From assembly GCA_025992755.1 (NCBI GenBank), contig DAJPGF010000001.1, positions 442,308 to 506,307 on the forward strand: a stretch of DNA of 64,000 nt, written 5' to 3'. The translations under genes and the position numbers were made by a program. This document shows, piece after piece, positions 1 to 64,000 of this stretch. The DNA is from Coriobacteriaceae bacterium. GTDB lineage: Bacteria; Actinomycetota; Coriobacteriia; Coriobacteriales; Coriobacteriaceae. Numbering within the stretch: position 1 is the stretch's first letter; the number at the start of each line of letters is the position of its first letter. The notes under the pieces were generated by a model, which was given only the letters and a program-made list of their open reading frames with translations, searched no databases and had not been told where the DNA came from.

Positions 1-711
1 CGTTTCTCATACGGGCGATCTCGACGGTGCGCAGCGTATCGTCGGTGCCTCGGGCGTCGTAGACCGTTCCCAGCAGATACGAGATGCCATCGCGCTGCCT
101 GATGGCAAAGGGACGGAGTGTCATCCGTGCTGCTTCGGTTTCGCCGCGTGTCGTGACGCTCGAAATATCAAAACTCACCGTGGTTCCGTGGTCGATGGCC
201 TGCTCGACGAGCTCGCACGTGTCGATGCGCTTGATGGGCGCGCGCGTTGCCTTGGTAGCCTTGCTGCCTGCGCTTGGAGCGGGTTCGGGTGTATCGAGGT
301 AGCCGCGAACGTCGGCACTCGCCATGGCAACTAAATGCTGCGCCATGCTCTTGCGGATAGCGATAGGCGTGGAGCGGTTGCGCATGACCATACCGTGGAG
401 CCGGATGATCTCTTCATCGGTGAGCGGGCGGGTAAGAAGTTTGTAGCCCACGCCGCGTTTGTACTCAATTTCGTATCCGGCATGGCGAAGCGCGGAGATG
501 GCGGTGTAGATGCTGCGCCGCGCCGCCGAGATGGGCATGCGGGCGGGGTCGTCGGGATGGGCGAGGCGCCGGATCAACTCATCGGAAAGCATGGCCTTGT
601 CCTCGCCGGTGTTTTCGCTTAATAGTTGCAGGATGCGAACGGCGCGATAGGCTGCCATCGAGGCGGCGCCTCTCGTCGTGGTGTCGTAGGTTTCAACAGC
701 GGCTTCGGTCA
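1..711 (-). CDS. WYL-domain transcriptional regulator (HTH + WYL); 3' end runs off the window
   Basis: Absent from the ORF track because the frame is open to position 1. Reverse-strand ATG at 711-709 is preceded by GGAAAGGA. My translation gives MTEAAVETYDTT...AAYRAVRILQLLSENTGEDKAMLSDELIRRL...ISAARRSIYTAISALRHAGYEIEYKRGVGYKLL (DeoR/YafY-type HTH), then ...LRPFAIRQRDGISYLLGTVYD (WYL-like core). Confidence 0.6.
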
Positions 712-887
712 TGGTGCCCACGTCCTTTCCGTTTTGGGTGGCGACGGTATGGAGCCTAGGACGCGGGGCTTTCCCAGGGGCGCAGGGCGCTCTGGGCGGT
801 CGGTAGTCGTCGGCAAACGGCGGGTCGAGTTTTCAACAGCCCTGCTCAACTGACCAAAAACTTGCCAAAAGCTTGACGGATGCTGTT

Positions 888-924
888 GAAAAAAGCGTCT
901 CTCGACCGATGTCGAGAGACGCTT
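888..924 (-). terminator. Intrinsic terminator downstream of asnS
   Basis: Perfect 14-bp stem aagcgtctctcgac (893-906) / gtcgagagacgctt (911-924). On the minus strand it is followed by a T-run (A-run 889-894 on plus). Confidence 0.7.
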
Positions 925-970
925 GTGCGATGAGCGTTGGCGTGTGGCGACGCGAGCTAGCGTCCGACGA

Positions 971-2386
971 TTAGAAGTCGGCGTTGCCCACGGTGCGCGG
1001 GTGCGGCAGGACGTCGCGGATGTTGCCCACGCCGGTCAGATACATGACCAAGCGCTCGAAGCCCAGACCGTAGCCGGCGTGCTTGCAGGAACCGTAGCGG
1101 CGCAGGTCAAGGTAGTACTTGTACTGCTCGGGATTCATGCCCAGGTCCTTGATGCGGGCCTCGAGCAGATCCAGGCGCTCCTCGCGCTGGGAGCCGCCGA
1201 TAATCTCGCCGATACCGGGAACCAGGCAGTCGGCGGCGGCGACGGTCTTGCCGTCCTCGTTCATGCGCATGTAGAACGCCTTGATCTCGGCCGGGTAGTC
1301 GGTCACGAAGGTCGGGCGCTTAAAGTGCTCCTCGGTCAGGAAGCGCTCGTGCTCGGTCTGCAGGTCGATGCCCCAGCTGACGGGGTAATCAAACTGGTGG
1401 CCAGCAGCGACTGCCTGCTCCAGGATCTCGACGGCCTCGGTGTAGGTAACGCGGGCAAAGTCGGAGTTGGCGACATGGTCCAGGCGCTCAAGCAGACCCT
1501 TGTCCACAAACTTGTTGAGCATATTGAGCTCGTCGGGGCAGGTTGCCATAACGTTCTTGAGGACGTACTTGAGCATGGCCTCGGCGTTATCCATGTAGTC
1601 GTTCAGGTCGGCAAAGGCCATCTCGGGCTCGATCATCCAAAACTCGGCGGCGTGGCGCGTGGTGTTGGAGTTCTCGGCACGGAAGGTGGGGCCAAAGGTG
1701 TACACGTCGCCAAAGGCCATGGCAAAGTTCTCGGCATTGAGCTGGCCGGACACGGTGAGGCTTGCATGCTTGCCAAAGAAGTCCTGGCTCCAGTCGACCT
1801 CGCCGGACTCGGTGAGGGGCGGATTTTTGGGGTCGAGCGTGGTCACGCGGAACATCTCGCCGGCGCCCTCGCAGTCACTCGTGGTGATGATGGGGGTGTT
1901 GACGTAGACAAAGCCCTGCTCCTGGAAGAAGCGGTGGATGGCGGCAGCCGCGACGGAGCGGATGCGGAACACGGCGCGGAACAGGTTGGTGCGCGGGCGC
2001 AGGTGCTGCTGGGTGCGCAGGAACTCGACGGTTGCGCGCTTCTTCTGCAGCGGGTAATCCGGGGCGCTCGTGCCCTCGACCTCGATGGAGGTGGCAGAAA
2101 GCTCGAAAGGCTGGGGCGCATCGGGGGTCAGCTTGACGGTGCCGGTGCAAATGAGTGCGGCCGAGACGTTTTGATGGGCGATCTCGTCGTAGTTGTCGAG
2201 TGCCTCGCGGTTCATGACGACCTGCAGGTCGCGGAAGCAGCTGCCGTCGTTGAGCGTAACAAAGCCAAAGTTCTTCATGTCGCGGACGGACTTGACCCAG
2301 CCGGCGACGGTGACGGTTTGGCCGCCGAGCGACTCGGCATCGGCATAGAGCTGCGCGATTTTGGTGCGGTTCACGTATCCTCCCAT
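971..2386 (-). CDS. asnS: Asparagine--tRNA ligase
   Basis: The ORF 971..2440 translation has class IIb aaRS hallmarks ([56 protein letters not shown]). Start is uncertain: ATG 2386, or GTG 2374, which follows GGGAGG. The 2440 start looks too long. Confidence 0.93.
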
Positions 2387-2477
2387 AACGGTTGAATGAT
2401 AGTTATCCATACAGTTCGTTATTCTAGCAGCTCGTCTCATTTGGGCTATACAGATAAGGCATTGGCGGGATGGTTTT

Positions 2478-2518
2478 TCAAACGAAAAGCGCCCGCGGCC
2501 AAATGGTCGCGGGCGCTT
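2478..2518 (-). terminator. Intrinsic terminator downstream of the PTS EIIA gene
   Basis: Stem aagcgcccgcg (2487-2497) / cgcgggcgctt (2508-2518). On the minus strand it is followed by ttttcgtttg. Confidence 0.65.
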
Positions 2519-2555
2519 GACGAGGTGCCTTTTGGCTGTGTGGCGCGGGGCCTGG

Positions 2556-3119
2556 CTACTTGGTCTTGGCTACCAGCAGCGGGTCGCCAAGCTTGACGAG
2601 CGGGTTGCCGCCGATAAGCGTTCCAGACTCGCCGACATGGTCGATGCTCTTAAGACGATCGAGCTCGGAGACGATGACGGTCACGATGTCCTCGTGACCA
2701 GCGGCCTTAATGGCCTCGCGGTCGAAGCTGATGAGCGGCTGGCCTGCCTTGACCACATCGCCCATCTCGACAAAGCGGGCAAAACCCTTGCCGTTCATTT
2801 CCACGGTGCCCAGGCCAACATGGATGAACACGCGCAGGCCGTCCTCGGTGATCATGCCGATGGAGTGGTTGGTGACAGTGGTGGCACCGATGCGGCCGTT
2901 GGCGGGCGCATAGATGGTGCCGGTAATGGGCTCGATGCCATAGCCCTGGCCAAGCATGCCCGAGGCGATCGTCTCGTCGGGAACCTCGTTCAGGTTGACG
3001 AGCACGCCGTTGACGGGGGCATAGATGACGCCTTCGCGGGTAGCGAAGCTTGCTGCGGGCGGAACGGACGCCTCGCCGGTCGAGGTGAAGGTGGACTTAA
3101 GCGAATCGAGCAGACCCAT
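2556..3119 (-). CDS. crr: PTS glucose-family EIIA component
   Basis: EIIA-Glc signature [29 protein letters not shown] with both His residues. Start chosen at MGLLDSLKS (ATG 3119), preceded by GGAGGCAACT. The track start at 3200 lacks an RBS. Confidence 0.85.
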
Positions 3120-3362
3120 AGTTGCCTCCAACTTAAATAGGCGCATATCGCGCGTTTGGTTTGCCGGAAACGTTTCACATGTGTTTCGCGGCTTGGTCAA
3201 CGCCCCTATTCTACGCTGCTCAACGATACCTCTGAACTGGGATTATGTGATATATCAGTTGAAGGGAAACTTATTGCCGGAGTGCTTCTGCGCCACGGGT
3301 TCAAGTGGGGTACGCTTGAAGGCGAAAAACAAGGGCGCATAATTTGCGCGAAGGGAGCACAT

Positions 3363-4262
3363 ATGATTGTCGAGAACCATGCGCTGTGGGGCGAGGAGCC
3401 GACCGAGGATTATCCGGCGACGTTTACGTATTTGGGTGCCGAGCCGTTGCCCGATAAACCGAATGGCCGCCGCCCCGCGGTGATTATCTGTGGCGGAGGT
3501 GGGTTTACGCATATCGCTCCGCATGAGCAGGATCCTGTGGCGTTTGCGTTTTTGGATCACGGTTACCAGGCCTTTGTGCTCAACTATGTCACGAGTTCTA
3601 CGGGTGACGTGAGCTTTCCGCACCCCCAGGCAGATCTTGCCAAGATGGTCGCCACGGTGCGCGCCAACGCCGACGAGTGGCATGTCGATCCTAAGCGCGT
3701 GTGCGTCGTGGGCTTTTCTGCTGGCGGCATGATTTGCGCCTCGCTGGCAACACAGTGGAAGACCGGCCCCTTTGCGGCACTTGCCGGGGCGCGTCCGGAC
3801 GACATTCGTCCCGATGCCGTGGTGCTGGGCTATCCATTGCTCGACTTTGCCTATGTGCGCGACATGCAGACGCGCGATCCGCGCATTGACTTGCGTGTGC
3901 CCAAGACGGGCGGCAAGACGGGGCGCGATTTGCTCAACGACTACCTGTCGATGGTGACGGGCGGCGAGGCAACTGACGAGCATCTGGCCGACATCTGCCC
4001 CACCACGCATGTTTCGCGTCAGATGCCACCGACCTTTGTGTGGGGCGTGTCCGACGACAAGACGGCGCCGATCGCGCAGGTCTACCCGTTTGCGCAGCGC
4101 ATGGCCGAGGAGGGCGTTGCATGCGAGATGCACGTCTTTGACCAGGGTGGTCACGGCCTTTCGCTCGGCAACGCCAACACCGCGGTCGACAACGAGGACA
4201 AGCAGGTAGCGGTCCGCCCTTGGATTCGCCTAGCCTTCCGCTTCCTGGAGCGCCATCTGTAA
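3363..4262 (+). CDS. Alpha/beta-hydrolase fold esterase (acetyl-esterase/lipase-like)
   Basis: Oxyanion-type ICGGGGF and nucleophile elbow GFSAGG, with C-terminal DQGGHG. Start at ATG 3363 (MIVENHALWG) after AAGGGAGCACAT, rather than the track start 3156. Confidence 0.75.
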   Translation: MIVENHALWGEEPTEDYPATFTYLGAEPLPDKPNGRRPAVIICGGGGFTHIAPHEQDPVAFAFLDHGYQAFVLNYVTSSTGDVSFPHPQADLAKMVATVRANADEWHVDPKRVCVVGFSAGGMICASLATQWKTGPFAALAGARPDDIRPDAVVLGYPLLDFAYVRDMQTRDPRIDLRVPKTGGKTGRDLLNDYLSMVTGGEATDEHLADICPTTHVSRQMPPTFVWGVSDDKTAPIAQVYPFAQRMAEEGVACEMHVFDQGGHGLSLGNANTAVDNEDKQVAVRPWIRLAFRFLERHL

Positions 4263-4291
4263 GAGTCCCGGCATCCAAGCCCTTCAATAAC

Positions 4292-4354
4292 TTGCGGTGA
4301 AATAGTTCCTATCTGGGGCATCAACCAGCCCATCCAGGAACTATTCCACCGCAA
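4292..4354 (+). terminator. Long hairpin + T-tract. Copy 1 of a repeated terminator-like element.
   Basis: Arms ttgcggtgaaatagttcct (4292-4310) / aggaactattccaccgcaa (4336-4354), followed by ctttgtttttg. It sits directly after the hydrolase stop. The same arms recur at 17462-17524 and 24907-24969. Confidence 0.6.
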
Positions 4355-4365
4355 CTTTGTTTTTG

Positions 4366-4563
4366 ATGTCCCGTCCGGAAACTGCATCCCAGTCCCCCCT
4401 TCAAGGTGGGACACGGTTTCCCATAGGGCCTCGATTTGGAAACCACATCCCGTTTCGAGCTCAAATTCTGGGTCGCAGTTTCCCCGAGGGGCCCCGTTGG
4501 GAAACTGCGACCCGTTTCGAGCGGGAATAACGGGACACGCTTTCCGCAAGGGTATCGTTTCCT
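4366..4563. repeat. Tandem array (about 3.5 units of about 60-63 bp) of GGAAAC/GTTTCC hairpin repeats
   Basis: Units such as gggtcgcagtttccccgaggggccccgttgggaaactgcgaccc (15-bp perfect stem) are followed by gtttcgag... Related units start near 4378, 4437 and 4500. The last unit overlaps the stop of the GntR gene. The same family occurs at 8085-8325. Confidence 0.8.
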
Positions 4564-5212
4564 ACCAGACGGTGAACTGGGCGTTTTCTGTGTTCCAATG
4601 GACATCGCGAACGTAGTCGCGCACGCCCGTCGCATCTCGTGCTTCGAACAACTCAAGAATATGAGCATGTTCGTTGTTGGCTTTATTGAGCAGTTTACAC
4701 GCCGTTTCCTGGTCGACAGTTTCGTAATCGCGCTTGATAAAGCAGCGTTCGAGCTGCGAGATCATATCGCGCAGACGGTCGTTGCCGCAGCGGTTGAAGT
4801 ACGTCAGATGAAAGTCTCGCTGAATGTCGTCGTACTTTCGGATGAGACCGCCTTGGATCGCGAGGTCCATGGAGCCGACGAGAAATTTAAGCTGCGTAAT
4901 GTCATCGTCGGTTAGGTTCGGACAGGCGAGATATGCGGCCTGCCCGTCGAGCGGCCCCATAATTTCAAAGACTTCAACGGCGTTTTGCTGATCGAACCCA
5001 CGGACGCGGAATCCGCGGCGGGGGAGATTGTCCAGATAGCCGTCGCTTGCGAGCTGGATGAGCGCTTCGCGGACCGGCGTGCGCGACACGCCCATGGCGT
5101 CGCAGATCGCTTGCTCGCTCAGCCGGTCGCCGGCCGAAAGCTCGCCGGCGTCAATACGGCTCGAAATGTAGTCGTATACGTGGTCTTTCAGGGGCCTTCT
5201 GAGCGTTTCCAT
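4562..5212 (-). CDS. GntR-family transcriptional regulator (FadR/FCD-type C-terminal domain)
   Basis: N-terminal winged HTH (LSEQAICDAMGVSRTPVREALIQLASDGYL) with a helical FCD-like C-terminal half. Divergent from the DDAH-like gene. Confidence 0.85.
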   Translation of the reverse strand: METLRRPLKDHVYDYISSRIDAGELSAGDRLSEQAICDAMGVSRTPVREALIQLASDGYLDNLPRRGFRVRGFDQQNAVEVFEIMGPLDGQAAYLACPNLTDDDITQLKFLVGSMDLAIQGGLIRKYDDIQRDFHLTYFNRCGNDRLRDMISQLERCFIKRDYETVDQETACKLLNKANNEHAHILELFEARDATGVRDYVRDVHWNTENAQFTVW

Positions 5213-5359
5213 GAGCCTATGTTCCTTAACGGTATATTTCTAAAAGCAAATACGTTTCACTTGAATAGCTCAGTTGAATTATAGAACGACCAGCTAAATC
5301 ATGCTACTTTGCGCCGATACGTAAAAATACGCTTACCGAAGAATACCTACCGTTCAGGA

Positions 5360-5376
5360 TTGTATACAATATACAA
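5360..5376. promoter_or_regulatory. Candidate GntR-type operator palindrome in the divergent promoter region
   Basis: ttgtatacaatatacaa has perfect 7-bp arms TTGTATA/TATACAA. TTGTATACAA is itself a 10-bp palindrome with the GT..AC core typical of GntR/FadR operators. It lies in the AT-rich region between the GntR gene and the DDAH-like gene. Confidence 0.4.
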
Positions 5377-5467
5377 AACAGGAAAACCGCCCTAAGATAA
5401 AGACATCGAAAGGAAGGCGGGCGCGAAGAAGTCCCGCTCTCTGCTAAGAGATCCAAGGAGGATCATC

Positions 5468-6244
5468 ATGACCAAGTTCAGCCACGTCATCATCCGCCGC
5501 CCCGGCAAGTCCCTGAGCAATGGCATCACGAGTGCCCCCGAGCTTGGCCAGCCCATCTACGAGCGCGCCATCGAGGAGCACTACGATTACGAGCATGCGC
5601 TCGAGCAGTGCGGCGTTGACGTGTCGGTGCTGCCGGCACTCGAGCAGTATCCCGACAGCTGCTTCGTCGAAGATCCGGCCGTCATCACTCGCTGCGGCGC
5701 CATCATTACCAACCCCGGTGCCGATAGCCGCAACGGCGAGAAGGACGAGATCGAGCCGGCCGTCCGTCGCTTCTTTGACGACGAGCATGTCAAGCACATT
5801 GTTTCTCCGGGCACGCTCGACGGCGGCGACGTCATGATGGTCGGTGACCATTTCTACGTCGGTCGCTCCGCTCGTACCAACGAAGAGGGCATCCGCCAGT
5901 TCTGTGAGATTCTCGAGGGCTGGGGCCTCGAGGGTTCTGAGGTTCCGCTGGAGGAGGTCCTGCACCTCAAGACGGGCGTCAACTACATCGAGGACAACAA
6001 CATGCTCGTCTCTGGTGAGTTCATCGATAAGCCCGACTTTGCCCAGTACAACAAGATCGTCGTGCCCGAGGACGAGGCGTACGGCGCCAACTGCATCTGG
6101 GTCAACGGTACGGTCATCGTTGCCGAGGGCTATCCGACTGTGCTCAAGGCCGTGCAGGATCTGGGCTACAAGACACTCGTCGTTGACACCTCCGAGTATC
6201 GCAAGGTCGACGGCGGCCTTTCTTGCCTGTCGCTGCGCTTCTAA
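5468..6244 (+). CDS. DDAH / amidinotransferase-superfamily hydrolase (dimethylarginine dimethylaminohydrolase-like)
   Basis: 258 aa. Motifs: PDSCFVEDPAVI, LDGGDVMMVGDHFYVGRSARTN, and the C-terminal catalytic Cys context VDGGLSCLSLRF. RBS AAGGAGGATCATC precedes the ATG. Confidence 0.75.
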   Translation: MTKFSHVIIRRPGKSLSNGITSAPELGQPIYERAIEEHYDYEHALEQCGVDVSVLPALEQYPDSCFVEDPAVITRCGAIITNPGADSRNGEKDEIEPAVRRFFDDEHVKHIVSPGTLDGGDVMMVGDHFYVGRSARTNEEGIRQFCEILEGWGLEGSEVPLEEVLHLKTGVNYIEDNNMLVSGEFIDKPDFAQYNKIVVPEDEAYGANCIWVNGTVIVAEGYPTVLKAVQDLGYKTLVVDTSEYRKVDGGLSCLSLRF

Positions 6245-6279
6245 CGCGGTAGCTGTAACAGTCTGATGATCGCTTGACC

Positions 6280-6323
6280 GATGGCCCGGCACCCGATTCG
6301 GGACGTCCGGGCCATCTTTCGTT
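6280..6323 (+). terminator. Hairpin + T-rich tail between the DDAH-like gene and the permease gene
   Basis: Stem gatggcccgg (6280-6289) / ccgggccatc (6307-6316), then tttcgtt. Confidence 0.5.
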
Positions 6324-6353
6324 CGATCACATGATGAAGGGGGTGCACATACA

Positions 6354-7817
6354 ATGGCCTCTAAAGCTCAAAATGAAGAGATTATCGACCCTAATGGCCT
6401 CGATCTCTTTCGTCTGACCATGATGGTCATTACCGCCAGTATTTGTGGCGGCATCTTTTCGCTTGCCGGCGATATGGCAGCAGGTGGGGCAAATACCGGT
6501 GCGGTTATCGTCTCGTGGGGAATTTGCTTTATTGGCGTCTTTGCGCTGATGATGGTGTTCAACGGTTTGTCTCAGGCCCGTCCCGACCTGACCGGCGGCA
6601 TCTATGCATACGCTGCGGCCGGTTTTGGCGATTACATTGGATTCAACTCCGCTTGGGGCTACTGGATCAGCGCATGTCTTTCCAACGTGAGCTTTGCGCT
6701 CTTGCTGTTTAGCGCGCTGGGCTATTTCTTCCCTGCGTTTGGCGCGGGTAACAACCTGCTTTCTATCGTCTGCGCCAGCGTGTTTTTGTGGTTCCTTACC
6801 GCCCTTGTGCTTCGTGGCGTTAAGGAGGCTGCGGGCATTAACACGATCGTCACGTTGGCGAAGCTGGTGCCGCTGGGGCTCTTTGTGCTGAGTATCGTGC
6901 TCCTGGGTAAGTTCAACGTCGATATCTTTATGGACAACTTCTGGGGAGAGCCGGCTGGTCCTGGCTTTGGCGAGCAGGTTGTCTCGACCATGATCGCCCT
7001 TGTCTGGGTCTTCACGGGCATCGAGGGCGCTGTCGTTATCTCGGGCCGTGCAAAGTACGTGCGTGACGTCGGCCGCTCGACGGCGCTCGGATTTGCGGCT
7101 GTATTCACGCTGTATCTGATCATCTCGATGCTGTCGCTCGGCATTATGCCGCGCGAGGAGATGGCACAGCTTGCAACGCCCTCCATGGCGGGAATTCTCG
7201 AGTGCGCAATCGGTCCGGTTGGTGCTGCCATCGTAAACCTTGGCGTTATCCTTTCGTTGGTCGGCGCGCTGCTGGGCTATGTCATCATTGCGTCCGAGAC
7301 GCCGTTCGAGGCGGCGCGCCAGGGATCCTTCCCTCTGGCGTTTGCCAAGACGAACAAGCACGACGCCCCGGTGGTAACGGTTCTCGTGAGCTCCGGCATC
7401 ACGCAGCTCTTCTTGATCGTGTCGTATGTGGCGGCGAGCACCTACCAGTTCTTCTATAGCTGCGCAGTCAACACGATTCTGGTTCCGTATGTCTGCTCGG
7501 CTGCCTATTACATGGTGATTGGCTGGAAGAACGAGCATCTGGACGGGCCGCATGCGCCCAGCGTCGGCAAAGCCCGCTTCTTCGGTACGCTCGGCTTCAT
7601 CTACACATTGTTCCTGGTGTGGTCGACGGGTCTTCAGGGCGTTATGATCACGACGATTCTTTTTGCTCCGGCCATTCCCGTTTATATGCTGGGCGAGCGA
7701 GGCCGCGGTAAACCGGTGCTTCCGCATCTGCACGACAAGCTGATCGCAGCGGTGGTCATTGTCGTGGCAATCATTTCGCTGTATCTGCACTTTGCCGGCA
7801 TTGCGCCGATAGTCTAA
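6354..7817 (+). CDS. APC-superfamily basic amino acid antiporter (arginine/ornithine antiporter-like)
   Basis: 487 aa, about 12 predicted TM segments. The N-terminus LFRLTMMVITASICGGIFSLAGDMA...GGIYAYAAAGFGDYIGFNSAWGYWISA is typical of ArcD/APA-family antiporters. Confidence 0.8.
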   Translation: MASKAQNEEIIDPNGLDLFRLTMMVITASICGGIFSLAGDMAAGGANTGAVIVSWGICFIGVFALMMVFNGLSQARPDLTGGIYAYAAAGFGDYIGFNSAWGYWISACLSNVSFALLLFSALGYFFPAFGAGNNLLSIVCASVFLWFLTALVLRGVKEAAGINTIVTLAKLVPLGLFVLSIVLLGKFNVDIFMDNFWGEPAGPGFGEQVVSTMIALVWVFTGIEGAVVISGRAKYVRDVGRSTALGFAAVFTLYLIISMLSLGIMPREEMAQLATPSMAGILECAIGPVGAAIVNLGVILSLVGALLGYVIIASETPFEAARQGSFPLAFAKTNKHDAPVVTVLVSSGITQLFLIVSYVAASTYQFFYSCAVNTILVPYVCSAAYYMVIGWKNEHLDGPHAPSVGKARFFGTLGFIYTLFLVWSTGLQGVMITTILFAPAIPVYMLGERGRGKPVLPHLHDKLIAAVVIVVAIISLYLHFAGIAPIV

Positions 7818-7930
7818 GACTGCGGCAAGCTTCATCGCTTGGTAAGCCGACGGAGGCATCGCGTGCCGGTGCCGTTCGGTAATCCATAACTGACGTGGGC
7901 CTCTGTAACGTGCCTTTGTGGGCGCCCACC

Positions 7931-7971
7931 AAGCCCGCTCAGGTGACATTTGTTGCCAGCGCGGGCTTTTG
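7931..7971 (+). terminator. Possible intrinsic terminator after the antiporter gene
   Basis: Stem aagcccgc (7931-7938) / gcgggctt (7961-7968), followed by tttg. The loop is long, so confidence is only moderate. Confidence 0.4.
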
Positions 7972-8084
7972 CTGTTGCGGCGAAATGCTGCCGGCAGCTG
8001 GGGACGTTCCTATTGTGCCGGCACCCTGGGACACTCCTTGGATGTTCCGCATGCGACGGAGGGAACGGATCATTTTGTCGAGGG

Positions 8085-8325
8085 GCGGGCGGCTGTTTCG
8101 GTCCTCGGGGAAACCGCGTCCCGTTTCGAGAGCAGATTCCGGGCCGCAGTTTCCCCGAGGGCCCCATTGGGAAATTGCATCCCAGTCTGAGCGCCGATTC
8201 CGGGCTGCAGTTTCCGCTAGATGCCTCAACCGGAAAGCTCATCCCGTTTAGGTGTTCCAGAGTGGGATGCGGTTTCCGCAGCAGGCCCGTCTGGGAAGCA
8301 ATGGCCCAGAATTCCCATCGCAGCG
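8085..8325. repeat. Tandem array (about 4 units) of the same GGAAAC/GTTTCC hairpin repeat family as 4366-4563
   Basis: Units include gggccgcagtttccccgagggccccattgggaaattgcatccc, gggctgcagtttccgctag...ccggaaagctcatccc and gggatgcggtttccgcagcaggcccgtctgggaagcaatggccc. They are separated by gtttcgag/agtctgag/gtttaggt linkers and share the orientation of the left array. Confidence 0.8.
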
Positions 8326-8378
8326 ATCTGTCGATTGAACGTCGTTGTGTGTTCACGCTATCATGTAAGCTTAAAATT

Positions 8379-8412
8379 GGTTAGCCATGGCAAACGGTTA
8401 GCCTTGGTGAAC
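8379..8412. promoter_or_regulatory. Two tandem GGTTAGCC-containing boxes. Candidate DtxR/IdeR-type metalloregulator operator upstream of feoAB.
   Basis: ggttagccatggcaaac (8379-8395) is followed directly by ggttagccttggtgaac (8396-8412). TTAGCCATGGCAAA is a near-palindrome, and GGTTAGCC matches the centre of the DtxR/IdeR box TTAGGTTAGCCTAACCTAA. It lies just downstream of a TAAAAT -10-like hexamer (8372-8377). Confidence 0.35.
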
Positions 8413-8454
8413 ATAAATACAACGCCCTGTGGGCGCCGGGGGAGGAACGCGGAC

Positions 8455-10815
8455 GTGAGGCTCGATACACTCGAGATTGGAAAGGACGCCGTTGTCGCAT
8501 CGGTGGCATCGGACGATCAGGCACTCCGACAGCATATTTTGGACATGGGCCTAACGCCGGGTACCGAAGTCACCATGATGAAGTACGCCCCCATGGGCGA
8601 CCCGCTCGAGATTCGCCTGCGTGGCTACGAGTTGACACTGCGTAAGGACGATGCCGCTCGCATCGAGCTCGTGGGCATTCACGATACCGATATGGGTCCG
8701 CGCGCTAACGCCGCAATCGGCACGACGGAGCATCCGGCCTTGGGCGAGGGGACGTATTCGCCCCGCGCCGCGAAGACGGCCGTGCCCGAGGGCGCACCGC
8801 TGCATTTTGCCCTCGCCGGCAACCAAAACTGCGGCAAGACCACGCTGTTCAACCAGCTGACGGGCTCCAACCAGCATGTCGGTAACTTTCCCGGTGTGAC
8901 GGTCGACCGCAAAGATGGCACCATCCGCAACCACCCCGAGGCAAGCGTTACCGATCTGCCCGGTATTTACTCCCTGTCGCCGTACACGGGCGAAGAGATT
9001 GTGAGCCGCCAGTTTATCCTGGACGAGCATCCCGATGCCATCATCGACATCATCGATGCCACCAACATCGAGCGCAACCTGTACCTGACGCTGCAGCTCA
9101 TGGAGCTCGACCGCCCCATGGTCATCGCGCTCAACATGATGGACGAGGTGACGGCCAACGGCGGCGCCGTGGATGTCAACCTACTCGAGAGCCTGTTGGG
9201 CGTGCCCGTTGTCCCCATTAGCGCTGCCCGCAACGAGGGTATCGGCGAGCTGGTGGATCATGCCTTGCACGTTGCGCGGTTCCGCGAGCGCCCCGGTCGC
9301 CTGGACTTCTGTGCGCCCGATGGCTCGGACGGCGGTGCACTGCATCGCTGCATCCACGGCATTGCCAACCTGATCGAGGACCATGCCGTGACGGCACACA
9401 TCCCGGTGCGCTTTGCGGCGACCAAGCTGGTTGAGGGCGACGAGCTGGTGACCGAGGCGCTTCACCTGGATCGCAACGAGCTCGACGCTATCGAGCACAT
9501 CATTACCCAGATGGAGGGCGAGGCCGGCACCGACCGCCTGTCCGCGCTGGCCGATATGCGCTTTAGCTTTATCGGCGACGTGTGTGGGCGCTGCGTCGTC
9601 AAGCCGCACGAGAGCCGCGAACACGTGCGCTCCGTCAAGATCGACCGCATCCTGACGGGCCGCTACACGGCCATTCCGGCGTTTCTGGTGATCATGGGCC
9701 TCGTCTTTTGGCTGACGTTTGGCGTGATCGGCGCGGCGTTGCAGGGACTTATGGAGGACGGTATCGCTGCCATCATCGCCTCGGCCGATGCGGGCCTCAA
9801 GGCATTCGGAACCAACGACGTGGTGCGCTCGCTGGCTGTCGACGGCGTGCTGACGGGTGTGGGCAGCGTGCTGACCTTCCTGCCGATTATCGTCGTGCTC
9901 TTTTTGTTCCTTTCCATTCTGGAAGACTCGGGCTACATGGCGCGCGTTGCCTTTGTCATGGATAAAGTGCTGCGCCACTTTGGCCTGTCAGGCCGCAGCT
10001 TCGTGCCCATGCTCGTCGGTTTTGGCTGCACCGTGCCGGCTATCATGTCGACCCGTACGCTCCCATCCGAGCACGACCGCAAGATGACGGTCATGCTCAC
10101 GCCGTTTATGAGCTGCTCGGCCAAGCTGCCGGTCTACGGTCTGCTGTGCGGGGCGTTTTTCCCACAGGCGACGGTTCCCGCCATGGTCTCGCTCTATCTG
10201 ATCGGTATCGTGGTCGGCTGCATCGCGGCTTTGGTGCTCAACCGCACGGCATTTAAGGGCGACCCGGTGCCGTTTATCATGGAGCTTCCCAATTACCGCC
10301 TGCCGAGCGTCAAGACGACGGTGATGCTGGCATGGGATAAGGCCAAGGACTTTATTACCAAGGCTTTTACCATTATCTTTGCCGCTACCGTGGTCATCTG
10401 GTTCCTTCAGACGTTCGACATTCGCTTTAATGTGGTCGCCGATCAGTCGCAGAGTCTACTTGCCGGTCTGGGTAGCATTATCGCGCCGGCGCTGGCGCCG
10501 CTTGGCTTTGGCGACTGGCGTGCATCCACGGCGCTCGTCACCGGACTTATCGCCAAGGAGAGCGTCATCTCGACCCTTACGGTGCTTTTGGGCGCAACGT
10601 CGCCCGCGGCACTGTCGACCATGTTTTCGCCGTTTACCGCTTACGTGTTCCTGGTCTTTACACTGCTGTACCCGCCTTGCGTGGCGGCAATCGGCGCCGT
10701 CAAGAGCGAGCTGGGCGCGCGCTATGCCGTTGCCGTGTTCGCGTTTCAAGTGACGGTCGCCTGGATCGTGGCGTTTGTCGTGCATTCAGCTGGTATATTG
10801 CTGGGGCTGGCTTAG
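8455..10815 (+). CDS. feoB: Ferrous iron transporter, FeoA-FeoB fusion
   Basis: N-terminal FeoA/SH3-like segment (LEIGKDAVVASVASDDQALRQHILDMGLTPGTEVTMMKYAPMGDPLEIRLRGYELTLR). Then the FeoB G-domain (ALAGNQNCGKTTLFNQLTG...VTDLPGIYSL) and a polytopic membrane domain. Start set at GTG 8455 after GGGGGAGGAAC. The track start 8221 lies inside the repeat array. Confidence 0.88.
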   Translation: MRLDTLEIGKDAVVASVASDDQALRQHILDMGLTPGTEVTMMKYAPMGDPLEIRLRGYELTLRKDDAARIELVGIHDTDMGPRANAAIGTTEHPALGEGTYSPRAAKTAVPEGAPLHFALAGNQNCGKTTLFNQLTGSNQHVGNFPGVTVDRKDGTIRNHPEASVTDLPGIYSLSPYTGEEIVSRQFILDEHPDAIIDIIDATNIERNLYLTLQLMELDRPMVIALNMMDEVTANGGAVDVNLLESLLGVPVVPISAARNEGIGELVDHALHVARFRERPGRLDFCAPDGSDGGALHRCIHGIANLIEDHAVTAHIPVRFAATKLVEGDELVTEALHLDRNELDAIEHIITQMEGEAGTDRLSALADMRFSFIGDVCGRCVVKPHESREHVRSVKIDRILTGRYTAIPAFLVIMGLVFWLTFGVIGAALQGLMEDGIAAIIASADAGLKAFGTNDVVRSLAVDGVLTGVGSVLTFLPIIVVLFLFLSILEDSGYMARVAFVMDKVLRHFGLSGRSFVPMLVGFGCTVPAIMSTRTLPSEHDRKMTVMLTPFMSCSAKLPVYGLLCGAFFPQATVPAMVSLYLIGIVVGCIAALVLNRTAFKGDPVPFIMELPNYRLPSVKTTVMLAWDKAKDFITKAFTIIFAATVVIWFLQTFDIRFNVVADQSQSLLAGLGSIIAPALAPLGFGDWRASTALVTGLIAKESVISTLTVLLGATSPAALSTMFSPFTAYVFLVFTLLYPPCVAAIGAVKSELGARYAVAVFAFQVTVAWIVAFVVHSAGILLGLA

Positions 10816-11128
10816 GGGCGCGTTGATGCTCCGCGCTTTTGGGCGAGCAACAATTCAATAAATATGAGCCAAAATACCGGCAGTTGTCGGCCTGGGGGAC
10901 TGTCCTACGCTGCAGATTGCCGTTCGCTGCCTATTTGCTGCCGTTTACGGATTCGTAAATACTTGCAATCGTCGGTCGATTTAACCGCATTACGCGATGC
11001 CGATGCGCATTTTGTGTGCCCCTTTCTACAATCACTTTGTGTCTATTGCCGAACATGTCTTCCGTTTCGCCTGTGTGGGGACGTGGGCTGCAATAGTCGT
11101 TTATAGAGGCTCATTGAGGAGGGAATTG

Positions 11129-12793
11129 ATGAAAGAAAAATTCCAATCGTTCGGAAAGGCAATGCTCGTTCCGATTACGCTCATTGCCATTTCCGGTCTC
11201 TTTTTGGGTATCGGCAGCGTTTTTACGACCGAACTGACCCTTGTGTCCCTTGGCGTTAATTGGGACTGGTATGCCGCTTCGCCGCTCTTTACGTTCTTCT
11301 CGGTATTTAAGGGTCTCGGCGAGGTAATCATTGGAAACCTCGGTGTTTTGTTTGCCGTCGGCTGTGCCTTCTCCTTGTCTCGCAAAGAGAAGGGCTGGGC
11401 TGCCTTTTCTGCCCTTGTCTGCTATCTCACCATGCTCAAGACGGTTGAGATTCTGCTTGGAGCAGCTGGCTTGGCTGCCGACAATACAACGGTGGAAGCT
11501 CTTCAGAAGGTCGGCCTTACGTCCATTCAGGCGAGTGAGCAGTCCGCACTCTACACTACCTCGCTCGGCTTTTTTGGCTACAGCTCTGGTGTCTTTGGCG
11601 GCATTATCGTGGGCTGCCTGGTCGCCTGGATCACCGGCCGTTTTTACAAGACCAAGCTTCCAACGGCGCTGGCGTTTTTTGCGGGCAGTCGAACGGTCCC
11701 CATTGTATCGCTGGTCGCCGGTGGCGTCCTGGGCGGCATCATGTACTTCGTCTGGCCCGTCATCGGTGGATGCTTCTCGGGTATTGCGACGTTCGTGAAA
11801 GGCTCCGGTCTGGTCGGTACGTTTGTCTATCGCTGGGTGCTCGAGAGCCTTGTGCCGTTTGGCTTGCATCCGCTGCTCGAGACGCCCATGTATTGGACTG
11901 AGCTTGGCGGCTCCATGGTCGTCGATGGAACGCGCGTGGTGGGCAATAGCGCCATTCAGCTTGCACAGCTCGCTTCTCCCAGCAGCGACAAGCTCTTGGT
12001 TAGGGCCTTCATGGCCGGCTATGGCATTAACGATTACGCGTTGTTCCCGGGCATCGCCCTTGCTATGTGGTCTTGTGCCAAGCCCCAGAACCGCAAGAAG
12101 GTTGCTGGTCTTTTAATCCCCACAGTGATTTCGACTGTTTTCTTTGGCGTCACGGAGCCTATTCTCTTTACGTTCCTGTTTGCCGCCCCCTGGCTCTACT
12201 TTGGCGTTTACGCTCCGCTTTCCGGACTGGGTGAAGTTCTCTCGGAGGCAATGGGCGTTTCGGTGTACCAGGGAAATATCAAGGACCTTATCCCATTCTT
12301 ATTCCGCCCCGAGAAGCTTAATCTGCTTCCGTACCTTATTCTGCTCCCCGCCTTTTTCCTGGCAGCTTTCTTCCTCTTCCGGTTCTTTATTACTAAGTTC
12401 GATATCAAGACGCCCGGTCGAGACGATGGTGACGATATTGAGTTGATCAACAGCAGAGCCGAGTTCGAGGCAAAGGCCGCTGAGGCAAAGGGCGAGTCTG
12501 GTAGCACTCCCGAGAAGGCGGTCCAGGACCGTGCGACCAAGGACAGCGCGCTTGCTGTCGGCATTGTCGAAGCGCTTGGTGGAGCCGACAACATTGATGA
12601 TCTTGACAACTGCATCTCACGTCTTCGCGTGATTGTCAAGGATGGTTCTAAGGTTGCAGACGACGAGGTGTTCACCAAGAATCTTGAAGCTATGGGCGTT
12701 ATCCGCCTGAGCGACAAGGCAATCCAGGTCATTTACGGTCCTCGTGTCGGCGAAGTCGCTTCTGAGGTGCACGAAGTTCTCGGTGACGAGTAA
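11129..12793 (+). CDS. PTS EIICB component, maltose/alpha-glucoside (GlvC/MalP-like)
   Basis: Polytopic EIIC body, then a C-terminal EIIB-Glc domain with the phospho-cysteine context DNCISRLRVIVKD. Start ATG 11129 after GAGGAGGGAATTG. Neighbours are an RpiR regulator and a GH4 enzyme, as in the B. subtilis glvA-glvR-glvC arrangement. Confidence 0.85.
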   Translation: MKEKFQSFGKAMLVPITLIAISGLFLGIGSVFTTELTLVSLGVNWDWYAASPLFTFFSVFKGLGEVIIGNLGVLFAVGCAFSLSRKEKGWAAFSALVCYLTMLKTVEILLGAAGLAADNTTVEALQKVGLTSIQASEQSALYTTSLGFFGYSSGVFGGIIVGCLVAWITGRFYKTKLPTALAFFAGSRTVPIVSLVAGGVLGGIMYFVWPVIGGCFSGIATFVKGSGLVGTFVYRWVLESLVPFGLHPLLETPMYWTELGGSMVVDGTRVVGNSAIQLAQLASPSSDKLLVRAFMAGYGINDYALFPGIALAMWSCAKPQNRKKVAGLLIPTVISTVFFGVTEPILFTFLFAAPWLYFGVYAPLSGLGEVLSEAMGVSVYQGNIKDLIPFLFRPEKLNLLPYLILLPAFFLAAFFLFRFFITKFDIKTPGRDDGDDIELINSRAEFEAKAAEAKGESGSTPEKAVQDRATKDSALAVGIVEALGGADNIDDLDNCISRLRVIVKDGSKVADDEVFTKNLEAMGVIRLSDKAIQVIYGPRVGEVASEVHEVLGDE

Positions 12794-12855
12794 AACGCGC
12801 AAGTGGCTTTCAATTGCATAGCGCAATTCCAGGGCTTGGCTTCCTATCGCATGAT

Positions 12856-13608
12856 TTAGGGGGCCAAGCCTTCTTGTTTTAGATTGTCAAGGCAGATACT
12901 CAATAGTTCTTCGAATGCGAGAATACAACTTCCGGTAAAGCAGTTAGGCTTAACGTTCTTAAGATCCATTGGGTGATCGTCATGTATCGTAAAGATCGCG
13001 TCTGCCGTCTTGGCGAGTTCACTGTCTTCGTTGCCGGTAAACGCGAGGGTCGTAATGCCCGCGTCGTGGCATGCCCTTGCGGTTTCTAGGATGGCTTCTG
13101 TCTGGCCCGATTTGGATATGAGCATCATGCAGCTGAGCGTATTTCGGTTGGATTCGACAAACTGATCGGTTTCTAGGAAGTCCTGTATGACGGCCAAAAA
13201 GCCAAGTCCAACGAGCTTGGTCGCCATGTACTGCGCAACGATGCGTGAGAAGCCCTCTCCGTTTACTCCGATCATTCTGTTGCGATGCAGTGCGGCGATG
13301 AATACGTCTACATCTCCGGTGTGGCATACGAAGTGGACGCTACTGTCTTTGAGTGATTGATTCATTTCGCGGGAGACATGCTGAAGGTGCTTGAGATCGT
13401 ACATCATTTCGCGGTAGCCACGGTAGCCGAGCTTTTTAGAAAGCCTGATGACTGTCGTCATGCTGGTAAAGCATGCCATGGCGACGGGTTTTATGCCAAT
13501 ATCATCGAGGGTGTCGATATTGTTGAGCAGGTATTCGAGTACGCTTTGCTCGGTTTCGGATAGCTTTGCGGCTGAGTAGAGCTTGGAAATCTGCTTTTTA
13601 TCAACCAT
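12856..13608 (-). CDS. MurR/RpiR-family transcriptional regulator (HTH + SIS domain)
   Basis: HTH_6-like N-terminus (SETEQSVLEYLLNN...MTTVIRLSKKLGYRGYREM) and a SIS domain (MMLISKSGQTEAILE...AGITTLAFTGN). Start at ATG 13608 (MVDKKQ) after GGAAGGGG, rather than the track start 13749. Confidence 0.85.
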   Translation of the reverse strand: MVDKKQISKLYSAAKLSETEQSVLEYLLNNIDTLDDIGIKPVAMACFTSMTTVIRLSKKLGYRGYREMMYDLKHLQHVSREMNQSLKDSSVHFVCHTGDVDVFIAALHRNRMIGVNGEGFSRIVAQYMATKLVGLGFLAVIQDFLETDQFVESNRNTLSCMMLISKSGQTEAILETARACHDAGITTLAFTGNEDSELAKTADAIFTIHDDHPMDLKNVKPNCFTGSCILAFEELLSICLDNLKQEGLAP

Positions 13609-13718
13609 CGGTGCCCCTTCCCGCCGGACGTGTGTGGCCGCTTCCGTTGCGTAAATAATAACTCCTTGGGGAATTCCTTTCCCGCCTTGCAGCCGGGGCG
13701 GGAAGCGGCCCTCCATGC

Positions 13719-13733
13719 TGGATACAATATCCA
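13719..13733. promoter_or_regulatory. Palindrome TGGATA-CAA-TATCCA in the RpiR/GH4 divergent region (candidate operator)
   Basis: Perfect 6+3+6 inverted repeat between the divergent regulator and GH4 genes. No family consensus was checked. Confidence 0.3.
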
Positions 13734-13781
13734 AACACAGGCGAACCATGCAATATTGAATGTGCTATTGGGGGTTTCGAT

Positions 13782-15155
13782 ATGAAACTTACGGTCATAG
13801 GTGGCGGTGGCGTCCGCTCCATGTTTTTGGCAAAGAGCATAGCCCAGCAGGCGTCATCGCTTGGGATCGACGAACTTGTGTTTATGGACAATGATCCCGA
13901 GAAGCTGCGCATCTACGGTGGCCTTGCCGCCCATGTCTCGGGCATGCTTTGCCCCACGCTTAATTTTTCACTGACGGGCGATGCAGTCGAGGCCGTTAAG
14001 GACGCCGATTACGTGATCACGACGATTCGCGTCGGTGGGGACCATATGCGCGTTCGCGATGAGCGCATTGCTCTTTCACATGGGGTTCTTGGCCAAGAGA
14101 CGACTGGCGCAGCCGGCGTGTCTTTTGCCATGCGCTCTGTCCCTGCGCTTGCTTCGTATTGCGAGTTAATCAAGAAGTACGCAAAGCCGGGCGTCAAGGT
14201 GTTTAACTTTACTAATCCCGCTGGCGTCGTATCTCAGGCCCTACGCGATATGGGCTATGATTTTACTTATGGCATTTGCGATGCCCCCTCGGGCATGTTG
14301 CATCAGTTTGCCGAGTATAAAGGCGTTGATCCCGCATCGGTTCAGGGCGAGTGCTATGGACTCAACCACCTCTCGTTCTTCCGCAATGTGACGGTTGACG
14401 GCGAGGACATCATGCCCGACTTGATCAACGACGACGGGGCATATGCTCATACAGATCTTAGGTTCTTCGAGAAGGATCTCGTTCTAAATCGCGGATGCGT
14501 GCCAAATGAGTACCTATACTATTTCTACTATCGCGAGCGCGCCGTTGCCAACGTTCTCTCTTCGCCCCAGACGCGCGGCGAACTCATCGAAGAAATTAAT
14601 CGAGAAATGACGAGCGAGCTTGCATCTATCGATATTGAGAACGACTTCGAAAAAGGCCTCGCGTGCTTTGAGAAGTGGTACGGAATGCGCGAAAACAACT
14701 ACATGGCGGCCGAGACGGGTATTCATCGCGACAAGCCGTGGACGTTTGACGTGTACGGCAAAGATGCTGGCGGATACGCGGGTGTCGCGCTCCGTTTCAT
14801 GGATATTGCTCGCTCTGGCAAGACGCAGCAGATGATCCTGTGCACCCCCAACAATGGCGCTATTCCCGGCCTTCTCGATACAGATGTCATTGAGTCAACG
14901 TGCGATATCTCCACCGATGGCTGTGTACCGCATCGCGTCGAAGCCGATTCTGTGCCCGCGGGAAACCTCGAATTGATTCGTCGCGTCAAGTACTACGAGC
15001 GCACCGTGGCGCGTGGCATCGTTAACCGATCGAAGCGCGACATTGTCGAGAGCCTCGCGATGCACCCGCTCGTTAATTCGTACTCCTTGGCGAAAGATAT
15101 CGCCGCGCAGTACTTTGAGCTTAACCGCGACTACATCGACGGCTGGACAGACTAG
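13782..15155 (+). CDS. Glycoside hydrolase family 4 (6-phospho-alpha/beta-glucosidase)
   Basis: N-terminal Rossmann MKLTVIGGGGVRS, FNFTNPAGVVSQAL and GICDAPSG motifs typical of NAD/Mn-dependent GH4 enzymes. Sits in a PTS/RpiR context. Confidence 0.85.
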   Translation: MKLTVIGGGGVRSMFLAKSIAQQASSLGIDELVFMDNDPEKLRIYGGLAAHVSGMLCPTLNFSLTGDAVEAVKDADYVITTIRVGGDHMRVRDERIALSHGVLGQETTGAAGVSFAMRSVPALASYCELIKKYAKPGVKVFNFTNPAGVVSQALRDMGYDFTYGICDAPSGMLHQFAEYKGVDPASVQGECYGLNHLSFFRNVTVDGEDIMPDLINDDGAYAHTDLRFFEKDLVLNRGCVPNEYLYYFYYRERAVANVLSSPQTRGELIEEINREMTSELASIDIENDFEKGLACFEKWYGMRENNYMAAETGIHRDKPWTFDVYGKDAGGYAGVALRFMDIARSGKTQQMILCTPNNGAIPGLLDTDVIESTCDISTDGCVPHRVEADSVPAGNLELIRRVKYYERTVARGIVNRSKRDIVESLAMHPLVNSYSLAKDIAAQYFELNRDYIDGWTD

Positions 15156-15245
15156 TCTGGACGTTAAAACTAGAAATTATGGATGGGCGGACCGGCGTTT
15201 ATATTGGCGCCCGTTCGCCCTGCCTAGTAAGAAAACGGGTATAGA

Positions 15246-16073
15246 GTGAACTTGCGAGAGAACTTCAATGTCTTTCTGGAATCGGGCGATCGGGCGAAGG
15301 AATGCTGGAGTGGCTGCACGATGGCGTTATATATTCCCTTGTTTGTTATGAGCGCGCTTCAACTTGGTGTATCAAACGTTGCAACTGAGCTCGCCTATAT
15401 CAATCCGTCCATTACGCTTGTCTGCACTGTGGTCGCGGCCTTTTTAAACCTGCTTCTATCGAATGTGGCTTTTTCATTTTTTGCCGTCGACCGGTCCAAA
15501 GAGACGGTGCAACCGGCTCGAGCTCCTCAGGTTTATCTCTTGGCCTCGACGGTTCCCCTCCAGATTTCTGGGGCGCTGCTACTTTATTTGGTTCACTTGA
15601 TTTTATCGGTAATTGTAGTCTTTGCCTCGCTTGCGAGCAGTCATCTCGGGGTGTTGTGCTCGCTTGTGGTGGCAGTAATCGTGACGCTTCTTTCCGCGTC
15701 GTTCGTATTCGTGTTGATTGAAGATGCGGACGTGGAGCAGGGGGGACTACGAGGCATTCGGTTTGCACCAGGCTACGTCATGCGTTCGATCGCGGTGCTT
15801 CGTTCCTCCTGGAGAGAAATCGCGCGTCCCGCAACGCTGCTGGTGGCATGGAACCTGGTTGCAAGTTGCGCTATCCAGGTTCTTGTTGGATGGGTAGTTT
15901 CGAGTGCGGCGCTGCCGTCGGCACTTTCAGTGACGGCGCTTGTACATGAGGGACTTTATTATGGGGCGTTTGCCTATATGCTGCTTTTGCTAGTTCATTG
16001 TGCGGTTGCGAGTTGGCTCGAAATTGACGTGCTCATGGGGGTGTCCTTGTGCGTATCCGAGCAGGCGCGATAG
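15246..16073 (+). CDS. Hypothetical polytopic membrane protein
   Basis: 275-aa ORF (GTG start) with about 6 long hydrophobic segments. No recognisable motif. The coding call rests on ORF length and TM-like composition only. Confidence 0.5.
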   Translation: MNLRENFNVFLESGDRAKECWSGCTMALYIPLFVMSALQLGVSNVATELAYINPSITLVCTVVAAFLNLLLSNVAFSFFAVDRSKETVQPARAPQVYLLASTVPLQISGALLLYLVHLILSVIVVFASLASSHLGVLCSLVVAVIVTLLSASFVFVLIEDADVEQGGLRGIRFAPGYVMRSIAVLRSSWREIARPATLLVAWNLVASCAIQVLVGWVVSSAALPSALSVTALVHEGLYYGAFAYMLLLLVHCAVASWLEIDVLMGVSLCVSEQAR

Positions 16074-16247
16074 CCCGAAGATGAAGCCGCATTTTCGACA
16101 TTGAGTTCTTGCGTACCTTGCTTTCTAAGCAGAATTGGCGCGCCGTCTGTTAACGATCGTTTTCCAAGAATTCTGTTGTTGCGTATTTTATAGACTTCTC
16201 ATTGCTATAATCGCCCACCGCTCAAGACAATCGGAGAGGTTTCCTAC

Positions 16248-17444
16248 ATGGCTCAGGCAAGACAAGATGGTATCTCACTCAAACAGTGGCTCCCGCTTAT
16301 CGGGCTCGCCTGTTGCGCGTTCGTGTTCAACACATCGGAGTTCATGCCCATCGGCCTTTTGACTGATATTGCCGCATCGTTCTCGCTCACCGAGGCCCAA
16401 GCCGGCATCATGATTTCGGTCTACGCCTGGGGCGTCATGCTGCTGTCGCTGCCACTCATGGTGTTTGCCTCGCGCTTTGAGTTCAAGCGTATGCTGCTCG
16501 GCGTGCTCGCCGTGTTTTCTCTGGGTCAGTTCCTGTCCGCTGTGGCACCGACATATCCCATACTGGTTTGTGCACGCCTGGTGGTCGCCTGTGCGCATGC
16601 CGTGTTCTGGTCAGTCGCCTCGATCATGGCCTCGCGCCTGGTCGACACCCGCCACGGGGCGCTCGCCATCAGCATGATCGCCACGGGCTCGTCCATCGCG
16701 CAGATCTTTGGCCTGCCGATCGGCCGCGCTATCGGCCTGGCCGTGGGCTGGCGCATGACGTTTGCCGTGGTCGGGGCCTTCTCTGCCGCCGCAGTGGTGT
16801 ACCAGGCAGCGGTGTTCCCGGCCATGCCGGCGGGTGAGCGCTTTACCGTTAAGCAGCTGCCCGAGCTGCTCAAGAACCCGTTCCTCCTCGCGCTCTACGC
16901 GGTCACGGTCTTTATGGCGACCGGCTATTACGCAAGCTACAGCTATATCGAGCCCTTCCTGGCGCAGGTCGCTCACGTCGACGCGGGCGCCATCACCATG
17001 ACGCTGACGGCGTTTGGCTGCTCTGGTCTGCTCGGAAGCTGGCTGTTTGGCCGCCTGTTCGATGGGCATCGCTTCCCGTTCTTGGCTATTACGCTCTCCG
17101 GCGTGCCGGTGGCTCTGCTGCTCATGGGTCCGGCCGCATCGTCGCTCGCTGCGGTTCTCGCTGTTTGCGCGCTATGGGGCTGCTGCGCTACGGCCTTCAA
17201 TGTGGCGTTCCAGGCCGAGCTCATCAAGTACACGCCGGCGGACTCGTCGGCTGTCGCCATGTCGATCTTCTCGGGCCTTTTTAATCTCGGTATTGGCACG
17301 GGCACGGCGATTGGTGGCGCCGTGGTGTCGGGCCCGGGCATCGCTTGGATCGGCTACGCGGGCGGCACGATCGCCGTCGTGGGCGTCATCCTCGCCATCA
17401 CCGTGCTGTTCCCGGCCATACGCCGCGCAAAGCCCGTCGCCTAA
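16248..17444 (+). CDS. MFS transporter (sugar-efflux/DHA1-like)
   Basis: 398 aa, 12 TM-like segments, with the MFS loop motif GRAIGLAVGWRMTF. Its last about 20 codons and its terminator are duplicated at 24826-25006. Confidence 0.85.
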   Translation: MAQARQDGISLKQWLPLIGLACCAFVFNTSEFMPIGLLTDIAASFSLTEAQAGIMISVYAWGVMLLSLPLMVFASRFEFKRMLLGVLAVFSLGQFLSAVAPTYPILVCARLVVACAHAVFWSVASIMASRLVDTRHGALAISMIATGSSIAQIFGLPIGRAIGLAVGWRMTFAVVGAFSAAAVVYQAAVFPAMPAGERFTVKQLPELLKNPFLLALYAVTVFMATGYYASYSYIEPFLAQVAHVDAGAITMTLTAFGCSGLLGSWLFGRLFDGHRFPFLAITLSGVPVALLLMGPAASSLAAVLAVCALWGCCATAFNVAFQAELIKYTPADSSAVAMSIFSGLFNLGIGTGTAIGGAVVSGPGIAWIGYAGGTIAVVGVILAITVLFPAIRRAKPVA

Positions 17445-17562
17445 TCACGTCACTTCATCAGTTGCGGTGGAATAGTTCTTGTTTAAGGCCTCTGAAGGCC
17501 CAGGCAGGAACTATTCCACCGCAACTTATTTTGGGGGAGAGGATGCGCGGCGGGCATGCGTA
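17381..17562 (+). repeat. Left direct repeat (MFS 3' end + terminator hairpin + about 40 nt)
   Basis: Manual alignment with 24826-25006. From ccatacgcc to ttattttgggggag (about 125 nt) I count one 1-nt indel and about 6 mismatches. Similarity continues more weakly on both sides. Confidence 0.8.
17462..17524 (+). terminator. Hairpin + T-tract terminator of the MFS gene. Copy 2 of the repeated element.
   Basis: Arms ttgcggtggaatagttc / ggaactattccaccgcaa, followed by cttattttggggg. Confidence 0.6.
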
Positions 17563-17570
17563 TAATAAAA

Positions 17571-17616
17571 CTGAGGCCGACCCGACGTTGCATTGGGACG
17601 ACCTCAGTTTTGTTTT
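17571..17616. terminator. Bidirectional hairpin terminator at the 3' end of the island operon
   Basis: Stem ctgaggccg (17571-17579) / cgacctcag (17599-17607). It is flanked by aaaa on one side and ttttgtttt on the other, so it is followed by a T-run on either strand. Confidence 0.65.
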
Positions 17617-17635
17617 CCGGTTGCTTGTGGCTGGC

Positions 17636-18016
17636 CTACAGCTCATCTTGGGGGACGACGGCTGTAAGTTTTTCGTTTTCAAATACCGCAGCAAGTCCGT
17701 GTTCGGGGTCAAAGCGATAGTTGCACATGAGTGCCGCTTTGCGAGCATCATCGCTTCGAAGTACCACGATGCTGGTCGGAATAACGTATCTAAAGATATT
17801 CGTAACGGGGCTCTCAATCTGATCGCCGTCTCTTTCGAGGCAATAATCTTCGATTGCTTCCTTGCTGCCCTCAACGGTATCCCAGCTTGCAAGCAGGGCG
17901 TCCTTTGCTTCCTTTTGAATGTCGAGGACGTCTTGATCCGTGTCGCACTCGTAATAGACGGGGAGCGAGAAATCCCTACCCCACAGAATCATGTCGTTAG
18001 TCATCAAAGCCGCCAT
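17636..18016 (-). CDS. Small acidic protein in the immunity position (putative nuclease immunity protein)
   Basis: 126 aa (or 122 from the ATG at 18004). Its start overlaps the stop of the nuclease gene (caatggcggctttgATGActaa). No signal peptide or TM. Sequence ...NIFRYVIPTSIVVLRSDD...CNYRFDPEHGLAAVFENEKL. I cannot assign a family by eye. Confidence 0.6.
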   Translation of the reverse strand: MAALMTNDMILWGRDFSLPVYYECDTDQDVLDIQKEAKDALLASWDTVEGSKEAIEDYCLERDGDQIESPVTNIFRYVIPTSIVVLRSDDARKAALMCNYRFDPEHGLAAVFENEKLTAVVPQDEL

Positions 18017-18701
18017 TCTGGTTCAGTGCCTTCTTGATTTCACTTACGCCGCCGAGATGCCTACATGTCTCGTGCGCGAGGGTCGGGACAAGAGAGCACG
18101 TCTTCATATCATTATGCTCGTTCCAGGTGCACCCATTTGCCTCGCGCCATTTCCTGACGCCCTGGGGCGTCCAATCATCTTTGCCGTCACGTCGCTCGTG
18201 GTTCCAAACTTTTGCGCATTCAATGTCTGCCTTTTCATAGTTACCGACAATGCGCTCGCCATTTTCGCCTATCAGCGAAAGCCTATGCTGGCTCATACCT
18301 TGTATGGTTACCTTTGTTTCGGCGATGGGGCTGAAGTCAGGAATAGCATCTTTGTAGTTGATGCCCTCAACACCCTTACTTTGAAGAAGCTCACGAAGTC
18401 TGTCATCCGTGGGGACAAACATCGATTCCCCTCGGTCGCCCGACCATTCGCCATGAGAATTCTCCGTAGTTGGAGTACGGTCCAGCCGCTCCTTATAAGT
18501 CGAAGGATAGTCGCACGATTCCACCGAAGGCTTAATCAATTTGTCGGGATCAAGGGATTCATTACGGCCGACATTCTTAATCTCGGCCTTGGCTTCTTTT
18601 GATTCGGAACCAATAAGCTTGTCGGGATTAAACCCATGATTATCACTCGGCTTTGCTTCGCCGGCTTTCATTTGCCTGAGCTCCACTAGCTCACCTCGCA
18701 A
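17997..18701 (-). CDS. HNH/EndoVII-fold nuclease toxin-like protein (GH-E/WHH-like C-terminal domain)
   Basis: C-terminal GCTWNEHNDMKTCSLVPTLAHETCRHLGG (18048-18134) resembles the W-H-H ... LVP...H....H.GG signature of polymorphic-toxin HNH/EndoVII nucleases. Upstream is GEWSGDRGESMFVP...GINYKDAIPDFSP. Start is ambiguous: TTG 18701, GTG 18686 overlapping the upstream TAG, or ATG 18671. Confidence 0.65.
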   Translation of the reverse strand: MRGELVELRQMKAGEAKPSDNHGFNPDKLIGSESKEAKAEIKNVGRNESLDPDKLIKPSVESCDYPSTYKERLDRTPTTENSHGEWSGDRGESMFVPTDDRLRELLQSKGVEGINYKDAIPDFSPIAETKVTIQGMSQHRLSLIGENGERIVGNYEKADIECAKVWNHERRDGKDDWTPQGVRKWREANGCTWNEHNDMKTCSLVPTLAHETCRHLGGVSEIKKALNQNGGFDD

Positions 18702-21700
18702 TTCTCGTTCCAGTTGCGCCAGTCGTCATATGACTTTGAATCTTGCATTTGCAGGTACAGGATGTCTGTCATGATGCCCTGGATGATGACTCGCCTGGTG
18801 CGGTTGTCGATTTCGCGGTTGATGGAAGCCCCGAGCGCCGCTTCTGCCGCTCTTGTCAATTGCTCGGCTTCATTGCTGCTCTTGAGCTCACGTTCGACCG
18901 TTTTGACGACATCGGGGAACAGTGCGCTCATAATGGGCGCCAGCTTGGTCATGTGCGGTTCGTTAGGCGGGTTTTGGGCGGTGCGCAGAATACTGACCTT
19001 TGTGGACGCGCCGATATGGAGGCGATCGAGCCGTTCGCGAATGCTATGCAGTTCCGCCTCAGTTCCAATGCTGATGCCGTATGCCAACATGCGCGCTACG
19101 GAAAGAGCGTCATCGTGTTGGTTGTCTGTGGTGTCTTCGATGGGGCGGCTGTATGTAAAGTGCTCGCCATCCTCTGCTTTGGCGATCTTGCAGAGCACCG
19201 GCTCAACCCAATCGTTTTGGTAAATGGCCGCAACGCCCTTAGGCAAGCGTGCCAGCTCGACGATTTGTTGGTCGTTGAGGTTGGCAGCGCGACCGGCGAG
19301 CTCGCGGTCCGAAAGATCGGGCAGGCGATGGATGATCTTGGTATTTGTGTTGCGAATGGCTGCCATATCGAGAAGTCCGGGTGCTTGGTCGGCGATGATG
19401 AAGCCTTCGCCGTATGTACGCATCTCGGCGATGGCATTTGAGATCATCTCGACGCTCTTGCCTGTCAGGTCGCCGCTCTCCGAGCCTTGGCTGCTCGACG
19501 ATCGCTTAAGCAGGTTGTGCGCCTCTTCAAGCACGGTCAGATGGCGAAGCGGCTGGTTCATGCCCTTTTTCTCGGCCATGCGATGTTCTTGAAGTTTGAG
19601 TACAAGAAGACCCATGAGTAGGGATTTTGTTTCGGCGGAGCCAATGCGCGATAGATCGATGACTGTGTTGGCGTCAAAAAGCACGCTAGCATCGACTTCG
19701 TTCGACGAAAGCATCATGCCGTTGAGCCCGTTGGTGAGCGAGTTGAGACGCGTGAGCAGCGACCCCTTGTAGGCGCCCTTATTTTCGGCATCGTACTCGC
19801 TGGAGTCGAGAATCTCGCGGACGTTACGGGCAACATCTGCAAAGCAGGGAAAGAGATCGGCTCCATACGGGTTATCAGAAGCGGCAAGATCCCATCCGCA
19901 GTCTTCGTATGACCTGGCGACAGCGTCTTTAAGGACGGCGGGCATGGCGGCGTACATGGGCCAGCAAACATTAAAGATCTCAACGAGTCGGTCGAGGTGC
20001 TCCAGCACATGGATGCCGGACGGGAAGCTAAAAGGATTGATGCGCAGGAGCGGCGTGAATTCTGGATTGGTTCCAAAGACGTTTACGTCTTCGCGGCCCC
20101 CGTACACGTCCTTGTATTCGCCCTTGGCAGGTTCAATGACAAGAAAGTTGACCTGCTGATCGAGCGCCTGATCGAGGATGCGGCAGACGGTATTGGTCTT
20201 TCCTGCGCCGGTGCTGCCCGTAACAAAGGTGTGCGAGGCGAGCGAGTCTTTTGACAGGAACGTCCTAATGCGCTCCTCGCGATGCATATGGAAAACCTTG
20301 CCTATGCAAAGGCCTTGCTGGGGCTGCGTGCCATCGAACGTTGAGACATTGCGTCCAAAAGACGCACACTCGATAACGGGCAGCCCTGGGACGGATTTCT
20401 TGGGAAAGTTGAGCGAGTAGGCCAGCTCCTTGCCCGAAAGGGCAGTTGTTGCATCGACCGTTGCTGGGTAAACCGAAAAACTTGGATGTTGATCGAGCAG
20501 GGCGGGGGAGAGGGCAAAAGCAGGATGGCGCAAATCGCGAAGGTAGGAGCAGATTGCCGCGGCGTCGGCGCTTTGCTCTCCAAGGTCTCCGCGCCAGAGG
20601 TTTACTGCCGCCTGAGACATATAGGACTCTTTGCCCTGGGTGAGGGCGAGGTAGGTGTGGGCAACGTTGTTCGCGACGTTGTGGTCTTCTGATAGCACGT
20701 AGGCGCAAAAGTCCCACATGCCGAGTGCCGAGGCAAGGTCGTAGCGCTTCATTTGCAACTCGAGTATTTCGAGCGCGTGTTGGATGGAGTAATTCTTGAA
20801 CGTCTGTGTGATGCCTTCGTCGGCGCCGATGGTAGCGGTGACCGTGCTTGAGCGTGCGAACGATCCGCCAAAGTTGGCACCTAGATTTACTGCCTGTGAA
20901 ACACCGGAAGTCACGGAAGCTCCCTTAGAGACAGCCTTGCCAACACCGCTGGCGACGGCTTTGCCGAGTGAGTTTGATATGGCCTTGCCGGTAGATGAGC
21001 TCGTACCTTTTGCTGTAGACGTGGAGTGCGACGAGCCCTCGGAGTGGCTTGCGGATACGCTTAAGTCAACGCCTCCGCTCGAGGATTCATTTCTGCCGTC
21101 GGTGACCGTATCCGTGATGCTTTCGGTCGATGTGGACGAGTCGGTTACGCTCTCGTTGCTCGATTCCGAGGTCGACTCGTTTGTCGAGTCCGTTTCGTTG
21201 TAGTTTTGAGCAACAGCCTGATTGCCCCCCACCTGCCTGCCGGCACTCACGCCTGCATTGATGCCAATCGTCGCGGACGATCCGATGGAGTCGTTTTGGT
21301 GGTAGGTATAGTTGGTCGTCCATGAGGCATAGGGCGTCAGCAGTGAGTGGAGTTCAGCGAGACGGAGCTTGCGCGATTCGATATCGTAAATCGGGGTTGC
21401 GAGCAGCACGATAGTGTAGTCTTCGCTCGGCCTGCCAGGCACAATGCCGTCAAGAACTTTCTCAATGGTTTGCGTGACGAACTTCTCGTTCTTTTCGGCC
21501 GGAATATTCGAAACGGCGGCAACCGAAGACGAGCGTCGATTGTCTAGACACGGAATGGGGCCGCGGTTGGCGGGTCCCACTTCGGAACCGGGGAAGTTGC
21601 CCCTCAGGGCATCCGACATGCGCCGGGAAAAATTATCGGCGTCGATGTTGTCATGGGCATTGTCGCTGTTGACGACTGCGAGAAATACCTCGGTGCTTAC

Positions 21701-22117
21701 GCTAGTTCGATTAAAAACCAGCGCAATGTTGCAGTCTTCGTCAGAAAGAACGTCGTACACATTTACGAGCTTCTCGAGACTGTCCTCGTTGGGGTCGACG
21801 ATCCACTTCGTGATATTCATGAAGCGGATGTTGTTGTCGGCGTTAAAGCCCGTGGGGTATTCGATAGAGGGGTCAATCGGTGCGTATACATTTCGCAGTT
21901 GCGGCAGATAGGCGTTGTGAAGCTCAACGGCGGCAGTTGCCAAGAGCCGATTGGTGAGCTCGACAGCTTGCTCGTCTGCCGGATTCGGCTTTTCCGACAA
22001 GTATGCTGTTCGCTTTTTGTCGACCTCATCGAGTTGGGAGCTGCTGAGTACCGAGACGGTTGCGACCGCGTTGCCGGCTTTATCGGCAGCGCGCATAATC
22101 GCGTTTTTGATGCCCAT
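18686..22117 (-). CDS. Large HerA/FtsK-superfamily (DUF87-type) P-loop ATPase with an unknown N-terminal domain and a Ser/Thr/Gly-rich tract
   Basis: 1143 aa. Walker A FVTGSTGAGKT (20195-20218), LVIEPAKGEY shortly after, and Walker B LTVLEEAH (19517-19540), as in HerA/VirB4-like ATPases. Residues about 306-430 are low-complexity S/T/G. RBS GGAAGGAA precedes ATG 22117. Confidence 0.75.
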   Translation of the reverse strand: MGIKNAIMRAADKAGNAVATVSVLSSSQLDEVDKKRTAYLSEKPNPADEQAVELTNRLLATAAVELHNAYLPQLRNVYAPIDPSIEYPTGFNADNNIRFMNITKWIVDPNEDSLEKLVNVYDVLSDEDCNIALVFNRTSVSTEVFLAVVNSDNAHDNIDADNFSRRMSDALRGNFPGSEVGPANRGPIPCLDNRRSSSVAAVSNIPAEKNEKFVTQTIEKVLDGIVPGRPSEDYTIVLLATPIYDIESRKLRLAELHSLLTPYASWTTNYTYHQNDSIGSSATIGINAGVSAGRQVGGNQAVAQNYNETDSTNESTSESSNESVTDSSTSTESITDTVTDGRNESSSGGVDLSVSASHSEGSSHSTSTAKGTSSSTGKAISNSLGKAVASGVGKAVSKGASVTSGVSQAVNLGANFGGSFARSSTVTATIGADEGITQTFKNYSIQHALEILELQMKRYDLASALGMWDFCAYVLSEDHNVANNVAHTYLALTQGKESYMSQAAVNLWRGDLGEQSADAAAICSYLRDLRHPAFALSPALLDQHPSFSVYPATVDATTALSGKELAYSLNFPKKSVPGLPVIECASFGRNVSTFDGTQPQQGLCIGKVFHMHREERIRTFLSKDSLASHTFVTGSTGAGKTNTVCRILDQALDQQVNFLVIEPAKGEYKDVYGGREDVNVFGTNPEFTPLLRINPFSFPSGIHVLEHLDRLVEIFNVCWPMYAAMPAVLKDAVARSYEDCGWDLAASDNPYGADLFPCFADVARNVREILDSSEYDAENKGAYKGSLLTRLNSLTNGLNGMMLSSNEVDASVLFDANTVIDLSRIGSAETKSLLMGLLVLKLQEHRMAEKKGMNQPLRHLTVLEEAHNLLKRSSSSQGSESGDLTGKSVEMISNAIAEMRTYGEGFIIADQAPGLLDMAAIRNTNTKIIHRLPDLSDRELAGRAANLNDQQIVELARLPKGVAAIYQNDWVEPVLCKIAKAEDGEHFTYSRPIEDTTDNQHDDALSVARMLAYGISIGTEAELHSIRERLDRLHIGASTKVSILRTAQNPPNEPHMTKLAPIMSALFPDVVKTVERELKSSNEAEQLTRAAEAALGASINREIDNRTRRVIIQGIMTDILYLQMQDSKSYDDWRNWNENCEVS

Positions 22118-22126
22118 GCGATCAGC

Positions 22127-24496
22127 CTATTCCTTCCAATTAATGACGCGCGCAATGTACTCTTTTCGATTATTGAGCGTCTCGAGTTTTGCCTCGAGAG
22201 TGTTGATCTCCGCGGTTTGCCTGTTGATGTCTTCGACATGGCCATGGAGCACCGGGTTGTAGTCGGTGATATTGCTCGTAATTTGGCTGAGCAACTCGTT
22301 GAGCCATTCGGTAAAGCCGTAGGTATGCTCGCGCTCTATTTCGGCGCGTGCTTCGCAGAAACACCGTGAGATTTCGCGGTTGAATTTGTCTTCGACTTTC
22401 CTAAGCAAAAGCTTGTCAGATTTAAAGATGACACGGTCCATGAGCTTCAGTTCGGTAAAGTCTGCCTTGCTGAAAATAGGGCCCTTTGTCTTATCGAGCG
22501 CGAGGCCACGATATTTAAGAATGATATCGCCGACCTCTTGGCGCTTCTCTTCGGAAAGAGGATTGTCGCTGCTGGTGGCGATGCGATAGAGGGCATCGCG
22601 GCTATGCTCCGCACAGTCCTTCCAATAGCTTTGCGACAGCTCATCGATGGTCTGAGCTATTTGCTCGGTACATTCGTCATAGTGATTGATGACCTCGTTA
22701 AAGAGTTGGTCGGCGGCATCTTTGTCGGCTGTTCTTTCGGCAGCCTTTGCGTCGGATCTTTTTTGGAGCGCATCGGTGATGTCATCACAAAGGCCTTTGC
22801 CAACCTCCGCTAACCCAAATGTTGGCTGGGAGTCGACGTCCTTTTGCGTGTTGGCCGGGCTTCCTTTTATCGATTCGCCGAGCCTATTGAAAAAGTTAGG
22901 GGCGATTGAGTCAAACGCTTGCGCGGCTGCGTTCGACCGTTTTGAGTATTCGAGGCGCTCTCGCTTGTCTTCGGTAATGGCGCCTTGACGCGCCTGAAGC
23001 GTGTCAAGGTTGGTTTTCCACTGCTCGGCGGAAACGTTCCCGTCAATGGCGCCGGCATAGCTGGCCGAGGAGTCCAGCCTCGCATGCTCTCTGCAGTCTT
23101 CGAGCTGGTTGATGAGATTGCGCTTATCCTCTTCGAGCTCGGCTTCTCGCTGTGCTTTCTTTTGTTCGAGGTCGGTTTTCTTATCGGCAATCTCTTCTTC
23201 GGTTATGCTGACAATTTCTTGTAGGAGCGATTCCGACCTGCTGCATTTGTTGTAGGCAGAGTACCGCTCGGCAAACAGCCGTATTTCATTTTCGATACAA
23301 AAGAGTCCGCTGTTGGCAAGAAGGAGGTCCTTGCAAGCCTCGGATTCGCGGTTGGTTCTGCGCGAGATCTGTCCCGGAAGGATGTCGTAGCGGTAGAGCG
23401 TTTTGTAGAAGCGGCTTGTCGGATCTGTGTATTTACGCTGCTGATCTTCGAATTTTTCGGCATAGTTGTCGCTTATAAACTCGCTGGAGTTCTTTGAGCC
23501 TAGGCCGAGGATGGAAGAAACAAAGTAGATACCTTGACCGTAAAGGCTGGCTGGAATGGACCAACGCATGATTTGCGAGACGGCTTCATCGTCGAATCCT
23601 CCTTTGGGAAGGTCGGCGGAATCTGCTTTGTTGACTACGATCATGGCAAAGCGTTCATCGATTGCGGGAATCTGCTCTATTTCGTTGGAGAGGTTCTTGT
23701 TGTCCTTCGTATCGAGCGAGTTGTACTCTGCAACGAAAATGGGAAGGCCATTCGAGAGGCCCTCCATTGCCTGTTTGAGCACTCGGGCGTGATCGGCGTT
23801 GGAGGCGGAGTTTGAGCCCGGGGTGTCAAAGATGACAAACTCCCTATCATGGGGCCATGGATCGGTATCGCTAAAGGGCACCTCGATTCTGATCAGATCG
23901 GAGATGGTCTGGTCGTCTTCATCGGCATGGTATGAGTTAAGAACCTTGAGGGCACTGTTCATATGGGAGGCCATGCCGGGCATGGAGTCGGCCACTTTGG
24001 CCGCGATCTTGTCGTATAGGGGCTCCCCCATAAGCTCTTTGTTTTCCATGAGGCCATCAAGATCAAAACGTAGCAAGAATCGCCTGTTGCCACAGGAGAA
24101 TTGAACCATTGCGCGGTCTCGGTCTTTTGAACGTTTGATTTGAAATATGCGGGCCGTTACAGGCTCGTCGCCGCTGGGAAGGATCTCCATGCCGATGAGG
24201 GCGTTGATGAGCGTTGATTTGCCTGCGCTATAGCTGCCGAGCACACACAGCGGGATGATGTCGCTCGAGACATCGGTGAACTTCCTAATTTGCTCAGAAA
24301 CTTTTGTTCGCTCGGAGACTGATTCGTCTACAAGCCACTGGATTTCTCTGAAAACTTCGACAATCTCCGGCAAGACGTCTCGGGCGTTTGATAGATAACG
24401 CTCGTCTCGCATAGCCTCGTATGTGTTGGCGCGTGGTCCTTCGGTACAGATGGCGAGCAGCTCCTGCCATTCGTCATCCGCGCCTTCAAAATGCAA
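22127..24496 (-). CDS. Dynamin-like GTPase (bacterial dynamin family) with a long coiled-coil C-terminal half
   Basis: G1 GSYSAGKST (24212-24238), G3 DTPG (23816-23827), G4 NKAD (23621-23632). The C-terminal about 450 aa is charge-rich and helical. The track start is a TTG. The frame stays open upstream to 24637, and a good ATG/N-terminus lies in another frame (see 24544-24711). Confidence 0.75.
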   Translation of the reverse strand: MHFEGADDEWQELLAICTEGPRANTYEAMRDERYLSNARDVLPEIVEVFREIQWLVDESVSERTKVSEQIRKFTDVSSDIIPLCVLGSYSAGKSTLINALIGMEILPSGDEPVTARIFQIKRSKDRDRAMVQFSCGNRRFLLRFDLDGLMENKELMGEPLYDKIAAKVADSMPGMASHMNSALKVLNSYHADEDDQTISDLIRIEVPFSDTDPWPHDREFVIFDTPGSNSASNADHARVLKQAMEGLSNGLPIFVAEYNSLDTKDNKNLSNEIEQIPAIDERFAMIVVNKADSADLPKGGFDDEAVSQIMRWSIPASLYGQGIYFVSSILGLGSKNSSEFISDNYAEKFEDQQRKYTDPTSRFYKTLYRYDILPGQISRRTNRESEACKDLLLANSGLFCIENEIRLFAERYSAYNKCSRSESLLQEIVSITEEEIADKKTDLEQKKAQREAELEEDKRNLINQLEDCREHARLDSSASYAGAIDGNVSAEQWKTNLDTLQARQGAITEDKRERLEYSKRSNAAAQAFDSIAPNFFNRLGESIKGSPANTQKDVDSQPTFGLAEVGKGLCDDITDALQKRSDAKAAERTADKDAADQLFNEVINHYDECTEQIAQTIDELSQSYWKDCAEHSRDALYRIATSSDNPLSEEKRQEVGDIILKYRGLALDKTKGPIFSKADFTELKLMDRVIFKSDKLLLRKVEDKFNREISRCFCEARAEIEREHTYGFTEWLNELLSQITSNITDYNPVLHGHVEDINRQTAEINTLEAKLETLNNRKEYIARVINWKE

Positions 24497-24543
24497 TTCG
24501 ATTTTGTCGCCGCCGCCGCCGAACTCTTTGGCGAGGATGTCGA

Positions 24544-24711
24544 TTATTTCTTCGGCCTTAAAGGGGAAGAATCCCTTAACGATCTTCGTGCTATGGATGC
24601 ACTGTTGGGATTTGTGGAGGTTGTTATTTCTTGCCAGCCGTTATCCCATCGGAAGAACCGGACAATTTCTTGATATGGATTGCTGACGATCTTGATTTTA
24701 ATGTCTGCCAT
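24544..24711 (-). CDS. 55-codon ORF, probably the displaced 5' end of the dynamin-like gene (frameshift) rather than an independent gene
   Basis: ATG 24711 (AAAGGTAG upstream) gives MADIKIKIVSNPYQEIVRFFRWDNGWQEITTSTNPNSA..., then degenerates. The dynamin frame reads naturally from ...HSTKIVKGFFPFKAEEIIDILAKEFGGGGDKIELHFEG. The two join at about 24595-24602 if one base is restored. Confidence 0.35.
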   Translation of the reverse strand: MADIKIKIVSNPYQEIVRFFRWDNGWQEITTSTNPNSASIARRSLRDSSPLRPKK

Positions 24712-24825
24712 CGTTCAACTACCTTTAGTAGATAAGGTGCGGGAATATGCCGCCTTTATCATAGGGTAGCTGCCCGTGCGGACACCCCTCTATTCGCTCA
24801 GCGGCATCTCGGCAGTACCATTTAT

Positions 24826-25006
24826 TTGGCAAGATCCTCGCCACCGCCGTAATGTTCCCAGCCATACGCCGGCAAAGCCCGTCGCCTAATCACGTCCCCT
24901 CATCAGTTGCGGTGGAATAGTTCCTGTTTAAGGCCTCTGAATGCCCAAGCAGGAACTATTCCACCGCAACTTATTTTGGGGGAGGGGATGCATGCTGGGC
25001 ATACAA
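24826..25006 (+). repeat. Right direct repeat, including a decayed, frameshifted copy of the MFS 3' end
   Basis: ggcaagatcctcgccaccgccgtaatgttcccagccatacgccg-gcaaagcccgtcgcctaa reads GKILATAVMFPAIRR, against GVILAITVLFPAIRRAKPVA* in the intact gene. The hairpin and downstream sequence are then nearly identical to 17445-17562. Confidence 0.8.
24907..24969 (+). terminator. Copy 3 of the repeated hairpin + T-tract element
   Basis: Arms ttgcggtggaatagttcc / ggaactattccaccgcaa, followed by cttattttggggg. Confidence 0.5.
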
Positions 25007-25042
25007 TGGATGTCGTTGTGTTGAGCTTACCGGGAGGCTGTT

Positions 25043-26419
25043 ATGTGGGCATACGAGACGACGTTCTATCAGATCTATCCGCTGGGCTTTTGCGGGGCTC
25101 CGCGCGAAAACGCCGCACCCGTTGCCGAGGACGAACTCTCCCAAACTGCCGGCACTGCAGCCAACCCCAATGCCCCCATCATGAAAATCGCCCAATGGGC
25201 CGACTACTTGCAAAAACTTGGTATTGGCGCTGTACTGATCAACCCACCGCTCGAATCCGATAGCCACGGCTACGATACGCGCAGCCTGTGCCATATCGAC
25301 CGTCGCCTGGGTGGGGATGCCGATTTTGCCGCCGTGTGCGAGACACTGCATGCCCACGGCATTCGCGTGGTGCTCGATGCCGTCTTTAACCATGTGGGCC
25401 GTGGCTTTTGGGCCTTCCGCGATGTGCAGGAACGCAAGTGGGACTCGCCCTACAAGGACTGGTTTCACATCAGTTTTGACGGCGACTCGTGCTACGGCGA
25501 CGGCTTTTGGTACGAGGGCTGGGAAGGCCATTTTGAGCTTGTGAAGCTCAACCTGCAAAATCCCGCTGTGGTCGATTACCTGCTCGAGTCCGTGCGCCGT
25601 TGGGCCGACGTCTTTGGCGTCGACGGTCTGCGCCTGGACGTTGCCTATATGCTCGACCGCGACTTTATGCGCCGGCTGCACGCCTTTACCCGTGAGCTCA
25701 AGCCCGGCTTTGTACTGATTGGTGAGACGCTCCACGGCGACTACAACCAGATCGTCAACGACGAGATGCTCGACTCCTGCACCAACTACGAGTGCTACAA
25801 GGGCCTGTACTCCAGCTTTAACTCGGTCAACATGTTCGAGATCGCGCACTCGCTGCACCGTCAGTTTGGCGGCGACCCCTGGTGCATCTACCGCGGCAAG
25901 CACCTGCTGTCGTTTGTCGACAACCACGACGTGCCGCGCCTGGCAAGCATCCTTACCGACAAGTCGTGCCTGCGTCCCGCCTATGGCATGCTCTTTGGCA
26001 TGCCGGGCATTCCGTGCGTCTACTATGGCAGCGAGTGGGGGATTGCTGGCGAAAAGGGCGGCCCCGATGGCGACTGGGCGCTGCGCCCTGCGCTCGATGA
26101 GCCTGCGCCCAATGAGCTGACGGCGTTTGTCACGCAGCTCGCGCACCTGCGCTCGGCCGACGACGCGGCGGCCCGTGCTCTCAACTACGGTGCCTATCGC
26201 AACGTGGTGATCCAGAACAAGCAGCTGCTGTTCGAGCGCGCCTGTGACGGCGCGACGGTACTCGTGGCGGTCAATGCTGTGAACGAGCCCTATACCTTTG
26301 GAGCCGGTGAACTCAACGGCTCCTTCGTCGACCTGCTTGCCGACGATGCGCCCACGATCGAGCTGACGGGTACCCTTGAGCTTGCGCCCTACGAGGTGCG
26401 CTATCTGTTGAGGGTCTAG
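25043..26419 (+). CDS. Glycoside hydrolase family 13 (alpha-amylase catalytic-domain protein)
   Basis: All four GH13 conserved regions are present: VVLDAVFNHVG, GVDGLRLDVAY, LIGETLHGDY, FVDNHDVPR. RBS GGGAGG lies before ATG 25043. Confidence 0.88.
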   Translation: MWAYETTFYQIYPLGFCGAPRENAAPVAEDELSQTAGTAANPNAPIMKIAQWADYLQKLGIGAVLINPPLESDSHGYDTRSLCHIDRRLGGDADFAAVCETLHAHGIRVVLDAVFNHVGRGFWAFRDVQERKWDSPYKDWFHISFDGDSCYGDGFWYEGWEGHFELVKLNLQNPAVVDYLLESVRRWADVFGVDGLRLDVAYMLDRDFMRRLHAFTRELKPGFVLIGETLHGDYNQIVNDEMLDSCTNYECYKGLYSSFNSVNMFEIAHSLHRQFGGDPWCIYRGKHLLSFVDNHDVPRLASILTDKSCLRPAYGMLFGMPGIPCVYYGSEWGIAGEKGGPDGDWALRPALDEPAPNELTAFVTQLAHLRSADDAAARALNYGAYRNVVIQNKQLLFERACDGATVLVAVNAVNEPYTFGAGELNGSFVDLLADDAPTIELTGTLELAPYEVRYLLRV

Positions 26420-26422
26420 ATC

Positions 26423-26983
26423 ATGGCGCCGGACGAGGGCTATCAACATATTGAGCATGGGTTTGAGCCCGTGTTCGACCAGCACTCGCGCGTTTTGGTG
26501 CTGGGGTCGTTTCCCTCGGTGCTTTCGCGCGCCAATGCCTTTTATTACGGCAACCCTCAGAATCGCTTTTGGCGCGTGATGGCCGCGTGCCTCGGTGTGC
26601 CTGTGCCGCCCAACGAGGGCGATTCTTTGGCGGACGGCGAGCCCGCGAAGCTCGACGCCTCGATTGCCGCCAAGCGATCCATGCTGCTGAACGGCGGCGT
26701 AGCCCTGTGGGATGTGATTGAGAGCTGCGACATTAAGGGCTCGAGTGATGCGAGCATTCGCAACGTTGTGCCGGCACATATCGAGTGCATTACCGGCGCA
26801 GCTCCCATTGAGCAGGTGATATGCAACGGTGGTACGGCGGGGCGCCTCTATAAGCGCTATCTACAGGAACGGACGGGTCTGTCCGTTGTCGTATTGCCGT
26901 CAACTAGTCCCGCTAACGCGGCTTGGCGTCTGGAACGTCTTGTTGAGCGCTGGCGCGAGGCAGTCGACTGGACCGCACGGTAG
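26423..26983 (+). CDS. Uracil-DNA-glycosylase-superfamily protein (hypoxanthine/deoxyinosine DNA glycosylase-like)
   Basis: VLVLGSFPS...AFYYGNPQNRFWRVMA...LWDVIESCDIKGSSDASI...VVLPSTSPANA is the pattern of the HDG-type UDG family. Confidence 0.7.
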   Translation: MAPDEGYQHIEHGFEPVFDQHSRVLVLGSFPSVLSRANAFYYGNPQNRFWRVMAACLGVPVPPNEGDSLADGEPAKLDASIAAKRSMLLNGGVALWDVIESCDIKGSSDASIRNVVPAHIECITGAAPIEQVICNGGTAGRLYKRYLQERTGLSVVVLPSTSPANAAWRLERLVERWREAVDWTAR

Positions 26984-26984
26984 T

Positions 26985-27647
26985 CTAGATCCTTGATTGA
27001 GCATGGGCGCCGAGGCGTTTGATGATGGCGCGCCAGATTGGTGCGGGCACGGCGGGCCTGGCACGCACCATGCCGTCGGCATCGACGCTACCGGCATTGC
27101 CACCGCCAAGCAGCTGCGCATGCTCAACGGAGCAGCCCATGCGCACAGCGCCTACAAGCTTATCCACCGCTTCCGAAAAAGGCCGGCGCAAGAGGCCCAT
27201 ACGCGGGGAGTGGCGAAGCGCCGCAGTACCGCTGCCGGCACAGACGACAACGCCGCCACACCACAATTGGTCATGGCGCTCACATGCCTTGTGCAGACGA
27301 ACGGCGGTCCCGCGCGCCTGCTTAGCGCCCTCTTGTGCGGCTCGAATCGCGGCATAGACGCGCGTTCCCGTACCGCCAAAGCGCTCAAGCGCCTGCTCGA
27401 TAGCTGTCAACGTCTCATCGTCAGCCACATCTTCAATGGCCAGCACGATGCCATCGGCAACGCTGCCGGCATCATCCGCCTCCAAATCAACCGGGCGGGG
27501 GAGCGCGGTGCCGGAAAGCTGTGCATAGGCGGCGATGGCATCTTGCAGGTCCCAGAGCAAAAACTCAAGATCGGCGCTATCGGGAATGCTGATATACGCA
27601 ATGGTTCGCAACGTTTTTGGTACATCGCCGCGTGAGGTCGTCTCCAT
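26985..27647 (-). CDS. Hypothetical protein
   Basis: 220-aa ORF convergent with the glycosylase gene. Its composition is more protein-like than the overlapping plus-strand ORF 26997..27635. No motif recognised. Confidence 0.45.
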   Translation of the reverse strand: METTSRGDVPKTLRTIAYISIPDSADLEFLLWDLQDAIAAYAQLSGTALPRPVDLEADDAGSVADGIVLAIEDVADDETLTAIEQALERFGGTGTRVYAAIRAAQEGAKQARGTAVRLHKACERHDQLWCGGVVVCAGSGTAALRHSPRMGLLRRPFSEAVDKLVGAVRMGCSVEHAQLLGGGNAGSVDADGMVRARPAVPAPIWRAIIKRLGAHAQSRI

Positions 27648-27740
27648 GCCGCCTCCTTTCCGGTTGGTTTCCGTTTAGGTTACACCGTCTGGCGGCGTCT
27701 CGCCGCGCTATCCTAATGCAACCCTTACGAAAGGAACGCC

Positions 27741-28877
27741 ATGCGTCTGCCCATGAATACCTCGCTTGCCACGCTCAAGCCCTCCGGCATCCGTCGGATT
27801 AACGCGCTCGCTGCCCAGCACCCAGGATGCATTGCGCTCGCGCTCGGCGAGCCCGATTTTTCCACGCCCGATGTGATTAGCGCCGAGGTGACCGCTTCGT
27901 TGGACCGCGGCGACACACACTATCCGCCCAACAACGGTCGCCCCGCCCTGCGTGAGGCGCTGTCTGCTTACATGGGGGACGCGGGCCTTACGTTTTCGGC
28001 CGACGAGGTCATCCTGACCGACGGCGCGACCGAGGCCCTGTCGGCAACATTTATGGCTATGCTTAACCCCGGAGACGAGGTCATTATCCCCACGCCGGCC
28101 TTTGGCCTGTACGAGAGCATCGTCGTGGCCAATCACGCCAAAGCGGTCTTTTTGGATACAGAGCCTGCGCAATTCCAGATTGATGAGGAGGCGCTTCGTG
28201 CCTGTGTGACGCCGGCGACTAAGGCCATCGTCATCTGCTCGCCCAACAATCCCACGGGTTGCATCCTCGACGCGGCGTCGCTCGACGCCGTGGCGCGCGT
28301 GGCAGAGCAGGCGGGCATCTACGTGGTCTGCGACGACGTATATAGCCGCCTGGTCTATGTGGATGGCTACGAGCGCTTTGCCCGGCGCCACCCGGAGCTA
28401 CGCGAGCAGACGGTGGTCATCGAGAGCTTCTCCAAGCCCTGGGCCATGACCGGCTGGCGCTTGGGCTGGCTCGCAGCCGCAGCCCCCGTCATCGCCGAGA
28501 TCGCAAAGGCCCACCAATACTTAGTATCGAGCGCCGTCTCCTTCGAAATGGACGCCGCGGCGCGAGCCCTGACCGTCGACCCAACCCCCATGCTCAAAGT
28601 CTACCGAGCCCGCCGCGAACGCGTACTCGCAGCCTTAGACGCCATGGGCCTCGACGTAGTGGAACCAGCCGGCGCCTTCTACGCCTTTCCCAGCATCAAA
28701 CAGTACGGCCTAACCAGCGAAGACTTCTGTATCAAAGCCATCAAAGAAGCCAACATAGCCCTAGTTCCGGGCGACTGTTTCGGCACCGAAGGCCACATCC
28801 GCCTAAGCTACTGCGTCTCCGACCAAGATCTGGACGAAGGCCTCCACCGCCTATCCACCTTCGTCTCAACCCTATAG
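27741..28877 (+). CDS. Class I/II PLP-dependent aminotransferase (aspartate aminotransferase-like)
   Basis: Motifs: LALGEPDFSTP, NNPTGC, and the PLP-lysine context SFSKPWAMTGWRLGW. Confidence 0.88.
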   Translation: MRLPMNTSLATLKPSGIRRINALAAQHPGCIALALGEPDFSTPDVISAEVTASLDRGDTHYPPNNGRPALREALSAYMGDAGLTFSADEVILTDGATEALSATFMAMLNPGDEVIIPTPAFGLYESIVVANHAKAVFLDTEPAQFQIDEEALRACVTPATKAIVICSPNNPTGCILDAASLDAVARVAEQAGIYVVCDDVYSRLVYVDGYERFARRHPELREQTVVIESFSKPWAMTGWRLGWLAAAAPVIAEIAKAHQYLVSSAVSFEMDAAARALTVDPTPMLKVYRARRERVLAALDAMGLDVVEPAGAFYAFPSIKQYGLTSEDFCIKAIKEANIALVPGDCFGTEGHIRLSYCVSDQDLDEGLHRLSTFVSTL

Positions 28878-28934
28878 CCATCAGGGACGCAACACATCAG
28901 CCCACCGACCCAAGCATTATGAGTGGAGGCGTCA

Positions 28935-29122
28935 GCCAACGAAAAACCGGGCTGCCCCATAGTTGACGTAGGCCGCGCCGCCAAAGGCCAGGCGCAAGGT
29001 TTTCGTAGATTCCGCACGAGCCGAAGAGCACTTAATGTGCTTTCCGAGCGAGCCCAGGACCTGACCGAGCGAAAACCTTGCGCCTGGCCTTCGGCGGTGC
29101 GGCCGGATGGTGGAATTGTGTG
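28935..29122. repeat. About 190-bp nested palindromic element with core gcacttaatgtgctttcc
   Basis: Outer arms caacgaaaaaccgggctgc / gcagcccggttttccgttg. Inner arms gccgccaaaggccaggcgcaaggttttcg / cgaaaaccttgcgcctggccttcggcggtgc. The central hairpin is agagcac-ttaat-gtgcttt. The core is shared with 41905-42043. Confidence 0.75.
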
Positions 29123-29234
29123 CAGCCCGGTTTTCCGTTGACCGACGCCGGGGTCCCCGCCATAATACTTTCGGTTCACGCACGAATCCGCTGCCAGAGA
29201 CAGCCGGTGCAAACGGGCATTGCCCGCGAGCTTA

Positions 29235-29262
29235 ATGGGATATCCCGCCAGCCGAGGTGGTC
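29235..29262 (+). promoter_or_regulatory. Copy of a recurrent GGATAYNCCCG...TG motif upstream of rplJ
   Basis: atgggatatcccgccagccgaggtggtc. Compare 42101-42125, 59243-59270 and 61108-61136. Confidence 0.3.
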
Positions 29263-29280
29263 GAGTAGATATGTCTTCTC

Positions 29281-29317
29281 GCCCCCGTCGCTCATGCAGC
29301 GCGGGGGCTTTCTTTTT
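29281..29317 (+). promoter_or_regulatory. Terminator-like attenuator hairpin in the rplJ leader (L10-leader region)
   Basis: Stem gcccccg (29281-29287) / cgggggc (29302-29308), followed by tttcttttt, 65 nt before the rplJ ATG. A second gcccccg copy at 29324-29330 could pair alternatively. L10(L12)4-controlled leaders are known upstream of rplJ in other bacteria. Confidence 0.4.
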
Positions 29318-29382
29318 GGACATGCCCCCGTCACGTCCTTGTGGCGGACCGTGCCCGGAAAGAAATCGAGGAGGTGTAATTC

Positions 29383-29904
29383 ATGCCCCAGCAGTACAAA
29401 ATCGACAAGGTTGCAGAGATCGAGTCCCGTATCGCCGAGAACGCCGGTCTGTTCGTCGTCAACTACAACGGTCTGACGGTTAAGCAGGCCCAGGAGCTGC
29501 GTCATCAGCTTCGCGAGTGCGGCGCCGAGATGAAGGTCTACAAGAACAACCTGGTCAAGATCGCTCTCAAGAACCAGGAGCAGCCCGAGCTCGACGAGAT
29601 CCTCGCCGGCCCCGTCGCTTATGTGTTCTATGAGTCCGAGCCGGTCGAGGCCGCTAAGGCCCTTAAGGACTTCTCTGCTAAGTCCAAGGGCGTCCTTGAG
29701 ATCAAGGGCGGTATCTCCGACGGCAAGGCCGTTTCCGCTGATGATGTTAAGGCTATCGCCGAGCTGCCCACCAAGGATCAGCTTCTCGGCCAGATCGCCG
29801 GTCTCATCTCCGGTTTCGCTCGCGACATCGCTGTCTGCGTCAACGGCGTTTCCTCTGGTCTCGCTCGTTCGATTCAGCAGGTCTCCGAGCAGAAGGCAGC
29901 CTAG
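29383..29904 (+). CDS. rplJ: 50S ribosomal protein L10
   Basis: MPQQYKIDKVAEIESRIAENAGLFVVNYNGLTVKQAQELRHQLRE... RBS GAGGAGG. Followed by rplL. Confidence 0.95.
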   Translation: MPQQYKIDKVAEIESRIAENAGLFVVNYNGLTVKQAQELRHQLRECGAEMKVYKNNLVKIALKNQEQPELDEILAGPVAYVFYESEPVEAAKALKDFSAKSKGVLEIKGGISDGKAVSADDVKAIAELPTKDQLLGQIAGLISGFARDIAVCVNGVSSGLARSIQQVSEQKAA

Positions 29905-30006
29905 TCGCTGTTTTCACCCGCGGCGGCAACGCCGCACCCCTGGCGCATTCGCGCCGTGTTTTAACTGATCTCCGTGCATCCGCACGGAAACCGAAAGGAC
30001 TTAGAA

Positions 30007-30384
30007 ATGGCTAAGCTTACCACCGATGAGATCATCGATGCTCTTAAGGAAATGACCCTTCTCGAGGCTTCCGAGCTCGTTAAGGCTATCGAGGACACCT
30101 TCGGCGTTTCCGCCGCTGCTCCTGCCGCCGTTGTCGCCGCTCCCGCTGCTGGCGCTGCTGAGGCCGAGGAGAAGACCGAGTTTGACGTCGTGCTCGAGGG
30201 CTTCGGCGACAACAAGATCCAGGTCATCAAGGCCGTCCGTGAGCTCACCAACCTTGGCCTGAAGGAGGCCAAGGAGGTCGTCGAGGGCGCTCCCAAGGCT
30301 GTTCTCGAGGGTGCCAAGAAGGAGGACGCCGAGGCTGCCAAGGAGAAGCTCGAGGCTGCTGGCGCTGCTGTCACCCTCAAGTAA
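30007..30384 (+). CDS. rplL: 50S ribosomal protein L7/L12
   Basis: [34 protein letters not shown]..., an Ala-rich hinge, then [28 protein letters not shown]. Start ATG 30007, not the track start 29974. Confidence 0.95.
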
Positions 30385-30411
30385 TCAGGCTTTCTCGCCA
30401 GATTTCTTTGC

Positions 30412-30445
30412 AGACGGGGTTCGCATTGCGAGCCCCGTCTTTTTC
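30412..30445 (+). terminator. Intrinsic terminator after rplL
   Basis: agacggggttcgc att gcgagccccgtct, followed by ttttt. Confidence 0.75.
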
Positions 30446-30696
30446 GTTATGATCCCTCTATTTTGCTGACTCGGCATGCAAATTGCTTCCGCTTGCGGTG
30501 CTTTGGGGTCGCTACCGTTGGGCGATAAAGTTGCACCATTCGAGCAATAATTTGCGTTGACCTGCTGAAGAATGGCGCTTGCCTGCATTAACGTTAATTA
30601 ACAGCGGTAAGATAATCCGGTATCGCAATTTGGTCTGCGGCCGGTGAGCCGCATGCACGGGCGCTATTTGCGCCTGCGAAAGGATCCCTGAATACT

Positions 30697-31606
30697 ATGA
30701 AGGCAATCATCCCCGCCGCCGGTCTTGGCACGCGTTTTCTGCCTGGCACCAAGTGCACGCCCAAAGAGATGCTGCCGGTTCTCGACAAGCCGGTCATCCA
30801 GTATGTCGTCGAGGAGGCGCTCGACCCCGAGGAGGTCGACGACGCCATCATCGTTACCTCGCCCGGCAAGCCCGAGCTGCTGAACTACTTCCAGCCCGAC
30901 CGTTCGCTCGAGAACCTGCTGCGCGAGCGCGGTAAGGACGCCTACGCCGACGCTGTCGCCCATGCGGGCGGTATGCCGGTCGACTTCCGCTATCAGTACG
31001 AGCCCAAGGGTCTCGGTCACGCCATTCGCTCTGCCGCCGACGCTGTGGCGGGGGAGAACTTCCTGGTTCTTTTGGGCGACTACGTTGTGCCCAACCGTGA
31101 TATCTGCGACAAGATGCTGGCCGTCTCCAAGGAGCACGGTGGCGCTTCGGTTATCGCCGTTGCCGCGTGTGCTCCCGAGGAAGTTAGCCGCTACGGCGTT
31201 ATCGCCGGTGAGCGCGTGGGCTCGCTCGAGGGCGCCGAGGATGTTGCTGATGGCGAGCCGGGTGCCGTGTGGCGTATCGGCGGCCTGGTGGAGAAGCCTG
31301 CCCCCGAGGCGGCTCCGTCCAACCTGTACATCGTCGGTCGCTACCTCCTGTCTCCGCTGGTCATGGACCTGCTGGCCGATCAGCAGGCCGGTAAGGGTGG
31401 CGAGATCCAGCTGACCGACGCCATGGCCCGTTCGCTCGATCGCGAGGCCATGTATGCCGTCGTCATCGACCCGCTGTCGGGCTACGACACCGGTACCCCC
31501 GTCTGGTTGGATGGCTACCAACGCCCTCATGGCTGCAAGCGACCCTCGCTTTGCAAACGCCTTCTGGGATGCCATCGACGAGCGCGGCGGCTTGATGCGC
31601 AAGTAA
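30697..31606 (+). CDS. galU: UTP--glucose-1-phosphate uridylyltransferase, with an apparent 1-nt frameshift at a C5 run near the 3' end
   Basis: MKAIIPAAGLGTRFLPGTKCTPKEMLPVLDKPVIQYVVEEA... As written, the frame runs to 31665, through a terminator hairpin. Removing one C from ccccc (31496-31500) gives ...GTPSGWMATNALMAASDPRFANAFWDAIDERGGLMRK*, ending at 31606. Confidence 0.85.
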
Positions 31607-31628
31607 GCCTTCGGGCAACGATATTTAC

Positions 31629-31661
31629 GGGTGCGGACTTCGGTCTGCACCCGTTTTTTTT
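31629..31661 (+). terminator. Intrinsic terminator after galU
   Basis: gggtgcggac ttcg gtctgcaccc, followed by g + T8. Confidence 0.8.
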
Positions 31662-31895
31662 ATAAGAGCTGCGATTGCCGGTTCTCTGTTCACAGAAAAT
31701 ATATGAACAGGTGTTCGATACACATACATCTACCTGCGCATTTTCTGTCGAAAAACTTTGCTACTCCAAAAACTCAATCGCGTCAAGGCTTTTCTTGCTC
31801 AACGGTCGGTACCTGATAAACTATTAGGTTGCGATAACTGGCGAAGCCATGCCTCGCCAATCCACCGAGCATTTCCGTGAAGGAGGAAAAACCTG

Positions 31896-35387
<3,492 letters not shown>

Positions 35388-35393
35388 TTGACT

Positions 35394-39869
<4,476 letters not shown>

Positions 39870-39946
39870 TTAGTTCCGCCGTTCTAACGAACGGCGGCGA
39901 CCTCCGTCGCTGCGCGGCCCCCAGAACTACAATCTGTCATTCAAAA

Positions 39947-39985
39947 GGCAGGGCATGACCAAAAGGTCAATGCCCTGCCTTTTTC
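39947..39985 (+). terminator. Intrinsic terminator after rpoC
   Basis: ggcagggcat (39947-39956) / atgccctgcc (39970-39979), followed by ttttt. Confidence 0.75.
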
Positions 39986-40179
39986 ATGCCACCTTGTACG
40001 CTCTGGGGACCGCTCGCTTACGTATGCTCAACCTGTTGCGTTCGGTTGATCCCTTGCCAATAAGGGACAGGTTTATTTTGGTAGGTTATTCCTGCTTGAA
40101 TTTGAAACATTTCGTTCGGTCAAAGCGTATCTATGGTGAGGGCCTCAGCAAGAATCATTACCGTCACCGGGAGGTGATT

Positions 40180-40698
40180 ATGGAAGAACAAGCATTTAGA
40201 CAGGCGGTCGAGGATCACCGTGATGTCGTGTTTCGGATCGCATTGACGTACCTGCGCGATTGCGCCGATGCCGATGATGTTGCCCAAGATGTCTTTCTTA
40301 AGTTGCTTAAAAGCGATGGACACTTTGAAAGTTGGGAACATCTTCGCCGCTGGCTTATCCGGGTCACGATCAATGAATGTAAATCGCTCTTTCGAAAGCC
40401 ATGGAGGCGTGTGGAGGATATTGAGAACCTGGCCGATTCGCTTTCGGCGGCGCAGGATGAGACCAAGGCGGTCCTGTCAGACGTTATGCGACTTCCGGAG
40501 CGATTCCGCGTTCCCATCGTGCTCTATTACTATCTGGGCTTTTCGACCTCAGAGATTGCCGAGTTGTTGCATGTACCAGCCGCGACCGTTCGAACGCGTT
40601 TGGCTCGCGGCAGGTCGAAGCTCAAGTTCATCCTAGAGGAGGGCGACCGTGAAATCCAATCAAATCAAGCAGGCCTTCGAGTCCATCCAAGCCGATAG
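40180..40698 (+). CDS. ECF-type sigma-70 family RNA polymerase sigma factor
   Basis: Region 2 (DADDVAQDVFLKLLK...WLIRVTINECKSLFRK) and region 4 HTH (YYYLGFSTSEIAELLHVPAATVRTRLARGRSKL). Start ATG 40180 after GGGAGGTGATT. The track start 39955 lies inside the rpoC terminator. Confidence 0.85.
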   Translation: MEEQAFRQAVEDHRDVVFRIALTYLRDCADADDVAQDVFLKLLKSDGHFESWEHLRRWLIRVTINECKSLFRKPWRRVEDIENLADSLSAAQDETKAVLSDVMRLPERFRVPIVLYYYLGFSTSEIAELLHVPAATVRTRLARGRSKLKFILEEGDREIQSNQAGLRVHPSR

Positions 40699-41725
40699 CA
40701 ATCTTGCAGATCGCGTCCTTAATACTGCTGCGGGTGAGCCGCTTCATCGAAAGGGCCACGCGAAGCCTCTCTATGTTGCCGTAATCGGGTGTCTTGTCGG
40801 AGTGTTGGCGACCGGAGGGGTCGCCTACGCAGTTATCAATTCCAGCTATTTTGCCTCAGCCTGGGGAAACCACGGCAACGGGGATTACATCACCTGGACC
40901 AACGGCGGCTCATCGGGGACTCAATATACCTACACCAGAGAGTTCGGTGACGGCATCGCGCCCCAAAGCCTGGAGGGCACAGTCCAGAAGGTTGATCTGT
41001 CCGTCGAGGGTAACGGCTATACGCTCGATATCCATGAGATGGCTATTGACCAAAACGGCTGCGGAGCCGTGACGTTTACGCTGTCCAATCCAAATGGCGT
41101 TAACTACTACAAGCCGGCAGCAGAGACAGGCGAACTTGTTCTCTATGGTGAAGAAGAACAAGGCATCGGTACGCCCAGCATGAACTTCGGCGAGGAATGG
41201 GCTGACACACGCTGCACCATTGATAAAGACACATCAAGCGATACTGTCATTAATGGCACGATGTACTTTGCTTCTATGGATCGCGAGCGAGGTTTTCAAC
41301 ATGCGGTCACCTGGAATATCTCGTGGACCGAGGGCGAAGGCGAGGATGCGAAGCCGTTCGAGGCATCGACGCCTGAGTTTAGCGTTGGAGCGTACGTCGA
41401 TACAAAGGAACTCCGCTCCGATGACTCGCCTCTCGAGATCAGCCCGTTTTCTATCCAGACACACATCGATGATTTGGGCATTGACGCAGTCACGAAGAAG
41501 TTGACGGTTACCTACAAGGATGGATCGGAGCAGATTATCGAAGATGACGACGCAGGGGCGTTCAACTTATATTTTTCTTATACGCGCAATAGCGGAGAGA
41601 ACATCTGGGTGCCAACGAAGTTGATTGATGTCGACCAAGTGGTCTCAGTAACGCTTGAGGGCACGAGGTGCACGTCAACAGGAGAGACCGAAACGGAAGA
41701 GTCCTTTACTATCGTCTATTCGTAA
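40649..41725 (+). CDS. Putative anti-sigma factor: single-pass membrane protein with a large extracytoplasmic domain
   Basis: Overlaps the end of the sigma gene by 50 nt. It has a short cytoplasmic N-terminus, one TM (LYVAVIGCLVGVLATGGVAYAVI) and about 290 aa outside. This position and topology are typical of ECF anti-sigma partners. No motif was verified. Confidence 0.6.
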   Translation: MKSNQIKQAFESIQADSNLADRVLNTAAGEPLHRKGHAKPLYVAVIGCLVGVLATGGVAYAVINSSYFASAWGNHGNGDYITWTNGGSSGTQYTYTREFGDGIAPQSLEGTVQKVDLSVEGNGYTLDIHEMAIDQNGCGAVTFTLSNPNGVNYYKPAAETGELVLYGEEEQGIGTPSMNFGEEWADTRCTIDKDTSSDTVINGTMYFASMDRERGFQHAVTWNISWTEGEGEDAKPFEASTPEFSVGAYVDTKELRSDDSPLEISPFSIQTHIDDLGIDAVTKKLTVTYKDGSEQIIEDDDAGAFNLYFSYTRNSGENIWVPTKLIDVDQVVSVTLEGTRCTSTGETETEESFTIVYS

Positions 41726-41730
41726 GGTCT

Positions 41731-41766
41731 GAGGCCGCTTCCTACTAGGGGAAGCGGCCTCTTTTG
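41731..41766 (+). terminator. Intrinsic terminator after the anti-sigma gene
   Basis: gaggccgcttcc tacta gggaagcggcctc, followed by tttt. Confidence 0.75.
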
Positions 41767-41904
41767 CGTTAAATGGAAACGCCGCCGATTTCCATGCGAC
41801 AGATGAGAGCAGATTACAGCTGGAGCGCGACGTTTCCCCAGATAAAACCGATCAAAATAAACCTGTCCCTTTTTGGCAGGTAACGTTGCCCCGACGAGCA
41901 CATC

Positions 41905-42043
41905 GGATTCCCGGTCCGGGCGGCCCGCTGTTTAAGTTTGTCGCGAGTTCCGCACGCAAAGGAAAGCACTTAATGTGCTTTCCGTCTTGCGCAGGACTGT
42001 AGAGCAGCAAACTTAAACAGCGGGCCGCCCGGACCGGGAATCC
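41905..42043. repeat. 139-bp palindromic element with the same gcacttaatgtgctttcc core as 28935-29122
   Basis: Perfect 36-bp arms ggattcccggtccgggcggcccgctgtttaagtttg (41905-41940) / caaacttaaacagcgggccgcccggaccgggaatcc (42008-42043). The central hairpin is gaaagcac-ttaat-gtgctttc. Confidence 0.8.
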
Positions 42044-42100
42044 GCCCCCGCGCACAGAAGGGGATTCCTTTTGTGTAGGCTTTGCGGAAATATGCTCATT

Positions 42101-42125
42101 TTGGGATACGCCCGGCGGCGTGGTC
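42101..42125 (+). promoter_or_regulatory. Copy of the recurrent GGATAYNCCCG...TG motif, directly upstream of the rpsL promoter
   Basis: ttgggatacgcccggcggcgtggtc. It ends 2 nt before the -35 hexamer. Confidence 0.3.
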
Positions 42126-42127
42126 TG

Positions 42128-42156
42128 TTGACGGCACAGCTAACGCCACGTATCCT
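42128..42156 (+). promoter_or_regulatory. Candidate sigma-70-type promoter of the rpsL-rpsG-fusA operon
   Basis: TTGACG (42128-42133), a 17-nt spacer, then TATCCT (42151-42156), about 95 nt upstream of the rpsL start. Confidence 0.4.
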
Positions 42157-42249
42157 ATCGAACTGCGTGTTTCGTAGGGGGATGCTGACCCCTCGATTCA
42201 AGCCGTTGCACTTTACAGAAAGCTGGAATCATTCGAGAAGGAGTACGCT

Positions 42250-42627
42250 TTGCCTACTATTAACCAGCTGGTTCGCCAGGGCCGTCGTTCCGTGCCCAAG
42301 AAGTCCAAGAACGCTGCTCTGCAGCACAACTCCCAGAAGCGCGGCGTGTGCACCCGTGTCTTCACCACGAGCCCCAAGAAGCCGAACTCGGCCCTTCGTA
42401 AGGTTGCCCGTGTTCGCCTCGTCAACGGCATCGAAGTTACTGCTTACATCCCGGGTGAGGGCCACAACCTGCAGGAGCACTCCATCGTGCTCGTCCGCGG
42501 CGGTCGTGTCCGTGACCTCCCTGGTGTCCGTTATCACGTCATCCGTGGCGCCTACGACGCTGCTCCGGTCCAGAACCGTATGCAGGCCCGTTCCAAGTAC
42601 GGTGCTAAGCGCCCCAAGGCTAAATAA
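42250..42627 (+). CDS. rpsL: 30S ribosomal protein S12
   Basis: (M)[24 protein letters not shown]...[18 protein letters not shown] start after GAAGGAG. Confidence 0.96.
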
Positions 42628-42700
42628 GCCAGATAACGTTTTGATACTTTCGCCGTGTGCCGCCTAAGCGCCGCACGGTAGACACTTAAGGAGATTTCAC

Positions 42701-43174
42701 ATGCCGCGTCGTGCAGCAGCTAATCGTCGTGAGGTTCAGCCTGACGCCGTTTACAACAACCGCCTGGTGACTCAGCTCATCAACAAGGTCCTTCTTGACG
42801 GCAAGAAGGCCACCGCTGAGCGCATCGTTTACACCGCTTTCGAGATCGTTGCCGAGAAGTCCGAGGGTGGCGACGCTCTCGCTACCTTCAAGAAGGCTAT
42901 GGACAACGTCAAGCCCACGCTCGAGGTTAAGCCCAAGCGTGTCGGTGGCGCTACCTATCAGGTCCCGATGGAGGTCAACTCCCGTCGTTCCACCGCTCTG
43001 GGTATCCGCTGGATCGTCAACTTCTCCCGCGCTCGCAAGGAGAAGACCATGGCCGAGCGTCTCGCCAACGAGATCCTCGACGCCTCCAACGGCCTGGGCG
43101 CTTCCGTCAAGAAGCGTGAGGACGTCTTCAAGATGGCCGAGGCCAACCGCGCGTTCTCTCACTATCGTTGGTAA
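42701..43174 (+). CDS. rpsG: 30S ribosomal protein S7
   Basis: [44 protein letters not shown]...[11 protein letters not shown]. Confidence 0.96.
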
Positions 43175-43193
43175 GTTAAGGTAAGGAACTAAC

Positions 43194-45293
43194 ATGGCTA
43201 AGCCTAAGTACAAGCTTTCCGATACCCGTAACATCGGCATCATGGCCCACATCGATGCTGGTAAGACCACCACGACCGAGCGTATTCTTTACTACACCGG
43301 TAAGACCCACAAGATCGGTGAGGTCCATGAGGGCGCTGCCACCATGGACTGGATGGTTCAGGAGCAGGAGCGCGGCGTAACCATTACCTCCGCTGCTACC
43401 ACGTGCTTCTGGAAGAAGGACGGTACCGACTACCGCATCCAGATCATCGACACCCCGGGCCACGTTGACTTCACCGCCGAGGTCGAGCGCTGCCTGCGCG
43501 TCCTCGATGGCGCTGTCGCCGTCTTCGACGCCGTTGCCGGCGTTCAGCCCCAGTCTGAGACCGTTTGGCGTCAGGCTTCTACCTTCAACGTCCCCCGCAT
43601 CGCCTTCATCAACAAGTATGACCGCGTGGGCGCTGACTTCTTCAACGCTATCGAGACCATGAAGGATCGTCTCGACGCCAACGCCGTGGCCGCTCAGGTC
43701 CCGATGGGCGCCGAGGACAACTTCTGGGGCGTTATCGACCTGGTCACCATGACCGCATGGGACTTCAAGGCCGACGACAAGGGCATGACCTACCCCGAGC
43801 CGATGGACGAGATCCCGGCTGAGTTTGCTGACATCGCTGCCACCAAGCGCGAGGAGCTCCTCGACGCTGCTGCCAGTTTTGACGACGAGCTCATGGAGAA
43901 GATCCTCATGGAGGAGGACTTCACCGTCGAGGAGCTCAAGGCTGCTCTGCGCAAGGGCGTTCTGGCCAACGAGCTCAACCTCGTCTTCGTGGGCTCCGCC
44001 TACAAGAACAAGGGCGTTCAGGAACTGCTCGACGCTGTTGTCGACTACCTGCCCAGCCCGCTCGACGTCGAGGCCGTCACCGGTACCGATCCGGACACCG
44101 GCGAGGAGATCCAGCGTCATCCTTCCTTCGACGAGCCCTTCTCCGGCCTGGTCTTCAAGATCATGACCGACCCGTTCGTCGGTAAGCTCACCTATGTCCG
44201 CGTTTACTCCGGCCGCGCCGAGTCCGGCTCCTACGTGGTCAACGCTTCCAACGGTCAGCGCGAGCGCCTCGGCCGCATCCTCGAGATGAACGCCGCAGAG
44301 CGTATCGACCGTGACGACGCTGCCGCCGGCGACATCGTCGCTTGCGTCGGCTTCAAGAACTCCACCACCGGTGACACCCTGTGCGCCGAGGGCAAGGAGA
44401 TCGTCCTCGAGAAGATCGAGTTCGCTAAGCCCGTTATCGACGTTGCCATCGAGCCCAAGACCAAGGCCGAGCAGGACAAGATGTCCCTTGCTCTGACCAA
44501 GCTCGCCGAGGAGGACCCGACCTTCCAGGTGTCCACCAACCACGAGACCGGTCAGACCATCATCGCCGGCATGGGCGAGCTGCACCTCGAGATCATCGTC
44601 GACCGCCTGCTCCGCGAGTTCAAGGTTGACGCTAACGTCGGTAAGCCCCAGGTTGCCTACCGCGAGACCGCTGGTCACGACGTCGAGAAGGCTGAGGGCA
44701 AGTTCGTCCGTCAGTCCGGCGGTCGCGGTCAGTACGGCCACGCCGTCATCAAGCTCGAGAAGATGGAGGAGGGCTTTGGCTACGAGTTCGTCAACGCTAT
44801 CGTCGGCGGCGTCGTGCCCAAGGAGTACATCCCGTCCATCGACAAGGGCATCCAGGAGGCCCTGAACACCGGTGTTATCGCCGGCTTCCCGGTCCTCGAC
44901 GTTAAGGTCACCCTGTTCGACGGTTCTTACCACGAGGTCGACTCCTCCGAGGCCGCCTTCAAGATCGCCGGTTCCATGGCTATCAAGGACGCCCTCAAGA
45001 AGTCCGATCCGCAGCTGCTCGAGCCGATCATGGCTGTCGAGGTCGAGACCCCCGAGCAGTACATGGGCGACGTTATGGGCAACCTCTCCGGTCGCCGCGG
45101 CAAGATCGAGGGCATGGAGGATCGCAAGAACAGCAAGCTCATCCGTGCCAAGGTGCCGCTGGGCGAGATGTTCGGTTACGCTACCGACCTTCGCTCCCAG
45201 ACCCAGGGCCGTGCATCCTACACGATGCAGTTCGACTCTTATGAGCCTGCGCCCAAGTCCATCGTGGACGAGGTCATGAGCAAGAACGCCTAA
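43194..45293 (+). CDS. fusA: Elongation factor G
   Basis: [39 protein letters not shown], and 699 aa total. It is followed by rpsJ, not tuf. Confidence 0.97.
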
Positions 45294-45354
45294 GTTCGAG
45301 CTCTCTGTTACGTAATCCTGCGAGAACATCTCTCGCACTCTTTGGAGGTTTAAG

Positions 45355-45663
45355 TTGGCTACCCAGAAGATCCGCATTCGCCTCAAGGGCTATGATCACG
45401 AGGTCGTCGATCAGTCCGCGAAGCTCATCGTCGAGACCGCTCAGAAGACCGGCGCTCGCGTTTCCGGTCCTGTCCCCCTGCCCACCGAGCGCAACCTGTA
45501 CACGGTTATCCGCTCGCCGCACGTGAACAAGGACTCCCGTGAGCAGTTTGAGATGCGCACCCACAAGCGCCTCATCGACATCCTCGACCCCACCTCGGGC
45601 ACCGTTGATTCGCTCATGCGTCTCGACCTCCCCGCTGGCGTCGACATCGACATCAAGCTCTAA
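45355..45663 (+). CDS. rpsJ: 30S ribosomal protein S10
   Basis: (M)[44 protein letters not shown]... TTG start after GGAGGTTTAAG. Confidence 0.96.
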
Positions 45664-45685
45664 GCGATATCGCTCATAGCTTAAA

Positions 45686-45725
45686 GGGCCTCGCTGCCGT
45701 AACGGCAGCGGGGCCCTTTTGTTTT
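45686..45725 (+). terminator. Intrinsic terminator immediately after rpsJ
   Basis: gggcctcgctgccg taa cggcagcggggccc, followed by ttttgtttt. Confidence 0.8.
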
Positions 45726-45778
45726 GAATGATGGTTTGGACTGCGGGGTAATGCTGCCGAGTAGGTGGTTGCGGCGCC

Positions 45779-46555
45779 CTATTCGCTCAAGGGGCGCAGC
45801 GATGCCTCCTCAAAATGGAAGGATCGAAAGCCGTCTTCCGTTTCGATGCACGCGCGGCCGCAATCGTCGACCGTTCTAAATATGCCACGCGCCAGCTCGT
45901 CCTCAGCGGGGGAGCGGGCGATAACGTGCTCCCCGATCCAATTGAGGTGAGCGATATATTCGTCGTGGACGGGCGCGAGCGGACCGGCGTCTTCTTCCTT
46001 GGCGTTGAGGCGCTCTGCCCAGGCATCTACAGCGTCTATAACTGCGTGATAGACCTCATCGAGGAGCATGTCGACGGCGGGAACGTTCTTGTTGAGGTCT
46101 GACAGGCCGATTGCTGGCAGGCCGCCATCGGGAACCTCCGCGGGCACATAGTTCACGTTAACGCCGATGCCACAGACCGCAAAGGGGTTGCCTTCGTTAT
46201 CGCGTTCGGCCTCGACCAGAATGCCGCCGAGTTTGCGTCCACGCGCGACCAGGTCGTTGGGCCATTTGAGGCCAATCTCGTTTGCAAGACCCTGTTTTTC
46301 GAGTGCCTCGAGCACCGCTAGGCCGCTGACGGCGGCAAGACCAGAGTACTTCGCAGGATTAACGCATGGGCGCAGGACAATCGAAAGCAATAAGTTGCCG
46401 ACGGTTGAGTCCCACTTGTGCCCGCGCCGGCCGCGTCCTGCTGTTTGAGCCCGGGCGGCAAGTCCTGTGCCGTGCGGCGCTCCCTGTTTTCCTGCTTCGA
46501 GCAGGTCATCGTTGGTCGATCCGGTTACGTCGACTATCGTTAATTTGGCATCCAA
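45779..46555 (-). CDS. birA: Biotin--[acetyl-CoA-carboxylase] ligase (group I, no N-terminal HTH)
   Basis: AQTAGRGRRGHKWDS (the GRGRxGRxW motif) and KWPNDL. 258 aa. RBS GGAGG. Divergent from fabH. Confidence 0.88.
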   Translation of the reverse strand: MDAKLTIVDVTGSTNDDLLEAGKQGAPHGTGLAARAQTAGRGRRGHKWDSTVGNLLLSIVLRPCVNPAKYSGLAAVSGLAVLEALEKQGLANEIGLKWPNDLVARGRKLGGILVEAERDNEGNPFAVCGIGVNVNYVPAEVPDGGLPAIGLSDLNKNVPAVDMLLDEVYHAVIDAVDAWAERLNAKEEDAGPLAPVHDEYIAHLNWIGEHVIARSPAEDELARGIFRTVDDCGRACIETEDGFRSFHFEEASLRPLSE

Positions 46556-46648
46556 AACGGCAGCTACCTCCTAAGTTAATAAGGCAATCGCGCAATGGTG
46601 TCGAGAGATAGACACAATGTGAAGCCTTTGTCGCATTTGGACAATTTA

Positions 46649-46715
46649 ATGTTAACACATCAACAACGACAAAAATGCGTTATCCTCTCTTGGTCGATGT
46701 AAACACGTCAACAAC
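46649..46715 (+). promoter_or_regulatory. Pair of 19-nt direct repeats in the birA-fabH intergenic region (candidate regulator sites)
   Basis: atgttaacacatcaacaac (46649-46667) and atgtaaacacgtcaacaac (46697-46715) match at 17/19 positions. They flank a TATCCT -10-like hexamer at 46681-46686, and the second copy abuts the fabH RBS. Confidence 0.35.
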
Positions 46716-46731
46716 TCAAAGGAGGTTAGTG

Positions 46732-47691
46732 ATGGGTTTCACGATTCTTGGAACAGGCTCGGCGCTTCCTGAACGCAGTGTTTCCAATGACGAGCTGTCT
46801 GAGTTCCTCGATACCTCGGATGAGTGGATTTTTACCCGCACAGGTATCAAGAGCCGCCACGTCTGCACCACCGAGTCACTTGACGACCTTGCCGTAGCAG
46901 CGAGCGAGCGGGCACTCCAGGTGTCCGGAATCGACGCGAGCCAGCTGGATCTGATCGTCTGCTCGACGACGACGGGTGACCACCTTGTTCCCGCTGAGGC
47001 GTGTGCCGTTGCTGAGCGACTAGGCGCGACGTGCCCTGCCTTCGATGTCTCGGCGGCTTGTGCCGGCTTCGTATTTGCGCTCGATGTCGCCGAGGGCTAT
47101 ATCGCCCGCAGCCGTGCCGAGCGCGTGCTTGTTGTTGCTGCCGAGCAGATGACGCGCGCGCTCGACTGGACCGACCGTGCCACCTGCGTGCTTTTTGGCG
47201 ATGGGGCAGGCGCCGCAGTGATTGAAGCTGGGGGAGACAACCCCCTTGCCGTTGAGCTTTCGACGGCGCCCGACGTCGAGACGTTGCGCGTTCCCGGTCT
47301 GGTCGGTACCTCGCCGTTTAAGGCTTCCGCAGATAGCGCGAGCGTGCTGTCCATGAATGGCCGCCGCGTGTTCAAGTTCGGCGTCAACGCCATCTGCGAC
47401 ACGGTCAACAAGCTCGCCTGCGACGCGAGTATCGCGGTCGAGGACATCGATCATTTTGTATTCCATCAGGCTAACGAACGAATCCTGAGTCAGGCGGTCA
47501 AGCGTCTGGGCGTGCCAGACGAGCGCGTGGTTCGAACGCTGCGCGAGACCGGCAACATTTCGAGCGCATGCATTCCGCTTGCCCTCGACCGGCTGGCAAA
47601 CGCCGGTGCACTTCACACGGGCGACACCATCGCCTTGGTTGGATTTGGCGCCGGTCTGGATATAGGTGGCTATCTGCTTCGTTGGAAGTAG
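46732..47691 (+). CDS. fabH: Beta-ketoacyl-ACP synthase III
   Basis: MGFTILGTGSALPERSVSNDEL..., active-site context AFDVSAACAGFVFAL, then HQANERI and GFGAGL. ATG 46732 follows GGAGG. Confidence 0.93.
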   Translation: MGFTILGTGSALPERSVSNDELSEFLDTSDEWIFTRTGIKSRHVCTTESLDDLAVAASERALQVSGIDASQLDLIVCSTTTGDHLVPAEACAVAERLGATCPAFDVSAACAGFVFALDVAEGYIARSRAERVLVVAAEQMTRALDWTDRATCVLFGDGAGAAVIEAGGDNPLAVELSTAPDVETLRVPGLVGTSPFKASADSASVLSMNGRRVFKFGVNAICDTVNKLACDASIAVEDIDHFVFHQANERILSQAVKRLGVPDERVVRTLRETGNISSACIPLALDRLANAGALHTGDTIALVGFGAGLDIGGYLLRWK

Positions 47692-47742
47692 TCGCACATA
47701 GGAAATAAAAACGCCCTAGGGCACAACCAAAGGAGAACTACC

Positions 47743-47979
47743 ATGGCAGATCAGAAGACCTTCGAGCGCGTTTGCGACGTTATCCGCGAGACCGCCGGTC
47801 TTGACGATGTCGAGATGAAGCCCGAGTCCACGCTCGAGGAGATTGGTCTCGACAGTCTGGGTACCGTCGAGATCCTCGTCGCCGTCGAGGACGAGTTTGG
47901 CATTCAGCTCGATACCGAGGAGAACCCCAAGACGGTCGGCGAGTTCGCCGATACGGTCGAGGCGGCATTGGAGAAGTAG
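47743..47979 (+). CDS. acpP: Acyl carrier protein
   Basis: 78 aa with the phosphopantetheine site LEEIGLDSLGTVE. Confidence 0.93.
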   Translation: MADQKTFERVCDVIRETAGLDDVEMKPESTLEEIGLDSLGTVEILVAVEDEFGIQLDTEENPKTVGEFADTVEAALEK

Positions 47980-47981
47980 AG

Positions 47982-48926
47982 ATGCTCAAGACTCCTCTCT
48001 GCGATCTGCTCGGCATCGAAAAGCCCGTGTTCCAGGGCGGTATGGCCTGGATTGCCGATGCTTCGCTGGCGTCCGCAGTGTCCGAGGCGGGTGGCTTAGG
48101 CATCATCGCGGCCATGAACGCCGACGCCAACTGGCTTCGCGACCAGATTCATAAGCTGCGCGCCAGGACGGATAAGCCCTTTGGCGTCAACGTCATGCTC
48201 ATGAGCCCGTTTGCCGACGAGGTCGCGCAGGTCGTGATTGACGAGCGAGTGCCGGTCGTCGTGACGGGCGCCGGCAATCCCGCCAAGTACATGAAGGCGT
48301 GGAACGAGGCGGGCATCAAGGTCATCCCGGTCGTTGCCTCGGTGGCGCTGGCGCGCCTCGTGGCACGTCGTGGAGCCACGGCGGTTGTTGCCGAGGGTAC
48401 CGAATCGGGCGGCCATATTGGCGAGACCTCGACGATGGCACTGGTGCCGCAGGTCGTCGATGCGGTCGACATTCCCGTCGTGGCCGCCGGCGGTATTGCC
48501 GACGGCCGCGGCGTGGCGGCCGCCTTTATGCTGGGCGCCGAAGGCGTGCAAGTGGGTACGCGCTTTCTGGTCGCAGACGAGTGCACCGTCTCGGAGCAGT
48601 ACAAAGAGATGGTCCTGAAGGCCAACGACACTTCGACGCGTGCGACCGGTCGCTCGACGGGACATCCAGTGCGCGCCCTCAAGAGCCCCTTCACCAACGC
48701 CTATGCCAAGAGCGAGGGTTCCGGCGCGAGTGCCGAGGAGCTCGGTGCTATGGGAACCGGTGCGCTGCGTAAGGCCGCCAAGGACGGCAACTACGAAGAG
48801 GGTTCGTTTTTGTGTGGACAGATTGCCGGCATGGTCAACGAGCGCCAGAGCGCACGCGAAATCGTTGACGACCTGGTCGAGGGCGCCGAGCACGTCCTGA
48901 AGGGTGCGTGCACATGGGTGGCGTAG
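47982..48926 (+). CDS. fabK: Enoyl-ACP reductase II (FMN-dependent, FabK type)
   Basis: LGIEKPVFQGGMAWIADASLASAVSEAGGLGIIA and EGTESGGHIG (NPD-like TIM barrel), in a fab-cluster context. Confidence 0.88.
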   Translation: MLKTPLCDLLGIEKPVFQGGMAWIADASLASAVSEAGGLGIIAAMNADANWLRDQIHKLRARTDKPFGVNVMLMSPFADEVAQVVIDERVPVVVTGAGNPAKYMKAWNEAGIKVIPVVASVALARLVARRGATAVVAEGTESGGHIGETSTMALVPQVVDAVDIPVVAAGGIADGRGVAAAFMLGAEGVQVGTRFLVADECTVSEQYKEMVLKANDTSTRATGRSTGHPVRALKSPFTNAYAKSEGSGASAEELGAMGTGALRKAAKDGNYEEGSFLCGQIAGMVNERQSAREIVDDLVEGAEHVLKGACTWVA

Positions 48927-49840
48927 CGTTTTTGTTTGCCGGCCAGGGTGCCCAGCACCCCGCGATGGGCGTCGACTTGATCGAGACATCGCCGGCGGCC
49001 GCCGAGGTGTTCGCCATTGCCGATGAGGTGCGCCCGGGGACGAGCGAGCAGTGCCGGAGCGCCTCCAAGGAGGAGCTCTCGCAGACCGAGAACACGCAGC
49101 CTTGCGTGTTCGTTCATGACCTGGCAGCGGCTGCCGCACTGCGCGAGCGCGGCGTGGCGCCTGCCGCCTGTGCGGGATTCTCGCTGGGCGAGGTCGCCGC
49201 GCTCACCTTTGCAGGAGCGTTCGATACGCGAGCGGGCTTTGAGCTCGTGTGCGAGCGCGCGGCGCTGATGGCCGCGGCTGCCGAGCGTCACCCCGGCGGT
49301 ATGCGCGCCGTCATCAAGCTTGATGCGGCGCAAGTCGAGAACCTGGCTGCGCAGGCCGGCGAGGATTGCTGGCCGGTCAACTACAACAGCCCGCAGCAGA
49401 CGGTTGTTGCCGGAGCGCCCGAGGCGCTGCAGGAGCTCGACGCCTTGGTAAAAGAGGCTGGTGGCCGGGCCATGAAGGTCGCGGTGTCGGGTGCATTCCA
49501 TAGCCCCTATATGGCCGAGGCGACTGAGGGACTGGCGACGTATATCCAAGCCGGCCACGCGCCGTCTCCGCTGCTAATTCCGGTCATGGCAAATATGACG
49601 GCGGCGCCCTATCCGGCGGACCCGCGAGCAGCATCGGATGTCTTGGCCAACCAGGTGAGCCATCCCGTGCGCTGGGTCGACACGCTGCATACTCTGCAGG
49701 ATCAGGGCATCGACACGTTTATTGAGGTCGGCCCTGGCAAAACACTGTCGGGCCTGGTCAAGCGTACGCTGAGCGACGTTCGCGTGTATTCGTGCGAAAC
49801 GGCCGAGCAGGTCGCAGCTATTGCCGACGAGCTCGCATAG
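48908..49840 (+). CDS. fabD: Malonyl-CoA:ACP transacylase
   Basis: FLFAGQGAQHPAMG, the active site GFSLGE, and VSGAFHSPYM. Confidence 0.92.
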   Translation: MHMGGVAFLFAGQGAQHPAMGVDLIETSPAAAEVFAIADEVRPGTSEQCRSASKEELSQTENTQPCVFVHDLAAAAALRERGVAPAACAGFSLGEVAALTFAGAFDTRAGFELVCERAALMAAAAERHPGGMRAVIKLDAAQVENLAAQAGEDCWPVNYNSPQQTVVAGAPEALQELDALVKEAGGRAMKVAVSGAFHSPYMAEATEGLATYIQAGHAPSPLLIPVMANMTAAPYPADPRAASDVLANQVSHPVRWVDTLHTLQDQGIDTFIEVGPGKTLSGLVKRTLSDVRVYSCETAEQVAAIADELA

Positions 49841-49870
49841 TCCACAGGGCTGTAACCCGAAAGGAATGAC

Positions 49871-50644
49871 ATGGGCAACTTGAACAACGGCGCGCTCGAG
49901 CGCAACGACTCACGTCGCGTGGCACTGGTCACGGGCGGCTCGCGGGGTATCGGCCGCGCCTGCGCTGTCGGTCTGGCGGAGGACGGCTTTGATATTGCCG
50001 TCGTCTATGCCGGCAGCGTCGATGCGGCGTGCGAGACGTGCGAAGCCTGCGAGGCGGCTGGCGCCGCGGCACGCGCATATCAATGCGACGTGGCCGACCC
50101 CGTTACCGTCAACGCGTGCGTGGAAGCGGTCCTCAACGACTTTGGCCCCATTTGGGCGCTCGTCAACAACGCTGGCATCACCCGCGATGGCCTGCTCATG
50201 CGCATGGGCGATGACGCCTTCGATCGCGTGCTCGATGTCAATCTTAAAGGAACGTTTAACACGACGCGCGCACTCACCAAGACCTTTATGCGCCAGCGCG
50301 GCGGTTGCGTCGTCAACATGAGCTCGGTTGTGGGCCTGATGGGCAATGCCGGGCAGGCCAACTACGCTGCCTCCAAGGCGGGCGTGATCGGCCTGACCAA
50401 GGCGGTGGCGCGCGAGCTTGCGCCCCGCGGCGTACGAGTGAACGCGGTCGCACCCGGGTTTGTCGAGACCGATATGACGGCAAAGCTCTCGGAGAAGGTT
50501 CGTGCGGCGTGCGAGGAGCAGATTCCCCTGAGGCGCATGGCGCGCCCCGAGGAAGTGGCCGGCGTGGTGCGCTTTTTGGCGAGTGATGCGGCTGCCTACA
50601 TTACGGGCGAGGTCGTGCGCGTCGACGGCGGAATGGCGATGTAG
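49871..50644 (+). CDS. fabG: 3-oxoacyl-ACP reductase
   Basis: SDR motifs VTGGSRGIGRA, NNAG and YAASKAG, with fab-cluster synteny. Confidence 0.92.
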   Translation: MGNLNNGALERNDSRRVALVTGGSRGIGRACAVGLAEDGFDIAVVYAGSVDAACETCEACEAAGAAARAYQCDVADPVTVNACVEAVLNDFGPIWALVNNAGITRDGLLMRMGDDAFDRVLDVNLKGTFNTTRALTKTFMRQRGGCVVNMSSVVGLMGNAGQANYAASKAGVIGLTKAVARELAPRGVRVNAVAPGFVETDMTAKLSEKVRAACEEQIPLRRMARPEEVAGVVRFLASDAAAYITGEVVRVDGGMAM

Positions 50645-50680
50645 AAACCAGGGCCGAACAACGGCTTGAATGAGGAGACC

Positions 50681-51931
50681 ATGATGGAACAGAGAGTTGC
50701 AATCACCGGCATCGGTGCCGTGTCGCCGCTCGGCAACACCGCGCTTGCCACCTGGGCGGCCATGTGCGCCGGCACGTGCGGCATCGGCCCGATCACGCAC
50801 TTCGATACCGATGCGTTTGCCGTCAAGGTGGCAGCCGAGGTCAAGGGCTTTGACGGCAACGAGTACTTTGGCAAGCGTGACGCCAAGCATCTCGACCCCT
50901 GCGTTCAGTTTGCGATGGCGGCTTCGGACGAAGCCATGCACGATGCGGGCTTTGATGTCGAAGGCGCCATCGATCGCGAGCGCCTGGGCGTCTACGTGGG
51001 CTCGGGCGTGGGCGGCATGACGACGCTCGTCGACAACGTCCATACGATTGCCGAACGTGGGCCCCGCCGCGCATCGCCCTATATGATCGCGATGATGATC
51101 CCCAACATGGCATCGGGCAATATCGCAATCCGCCACAAGGCAAAGGGCCCGACCCTGCCCGTGGTGACCGCGTGCGCAACCTCGGCCCATGCGGTGGGCG
51201 AGGCGTTCCGCGCCATCAAGCACGGCTATGCCGACGCGATCCTCGCCGGCGGCGCCGAGGCCGCAATTATCCCCGATGCCGTTGCGGGCTTTACGTCCTG
51301 CCGCGCATTGACCACCAACCCCGATCCCGCGACGGCCTGCCGTCCGTTCGATGCAGACCGCGACGGCTTTGTGATGGGCGAGGGCGCCTGCGTGCTCGTG
51401 CTCGAGAGCATGGAACATGCGCAGGCGCGCGGTGCGCACATTTATGCCGAGGTCGTGGGCTACGGCAACACCGATGATGCCTATCACATCACGAGCCCCG
51501 ATCCCGAGGCTGCCGGCATTGCCCGCGCGATATCGCTGGCGGTTGCCGAGGGTGACGTCAAGCCTTCCGAGGGTCTCTACATCAATGCCCACGGCACCTC
51601 GACCAAGCTCAACGATTCGTCCGAGACGGCGGGCATCAAGCGAGCGCTCGGCGAGGACGCGGCGCGCGCCGCGCACGTCTCGTCGACCAAGTCGATGACC
51701 GGCCACATGATCGGTGCCACGGGTGCCATCGAGGTCATGGCCTGTGCCATGGCGCTCGAGCAGGGCGTGGTGCCTCCGACCATTAACTACCACACGCCCG
51801 ATCCCGCCTGCGATCTTGACTACACGCCCAATCGCGCGGTTCGCGCCGACCTTACCTGGGCGCTTTCGACCAACCTAGGCTTTGGCGGGCACAACGCCGC
51901 CATCGCGCTGCGTAGATATACGAGGAGCTAG
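50681..51931 (+). CDS. fabF: Beta-ketoacyl-ACP synthase II
   Basis: [15 protein letters not shown], the active-site Cys context [12 protein letters not shown], then NAHGTST and GFGGHNA. Start ATG 50681/50684 follows GAGGAG (the track gives TTG 50666). Confidence 0.92.
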
Positions 51932-51934
51932 AGC

Positions 51935-52408
51935 ATGGATTCCAAAAGACTTGCCGAGATAGCCGATGTGATGGAGGACCGCGGCCTCACGCGCGTGCGC
52001 GTTGAGGAGCCCGATGGCACCGCGGTCGAACTCGAGCGCGCGAGCGCCGCACAGCCGGTTGCCGTGCCCATGCCCATGCCGAGCGCTATGGCCGCTCCAG
52101 TTGCAGCTCCCACAGTCGCGCCTGCCGCACCGGAGCCCGCCGCGCAGACACCTGCCGCCGCACCGGAGCCCAAGGGCACCGAGGTGACCGCTCCCATGGT
52201 CGGCGTTTTCTATGCTGCCCCGGCGCCGGGCGACGAGCCGTTTGTGCACGTGGGCTCCAAGGTCAAGGCCGGTGAGACCCTCTGCATCATCGAGGCCATG
52301 AAGGTTCTCAACGAGGTGACGGCAGAGGCAGACGGCGAGGTGCTCGAGATCTGCGTGGCCGACGGCGACCTCGTGGAGTTCGGCAGCTGCCTCATGAGGA
52401 TCGGATAG
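51935..52408 (+). CDS. accB: Acetyl-CoA carboxylase biotin carboxyl carrier protein
   Basis: Ala/Pro-rich linker and the biotinylation motif CIIEAMKVLNEV. Confidence 0.92.
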   Translation: MDSKRLAEIADVMEDRGLTRVRVEEPDGTAVELERASAAQPVAVPMPMPSAMAAPVAAPTVAPAAPEPAAQTPAAAPEPKGTEVTAPMVGVFYAAPAPGDEPFVHVGSKVKAGETLCIIEAMKVLNEVTAEADGEVLEICVADGDLVEFGSCLMRIG

Positions 52409-52417
52409 GTGATATCC

Positions 52418-52840
52418 ATGAACAAAGAAGAGCTCAAGAAGCTGTTACCGCATCGCGAGCCGATGCTTTTGCTCGACGAAGCCGAGCTGGTGGGCGACGA
52501 GGCCCACGGCAAGATCACGATTACGGGCGACGAATACTTTTTGCAGGGGCATTTTCCGGGAAACCCGGTGGTCCCCGGCGTGATCCAGTGCGAGATGCTC
52601 GCCCAGAACTGCTGCGTGCTGCTGATGGGCGATGAGGAAGCGCGCGGCGCGACGCCGTTCTACACGAGTCTGGACAAGGTGCGCTTTAAGCGTCCGTTGC
52701 GCCCGGGCGATACGGTTGATCTGGTGTGCTCCATCACGCGTGCGCGCGGGCCGTTCCGCTTTGCGACGGGTACTGCAAGCGTCAACGGTGAGGTCTGTTG
52801 CCGCGCCGACATGTCTTTTGCACTCATGCACGAAAGTTAA
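52418..52840 (+). CDS. fabZ: 3-hydroxyacyl-ACP dehydratase
   Basis: LPHREPMLLLDE...GHFPGNPVVPGV, a hot-dog fold signature. ATG 52418 is preferred to GTG 52409. Confidence 0.9.
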   Translation: MNKEELKKLLPHREPMLLLDEAELVGDEAHGKITITGDEYFLQGHFPGNPVVPGVIQCEMLAQNCCVLLMGDEEARGATPFYTSLDKVRFKRPLRPGDTVDLVCSITRARGPFRFATGTASVNGEVCCRADMSFALMHES

Positions 52841-52850
52841 GGAAGGCTTC

Positions 52851-54180
<1,330 letters not shown>

Positions 54181-54194
<14 letters not shown>

Positions 54195-55905
54195 AAAAGC
54201 GAAGACGGTCAACGTCCTCGAGGGACCGATGACCGAGTCGTGCGCCGAGTTTCCCGCGCGCCACGTGTTTATCAAGTGCCCGGAGTGCCGCCGCGTGATC
54301 GATGAGGCGCGCCTGCACGACAACCTCGAGGTCTGCCCTCGTTGCGGCAAACACTTTCGCGTGAGCGGGCGCGACCGCATGCGCATGACGATTGACGAGG
54401 GCACGTTTGAGGAATGGGATGCCAGTCTGGCGCCGGAGGACTTCCTTTCGTTTCCCGGCTATGCCGACAAGCTCAAGAGCGTGAGCGAACGTTCGGGCGA
54501 GCGCGATGCCGTTGTGTGCGGCAAGGGCAAAATCTGCGGTTGCGATACGGCGCTCTTCTTTATGGACGCCAACTTTATGATGGGCTCGATGGGTTCCGTG
54601 GTGGGAGAGAAGATCTGTCGCACATTTGAGCGAGCGACCGAGCTTGGATTGCCAGTTGTCGGCTTTACCGTTTCGGGCGGTGCGCGCATGCAAGAGGGCG
54701 TGACATCGCTTATGCAGATGGCCAAGATTTCTGCGGCGGTTAGGCGCCATAGCGAGGCGGGCGGCCTGTATATCACGGTGCTCACTGACCCCACGACCGG
54801 AGGCGTAACCGCGAGCTTTGCCATGGAGGGCGATATTATCCTGGCCGAGCCCGATGCCCTGACGGCATTTACCGGCCCGCGCGTGATCGAGCAGAACATG
54901 CACAAGCGCCTGCCCAAGGGATTCCAGCGCTCCGAGTTTTTGCTGGAGCACGGCTTTTGCGATGCCGTTGTTCCGCGTGGCGAGATTGCGCTCACGGTAG
55001 GCGAGCTGCTGGCACTGCACGAAGGGCACGCGCCCGGCCTGGGGGCACCGCATGAGATCGTGCATACGGGTCGTCGCGGCAAAAAGCTGGGACACTTGTT
55101 CAAGCGCTCGACCGCACCAAAAACCGCGCTCGAGATTGTCAAGCAGACCCGCTCGGCAGATCGCGCCACGGCGGGCGAGATGATCTCGCTGGGCCTGGAT
55201 GGATTTGTGGAGCTGCATGGCGACCGTTACTTTGGCGACGACGCCGCCGTGGTGGCTGGCATTGGCTGGAAAGACGGGCGACCCGTGACGGTTATCGCCG
55301 TCGAGCGCGGTACCACGACCAAAGAGCGCATGCGTCGCAACTTTGGTATGGCACATCCCGAGGGCTACCGCAAAGCGCGTCGCCTTATGCGCCAGGCCGA
55401 AAAGTTTGGTCGACCGGTTCTGTGTCTGGTCGATACTTCGGGCGCGTTTTGCGGCATCGGTGCCGAGGAGCGCGGCCAGGGCGAGGCGATTGCCCAGAAT
55501 CTCATGGAGATGAGCGGCCTCAAGACGCCGATTGTCTCGGTGGTGACAGGCGAGGGCGGCTCTGGTGGCGCGCTGGCGCTGTCCGTGGCCGACCGCATCC
55601 TGATGCTCTCGAGCTCGGCCTATTCGGTCGTGAGCCCCGAGGCCTGTGCGTCGATCCTGTGGAAGGATACCGAGCGCGCGAATGAGGCCGCCGAGGCGCT
55701 TAAGCTCACGGCCCCCGATCTGTTGGCGCTCGGCATCATCGACGGCATTGTTGACGATAGGGGCCTGTCGCATGAGGAGATCGCCGGTGCCGTCATGTCC
55801 TCGGCATTTGATGCCTTCGATACGCTTGGGCAGCTCGACGACGCGACCCTCACAAACCTCCGCTACGAAAAGTACCGCGCAATCGGTCGATACCGCACGA
55901 TGTGA
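54181..55905 (+). CDS. accD: Acetyl-CoA carboxylase carboxyltransferase, fused beta (AccD) + alpha (AccA) subunits
   Basis: N-terminal Zn-ribbon CPECRRVIDEARLHDNLEVCPRCGKHFR and GGARMQEG (AccD). The C-terminal half has VDTSGAFCGIGAEERGQGEAIAQNL and GEGGSGGALAL (AccA). Single 574-aa ORF. Confidence 0.9.
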
Positions 55906-55945
55906 CAAAGGGACAGCCCGCATGTCATATTGGGAAAGGCATTCC

Positions 55946-57160
55946 ATGCTACAAGTTTCTAACACCTCGTTTACAACGTCGGTTTCATCAAACGCCATGG
56001 CCGTGGTGGACTATCTGTCCAAAAGCATGATGTCGGCGCTGCCGTTTATTGTCTGCGCGGCGTTGTTCCGCACCGTCGCTGTCATTATGGGCGAAGGCAT
56101 GCTGGGCCTGTGGTCTGCCGATTCCGATATCTATCGCCTGTTCTACAGTTGGCTCTATAACGCCGGCTACTACTTTTTGCCCATTTATCTTGGTTGGGCG
56201 GCCGCCCGCCAGCTCGGTTGCTCGGAGCAGCTGGGCATGATGCTGGGCGGCGTATTGATTGCACCCGATTTACTCAAGCTTGTCGATGCCGCATCGACGA
56301 CGGGGGCATCGATGACTTCCGTGTATGGTCTGCTTCCTGCGCCGGTCAACGATTACACGACGACTGTTATTCCGGTTCTCATCTCGGTGCCCGTGCTATG
56401 GCGAGTGGAGTGTTTCTTTAAGCGCGTTATCCCTAAGGCCGTGGCGTTTTCGTTCGTTCCGTTTGCGACCATGCTTGTCATGGTTCCGGTTTCGCTGTGT
56501 ATTACGGCGCCGGCGGGCAGCTGTCTGGGCATGCTGTTGGGCCAGCTTATGTTTATGCTTGGCAATTCCGGTGGCATCGTGTCGCTGCTCACGCTCATGG
56601 GGCTTGCTGCGGGCTGGGAGTTCCTAAAGATCGCCGGCGTCAGCAACGTTGTCCTATCGCTCGCCTATGCGCAGTTTATGAGTGTGGGAACGGATTCGTG
56701 CATCCTGATCGCCGCGACGATGGCAACGTTCGCCGTTTGGGGCATGCCCTTTGGCGCGTCGCTTCGCGTTGCGGATAAGGACGAGAAGGCGCTCATGCTG
56801 GGCTATTCAATCTCGGGTGTTCTTGGCGGCGTAAGCGAGCCGGCGCTGTACGGTTGCGGCTTTAAATATGGCAGGTGCCTGACGTGCATGGCCATTGGCG
56901 GCGCCGTCGGAGGCCTTGTTGCGGCCGTGGGCCACGTTACGGCCTATACCATCGGCATGACGAATGTCCTTATGGTCATTGGCTTTGCCACGGGCGGTAT
57001 CTCGAACCTGCTGTGGTGCTGCGCTGCCGGCGGTGTGGCATTTGCGGTGTCTGCGGCGCTGAGCTACTGCTTTGGCGTGGTGCCGGCGAAGGGACAGACG
57101 ACGGGGGACGGAGCCGATTCACCCGAAACCTCGAAGAGCGTGGCCGAAGTAAGCGCGTAA
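55946..57160 (+). CDS. PTS EIIC-domain permease (Glc/Bgl superfamily-like) without recognisable EIIB/EIIA
   Basis: Polytopic protein with ...AGYYFLPIYLGWAAARQLGCSEQLGMMLGGVLIAPDL... The start is uncertain: 55922, 55946 (after GGGAAAGG) or 55997. The track start 55646 overlaps accDA. Confidence 0.6.
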   Translation: MLQVSNTSFTTSVSSNAMAVVDYLSKSMMSALPFIVCAALFRTVAVIMGEGMLGLWSADSDIYRLFYSWLYNAGYYFLPIYLGWAAARQLGCSEQLGMMLGGVLIAPDLLKLVDAASTTGASMTSVYGLLPAPVNDYTTTVIPVLISVPVLWRVECFFKRVIPKAVAFSFVPFATMLVMVPVSLCITAPAGSCLGMLLGQLMFMLGNSGGIVSLLTLMGLAAGWEFLKIAGVSNVVLSLAYAQFMSVGTDSCILIAATMATFAVWGMPFGASLRVADKDEKALMLGYSISGVLGGVSEPALYGCGFKYGRCLTCMAIGGAVGGLVAAVGHVTAYTIGMTNVLMVIGFATGGISNLLWCCAAGGVAFAVSAALSYCFGVVPAKGQTTGDGADSPETSKSVAEVSA

Positions 57161-57198
57161 ACCTGTGCGACACAAGGACGATTCCTTTGCCATATTCC

Positions 57199-57233
57199 AA
57201 GGCCGTGGCCCGTGTGGGTTGCGGCCTTTTTTG
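57199..57233 (+). terminator. Intrinsic terminator after the EIIC-like gene
   Basis: Stem aaggccg / cggcctt, followed by tttttt. Confidence 0.55.
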
Positions 57234-57311
57234 TATCTGGGGGACAAAGTGGCTACACTACAATCCGTTTGAGCAATAGATATATAGGTAGTACCGTGGG
57301 GGCGGATGTAG

Positions 57312-58466
57312 ATGGTCGAGTGGATTGTTAAGCGTGCGCAGGGCGACCGTGCGCGCGTGGGCACGTTGACGGGCGTGGTGTGTATTCTCGCTAATGTTGC
57401 GCTTTGTGCTGCGAAGGGCGCAATTGGTGTGCTGTCGGGATCGGTTTCGATTGTGGCGGATGCCATGAACAACCTGTCCGATGCCAGCTCGAATATCGTG
57501 AGCGTGCTGGGCTTTAAGCTGGCGAGCAAGCCGGCCGACCCCGAGCATCCTTACGGCCACGGTCGCTACGAGTATCTCTCGGGTTTGGTCGTGGCGGCGC
57601 TCGTGCTGCTTATTGGCATCGAACTGGTGAAGTCCTCGGTGGAGCGTATTGTCAACCCGGAGCCTGTCGAGTTCTCGCTTGCCCTGGTGGCAGTCCTGGC
57701 GCTTTCGATGGTTGTTAAGCTGTGGATGGCGGCGCTCAACCAAAAGCTCGGCGACCGTATCGAGTCCGAGACACTGCATGCGACTGCCCAGGATTCCAAG
57801 AACGATGTTCTTGCCACAGGCGCCGTGCTGGCATGTGCAATTGTTTCGCAGGTGACGCACATCAATCTTGACGCATGGGTTGGCCTTGCCGTTGGCGCCT
57901 ATATTGGCTGGAGCGGCTTTGAACTTATTCAAGATACGGTGAGCCCGCTTTTGGGTCAGTCGCCCGATCCTAAGCTGGTCAAGCACATTCGAGACAAGAT
58001 CATGAGCTATCCCGGCGTTTTGGGAGTTCACGATTTGATGGTTCACGACTACGGCCCGGGCAGGAAGTTCGCAAGCGCTCACGCCGAGATGGCAGCCGAG
58101 GCCAGCCCGCTGGAAAGTCACGACACGCTCGATAACATCGAGCAGGCGTTTAGGAACGAAGACGGCATGATTGTCACGCTCCATTACGACCCCATCGTGA
58201 CCGACGATCCAAAGGTGGTGAGCATGCGTCTGCGCATCAATGCCATGGCCCAGGAGATCGATGGTCGCCTCTCGATCCACGACCTACGCTGTGTTCCGGG
58301 CCCCACGCACACCAACGTGATCTTTGACTGCGTGCGTCCCTCAGATCTGCAGATGAGTGCCGAAGACGTAAAGCACGCGCTGGCACAACGAGTCGAATCG
58401 GAATACCCCAAGTCGATTGCCAAGATTACGATCGACGAAGACTACGTAGGCCATACCCACGAGTAG
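57312..58466 (+). CDS. Cation diffusion facilitator (CDF) family metal efflux transporter
   Basis: SVSIVADAMNNLSDASS...ADPEHPYGHGRYEYLSGL..., plus a C-terminal cytoplasmic domain (HDLMVHDYGPGR). Confidence 0.88.
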   Translation: MVEWIVKRAQGDRARVGTLTGVVCILANVALCAAKGAIGVLSGSVSIVADAMNNLSDASSNIVSVLGFKLASKPADPEHPYGHGRYEYLSGLVVAALVLLIGIELVKSSVERIVNPEPVEFSLALVAVLALSMVVKLWMAALNQKLGDRIESETLHATAQDSKNDVLATGAVLACAIVSQVTHINLDAWVGLAVGAYIGWSGFELIQDTVSPLLGQSPDPKLVKHIRDKIMSYPGVLGVHDLMVHDYGPGRKFASAHAEMAAEASPLESHDTLDNIEQAFRNEDGMIVTLHYDPIVTDDPKVVSMRLRINAMAQEIDGRLSIHDLRCVPGPTHTNVIFDCVRPSDLQMSAEDVKHALAQRVESEYPKSIAKITIDEDYVGHTHE

Positions 58467-58505
58467 GGTTGCGCCTGCAAAGCAAGTTATACAGAAGGGG
58501 AGAAT

Positions 58506-59132
58506 ATGAAGCGTCTATATCTACTCCGCCACGGCCAGACAGAATTCAACGTTAAAAAGCTCGTCCAGGGTCGCTGCGATTCACCGCTCACCGATTTGGG
58601 CCGTCAGCAAGCCGGGATGGCAGCCGCATGGCTCAAAGCCCACAATGTCGTTCCTGACAAGGTGGTCTCTTCGCCCTTAGGCCGAGCCATGGACACCGCT
58701 AGTCTCGTTGCATGCGAGCTCCTCGGCCCGGACGCAGCAGTCGAGCCCTGCGAAGGCATCATCGAGCGCTGCTACGGCACCTTCGAAGAGGGCCCACACG
58801 ACGCGCTACCCACCGACGTCTGGGATCCGGGCGAGGATCTGGTCCCCTTCGGAGGAGAAGGAAGCCGCGCACTGCAAGAACGCATGGTAGGCGCCCTCAC
58901 CAATCTCATGGGCTCCGAGGGCATCGAAACCCTCCTAGCAGTAAGCCACGGCAGCGCCAGCCGCCAATTTATCAAGGCTGCAGCCCCAGAGGGCTTCGAG
59001 CTCCCAACAAAACTCCCCAACTGCGCCATCATGATCTTCAATTTCGACGAAGAAGATTTGCAAGGAGAGAGCGACAGGCCCCAATGCAAGTTCACCCTCC
59101 AGCAAATAGTGGACCCTCAACAAAGTCATTAG
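58506..59132 (+). CDS. Histidine phosphatase family protein (phosphoglycerate-mutase-like)
   Basis: The LYLLRHGQTEFN catalytic RHG motif, and a later SHG. Confidence 0.85.
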   Translation: MKRLYLLRHGQTEFNVKKLVQGRCDSPLTDLGRQQAGMAAAWLKAHNVVPDKVVSSPLGRAMDTASLVACELLGPDAAVEPCEGIIERCYGTFEEGPHDALPTDVWDPGEDLVPFGGEGSRALQERMVGALTNLMGSEGIETLLAVSHGSASRQFIKAAAPEGFELPTKLPNCAIMIFNFDEEDLQGESDRPQCKFTLQQIVDPQQSH

Positions 59133-59242
59133 CCTGAGCGAGCAAGGTTTAGCAGACATCAACGTGGCGTCCCCTCCGCCGCACACTGGGAACGTGCCAC
59201 GCACTTTACCTGCGTAAACAATGTGAGTGAAATATGAATCTC

Positions 59243-59270
59243 GATGGATACGCCCGCAGCCGTGTATACT
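59243..59270 (+). promoter_or_regulatory. Copy of the recurrent GGATAYNCCCG...TG motif upstream of rplC
   Basis: gatggatacgcccgcagccgtgtatact matches 61108-61136 at about 24/28 positions. Confidence 0.3.
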
Positions 59271-59462
59271 AAACAGCTGTGTGAAACCAGGGGAGTATTC
59301 TGGCTGGACAAAATGCCTGCTTAATAGGGTTGTCAGGTAGTCCGGGCGAAATACAAGGCTGGGGAGCACGTCGTGTAAGTAGTGGTCCTCTAGGGGCGTA
59401 CGCTCGGTGGTGTACGCATTGTCCCAAGACCACGCGAGAGTTGGGATCATATCTTGATCAGC

Positions 59463-60074
59463 ATGATTCTCGGCCGCAAGATTGGCATGACCCAGGTTTG
59501 GGACGAGGACGACAACGTCGTTCCCGTCACGGTCATCCAGGCTGGCCCCTGCGCTGTCTCGCAGGTTAAAACTCAGGCAACCGACGGCTATGACGCCGTC
59601 CAGATCGGTTTCGGCGACATCAAGGCCAAGAACGTGAACAAGCCCATGGCTGGTCACTTCGCCAAGGCTGGCGTCGAGCCTGTCCGCTTCCTTCGTGAGG
59701 TCCGCGTCGAGAACGGCGAGGAGCACAAGGTCGGCGAGGTCGTCACCGTCGCTGATTTCGCTGATGTCGAGAAGGTCGACGTCATCGGTACCTCCAAGGG
59801 TAAGGGCTTCCAGGGTCGCATCAAGCGCTGGGGTCAGCGCCGCGGTCCTATGACGCATGGTTCTCACTTCCAGCGTCACCCCGGTTCTATCGGTCAGTGC
59901 GCCTATCCTGCGCGCGTCCTCAAGGGCGTCAAGATGGCCGGTCACATGGGTAACGAGCGCGTTACCGTCAAGAACCTTTCCGTTGTCCGCATCGATGCCG
60001 AGCAGAACCTCATCTTGGTCAAGGGCGCTGTCCCGGGTGCCAAGAATGGTCTCGTCGCCATCCGTATGGCCTAA
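59463..60074 (+). CDS. rplC: 50S ribosomal protein L3
   Basis: [30 protein letters not shown]...[16 protein letters not shown] 59463 is preferred to the track TTG 59454. Confidence 0.96.
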
Positions 60075-60120
60075 GGGCCCAGCCCATTTAGCCCAGCGTC
60101 ATACCAAGGAGAACACTTAA

Positions 60121-60747
60121 ATGGCAAAGTTTGAAGTAAAGAACAGCGAGGGCAAGAAGGTCGCCGAGGCCGAGCTCGCCGCTGAGGTGTACGGCATCGA
60201 GCCGAACATCCACGTTATGCACCACATCGTCAAGTGCCAGATGGCCTCTTGGCGTCAGGGCACCCAGTCTGCTAAGGGTCGCTCTGAGGTTTCCGGTGGC
60301 GGCAAGAAGCCTTGGCGTCAGAAGGGCACCGGCCGTGCCCGCCAGGGTTCCATCCGTGCTGCCCAGTGGCGTCACGGTGGCGTTGTCTTCGCCCCCAAGC
60401 CCCGTTCCTATGCTAAGCGTATGAACAACAAGGAGGTCAAGCTGGCTATGCGCTCCGCGCTGTCCGCCAAGCTGGCCGATGGCGAGCTCGTGCTCGTCGA
60501 CGACTACGGCTTCGAGAAGCCTTCCACCAAGGCTGCCGTCGCCATGCTCAAGGCTCTCGGTCTTGAGGGCAAGCGTCTGACCATCATCGTTCGCGATGAG
60601 GACGTCAACGCCTACCTGTCGTTCCGCAACATTCCCAAGACGTTCATCATCACCGCTGACGAGGCCAACACCTACGATCTCGTCAACAACAACGCTGTGC
60701 TGATGCCCGCCGACATCGCCGCTCACTTCGGGGAGGTGCTTGCATAA
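60121..60747 (+). CDS. rplD: 50S ribosomal protein L4
   Basis: ...GGGKKPWRQKGTGRARQGSIRAAQWRHGGVVFAPKPR... Confidence 0.96.
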   Translation: MAKFEVKNSEGKKVAEAELAAEVYGIEPNIHVMHHIVKCQMASWRQGTQSAKGRSEVSGGGKKPWRQKGTGRARQGSIRAAQWRHGGVVFAPKPRSYAKRMNNKEVKLAMRSALSAKLADGELVLVDDYGFEKPSTKAAVAMLKALGLEGKRLTIIVRDEDVNAYLSFRNIPKTFIITADEANTYDLVNNNAVLMPADIAAHFGEVLA

Positions 60748-61035
60748 ATGACCGCCCACGAGATCATCATCCGTCCGATCGTGTCCGAGCGTTCCTTCTC
60801 CGGCATGGAGCTGAACAAGTACACGTTCGAGGTCGCCAAGGATGCTAACAAGTATCAGATCAAGGACGCTGTCGAGGAGATCTTCGGCGTCAAGGTCGTT
60901 CGCGTGAACACCCTGACGGTCAAGCCCAAGACCAAGCGCGTGCGCTATGTCGCCGGCAAGACCCGTTCTTGGAAGAAGGCCATCGTCACGCTGGCCGAGG
61001 GCGACACCATCGAGGTCTTTGGCAACCAGGCCTAA
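60748..61035 (+). CDS. rplW: 50S ribosomal protein L23
   Basis: IIRPIVSERSFSGMELNKYTFEVAKDANKYQIKDAVEEIFGVKV. The ATG directly abuts the rplD stop. Confidence 0.95.
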   Translation: MTAHEIIIRPIVSERSFSGMELNKYTFEVAKDANKYQIKDAVEEIFGVKVVRVNTLTVKPKTKRVRYVAGKTRSWKKAIVTLAEGDTIEVFGNQA

Positions 61036-61053
61036 GACTCGCTGCTGTTGAGT

Positions 61054-61097
61054 GAGCTCATGCCTCCCAAATAGGGGAGGCGAGAGCTCAAGGTTTT
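61054..61097 (+). terminator. Terminator-like hairpin in the unusual rplW-rplB spacer
   Basis: gagctc-at-gcctccc aaata gggaggc-ga-gagctc (61054-61089), followed by aaggtttt. The T-tract is short. Confidence 0.35.
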
Positions 61098-61107
61098 GGG
61101 CGTATAA

Positions 61108-61136
61108 AATGGACACGCCCGGAACCGTGTATACGT
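61108..61136 (+). promoter_or_regulatory. Copy of the recurrent GGATAYNCCCG...TG motif upstream of rplB
   Basis: aatggacacgcccggaaccgtgtatacgt. Confidence 0.3.
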
Positions 61137-61214
61137 CCGGTGTCATCGCACCCGAGGCAGAACCTCGAATCCCTGTCTGCGATGGCTAACGGATTCCTAT
61201 TGAAAGGGATTGTA

Positions 61215-62045
61215 ATGGCTGTAAAGCACCTTAAGCCGACCTCCGCTGGTAGGCGTTGGCAGACGATCTCCGATTTCTCCGAGATCACCTGCACCAAGCC
61301 CGAGAAGTCTCTTCTCGAGCCCCTGCCCAAGAAGGCCGGTCGTAACAACAACGGCCGCATCACCACCCGCCACCAGGGCGGCGGCGTGAAGCGTCGTTAC
61401 CGCGTGATCGACTTCAAGCGCAACAAGGACGGCGTGCCCGCCAAGGTTGCCACGATCGAGTACGATCCGAACCGTTCCGCTCGCATCGCTCTGCTGCACT
61501 ACGCTGACGGTGAGAAGCGCTACATCCTGGCCCCCAAGGGCCTCGAGGTCGGTCAGACCATCATGTCCGGTTCTGACGCCGACATCAAGCCGGGCAACGC
61601 TCTGCCCCTCGCCGACATTCCCGTCGGTACGCTCATCCACGCCGTCGAGTTCCAGCCGGGCAAGGGCGCTGCTATCGCCCGTTCCGCCGGTAACTCCTGC
61701 CAGCTGATGGGTAAGGAGGGCAAGTACGCTATCGTCCGTATGCCTTCCTCCGAGATGCGTCGCATCCTCGTTACCTGCCGCGCCACCGTCGGTGAGGTCG
61801 GCAACGCCGATCACTCCAACATCGTCATCGGAAAGGCCGGCCGTAAGCGTCACATGAACGTGCGCCCGACCGTCCGCGGTACCGTCATGAACCCTGTCGA
61901 CCACCCGCACGGCGGTGGCGAGGGCAAGAACCACACCTCTGGTCGTCCCTCCGTTACCCCCTGGGGTAAGCCGACGAAGGGCCTTCGTACGCGCAAGAAG
62001 AAGAAGGTCTCGAACCAGCACATCATTCGTCGCCGTAAGAAGTAA
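61215..62045 (+). CDS. rplB: 50S ribosomal protein L2
   Basis: [17 protein letters not shown]...[16 protein letters not shown]...[12 protein letters not shown] 61215, not the track start 61140. Confidence 0.96.
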
Positions 62046-62077
62046 TTTCGGATACCGAGTTTTAGGAGAAAGCACTT

Positions 62078-62338
62078 ATGAGCAGAAGTCTCAAAAAGGG
62101 CCCGTTCGTGGAGACTCGCCTTCTCTCGCGTATCACCGCGATGAACGAGGCTGGCAAGAAGGACGTCGTGAAGACCTGGTCCCGCGCGTCCACCATCTTC
62201 CCCGAGATGGTTGGTCACACCATCGCCGTCCACGACGGCCGCAAGCATGTGCCCGTGTATGTTACCGAGTCCATGGTTGGTCACAAGCTCGGCGAGTTCG
62301 CGCCGACTCGTACGTTCCGTGGCCACAAGGCCAAATAG
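62078..62338 (+). CDS. rpsS: 30S ribosomal protein S19
   Basis: [16 protein letters not shown]...[19 protein letters not shown]. Confidence 0.96.
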
Positions 62339-62352
62339 GGGGTTAACCGTAA

Positions 62353-62724
62353 ATGGCAACTAAGTCTATTGAAACTGAGGCCACCGAGGTTCGCGCCGTC
62401 GCTAAGTACGTGCGTGTTTCCCCCAGCAAGGCCCGCCTGGTGGTCGATCTGATCCGCCGCAAGCCTGTCGCTCAGGCCTTCGACATCCTCCACTTCTGCG
62501 ACCGCGCCGTCGCCGTGGATGTCGAGAAGGTTCTCCGTTCCGCCGTTGCGAACGCCGAGAACAACAACGGTCTGCGTGCCGACAACCTGGTTGTCGCCGC
62601 TGCCTATGTTGACGAGGGTCCGACGCTTAAGCGCATCCGTCCCCGCGCCAAGGGTTCCGCTTCTCGCATTCTGAAGCGTACTTCCCACATCACCGTCGTC
62701 GTTGCTCCTCGAAAGGAGGCGTAA
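62353..62724 (+). CDS. rplV: 50S ribosomal protein L22
   Basis: ...[29 protein letters not shown]...[29 protein letters not shown]. Confidence 0.95.
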
Positions 62725-62730
62725 AGCTGT

Positions 62731-63441
62731 ATGGGTCAGAAAGTCTACCCCACCGGCTTCCGTCTTGGCATCACCGAGAACTGGCGCTCCCGCTGGTTCG
62801 CAGAGAAGGATTACGCTAAGACCCTCGGTAACGATCTCGAGATTCGTAAGTACCTCGAGAAGCGTCTTTCCCGCGCAGCTGTCTCCCGCGTCGAGATCGA
62901 GCGCGCTGGCGACAAGGTGAAGGTCATCATCCTCACTGCTCGCCCCGGCGTTGTCATCGGTAAGAAGGGTGCCGAGATCGATACCCTCCGTACCGAGCTC
63001 GAGAAGGTCGCTGGCGTCTCCAAGGGCCAGCTCTCCGTCGACGTTGTCGAGATCAAGCGCCCCGAGCTCGACGCCAACCTCGTTGCTCAGTCTATCGCCG
63101 AGCAGCTCGAGGGCCGCGTTGCCTTCCGTCGCGCTATGCGCAAGGCTGTCCAGTCCGCCCGCAAGGCCGGCGCTAAGGGCATCCGTATCCAGTGCTCCGG
63201 TCGTCTCGGCGGTGCCGAGATGGGCCGTCGTGAGTGGTACCGCGAGGGTCGCGTGCCTCTGCACACCCTCCGTGCCAAGATCGACTACGGCACGGCTGTC
63301 GCCAGCACCACCATGGGCGCTTGCGGCGTGAAGGTCTGGATTTACCTGGGCGAGAAGCTCCCGGGCCAGCCTGTTCCCAACCCTGCACTCGAGGGCTCTT
63401 CCCGTCCTCGTCGTCGTAACTCCGAGAGGAGGGGTCAGTAG
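62731..63441 (+). CDS. rpsC: 30S ribosomal protein S3
   Basis: [28 protein letters not shown]...[31 protein letters not shown]. Confidence 0.96.
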
Positions 63442-63944
63442 TGCTTGCCCCTAAGCGTATTCTTCACCGCAAGGTGCAGCGTGGCTCCATGAAGGGCCAG
63501 GCCAAGGGTAATACCGAGCTGCATTTCGGCGAGTTTGGTATCCAGGCTCTCGAGGCCCATTGGATCACCAACCGTCAGATCGAGGCCGCTCGTATTGCCA
63601 TGACCCGCTACATGAAGCGTGGCGGTCGTGTCTACATCACGATCTTCCCCGATAAGCCCATCACCAAGAAGCCTGCCGAGACTCGCATGGGTTCTGGTAA
63701 GGGTAACCCCGAGGAGTGGGTGGCCGTCGTCAAGCCCGGCCGCATCATGTTCGAGGTCAAGGGTGTTCCCGAGGAGGTCGCTCGCGAGGCTCTGCGTCTT
63801 GCGCAGCACAAGCTCCCCATCAAGACCAAGATTGTTGCTGCTAAGAACGCTGAGCAGCGCATCGAGAAGGAGATGGCTGAGGAGGCCGCTCTCGAGGCCA
63901 AGTGGGCTGCTGAGGACGCCGCCGCCGCCAAGGAGGAGAACTAA
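63441..63944 (+). CDS. rplP: 50S ribosomal protein L16 (with an Ala/Glu-rich C-terminal tail)
   Basis: (M)[35 protein letters not shown]...[24 protein letters not shown]. The GTG overlaps the rpsC TAG. About 30 extra charged residues follow the usual end. Confidence 0.95.
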
Positions 63945-64000
63945 TGAAGCCCGCAGAGATTCGTGAGCTCTCGGACGCTCAGCTCGTTGAGAAGCTGAAG
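63944..64000 (+). CDS. rpmC: 50S ribosomal protein L29 (5' fragment, runs off the window)
   Basis: ATG 63944 overlaps the rpl[23 protein letters not shown] is the typical L29 N-terminus in the expected operon position. Confidence 0.85.
   Translation, partial: MKPAEIRELSDAQLVEKLK

Follow-up and report, generated by a model that had tools for sequence, protein, structure and literature searches.

A four-gene cassette between 170-nt direct repeats at the 3' end of an MFS transporter gene in Collinsella

How did a small block of genes come to lie between two long direct repeats at the 3' end of a sugar-transporter gene, and by what route has it spread since? The question is raised by a 64,000-nt stretch of DNA from a Coriobacteriaceae bacterium (DAJPGF010000001.1 of assembly GCA_025992755.1, positions 442,308–506,307, forward strand), hereafter called the window, where a four-gene 7.3-kb cassette is placed between an MFS sugar-transporter gene and a GH13 amylase gene (Table 1). 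An earlier note on this DNA had proposed that an element inserted at the 3' end of the MFS gene, bringing or regenerating a replacement 3' end, and that the displaced copy then decayed. We follow this proposal through the occupied and empty sites of related Collinsella loci.

Limits, distribution and content of the insertion

The site proved to be empty in 76 of the 78 informative Collinsella species genomes, which carry the MFS gene, a single copy of the repeat and, directly 3' of the MFS gene, GH13. The search for empty sites in relatives, which had been suggested as a check, thus confirms that the window holds an accessory insertion. The island itself was found in the other two species genomes (~3% of species-level genomes) and in ~27 metagenome contigs, with the same two junctions each time, which makes about 30 occupied sites overall. 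The site is constant: all 25 right junctions and all 19 complete left copies lie between MFS, whose orthologues share 95–98% amino acid identity in 80 Collinsella loci, and GH13. The sequence of the right junction does not vary among these 25 copies, and the left junction, set by comparison with empty sites, falls between GGGCAT and GCGTATAA.

The direct repeat is real, although its limits are 7–8 nt (left) and 4–5 nt (right) shorter than had been reported. The limits of the repeat and those of the insertion, the latter set by the 76 empty sites, coincide exactly, so that repeats of 170 and 169 nt bound the island in the manner of attL and attR, with one copy at each empty site. Global alignment of the two copies gives 154 identical positions out of 169 (91.1%), 15 mismatches and one 1-nt indel. 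For the segment from ccatacgcc to ttattttgggggag, the single indel that had been counted by eye is correct, but there are five mismatches over 124/123 nt instead of about six. Within the left copy lie the last 19 codons of the MFS gene and its stop; the repeat reaches 69 nt to the left of an internal hairpin, 57 nt of this being MFS coding sequence, and ~28 nt to its right.

Table 1. Features of the locus, in window coordinates (., no strand assigned)
Feature	Position	Strand	Basis
Third hairpin copy, same stems, different loop	4292..4354	.	Fold dG -37.8 kcal/mol, z -7.3
MFS sugar-transporter gene, 398 aa	16248..17444	+	Pfam MFS_1 E=2e-43; NCBIfam PRK03545 E=1.7e-111
Left repeat copy, 170 nt: MFS codons 380–398 and stop, hairpin, ~30 nt ending GGGCAT	17388..17557	+	
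Hairpin type hp1 in left copy	17457..17529	.	Inverted repeat; RNA fold dG -55 kcal/mol, z -8.5
Unique island DNA, 7,276 nt	17558..24833	-	Comparison with empty sites; identical junctions in ~27 metagenome loci
Operon terminator hairpin ("type A" left end)	17568..17612	-	Inverted repeat; dG -27.4 kcal/mol, z -6.1
DUF6985 protein, 122–126 aa, predicted immunity/antitoxin partner	17636..18016	-	Pfam 33.7 bits, cutoff 24.5
WHH / colicin-DNase-type HNH-EndoVII nuclease, 224–234 aa, predicted effector	17997..18701	-	Pfam
HerA/FtsK-like P-loop ATPase, 1143 aa	18686..22117	-	Pfam DUF87 and TrwB_AAD_bind
Dynamin-like GTPase gene	22127..24711	-	Pfam Dynamin_N E=1.9e-18
Island right end, non-coding, presumed operon promoter and RBS, ends ...CATTTATTTGGCAAG	24712..24833	-	
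Right repeat copy, 169 nt: frameshifted displaced MFS 3' end, hairpin, spacer	24834..25002	+	
Hairpin in right copy	24902..24974	.	Inverted repeat; RNA fold dG -63 kcal/mol, z -10.9
GH13 alpha-amylase-family gene, right flank of insertion site	25043..26419	+	Pfam Alpha-amylase E=1.8e-42

The island interior consists, as described before, of four co-oriented genes on the strand opposite to their neighbours, with nothing else recognisable, and the limits obtained from empty sites leave no space for a further gene. When the four proteins were searched against Pfam, NCBIfam, PHROGs and PADLOC, no recombinase or integrase, transposase or excisionase was found, which bears out what had been seen by eye. 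A transposon or IS element was also considered and rejected: there is no transposase, the repeat scan found no terminal inverted repeats at 17558/24833, and the duplication measures 170 nt rather than a few bp. As to composition, the interior had been called more AT-rich than either flank. Its GC content (0.534) is indeed below that of MFS (0.634), GH13 (0.609) and the window (0.592), yet core genes close by on the left have similar values (GH4, 0.546; ORF 15246–16073, 0.529), and the contrast is modest. In a crude ORF set, the WHH ORF alone had a GC3 below that of all other long ORFs.

Island copies are not uniform. At the left end, some carry another hairpin ("type B") in place of the type A terminator. 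The WHH nuclease falls into two allele classes and is highly polymorphic. In the window, the dynamin-like gene starts at the ATG at 24711 and is broken, by the loss of 1 nt near 24597/24598, into ORFs of 55 aa (24544–24711) and 789 aa (22127–24496). According to an alignment of 27 copies, the protein has 860 aa in the other 26, and the gene was called intact at this length in L121 and L122. Because of this frameshift, the island copy of the window may be inactive.

A diverged Collinsella clade of the cassette, with the same genes, adjoins glnE and has no flanking or att-like repeats. The repeats are therefore not intrinsic to the cassette.

A working left copy and a decaying right copy

A palindrome of ~70 nt lies in both repeat copies and folds strongly. 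In the left copy, where TTATTTT follows directly 3', it is a plausible candidate for the MFS terminator. A search for the repeat core elsewhere, as had been advised, showed that the hairpin stem recurs at 4292–4354 and in related loci, where 33 extra copies occupy five other positions 4–13 kb upstream and are absent from some genomes; the type of hairpin in the MFS–GH13 spacer also varies from genome to genome. The copy at 4292–4354 has no relation to the island. With dispersed intergenic copies, conserved stems and presence/absence variation, the ~63–73-nt hairpin behaves like a REP/MITE element, and its core is a generic multicopy palindrome, which is not true of the 170-nt repeat as a whole.

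One might accordingly ask whether two independent palindromes of this kind came to flank the operon by chance, as the recurrence of the stem and the exchange of hairpin types in the spacer would allow. However, the duplication extends ~28 nt beyond the hairpin and includes the 57 nt of MFS coding sequence, for which no further occurrence elsewhere was found. The ends of the repeat match the limits of the insertion, and those right copies that lack the hairpin (several islands) still bear the coding stub. The duplication of coding sequence effectively refutes this reading, and we give it next to no credence.

The two copies have had very different fates. The reading frame and stop are intact in all 19 left copies, 15 of which encode one of the two commonest C-terminal peptides, and this peptide is conserved to the same degree as at empty sites. 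A non-consensus peptide is encoded by 15 of the 25 right copies, compared with 14/74 empty sites and 4/19 left copies. One variant, ATCGCCGT, is found in seven right copies and in none of the 74 empty sites; five right copies, from islands of both left-end types, have lost the stop through a 48-nt deletion that occurs at no empty site. Another right copy has no stop, and that of the window is frameshifted by a 1-nt deletion, reading ILATAVMFPAIRRQSPSPN against ILAITVLFPAIRRAKPVA and a stop in the left copy, a divergence that had already been remarked. Variants specific to right copies at positions 10–17 never occur in empty sites. The left copy is thus the working MFS 3' end, and the right copy is an unconstrained, decaying relic, just as the idea of a displaced copy had it.

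Furthermore, hairpin type in the left copy shows tight linkage to the left-end type of the island (11 of 11 copies for type A, 7 of 8 for type B), while that of the right copy shows no linkage to the right end (p = 0.81). Such a one-sided linkage fits an element that brought the replacement 3' end with it, and this part of the original proposal is likewise sustained.

Origin and spread of the island

In the same genomes, third codon positions are more similar in the island genes (identity of 0.90 for the dynamin-like and 0.88 for the HerA-like gene) than in the flanking MFS (0.79), GH13 (0.82) and UDG (0.74) genes. Divergence of the island genes is about half that of the flanks, and the island is therefore younger than the host lineages. 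No hitch-hiking of the flanks was detected: those of island-bearing genomes sample the population diversity randomly up to the junctions. Correlations between adjacent segments are 0.03–0.58 throughout and -0.08 and 0.22 across the junctions, linkage decays within <1 kb everywhere, and the left-end block (A or B) is unlinked to the duf and whh alleles. Breakpoints near the junctions are scattered at the nucleotide level and have no fixed position. In one pair, L097 and L098, a 2.6-kb tract with 11 mismatches is followed exactly at the right junction by 48 mismatches per 700 nt; L096 and L098 also have breakpoints within the island and within the right copy. In pairs with recent tracts, near-identity is confined to the right 2.5 kb of the island instead of covering the entire unit. 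The switch from island-linked to host-type sequence differs in position between copies, with no fixed att core. We note that a discrete transfer unit made up of the island and its repeat would also predict the lack of hitch-hiking, the switch seen in L097/L098 and a hairpin linkage on the left only.

Overall, we lean towards one old insertion of a non-autonomous cassette with predicted conflict cargo, which now exists as a presence/absence polymorphism reshuffled by homologous recombination. The Collinsella aerofaciens species complex would have acquired the cassette a single time, by insertion into the chromosome at the MFS 3' end, either through a Campbell-type single crossover of a circular DNA bearing a homologous MFS-3'/spacer segment or through homology-facilitated illegitimate recombination, and this event would have left the 170-nt duplication. 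From then on, the island-linked left copy would complete the MFS gene and provide its terminator, and the right copy would keep the sequence originally found upstream of GH13, together with a 57-nt coding stub that is now decaying junk. The insertion probably survived because neither neighbour gene was damaged. It may subsequently have spread through diverged lineages, continually reshuffled by short-tract homologous recombination, and host recombination could act on the 170-nt repeats to delete the island precisely and, possibly, to insert it again. A point against a single simple event is that the left-end blocks A and B, although very different, meet the chromosome at one junction position.

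Alternatively, the island might be mobile without a recombinase of its own, looping out as a circle with a hybrid repeat and re-entering the single copy of an empty Collinsella chromosome. The host would supply the functions, as a recombinase acting in trans or as RecA-independent repeat recombination of the kind known from the E. coli H47 island, which likewise lacks a recombinase and has direct repeats that are long and imperfect (PMC3191183, PMC5426353). In this scenario, the island-proximal parts of both copies should travel with the island and the distal right part should be the host's. The linkage of the left hairpin, the variants at positions 10–17 and the unlinked right hairpin all fit; so do the flanks without hitch-hiking, the sharp drop of identity at the right junction in L097/L098 and the age of the island relative to its hosts. 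We nevertheless rate this scenario as unlikely. No circular or tandem junction was found: among the candidate contigs of 7.43–7.46 kb, there were no circles, their ends being chromosomal sequence without terminal overlap, and the ~7.45-kb contigs are thus chromosomal fragments. Neither was the island found in viral contigs. Near-identity over the right 2.5 kb only, the breakpoints in L096/L098 and the 48-nt-deleted right copy shared by both left-end types do not suit a unit moving as a whole, and since linkage decays so fast everywhere, ordinary homologous recombination could yield the same patterns.

Swapping the 3' end of the targeted gene for a new one is characteristic of integrase-mediated elements. 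The island might, then, be what is left of a larger element (prophage, ICE or IME) whose integrase targeted the MFS 3' end by site-specific recombination and which carried the replacement end in its attP, the integrase module having been deleted later. Precise and constant junctions and the linkage of the left copy to the island would agree with such an origin, as would the fact that homologous cassettes are plasmid cargo, some of them adjoining a recombinase or IS element. On the other hand, neither the ~30 island copies nor >100 homologue-bearing contigs (7.3–7.9 kb) contain any extra gene, the copy at glnE has no att-like repeats, the repeat is an imperfect homology of 170 nt without an identifiable core, and the variants place the crossover at different points in different copies. 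Such an origin seems to us improbable.

In sum, insertion, replacement and decay, as envisaged in the earlier note, are supported, but not the logic of 3'-end-targeting integration. Against it count the glnE clade without repeats, the restriction of close copies to one site, the scattered breakpoints, the multicopy nature of part of the repeat, the chromosomal origin of the ~7.45-kb contigs and the modest compositional contrast.

We regard the locus as a fairly ordinary accessory island with a real 170-nt flanking duplication, and no result here overturns current understanding. Still, it offers a clean and well-populated example of an integrase-less cassette (76 empty versus about 30 occupied sites), in which a long duplication leaves both neighbour genes intact, and it shows how, in a gut commensal that recombines very actively, a cassette can persist as a presence/absence polymorphism. 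The locus is also a natural system for asking whether recombinase-free mobility of the H47 type exists outside E. coli.

Predicted cargo function and comparison with known systems

The cargo module is conserved gene by gene on plasmids of Lactococcus, ETEC E. coli and Bacillus, that is, in both Bacillota and Pseudomonadota, in the order dynamin-like GTPase(s), HerA-like ATPase, HNH/WHH nuclease and immunity protein. Versions of it are present on other plasmids as well. The plasmid homologues of the HerA-like ATPase are 40–49% identical to it, and the WHH nuclease and the HNH endonuclease encoded in the Lactococcus cassette share 35% identity (E=4e-29). The nuclease scores above family thresholds for Pfam WHH (41.3 bits, cutoff 25.1) and Colicin-DNase (27.4 bits, cutoff 25). 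The DUF6985 gene overlaps the WHH gene on its downstream side, and its position in the E. coli and Bacillus plasmid cassettes is taken by SMI1/KNR4 immunity proteins. The dynamin-like GTPase is present in all homologous cassettes seen. In the HerA-like ATPase, a Ser/Thr-rich linker adjoins an N-terminal half without an assigned fold.

We read the function of the cargo from domain content and gene context. None of the four proteins has a 19-residue window with a mean Kyte-Doolittle hydropathy of at least 1.6, hence no obvious transmembrane segment, and no secretion domain was detected in them. A small, stand-alone nuclease in an NTPase operon suggests intracellular use. The cargo is most likely an intracellular nuclease system under NTPase control, predicted to act in phage or plasmid defence (abortive infection) or as an addiction module. 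Since its gene order is conserved on plasmids and known defence-system models match it weakly, it is a reasonable candidate for defence or addiction assays. A bolder reading, which we put forward only tentatively, would combine two claims: that the operon represents a conflict or defence system, shared across phyla and not described before, in which the GTPase and the giant HerA-like ATPase control an immunity-checked WHH DNase, and that it forms a recombinase-free unit looping at one Collinsella site via a 170-nt handle. The homology handle would here be the 3' end of the target gene plus a palindromic element.

Among defence systems, Eleos is likewise accessory and found on mobile DNA, and the dynamin-like GTPase is weakly similar in PADLOC to LeoBC (E=2e-10, 134 residues) and LeoA (E=2.2e-5, 45 residues). 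However, Eleos comprises two genes, LeoA and LeoBC, whereas the cassette has a single dynamin-like protein, to which the 1143-aa ATPase, the nuclease and the immunity-type protein are added; the Leo matches are short and the LeoA–LeoBC pair is lacking, so the cassette is not assigned to Eleos. In SIR2-HerA and DUF4297-HerA, too, the gene of a HerA/FtsK-type ATPase adjoins that of a nuclease effector, and HerA entries of PDB and PADLOC are the nearest matches to the ATPase domain (E about 1e-6 for PDB HerA chains). Yet every one of these matches is weak and incomplete in coverage (E 1e-5 to 1e-17). The protein, moreover, has double the length and includes the Ser-rich linker and the uncharacterised N-terminal half; the effector is accompanied by a separate, predicted immunity protein, and the dynamin-like GTPase is obligate in the homologous cassettes seen. 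SIR2-HerA, DUF4297-HerA and MADS mad8 were rejected, with NCBIfam scores of 23–36 bits against cutoffs of 800–970 and no SIR2, DUF4297 or MADS partner. Polymorphic toxin/immunity pairs (WHH/HNH with SUKH/SMI1-KNR4) resemble the cassette in having a WHH/colicin-DNase domain followed by a small overlapping gene and in the high polymorphism of the nuclease; here, by contrast, the nuclease is a small stand-alone protein in an NTPase operon, without a secretion or trafficking domain.

As regards architecture, the island resembles integrase-type islands and prophages in its insertion at a gene 3' end, in repeats that include the last codons, in a gene kept intact by the island-linked copy and in the single copy of empty genomes. 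It differs from them in lacking a tyrosine or serine recombinase, an excisionase and transfer genes, in its long, imperfect repeat without an evident core and in having a repeat-free relative elsewhere.

The H47 island, whose RecA-independent excision and integration at four identity segments were shown experimentally (Azpiroz et al. 2011, PMC3191183; Azpiroz & Lavina 2017, PMC5426353), departs from ours in several respects: in Collinsella, no excision product was found, ordinary homologous recombination accounts for the population data, and what is repeated is the 3' end of a protein-coding gene, together with a multicopy palindrome. Nonetheless, both are small chromosomal islands (13 kb in H47 and 7.3 kb here) with extensive imperfect direct repeats (170 nt and 91% here) and no integrase or excisionase inside, both carry conflict cargo, an antibacterial microcin in H47 and a nuclease with a predicted immunity protein in Collinsella, and in both cases attachment-like sequences are widespread in empty genomes.

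An accessory cassette between the MFS and GH13 genes

Species-representative genomes were scanned with the MFS protein as a query, which returned 80 loci, nearly all of them labelled Collinsella or Coriobacteriaceae/Atopobiaceae and of gut origin; 78 of the 80 extended far enough to be informative on site occupancy. In 76 of the 78, the GH13 start codon lay about 80-185 nt after the MFS stop codon with a single copy of the segment that is duplicated in the window, while two loci (L043 and L046) carried the four genes at the same place. Empty sites, the main test proposed in the earlier note, were thus overwhelmingly prevalent, and the island is therefore an accessory insertion. Alignment of empty and occupied sites put the left junction at ...GGGCAT|GCGTATAAT... 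(17557|17558) and the right one at ...CATTTATTTGGCAAG|ATCCTCGCC... (24833|24834), which delimits the unique island listed in the table. Its right end reads ...TTTGGCAAG, and its left end, of the type that we call A, GCGTATAA....

Coordinates of features at the island site and of a further hairpin stem in the window
Feature	Position	Strand	Remarks
Further type-1 hairpin stem	4292-4354
MFS gene	16248-17444		3' end inside left copy
Left repeat copy	17388-17557		170 nt
Unique island	17558-24833		7,276 nt; four co-oriented genes between the repeat copies
DUF6985 protein gene		minus	fourth transcribed
WHH/colicin-DNase nuclease gene	17997-18701	minus	third transcribed
HerA/FtsK-like ATPase gene	18686-22117	minus	second transcribed; 1143 aa, DUF87, Ser/Thr-rich linker
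Dynamin-like GTPase gene, long ORF	22127-24496	minus	first transcribed; 789 aa; Pfam Dynamin_N E = 1.9e-18; 860 aa in other copies
Dynamin-like GTPase gene, short ORF	24544-24711	minus	55 aa; split from the long ORF
Right repeat copy	24834-25002		169 nt

The direct repeats at the island edges were recovered by both a repeat finder and sequence reading. They align with 154 identities, 15 mismatches and one 1-nt indel, and the DNA beyond their limits is unrelated between the two sides. Each copy contains the last 19 MFS codons with the stop, a spacer of about 12 nt, a palindrome of about 70 nt and about 30 nt up to GGGCAT; the coding stub of the right copy in the window is frameshifted and shows several amino-acid changes. 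Folding of the palindromes is very stable (dG of -55 and -63 kcal/mol, with z of -8.5 and -10.9), and an Rfam scan of the entire window found no RNA family. A chance repeat, or one due to a REP element only, is ruled out by the 57 nt of unique coding sequence and by the coincidence of the repeat ends with the insertion limits. Visual inspection of the left junction for a Xer/dif-like site showed one similar arm and one without a match.

The hairpin core is a generic multicopy palindromic element: the type-1 stem, which is that of the window, recurs once more in the window, and related loci carry it at 33 further positions, 4-13 kb upstream of the site, its presence varying by genome. The earlier note had listed a generic multicopy repeat among the outcomes that would speak against its reading. 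This applies to the core but not to the repeat as a whole, which extends well past the core on both sides; several island copies have a right copy devoid of the hairpin in which the coding stub is retained. The MFS-GH13 spacer is polymorphic in empty sites, holding hairpin type 1, a palindrome of a second type, a small one of a third type or next to nothing, with spacer-plus-stub lengths of 100, 127/128, about 174 and 203 nt. Members of the palindromic family are about 63 nt long, with stems TTGCGGTGRAATAGTTCC / GGAACTATTCCACCGCAA and a variable loop, and are dispersed in intergenic regions; extra copies in loci L001-L080 lie at about -4, -4.5, -6 and -8 kb from the MFS 3' end. Such features suggest a REP/MITE-like mobile or recombinogenic element in Collinsella.

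Metagenomes searched with the dynamin-like protein as a query gave 40 loci, about 27 of which held close island copies, and all of these that reached a flank showed the MFS-GH13 site with the same junctions. One locus, L093, differed on one side, like another insertion context, and was set aside as in all likelihood an assembly chimera whose join lies in the start-codon region: low-GC ribosomal-protein genes (S5, L18, L6 and S8; about 7940-10119 in window orientation) abut the dynamin-like start codon. A diverged clade of 12 loci (L102-L112 and L117; 62-67% protein identity) adjoins glnE in other gut contigs (e.g., L117 9743-17386). In addition to the four genes it has a 130-aa ORF after the DUF6985 gene, and downstream lies a 901-aa protein with no Pfam match. 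The cassette is thus a module found at more than one site. No flanking direct repeats of at least 30 nt were found around the cassette in the glnE-side clade; duplication of the gene end thus belongs to the event at the MFS site and not to the cassette.

The AT-rich interior claimed in the earlier note is evident in bulk GC content, which is lower in the island (0.534) than in the left and right 10 kb (0.568 and 0.614) and in the window (0.592). GC3 is 0.55-0.67 in island genes, 0.80 in MFS and 0.77 in GH13, but 0.65 and 0.57 in two core genes just upstream. In GC3, only the WHH ORF fell below all other long ORFs, in a crude window-wide set that includes some antisense shadow ORFs and was used qualitatively. 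Overall, composition is mildly supportive and not decisive.

The cargo as a candidate NTPase-controlled nuclease system

For the cargo proteins, PADLOC gave only weak partial matches, to LeoBC (2e-10), LeoA (2e-5) and HerA/mad8 (down to 1e-17), PDB sequence searches gave remote ones, to BDLP (E about 1e-3) and HerA (E about 1e-6), and a PHROGs scan of the island proteins gave nothing useful. By tblastn, ATPase homologues of 40-49% identity were found on plasmids of Treponema, Bacillus, Lactococcus, E. coli, Exiguobacterium and Ruminococcus. Isolates encoding this ATPase at 97-98% identity also exist, among them Collinsella sp. HCP28S3_E5 and SGI.180. All three plasmids inspected had the same neighbourhood, which begins with one or two dynamin-family genes and small ORFs, continues with the ATPase and an HNH/EndoVII nuclease, and closes with a small gene. 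These cassettes, on Lactococcus cremoris pB26B (L123), E. coli TW10590 pTW10590_133 (L124) and Bacillus sp. PGP15 p1 (L125), comprise six or seven genes, among them two dynamin-family genes, one or two small ORFs and an immunity-type last gene, which is SMI1/KNR4 in E. coli and Bacillus. Pairwise comparisons bore out homology in two cases, the nuclease (35%, E = 4e-29) and, at 27% (E = 1e-10), the GTPase domain; the last gene gave only a weak match (E = 0.005). Neighbours of the plasmid cassettes include an Fst toxin and a recombinase (Lactococcus), an IS66 transposase (E. coli) and a WYL-domain regulator (Bacillus).

Across Collinsella copies, polymorphism is very high in the nuclease and lower in the DUF6985 protein. 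The nuclease falls into two allele classes that differ at more than 40 of 224 residues and that vary independently of the DUF6985 alleles; in the window, a class-1 nuclease stands beside a class-2-like DUF6985. This may bear on toxin-immunity pairing. The Ser/Thr-rich low-complexity linker of the ATPase (residues about 290-430) varies in length among the homologues P0001-P0120 (proteins of 1143-1167 aa) and disrupts nucleotide alignments near island position 3450-3600.

Judging from domains and gene context, we prefer to a secreted toxin an intracellular NTPase-controlled nuclease system, possibly serving defence, abortive infection or addiction: no 19-residue window in the four proteins reached a mean Kyte-Doolittle hydropathy of 1.6, so that an obvious transmembrane segment is lacking, and the nuclease has no recognisable secretion domain. 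Eleos, the dynamin-like defence system, is defined by two genes, LeoA and LeoBC, and the Collinsella cargo is not a member of it. Literature searches found no paper on DUF6985, on dynamin-like proteins with HerA and anti-phage activity, or on dynamin with FtsK, a polymorphic toxin and immunity; in a lactococcal anti-phage paper, dynamin occurs in a reference only. In the library searched, the module as a whole was not described by any paper. The cargo module is widespread though uncharacterised, and experiments on it may be worthwhile.

Alignment with 26 other copies showed that the dynamin-like gene of the window lacks 1 nt near 24597/24598, about 115 nt from its start, and has an in-frame 3-nt (GGC) insertion. 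The frameshift is unique to the window, all 26 other aligned copies being intact at 860 aa; the L121 version too encodes the 860-aa protein. Together with the frameshifted right stub, it may mean that this island copy is decaying; alternatively, both frameshifts may be consensus errors in a metagenome-assembled genome.

The two gene ends and a proposed ancestral insertion

The C-terminal peptide of the left copy reads ILAITV[LM]FP[AT]IRRAKPVA* in all but one of 19 complete copies (the exception, L095, ends in ...PVV*), and empty sites show the same main forms. Non-consensus residues occur in 15 of 25 right copies, as against 14/74 empty sites and 4/19 left copies. The stop is lost in one of the 25 right copies, and a 48-nt deletion taking out the stop is common to five of them. 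The nucleotide variant ATCGCCGT was found in seven right copies and in none of the 74 empty sites. It follows that the right stub is a relic, free of constraint and inherited along with the island, and the decay of the displaced copy proposed in the earlier note is borne out, also by the frameshift in the window.

The left end of the island exists in two types. In type A, hairpin type 1 is followed by ...CGCGGCGGGCAT|GCGTATAA and one terminator hairpin; in type B, hairpin type 2 and the third palindrome with an inverted loop precede ...GAGCAT|ACGTAAAAG and a different terminator. The hairpin type of the left copy tracks the left-end type (11/11 A, 7/8 B). Right copies carry type 1 (15), short (5), type 3 (3) or type 2 (2) hairpins with no association with the last 122 nt of the island (permutation p = 0.81), and identical right-end haplotypes were found with differing right-copy types. 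This asymmetry is in keeping with the earlier claim that the element brought a replacement 3' end, so that the working left end came with the island and the distal part of the right copy is resident DNA; it is suggestive rather than decisive, because A/B is a deep dimorphism defined by directly adjacent sequence. Flank identity to the nearest relatives was uninformative as to the native copy, the flanks being mosaic and hairpin type not tracking flank relatedness.

The motif CGCGGCG, which marks most type-A left copies, also stands just before GGGCAT in seven empty sites (L030, L044, L053, L060, L063, L064 and L075). It was considered as an excision scar and rejected: its position is island-proximal, so that a left-by-right deletion would remove it, and in the seven empty sites it is an ordinary allele. 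These sites may represent the allele from which the island's left copy arose. The hairpin of L075 is a hybrid of a type-2 left half and a type-1 right half. The loop of the third palindrome (GGGTAGCTAA...TTAGCTACC) is inverted in type-B left copies (L081, L083, L090, L093, L094, L099 and L116) relative to empty sites L026 and L029, which looks like an inversion between stem arms.

We read these patterns as one ancestral insertion that would have been followed by presence/absence polymorphism. The 170-nt duplication is no transposition footprint. Two routes could have produced it: single-crossover integration of circular DNA carrying a homologous copy of the segment, or homology-facilitated illegitimate recombination whose anchor lay in MFS and whose far end was joined 57 nt upstream of the stop. 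Either would yield the order MFS, donor segment, cassette, resident segment, GH13. The outcome left the MFS frame and terminator intact and the native region upstream of GH13 wholly preserved, which is probably why this insertion survived.

Probable spread by recombination and comparison with the H47 island

As the earlier note had observed, mobility genes are lacking: no recombinase, transposase or excisionase is encoded among the four island proteins. Among island bearers, the dynamin-like gene has a third-codon-position identity of 0.90 and the ATPase gene one of 0.88, against 0.79 for MFS, 0.82 for GH13 and 0.74 for the next gene. By this measure, the island is old (about 10% silent-site divergence) yet younger than its carrier lineages, and hence has moved horizontally within the species complex.

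Adjacent-segment similarity is almost uncorrelated everywhere: for neighbouring 0.5-1-kb segments, Spearman r of pairwise similarities is 0.03-0.58 in the island, 0.16-0.26 in the flanks, and -0.08 and 0.22 across the two junctions. Within 240-300 nt of the junctions, bearers are as similar to one another (0.906, 0.924) as to empty sites (0.908, 0.922), with no hitch-hiking. Three pairs illustrate recent tracts. L097 and L098 have 11 mismatches in the last 2.6 kb of the island and none in the final 349 nt, while the next 700 nt hold 48, starting from +7. Between L043 and L046, similarity changes within about 80 nt before the junction; L096 and L098 show eight differences in the island's last 117 nt and one in the 115 nt with which the right copy begins. 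No linkage exists between the A/B left-end block and the adjacent duf and whh alleles. At the left junction, no pair combined a near-identical left island end with divergent flanks. Breakpoints are therefore scattered and the crossover is not fixed. The interpretation in the earlier note is supported in part, namely as to an accessory island, a replacement 3' end on its left, a decaying relic on its right and the lack of mobility genes; the analogy to 3'-end-targeting integrative elements would be a hypothetical one. Homologous recombination would have spread and scrambled the island after insertion.

The main rival, recombinase-free looping out and in through the repeats, as in the H47 island, predicts several of the population patterns observed. 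Many ATPase-bearing Logan contigs measure 7.43-7.46 kb, matching the repeat spacing. They were considered as circles, but the two inspected start in the left-copy hairpin, have no terminal overlap and continue beyond the right junction with 100-144 nt of chromosomal DNA, being assembly fragments broken at the repeats. In viral contigs, the island junction sequence was absent and only ATPase homologues of 40-52% were found; five IMG/VR contigs (L126-L130) and the unannotated 'Bacteriophage sp.' entries MT837341.1 and MT836703.1 from human faeces carry ATPase homologues of 30-52% identity. On present evidence, we picture a non-autonomous cassette that host recombination maintains and moves. The nearest described case to the Collinsella island is the H47 genomic island of E. 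coli, which is recombinase-less (PMC3191183, PMC5426353).

Follow-up and report, generated by a model that had tools for sequence, protein, structure and literature searches.

Do a dynamin-like GTPase, a HerA/VirB4-like ATPase, a small nuclease and a small acidic protein encoded side by side in a Coriobacteriaceae genome form a single system, and does such a system handle toxins or fight phages? We analyzed the window, a 64,000-nt stretch of contig DAJPGF010000001.1, whose positions are used below. The reading that we prefer, at a probability of roughly 55%, is that the window holds a representative of a widespread, autonomous module of four genes in Gram-positive bacteria, which would represent a new NTPase-driven route for the handling or export of polymorphic interbacterial toxins.

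Organization of the locus

Four ORFs lie head to tail on the minus strand, at 22127-24496 (g1), 18686-22117 (g2), 17997-18701 (g3) and 17636-18016 (g4). The first two are separated by a 9-nt gap preceded by GGAAGGAA, the g2 stop is overlapped by TTG/GTG starts of g3, for which an alternative ATG exists at 18671, and the ORFs of g3 and g4 overlap each other. The operon ends on the same strand at an intrinsic terminator hairpin (17567-17611; RNA fold −27 kcal/mol, z = −5.1, 0 of 200 shuffles as good), followed by a U-tract, UUUUAUUAU. The gene layout, the junctions, the terminator and the motifs GSYSAGKST, DTPG, NKAD, GSTGAGKT, LVIEPAKGEY and LTVLEEAH had all been described in a first-pass annotation of the window and were recovered here, and its domain calls correspond to Pfam matches above the gathering cut-offs (Dynamin_N, DUF87, WHH/Colicin-DNase and DUF6985). 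Its proposal that g1-g4 are a co-transcribed conflict module is supported; g1 and g2 are translationally coupled and strictly co-conserved. All module proteins are cytoplasmic by prediction: neither a transmembrane helix nor a signal peptide was predicted in the four window proteins (highest KD19, 1.46), and the module genes encode neither a dedicated channel nor a component that would span the wall.

The two NTPases

g2 encodes a P-loop ATPase of 1143 aa (DUF87, 44.2 bits, 3.2e-11), with Walker A at 20195-20218 and Walker B at 19517-19540 on the minus strand, in agreement with the HerA/DUF87-style P-loop noted before. It consists of an unassigned alpha/beta N-terminal domain, the ATPase and a helical C-terminal tail, and belongs to a family of 2401 clusters (50% identity) at E<1e-30. 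Foldseek searches with its AF2 model (pLDDT 75) matched HerA (4d2i, 4e-15), the C-domain of VirB4 (4ag5, TMt 0.76) and DndH-C (TMt 0.75), so that the likeness to the secretion ATPase VirB4 equals that to HerA. The Ser/Thr/Gly-rich tract claimed earlier is real; it forms an insertion (residues 268-436; 20810-21316, minus strand; 20% Ser) that is looped out, disordered with pLDDT below 50, between two adjacent strands of the N-terminal domain. The loop contains an amphipathic Gly/Ala/Lys segment, the family consensus contains GxxxGxxxG, and 18 of 115 representatives carry a transmembrane-grade Gly/Ala-zipper segment there. A membrane role of the loop is suggested by this sequence character together with low-confidence modelling.

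In view of the VirB4 likeness, the module might be what is left of a conjugative/T4SS or T7SS apparatus, or a minimal form derived from one; the remaining components would be encoded elsewhere in the genome, and g2 would be the VirB4/coupling-type or EssC-like ATPase of that machine. VirB4/TrwK was matched over the full length of g2, TrwB_AAD_bind scored just over its Pfam cut-off (23.5 bits), and the best matches of the N-terminal domain were ESX-3 and R388 T4SS translocon chains, which are weak (E at least 3e-3, TM at most 0.3). We nevertheless regard this origin as very improbable, the least probable of those considered: FtsK_SpoIIIE stayed under its cut-off, no T4SS/T7SS family was found among 105 flanking proteins of 26 diverse related loci or in the window flanks, and no LXG/WXG domain was detected by Pfam in the toxins of related loci. 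Conjugation genes, which the first-pass annotation had named as a sign against a separate system, are absent from the vicinity, and the constant partner of g2 is a dynamin-like GTPase, a component of neither machine.

That partner, g1 (Dynamin_N, 67.5 bits, 1.9e-18), has its G1, G3 and G4 boxes at 24212-24238, 23816-23827 and 23621-23632 on the minus strand. A profile built from 38 orthologues matched the bacterial dynamin-like protein BDLP (2j68) at 8e-10, and also Mgm1, Drp1, mitofusin and SynDLP.

A conserved module with exchangeable toxins

In a survey of 80 related loci from Actinomycetota, Bacillota and a few others, a g1 homologue was located directly upstream of g2 in about 75, far above chance, and the fortuitous adjacency considered at first is refuted. 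The hosts include Collinsella, Bifidobacterium, Slackia, Olsenella, Streptococcus, Lachnospiraceae, Ruminococcus, Carnobacterium and Treponema. The ATPase (1100-1250 aa) is nearly always followed by a protein of 160-330 aa and then one of 115-145 aa; clustering of all neighbouring ORFs revealed no further conserved gene, and the flanks are heterogeneous. The module is conserved in hundreds of Gram-positive species and is a very large family, already sequenced yet unstudied. Its size had been overlooked in the first-pass annotation.

In the window, position 3 is occupied by g3, a WHH/colicin-DNase-type HNH nuclease toxin of 234 aa from TTG or 224 aa from the ATG (WHH, 41.3 bits, 1.2e-10; Colicin-DNase, 27.4 bits, 5.9e-6); the WHH part of the earlier WHH/GH-E assignment holds, while an affinity to GH-E was not seen. 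g4, small and acidic as had been said (126 aa, pI 4.2; DUF6985, 33.7 bits, 6.4e-8), is presumed to be its cognate immunity protein, and WHH toxins are paired with DUF6985 proteins in 15 loci across all g2 clades. Elsewhere position 3 exchanges C-terminal polymorphic-toxin domains (WHH, LHH, NucA-type, HNH, Ntox15 and metallopeptidase), and position 4 exchanges established immunity families. Pfam assigned WHH/Colicin-DNase to 23, Endonuclea_NS_2 to 10, LHH to 8, HNH to 2, and Ntox15 and DUF6782 to 1 each of 64 proteins at position 3, and DUF6985 to 17, SUKH-1 to 15, SUKH_5/6 to about 12, YezG to 9, PoNi to 3 and Tdi1 to 1 of 63 at position 4. Toxin clusters pair one-to-one with immunity clusters independently of the g2 clade, and the pair is shuffled independently of the ATPase lineage. 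Some relatives carry a second tandem toxin/immunity pair, and ten clostridial loci an extra HExxH toxin with a 98-aa partner. Within Collinsella, dN/dS is 0.11 for g1, 0.10 for g2, 0.26 for g3 and 0.16 for g4, and, relative to the window, amino acid identity amounts to 71-85% in g3 versus 94-98% in g2. In their exchange of toxin domains and immunity families, positions 3 and 4 act like a classical polymorphic toxin/immunity cassette.

The toxins have neither a signal peptide nor a known trafficking domain and instead share short N-terminal leaders, of the FDPDKRI or NFKxIKPE type, holding one to three copies of a linear motif. The apparently disordered leader of g3 has two copies within 18534-18632 on the minus strand (FNPDKLI, 18612-18632; LDPDKLI, 18534-18554), and these are conserved within Collinsella while their flanks vary. 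The motif [FY][DN]P[DNSK]x[RLK][ILVM] was found in 22 of the 63 toxins at position 3, far above its background frequency of 0.0008 per 160 aa. The leader class tracks the NJ tree of g2, whereas the toxin domains do not.

Related systems and the question of phage defence

As the first-pass annotation had supposed, no named system joins all four parts in PADLOC-DB v2 or the literature searched, where no paper connected dynamin with DUF87, HerA or polymorphic toxins. A PADLOC run on the locus gave only partial matches, to LeoBC/LeoA for g1 and to HerA/mad8 for g2 (1e-17 to 1e-8). The defence systems SIR2-HerA/Nezha and DUF4297-HerA, like archaeal HerA-NurA, place the gene of a HerA-fold hexameric ATPase beside an effector attacking nucleic acids, and supply the best PDB matches of the g2 ATPase domain. 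However, g2 is double the size of these ATPases, carries a 600-residue N-terminal region and the Ser-rich loop, and misses their family models widely (HerA_antiphage, 33 bits versus a cut-off of 800); the module has a dynamin-like gene, lacks SIR2, DUF4297 and NurA, and its effector is a polymorphic toxin that comes with a dedicated immunity protein. g1 shares the G1-G4 motifs and the long helical stalk with LeoABC/Eleos ('Dynamins' defence), B. subtilis DynA and M. tuberculosis IniA/IniC. It differs in being a single gene rather than a tandem or fused pair, in a conserved N-terminal domain of about 95 aa missing from their models (NCBIfam DynA, 42 bits versus 1600), and in that a HerA-like ATPase gene and a toxin cassette always accompany it.

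These resemblances bear on abortive infection, the other of the two readings first offered, by which the HerA-like hexamer and the GTPase would sense infection or membrane damage and strip off the immunity protein or feed DNA to the nuclease, which would degrade DNA in the infected cell. The defence complexes among the closest solved structures, the nucleases that make up most effectors, the predicted cytoplasmic location of every protein, the small mobile islet with its presence/absence polymorphism, and ResIII, SNF2, WYL or AAA_21 neighbours at a few related loci would all fit. It is the strongest rival, but we consider it unlikely, since the PADLOC and NCBIfam matches are all partial and far under the family thresholds, the neighbours are not consistently defence genes, and viral contigs contain few members of the family (14 loci). 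Moreover, dedicated SUKH, YezG, PoNi and Tdi1 immunity proteins, like arrays of toxin-immunity pairs in tandem, typify toxins exported against other bacteria, not defence effectors. The extra HExxH metallopeptidase toxin shares the leader motif in the members read (e.g., L034), so that DNA cleavage itself is not what the ATPase is coupled to. Abortive infection received no specific support, and the evidence favours NTPase-driven toxin handling or delivery because of the classical toxin/immunity cassette, the tandem pairs and the co-variation of leader and ATPase.

T7SS and T4SS export is driven by FtsK/HerA-class ATPases. The EssC-dependent T7SSb LXG systems of Bacillota resemble the module in their Gram-positive hosts, an FtsK/HerA-superfamily ATPase adjoining small nuclease toxins, a conserved N-terminal targeting region with variable C-terminal domains (WHH, LHH, NucA), SUKH and YezG/DUF600-type immunity families, and tandem arrays. 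In contrast, g2 has a single ATPase domain without transmembrane helices and lacks the EssC architecture, the leader is built from repeats of a short linear motif where LXG toxins have a helical domain, a dynamin-like GTPase acts as obligatory partner, and EsaA/EssA/EssB, WXG100, LXG and Lap partners are missing. VirB4 has the same two-part architecture as g2, an alpha/beta N-terminal domain and a C-terminal ATPase (fold TMt 0.74-0.76), but its sequence similarity is marginal (VirB4_plasma, 16.5 bits versus 590) and no further T4SS gene lies near g2. NCBIfam NF033849 ('ser_rich_anae_1, serine-rich protein'), a model without functional annotation, also places a serine-rich tract before an ATPase and aligns with g2 residues 267-979 (E = 1.7e-32); because its 111.8 bits are far under the 650-bit cut-off, g2 represents a sister subfamily.

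A possible route for the toxin

Dynamin-like proteins of the IniA/IniC and LeoABC systems promote the release of vesicles and toxins. In the module, the leader may serve as an address label through which the toxin-immunity complex would be captured, either by the ATPase, which homology suggests to be a hexameric pump, or by the GTPase. The ATPase would be tethered to or inserted in the membrane via its Ser/Thr-rich Gly-zipper loop, and the dynamin-like partner could remodel the membrane by vesicle scission or by local fusion or pore formation. The nuclease would thereby leave the producer and kill neighbours without the immunity gene. In weighing the export step, we counted for it the VirB4 likeness, the weak ESX-3/R388 matches and the Gly/Ala zippers, and against it the lack of a predicted transmembrane helix, signal peptide or channel, the weakness of the N-terminal-domain matches, and the pairing of HerA with nucleases as a recurrent anti-phage theme among PDB matches.

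A mobile islet and the state of the window copy

Carried here by a gut Collinsella, the cassette is a 7.3-kb insertion/deletion polymorphism in that genus, bounded by two 170-nt direct repeats that the first-pass annotation had overlooked. By repeat search (family D1), alignment and blastn, the first copy (17388-17557, plus strand) comprises the 3' end of an MFS transporter gene and a palindromic hairpin, and the second (24834-25002, plus strand), upstream of g1 and about 91% identical, is a degenerate duplicate of both. At least 120 contigs from human-gut metagenomes show the site empty, with only one copy of the repeat.

Such an islet, gained or lost whole and encoding neither an integrase nor a channel, might be stabilized by its toxin-immunity pair as a selfish addiction element, or, in a form of kin lysis, the pair might cause a subpopulation to undergo programmed lysis and release eDNA; the NTPases would then control not export but the activation of the toxin or the maintenance of the islet. 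The retention of the immunity gene in the window strain while the toxin and g1 decay would agree with this. However, it is implausible that plain addiction would bear the cost of two large NTPases, which are under strong purifying selection (dN/dS about 0.1). The leader/ATPase co-variation points to an active client relationship, and the swapping of toxin domains and the multi-toxin arrays are better explained by competition, so that we consider this explanation highly unlikely.

The window copy looks decayed in both of these genes. The dynamin boxes of g1 are present as claimed, but the gene is not the continuous ORF from 24711 that had been annotated: g1 (22127-24711, minus strand) is split into a 5' fragment (24544-24711), which is a 55-codon ORF starting at the ATG at 24711 in a different frame, and the main ORF. 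Alignment with L002 and L004, Collinsella strains with an intact 860-aa gene, located a 1-nt deletion at about 24597/24598 (about codon 38, inside the conserved N-terminal domain), besides an in-frame GGC insertion; Logan contig L001 is 100% identical to the window, deletion included. In g3, a MAFFT alignment of about 35 WHH toxins of related loci shows that Asn (codon 18120-18122) replaces the predicted catalytic His, the signature reading W-N-E-H (18114-18125, minus strand) instead of the W-H-E-x of almost all of about 33 aligned homologues; in L065 (R-H-E-K) and L023 (F-H-E-C) the Trp is changed and the His retained. Because of the frameshift and the loss of this predicted catalytic His, the window copy is probably disabled as a weapon, and it would still provide immunity. 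Both the frameshift and the His-to-Asn change had escaped the first-pass annotation.

A conserved operon headed by two NTPase genes

The four genes are called as minus-strand ORFs at 17636-24496 and encode a dynamin-like GTPase (g1), a 1143-aa HerA/VirB4-like ATPase (g2), a WHH toxin (g3) and a DUF6985 protein (g4). Pfam domains were recovered in all four above the curated cut-offs: Dynamin_N in g1 (67.5 bits, cut-off 27), DUF87/HerA in g2 (DUF87, 44.2 bits, cut-off 23.2), WHH and Colicin-DNase in g3 (WHH, 41.3 bits, cut-off 25.1) and DUF6985 in g4 (33.7 bits, cut-off 24.5). All motifs quoted for g1 and g2 were found in the window proteins, and the gene junctions within the operon matched the first description. 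The hairpin and U-tract described at the operon end (17567-17611) are strong by RNA folding (-27 kcal/mol, z = -5.1), which confirmed this terminator after a simple terminator scan had overlooked it. One detail needed correction: the ATG at 24711, taken as the start of g1, sits in another frame than the dynamin ORF. The suggested GH-E affinity of g3 was not recovered by Pfam, which returned only WHH and Colicin-DNase. Apart from a frameshift in g1, the observation as a whole is real.

g1 belongs to the dynamin superfamily: the G1 (GxxxxGKS/T), G3 (DxxG) and G4 (N/TKxD) boxes were all located, G1-G4 are invariant among 38 orthologues, and a profile built from these orthologues matches BDLP, Mgm1, Drp1, mitofusin and SynDLP in the PDB. 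An N-terminal domain of ~95 residues is strongly conserved in the orthologues, and the protein is intact at 860 aa in other Collinsella strains. Alignment with those strains revealed a 1-nt deletion in the window copy at ~24597/24598 (codon ~38), inside this conserved domain. A Logan contig (L001, SRR15275211) is 100% identical to the window over 7392 nt, deletion included, and may not be independent of the window assembly; the frameshift could be an assembly error.

g2 is a HerA/FtsK-superfamily P-loop ATPase with Walker A and Walker B motifs, in which G634, K640 and E864/E865 do not vary across 32 sequences. In the predicted model (mean pLDDT 75) it consists of an alpha/beta N-terminal region, a Ser/Thr/Gly-rich loop, the HerA-type ATPase and a helical tail, the loop being a disordered stretch of 170 residues (residues 268-436) placed between two adjacent strands. 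Foldseek matched the ATPase to HerA (4d2i, 4e-15), HerA-NurA, SIR2-HerA, DUF4297-HerA and DndH-C, and to the VirB4 C-domain with a TMt of 0.76. The N-terminal region modelled alone had no Foldseek match in the PDB at E <= 1e-3; its best weak matches were to single chains of the ESX-3 translocon (E = 3e-3) and of the R388 T4SS (E = 1e-2). A weak CHMP1B match to the Ser-rich region (E = 0.003), suggestive of a link to ESCRT-III, was dismissed as compositional because it is located in a low-complexity, disordered segment.

TM-grade hydrophobic segments are absent from all four window proteins. A Gly/Ala-zipper segment of 30-45 residues (KD19 >= 1.6) nevertheless occurs in the g2 loop of 18 of 115 family representatives, GxxxGxxxG is present in the family consensus, and the loop segment of the window protein, GKAVASGVGKAVSKGA, is amphipathic. 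Taken together, these features make it plausible that g2 associates with the membrane via its Ser/Thr/Gly-rich loop.

Varying toxin and immunity genes behind the ATPase gene

The g2 family comprises 2401 clusters at 50% identity (E < 1e-30), and at least 544 relatives were found when one genome per species was scanned. Neighbourhoods were analyzed for the best 80 of these at least 544 loci. A g1 homologue lies directly 5' of g2 in ~75 of the 80, showing that the adjacency first reported in the window is not fortuitous. The hosts of these best loci include Collinsella, Bifidobacterium, Slackia, Olsenella, Lachnospiraceae, Ruminococcus, Carnobacterium and Treponema, as well as Streptococcus sanguinis, S. 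salivarius, S. suis and S. parasanguinis. Nearly always, g2 is followed in the best loci by an ORF of 160-330 aa (position 3) and then one of 115-145 aa (position 4). All-against-all clustering from ~9 kb 5' to ~7 kb 3' of g2 found no other conserved gene, and no recurrent Pfam family was present among 105 flanking proteins of 26 diverse loci, the commonest being ABC_tran (5/105). A phage origin of the family was rejected, only 14 relatives being found in 2.9 million viral contigs.

Together, positions 3 and 4 constitute a polymorphic toxin/immunity cassette. Pfam assigned the 64 proteins there to WHH/Colicin-DNase (23), Endonuclea_NS_2 (10), LHH (8), HNH (2), Ntox15 (1) and a DUF6782 metallopeptidase (1), and the 63 proteins at position 4 to DUF6985 (17), SUKH-1 (15), SUKH_5/6 (~12), YezG-like (9), PoNi (3) and Tdi1 (1). 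Toxin and immunity clusters pair one to one, as exemplified by WHH with DUF6985 in 15 loci. Ten clostridial loci have a second leader-bearing toxin of ~229 aa with an HExxH metallopeptidase motif, followed by a conserved partner of ~98 aa without a family assignment (L033:8397-9385, L034:9071-10069, L023:13429-14341 and 7 others); the two probably represent a new toxin/immunity pair, and neither the window nor the other Collinsella loci have it.

Two further variations were seen. In one Clostridia MAG (L031:3135-6218, minus strand) there is another, divergent gene for a g2-like ATPase (1027 aa, E = 7e-71), located a few kb 5' of the main module and on the opposite strand. In the loci of an outlying clade (L080, L082 and L083), which have other leader repeats, g1 does not adjoin g2 but is separated from it by 0.3-1.1 kb; this gap may therefore hold an extra small gene.

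Leader motifs of the toxins follow the ATPase tree

The N-terminal 30-100 residues of the toxins carry short linear motifs irrespective of the toxin domain behind them. No signal peptide or hydrophobic N-terminus was found on the toxins, and Pfam detected no trafficking domain (LXG/WXG, PAAR, RHS, TPS, MuF etc.) in the 64 position-3 toxins. The motif [FY][DN]P[DNSK]x[RLK][ILVM] ('FDPDKRI') is present in 22 of 63 toxins, with 1-3 copies each, against a background of 0.0008 per 160 residues, and a 'NFKxIKPE..MT..EA..FW' leader in 18 of 63; leaders of the outlying clade have other short repeats (PKEIGE x3, LPxxIGE). The window toxin bears FNPDKLI and LDPDKLI, which are kept while the flanking residues vary.

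In the neighbour-joining tree built from g2, leader classes group into contiguous clades, and toxin and immunity types are scattered across all clades. In the members examined, such as L034, the second (metallopeptidase) toxin and the first toxin at a locus have the same leader. Chiefly because the leader class co-varies with the g2 tree, we regard the toxins as clients of the NTPases.

A polymorphic toxin system with a candidate export apparatus

Polymorphic toxin systems are classified by the mode of toxin trafficking. Judged by the criteria of Zhang/Aravind 2012 (PMC3482391), the module shares with them variable C-terminal toxin domains, of six Pfam families at position 3, behind common leader motifs, and an immunity gene directly 3' that co-varies with the toxin domain, but its toxins have no recognised trafficking domain or signal. 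Dynamin is not mentioned in that survey (PMC3482391) and goes unmentioned in both foundational polymorphic-toxin surveys. Our search of full-text literature, whose coverage is incomplete so that an earlier description may exist elsewhere, found no paper joining the module components. We assign the module to the polymorphic toxin systems, among which its NTPase apparatus and type of leader are new. What the comparisons show is a conserved, autonomous and mobile four-gene module of two NTPases, a leader-bearing polymorphic toxin and an immunity protein. The original reading as an undescribed conflict system holds, and the evidence favours toxin handling or delivery over phage defence.

We estimate at about 0.55 the probability that the NTPases capture the toxin via its leader and export it to act against other bacteria, in which case the ATPase would pump or load the toxin and the dynamin-like protein would do membrane work. 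There is a substantial chance that the module is a new export pathway. A tentative, somewhat less probable form of this proposal is that g1 and g2 constitute a previously unrecognised protein export/delivery pathway by which monoderm bacteria kill competitors: an ATPase hexamer would read short linear leader motifs on otherwise signal-less toxins, and the Gly-zipper/Ser-rich loops and membrane-remodelling GTPase would move these toxins out by a pore or by vesicle scission.

Among the known secretion systems, the T7SSb LXG toxin systems are closest in logic, yet all defining T7SS parts are missing from the module: g2 scores 17.7 bits for FtsK_SpoIIIE, below the 24-bit cut-off of this family, and has no TM segment, and the flanks contain no EssA/EssB/EsaA or WXG100 family. 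Compared with type IV secretion and conjugation, the fold of g2 resembles VirB4 but the flanks have no genes for a VirB/Tra channel, relaxase or coupling protein; the window neighbours are feoB, MFS, amylase, UDG and rplJ-rpoBC, and the flanks of the relatives are heterogeneous. Conjugation genes, which the first-pass annotation had named as counter-evidence, were found neither in the window flanks, where T7SS genes are also absent, nor among the 105 flanking proteins of the 26 diverse relatives, which include no T7SS or T4SS part. It is most improbable that the module depends on a T4SS or T7SS encoded elsewhere in the genome.

Nor does the module coincide with a named defence system, PADLOC and NCBIfam scores lying far below the family cut-offs. 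g1 is a dynamin, but model scores exclude LeoA, LeoBC and DynA: its PADLOC match to LeoBC (2e-10) covers residues 566-699 only and that to LeoA (2e-5) 45 residues, and the module has a single dynamin-like gene, unlike the Eleos/LeoABC 'Dynamins' defence. Similarly, g2 has the fold of defence HerA proteins and VirB4 but fails their family models, with 33 bits against 800 for NCBIfam HerA_antiphage and 23 against 850 for HerA_antiphage_2. In contrast to SIR2-HerA and DUF4297-HerA, whose HerA proteins have ~570-690 aa, the module has no SIR2 or DUF4297 domain. The only sister family of g2 in NCBIfam is named 'serine-rich protein'. If the toxin were licensed during infection, the module would be a new defence architecture with effectors gated by immunity proteins. 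We consider such an abortive-infection role unlikely: the pairing of HerA with a nuclease and the cytoplasmic predictions for the proteins would fit it, but the immunity families at position 4, the tandem toxin arrays, the protease toxin on the same leader type and the low defence-model scores all argue against it. To explain the toxin/immunity pairs by selfish addiction or kin lysis seems quite improbable.

In hundreds of Gram-positive species, including many dominant commensals of the human gut and mouth, the toxins of this module have no known trafficking domain and are linked instead with a dynamin-like GTPase and a giant HerA/VirB4-like ATPase. If export by the NTPases is true, it would be a new secretion route, and a new type of secretion system in such common gut and oral commensals as Collinsella, Bifidobacterium, Streptococcus sanguinis/salivarius and Lachnospiraceae; the toxins would be the first defined cellular client of a bacterial dynamin. 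The leader motifs could become a portable export or targeting tag. Intact copies are present in the tractable hosts S. sanguinis ATCC 10556, S. salivarius and Carnobacterium maltaromaticum.

The window copy appears to be disarmed

The signature of g3 reads W-N-E-H in the window versus W-H-E-x in almost all of ~33 aligned homologues; L065 (R-H-E-K) and L023 (F-H-E-C) have an altered Trp but retain the His. The window g3 therefore lacks the conserved His after the Trp that characterizes WHH nucleases, presumably the catalytic base of an HNH/EndoVII beta-beta-alpha-Me site. With the g1 frameshift, this His to Asn change is the second sign that the window copy may have decayed. g2 and g4 are intact, and the cassette is likely to be in a state where the toxin is disarmed and the immunity kept, a pattern expected in toxin/immunity ecology.

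g4 is presumed to neutralise the adjacent toxin, given that DUF6985 pairs genomically with WHH in 15 loci; no solved relative and no literature were found. Within Collinsella g3 is the fastest-evolving gene, with 71-85% identity to the window copy versus 94-98% for g2, and the median dN/dS is 0.11 for g1, 0.10 for g2, 0.26 for g3 and 0.16 for g4.

The cassette is present or absent in Collinsella populations

The window g2 matches a 'DUF87 domain-containing protein' of a Coriobacteriaceae MAG at 100% identity and proteins of many Collinsella genomes at 94-99%. The operon sits among housekeeping genes, with feoB, a PTS/RpiR/GH4 sugar cluster and an MFS transporter on one side and alpha-amylase, UDG, aminotransferase, rplJ, rpoB, rpoC and fusA on the other. 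Direct repeats of ~170 nt (17388-17557 and 24834-25002, ~91% identical), each consisting of the MFS gene 3' end and its palindromic terminator, bracket the cassette. We searched metagenomes for empty sites, using a gapped DNA pattern that linked the 3' end of MFS with the start of the amylase gene, and found this junction in at least 120 human-gut contigs. In 80 of 80 retrieved (L100-L179), the flanks overlap on one repeat copy and the cassette DNA is absent; Collinsella populations are therefore polymorphic for the presence of the 7.3-kb cassette, and this polymorphism provides natural sensitive and producer strains. Since no integrase is encoded, it may be gained and lost by homologous recombination between the repeats.

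The g2-bearing Logan and ENA contigs include dozens that are 7.3-7.9 kb long, near the cassette size. A circular element was rejected as the source of the 7.4-kb Logan contigs, for L001 stops inside both hairpin repeats; assemblies evidently break at these repeats, consistent with mixed filled and empty alleles in the samples. A third copy of the palindromic hairpin (4282-4357, ~77-79% similar) suggests a species-specific REP-like or terminator repeat family.

Other features of the surrounding DNA are also variable or unusual. Between feoB and MFS, 10997-16073 encodes PTS EIIC/EIIB, an RpiR regulator, a GH4 glycosidase and a 275-aa protein without a Pfam match. In two other Collinsella strains (L002, L004) feoB directly adjoins MFS, and this sugar block of low GC (0.52-0.57) is a second strain-variable insertion beside the cassette. 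Just 3' of rpoC, a segment of low GC (0.527; 39955-41725) encodes an ECF-type sigma factor (Sigma70_r2/r4) and an overlapping 358-aa ORF without a Pfam match, possibly an anti-sigma factor. The 1493-aa RpoC itself (35388-39869) has an unusual appendage at its C-terminus, where residues 1345-1395 match the helix-hairpin-helix domain of the RNA polymerase alpha-CTD (PF03118, 1.2e-8).
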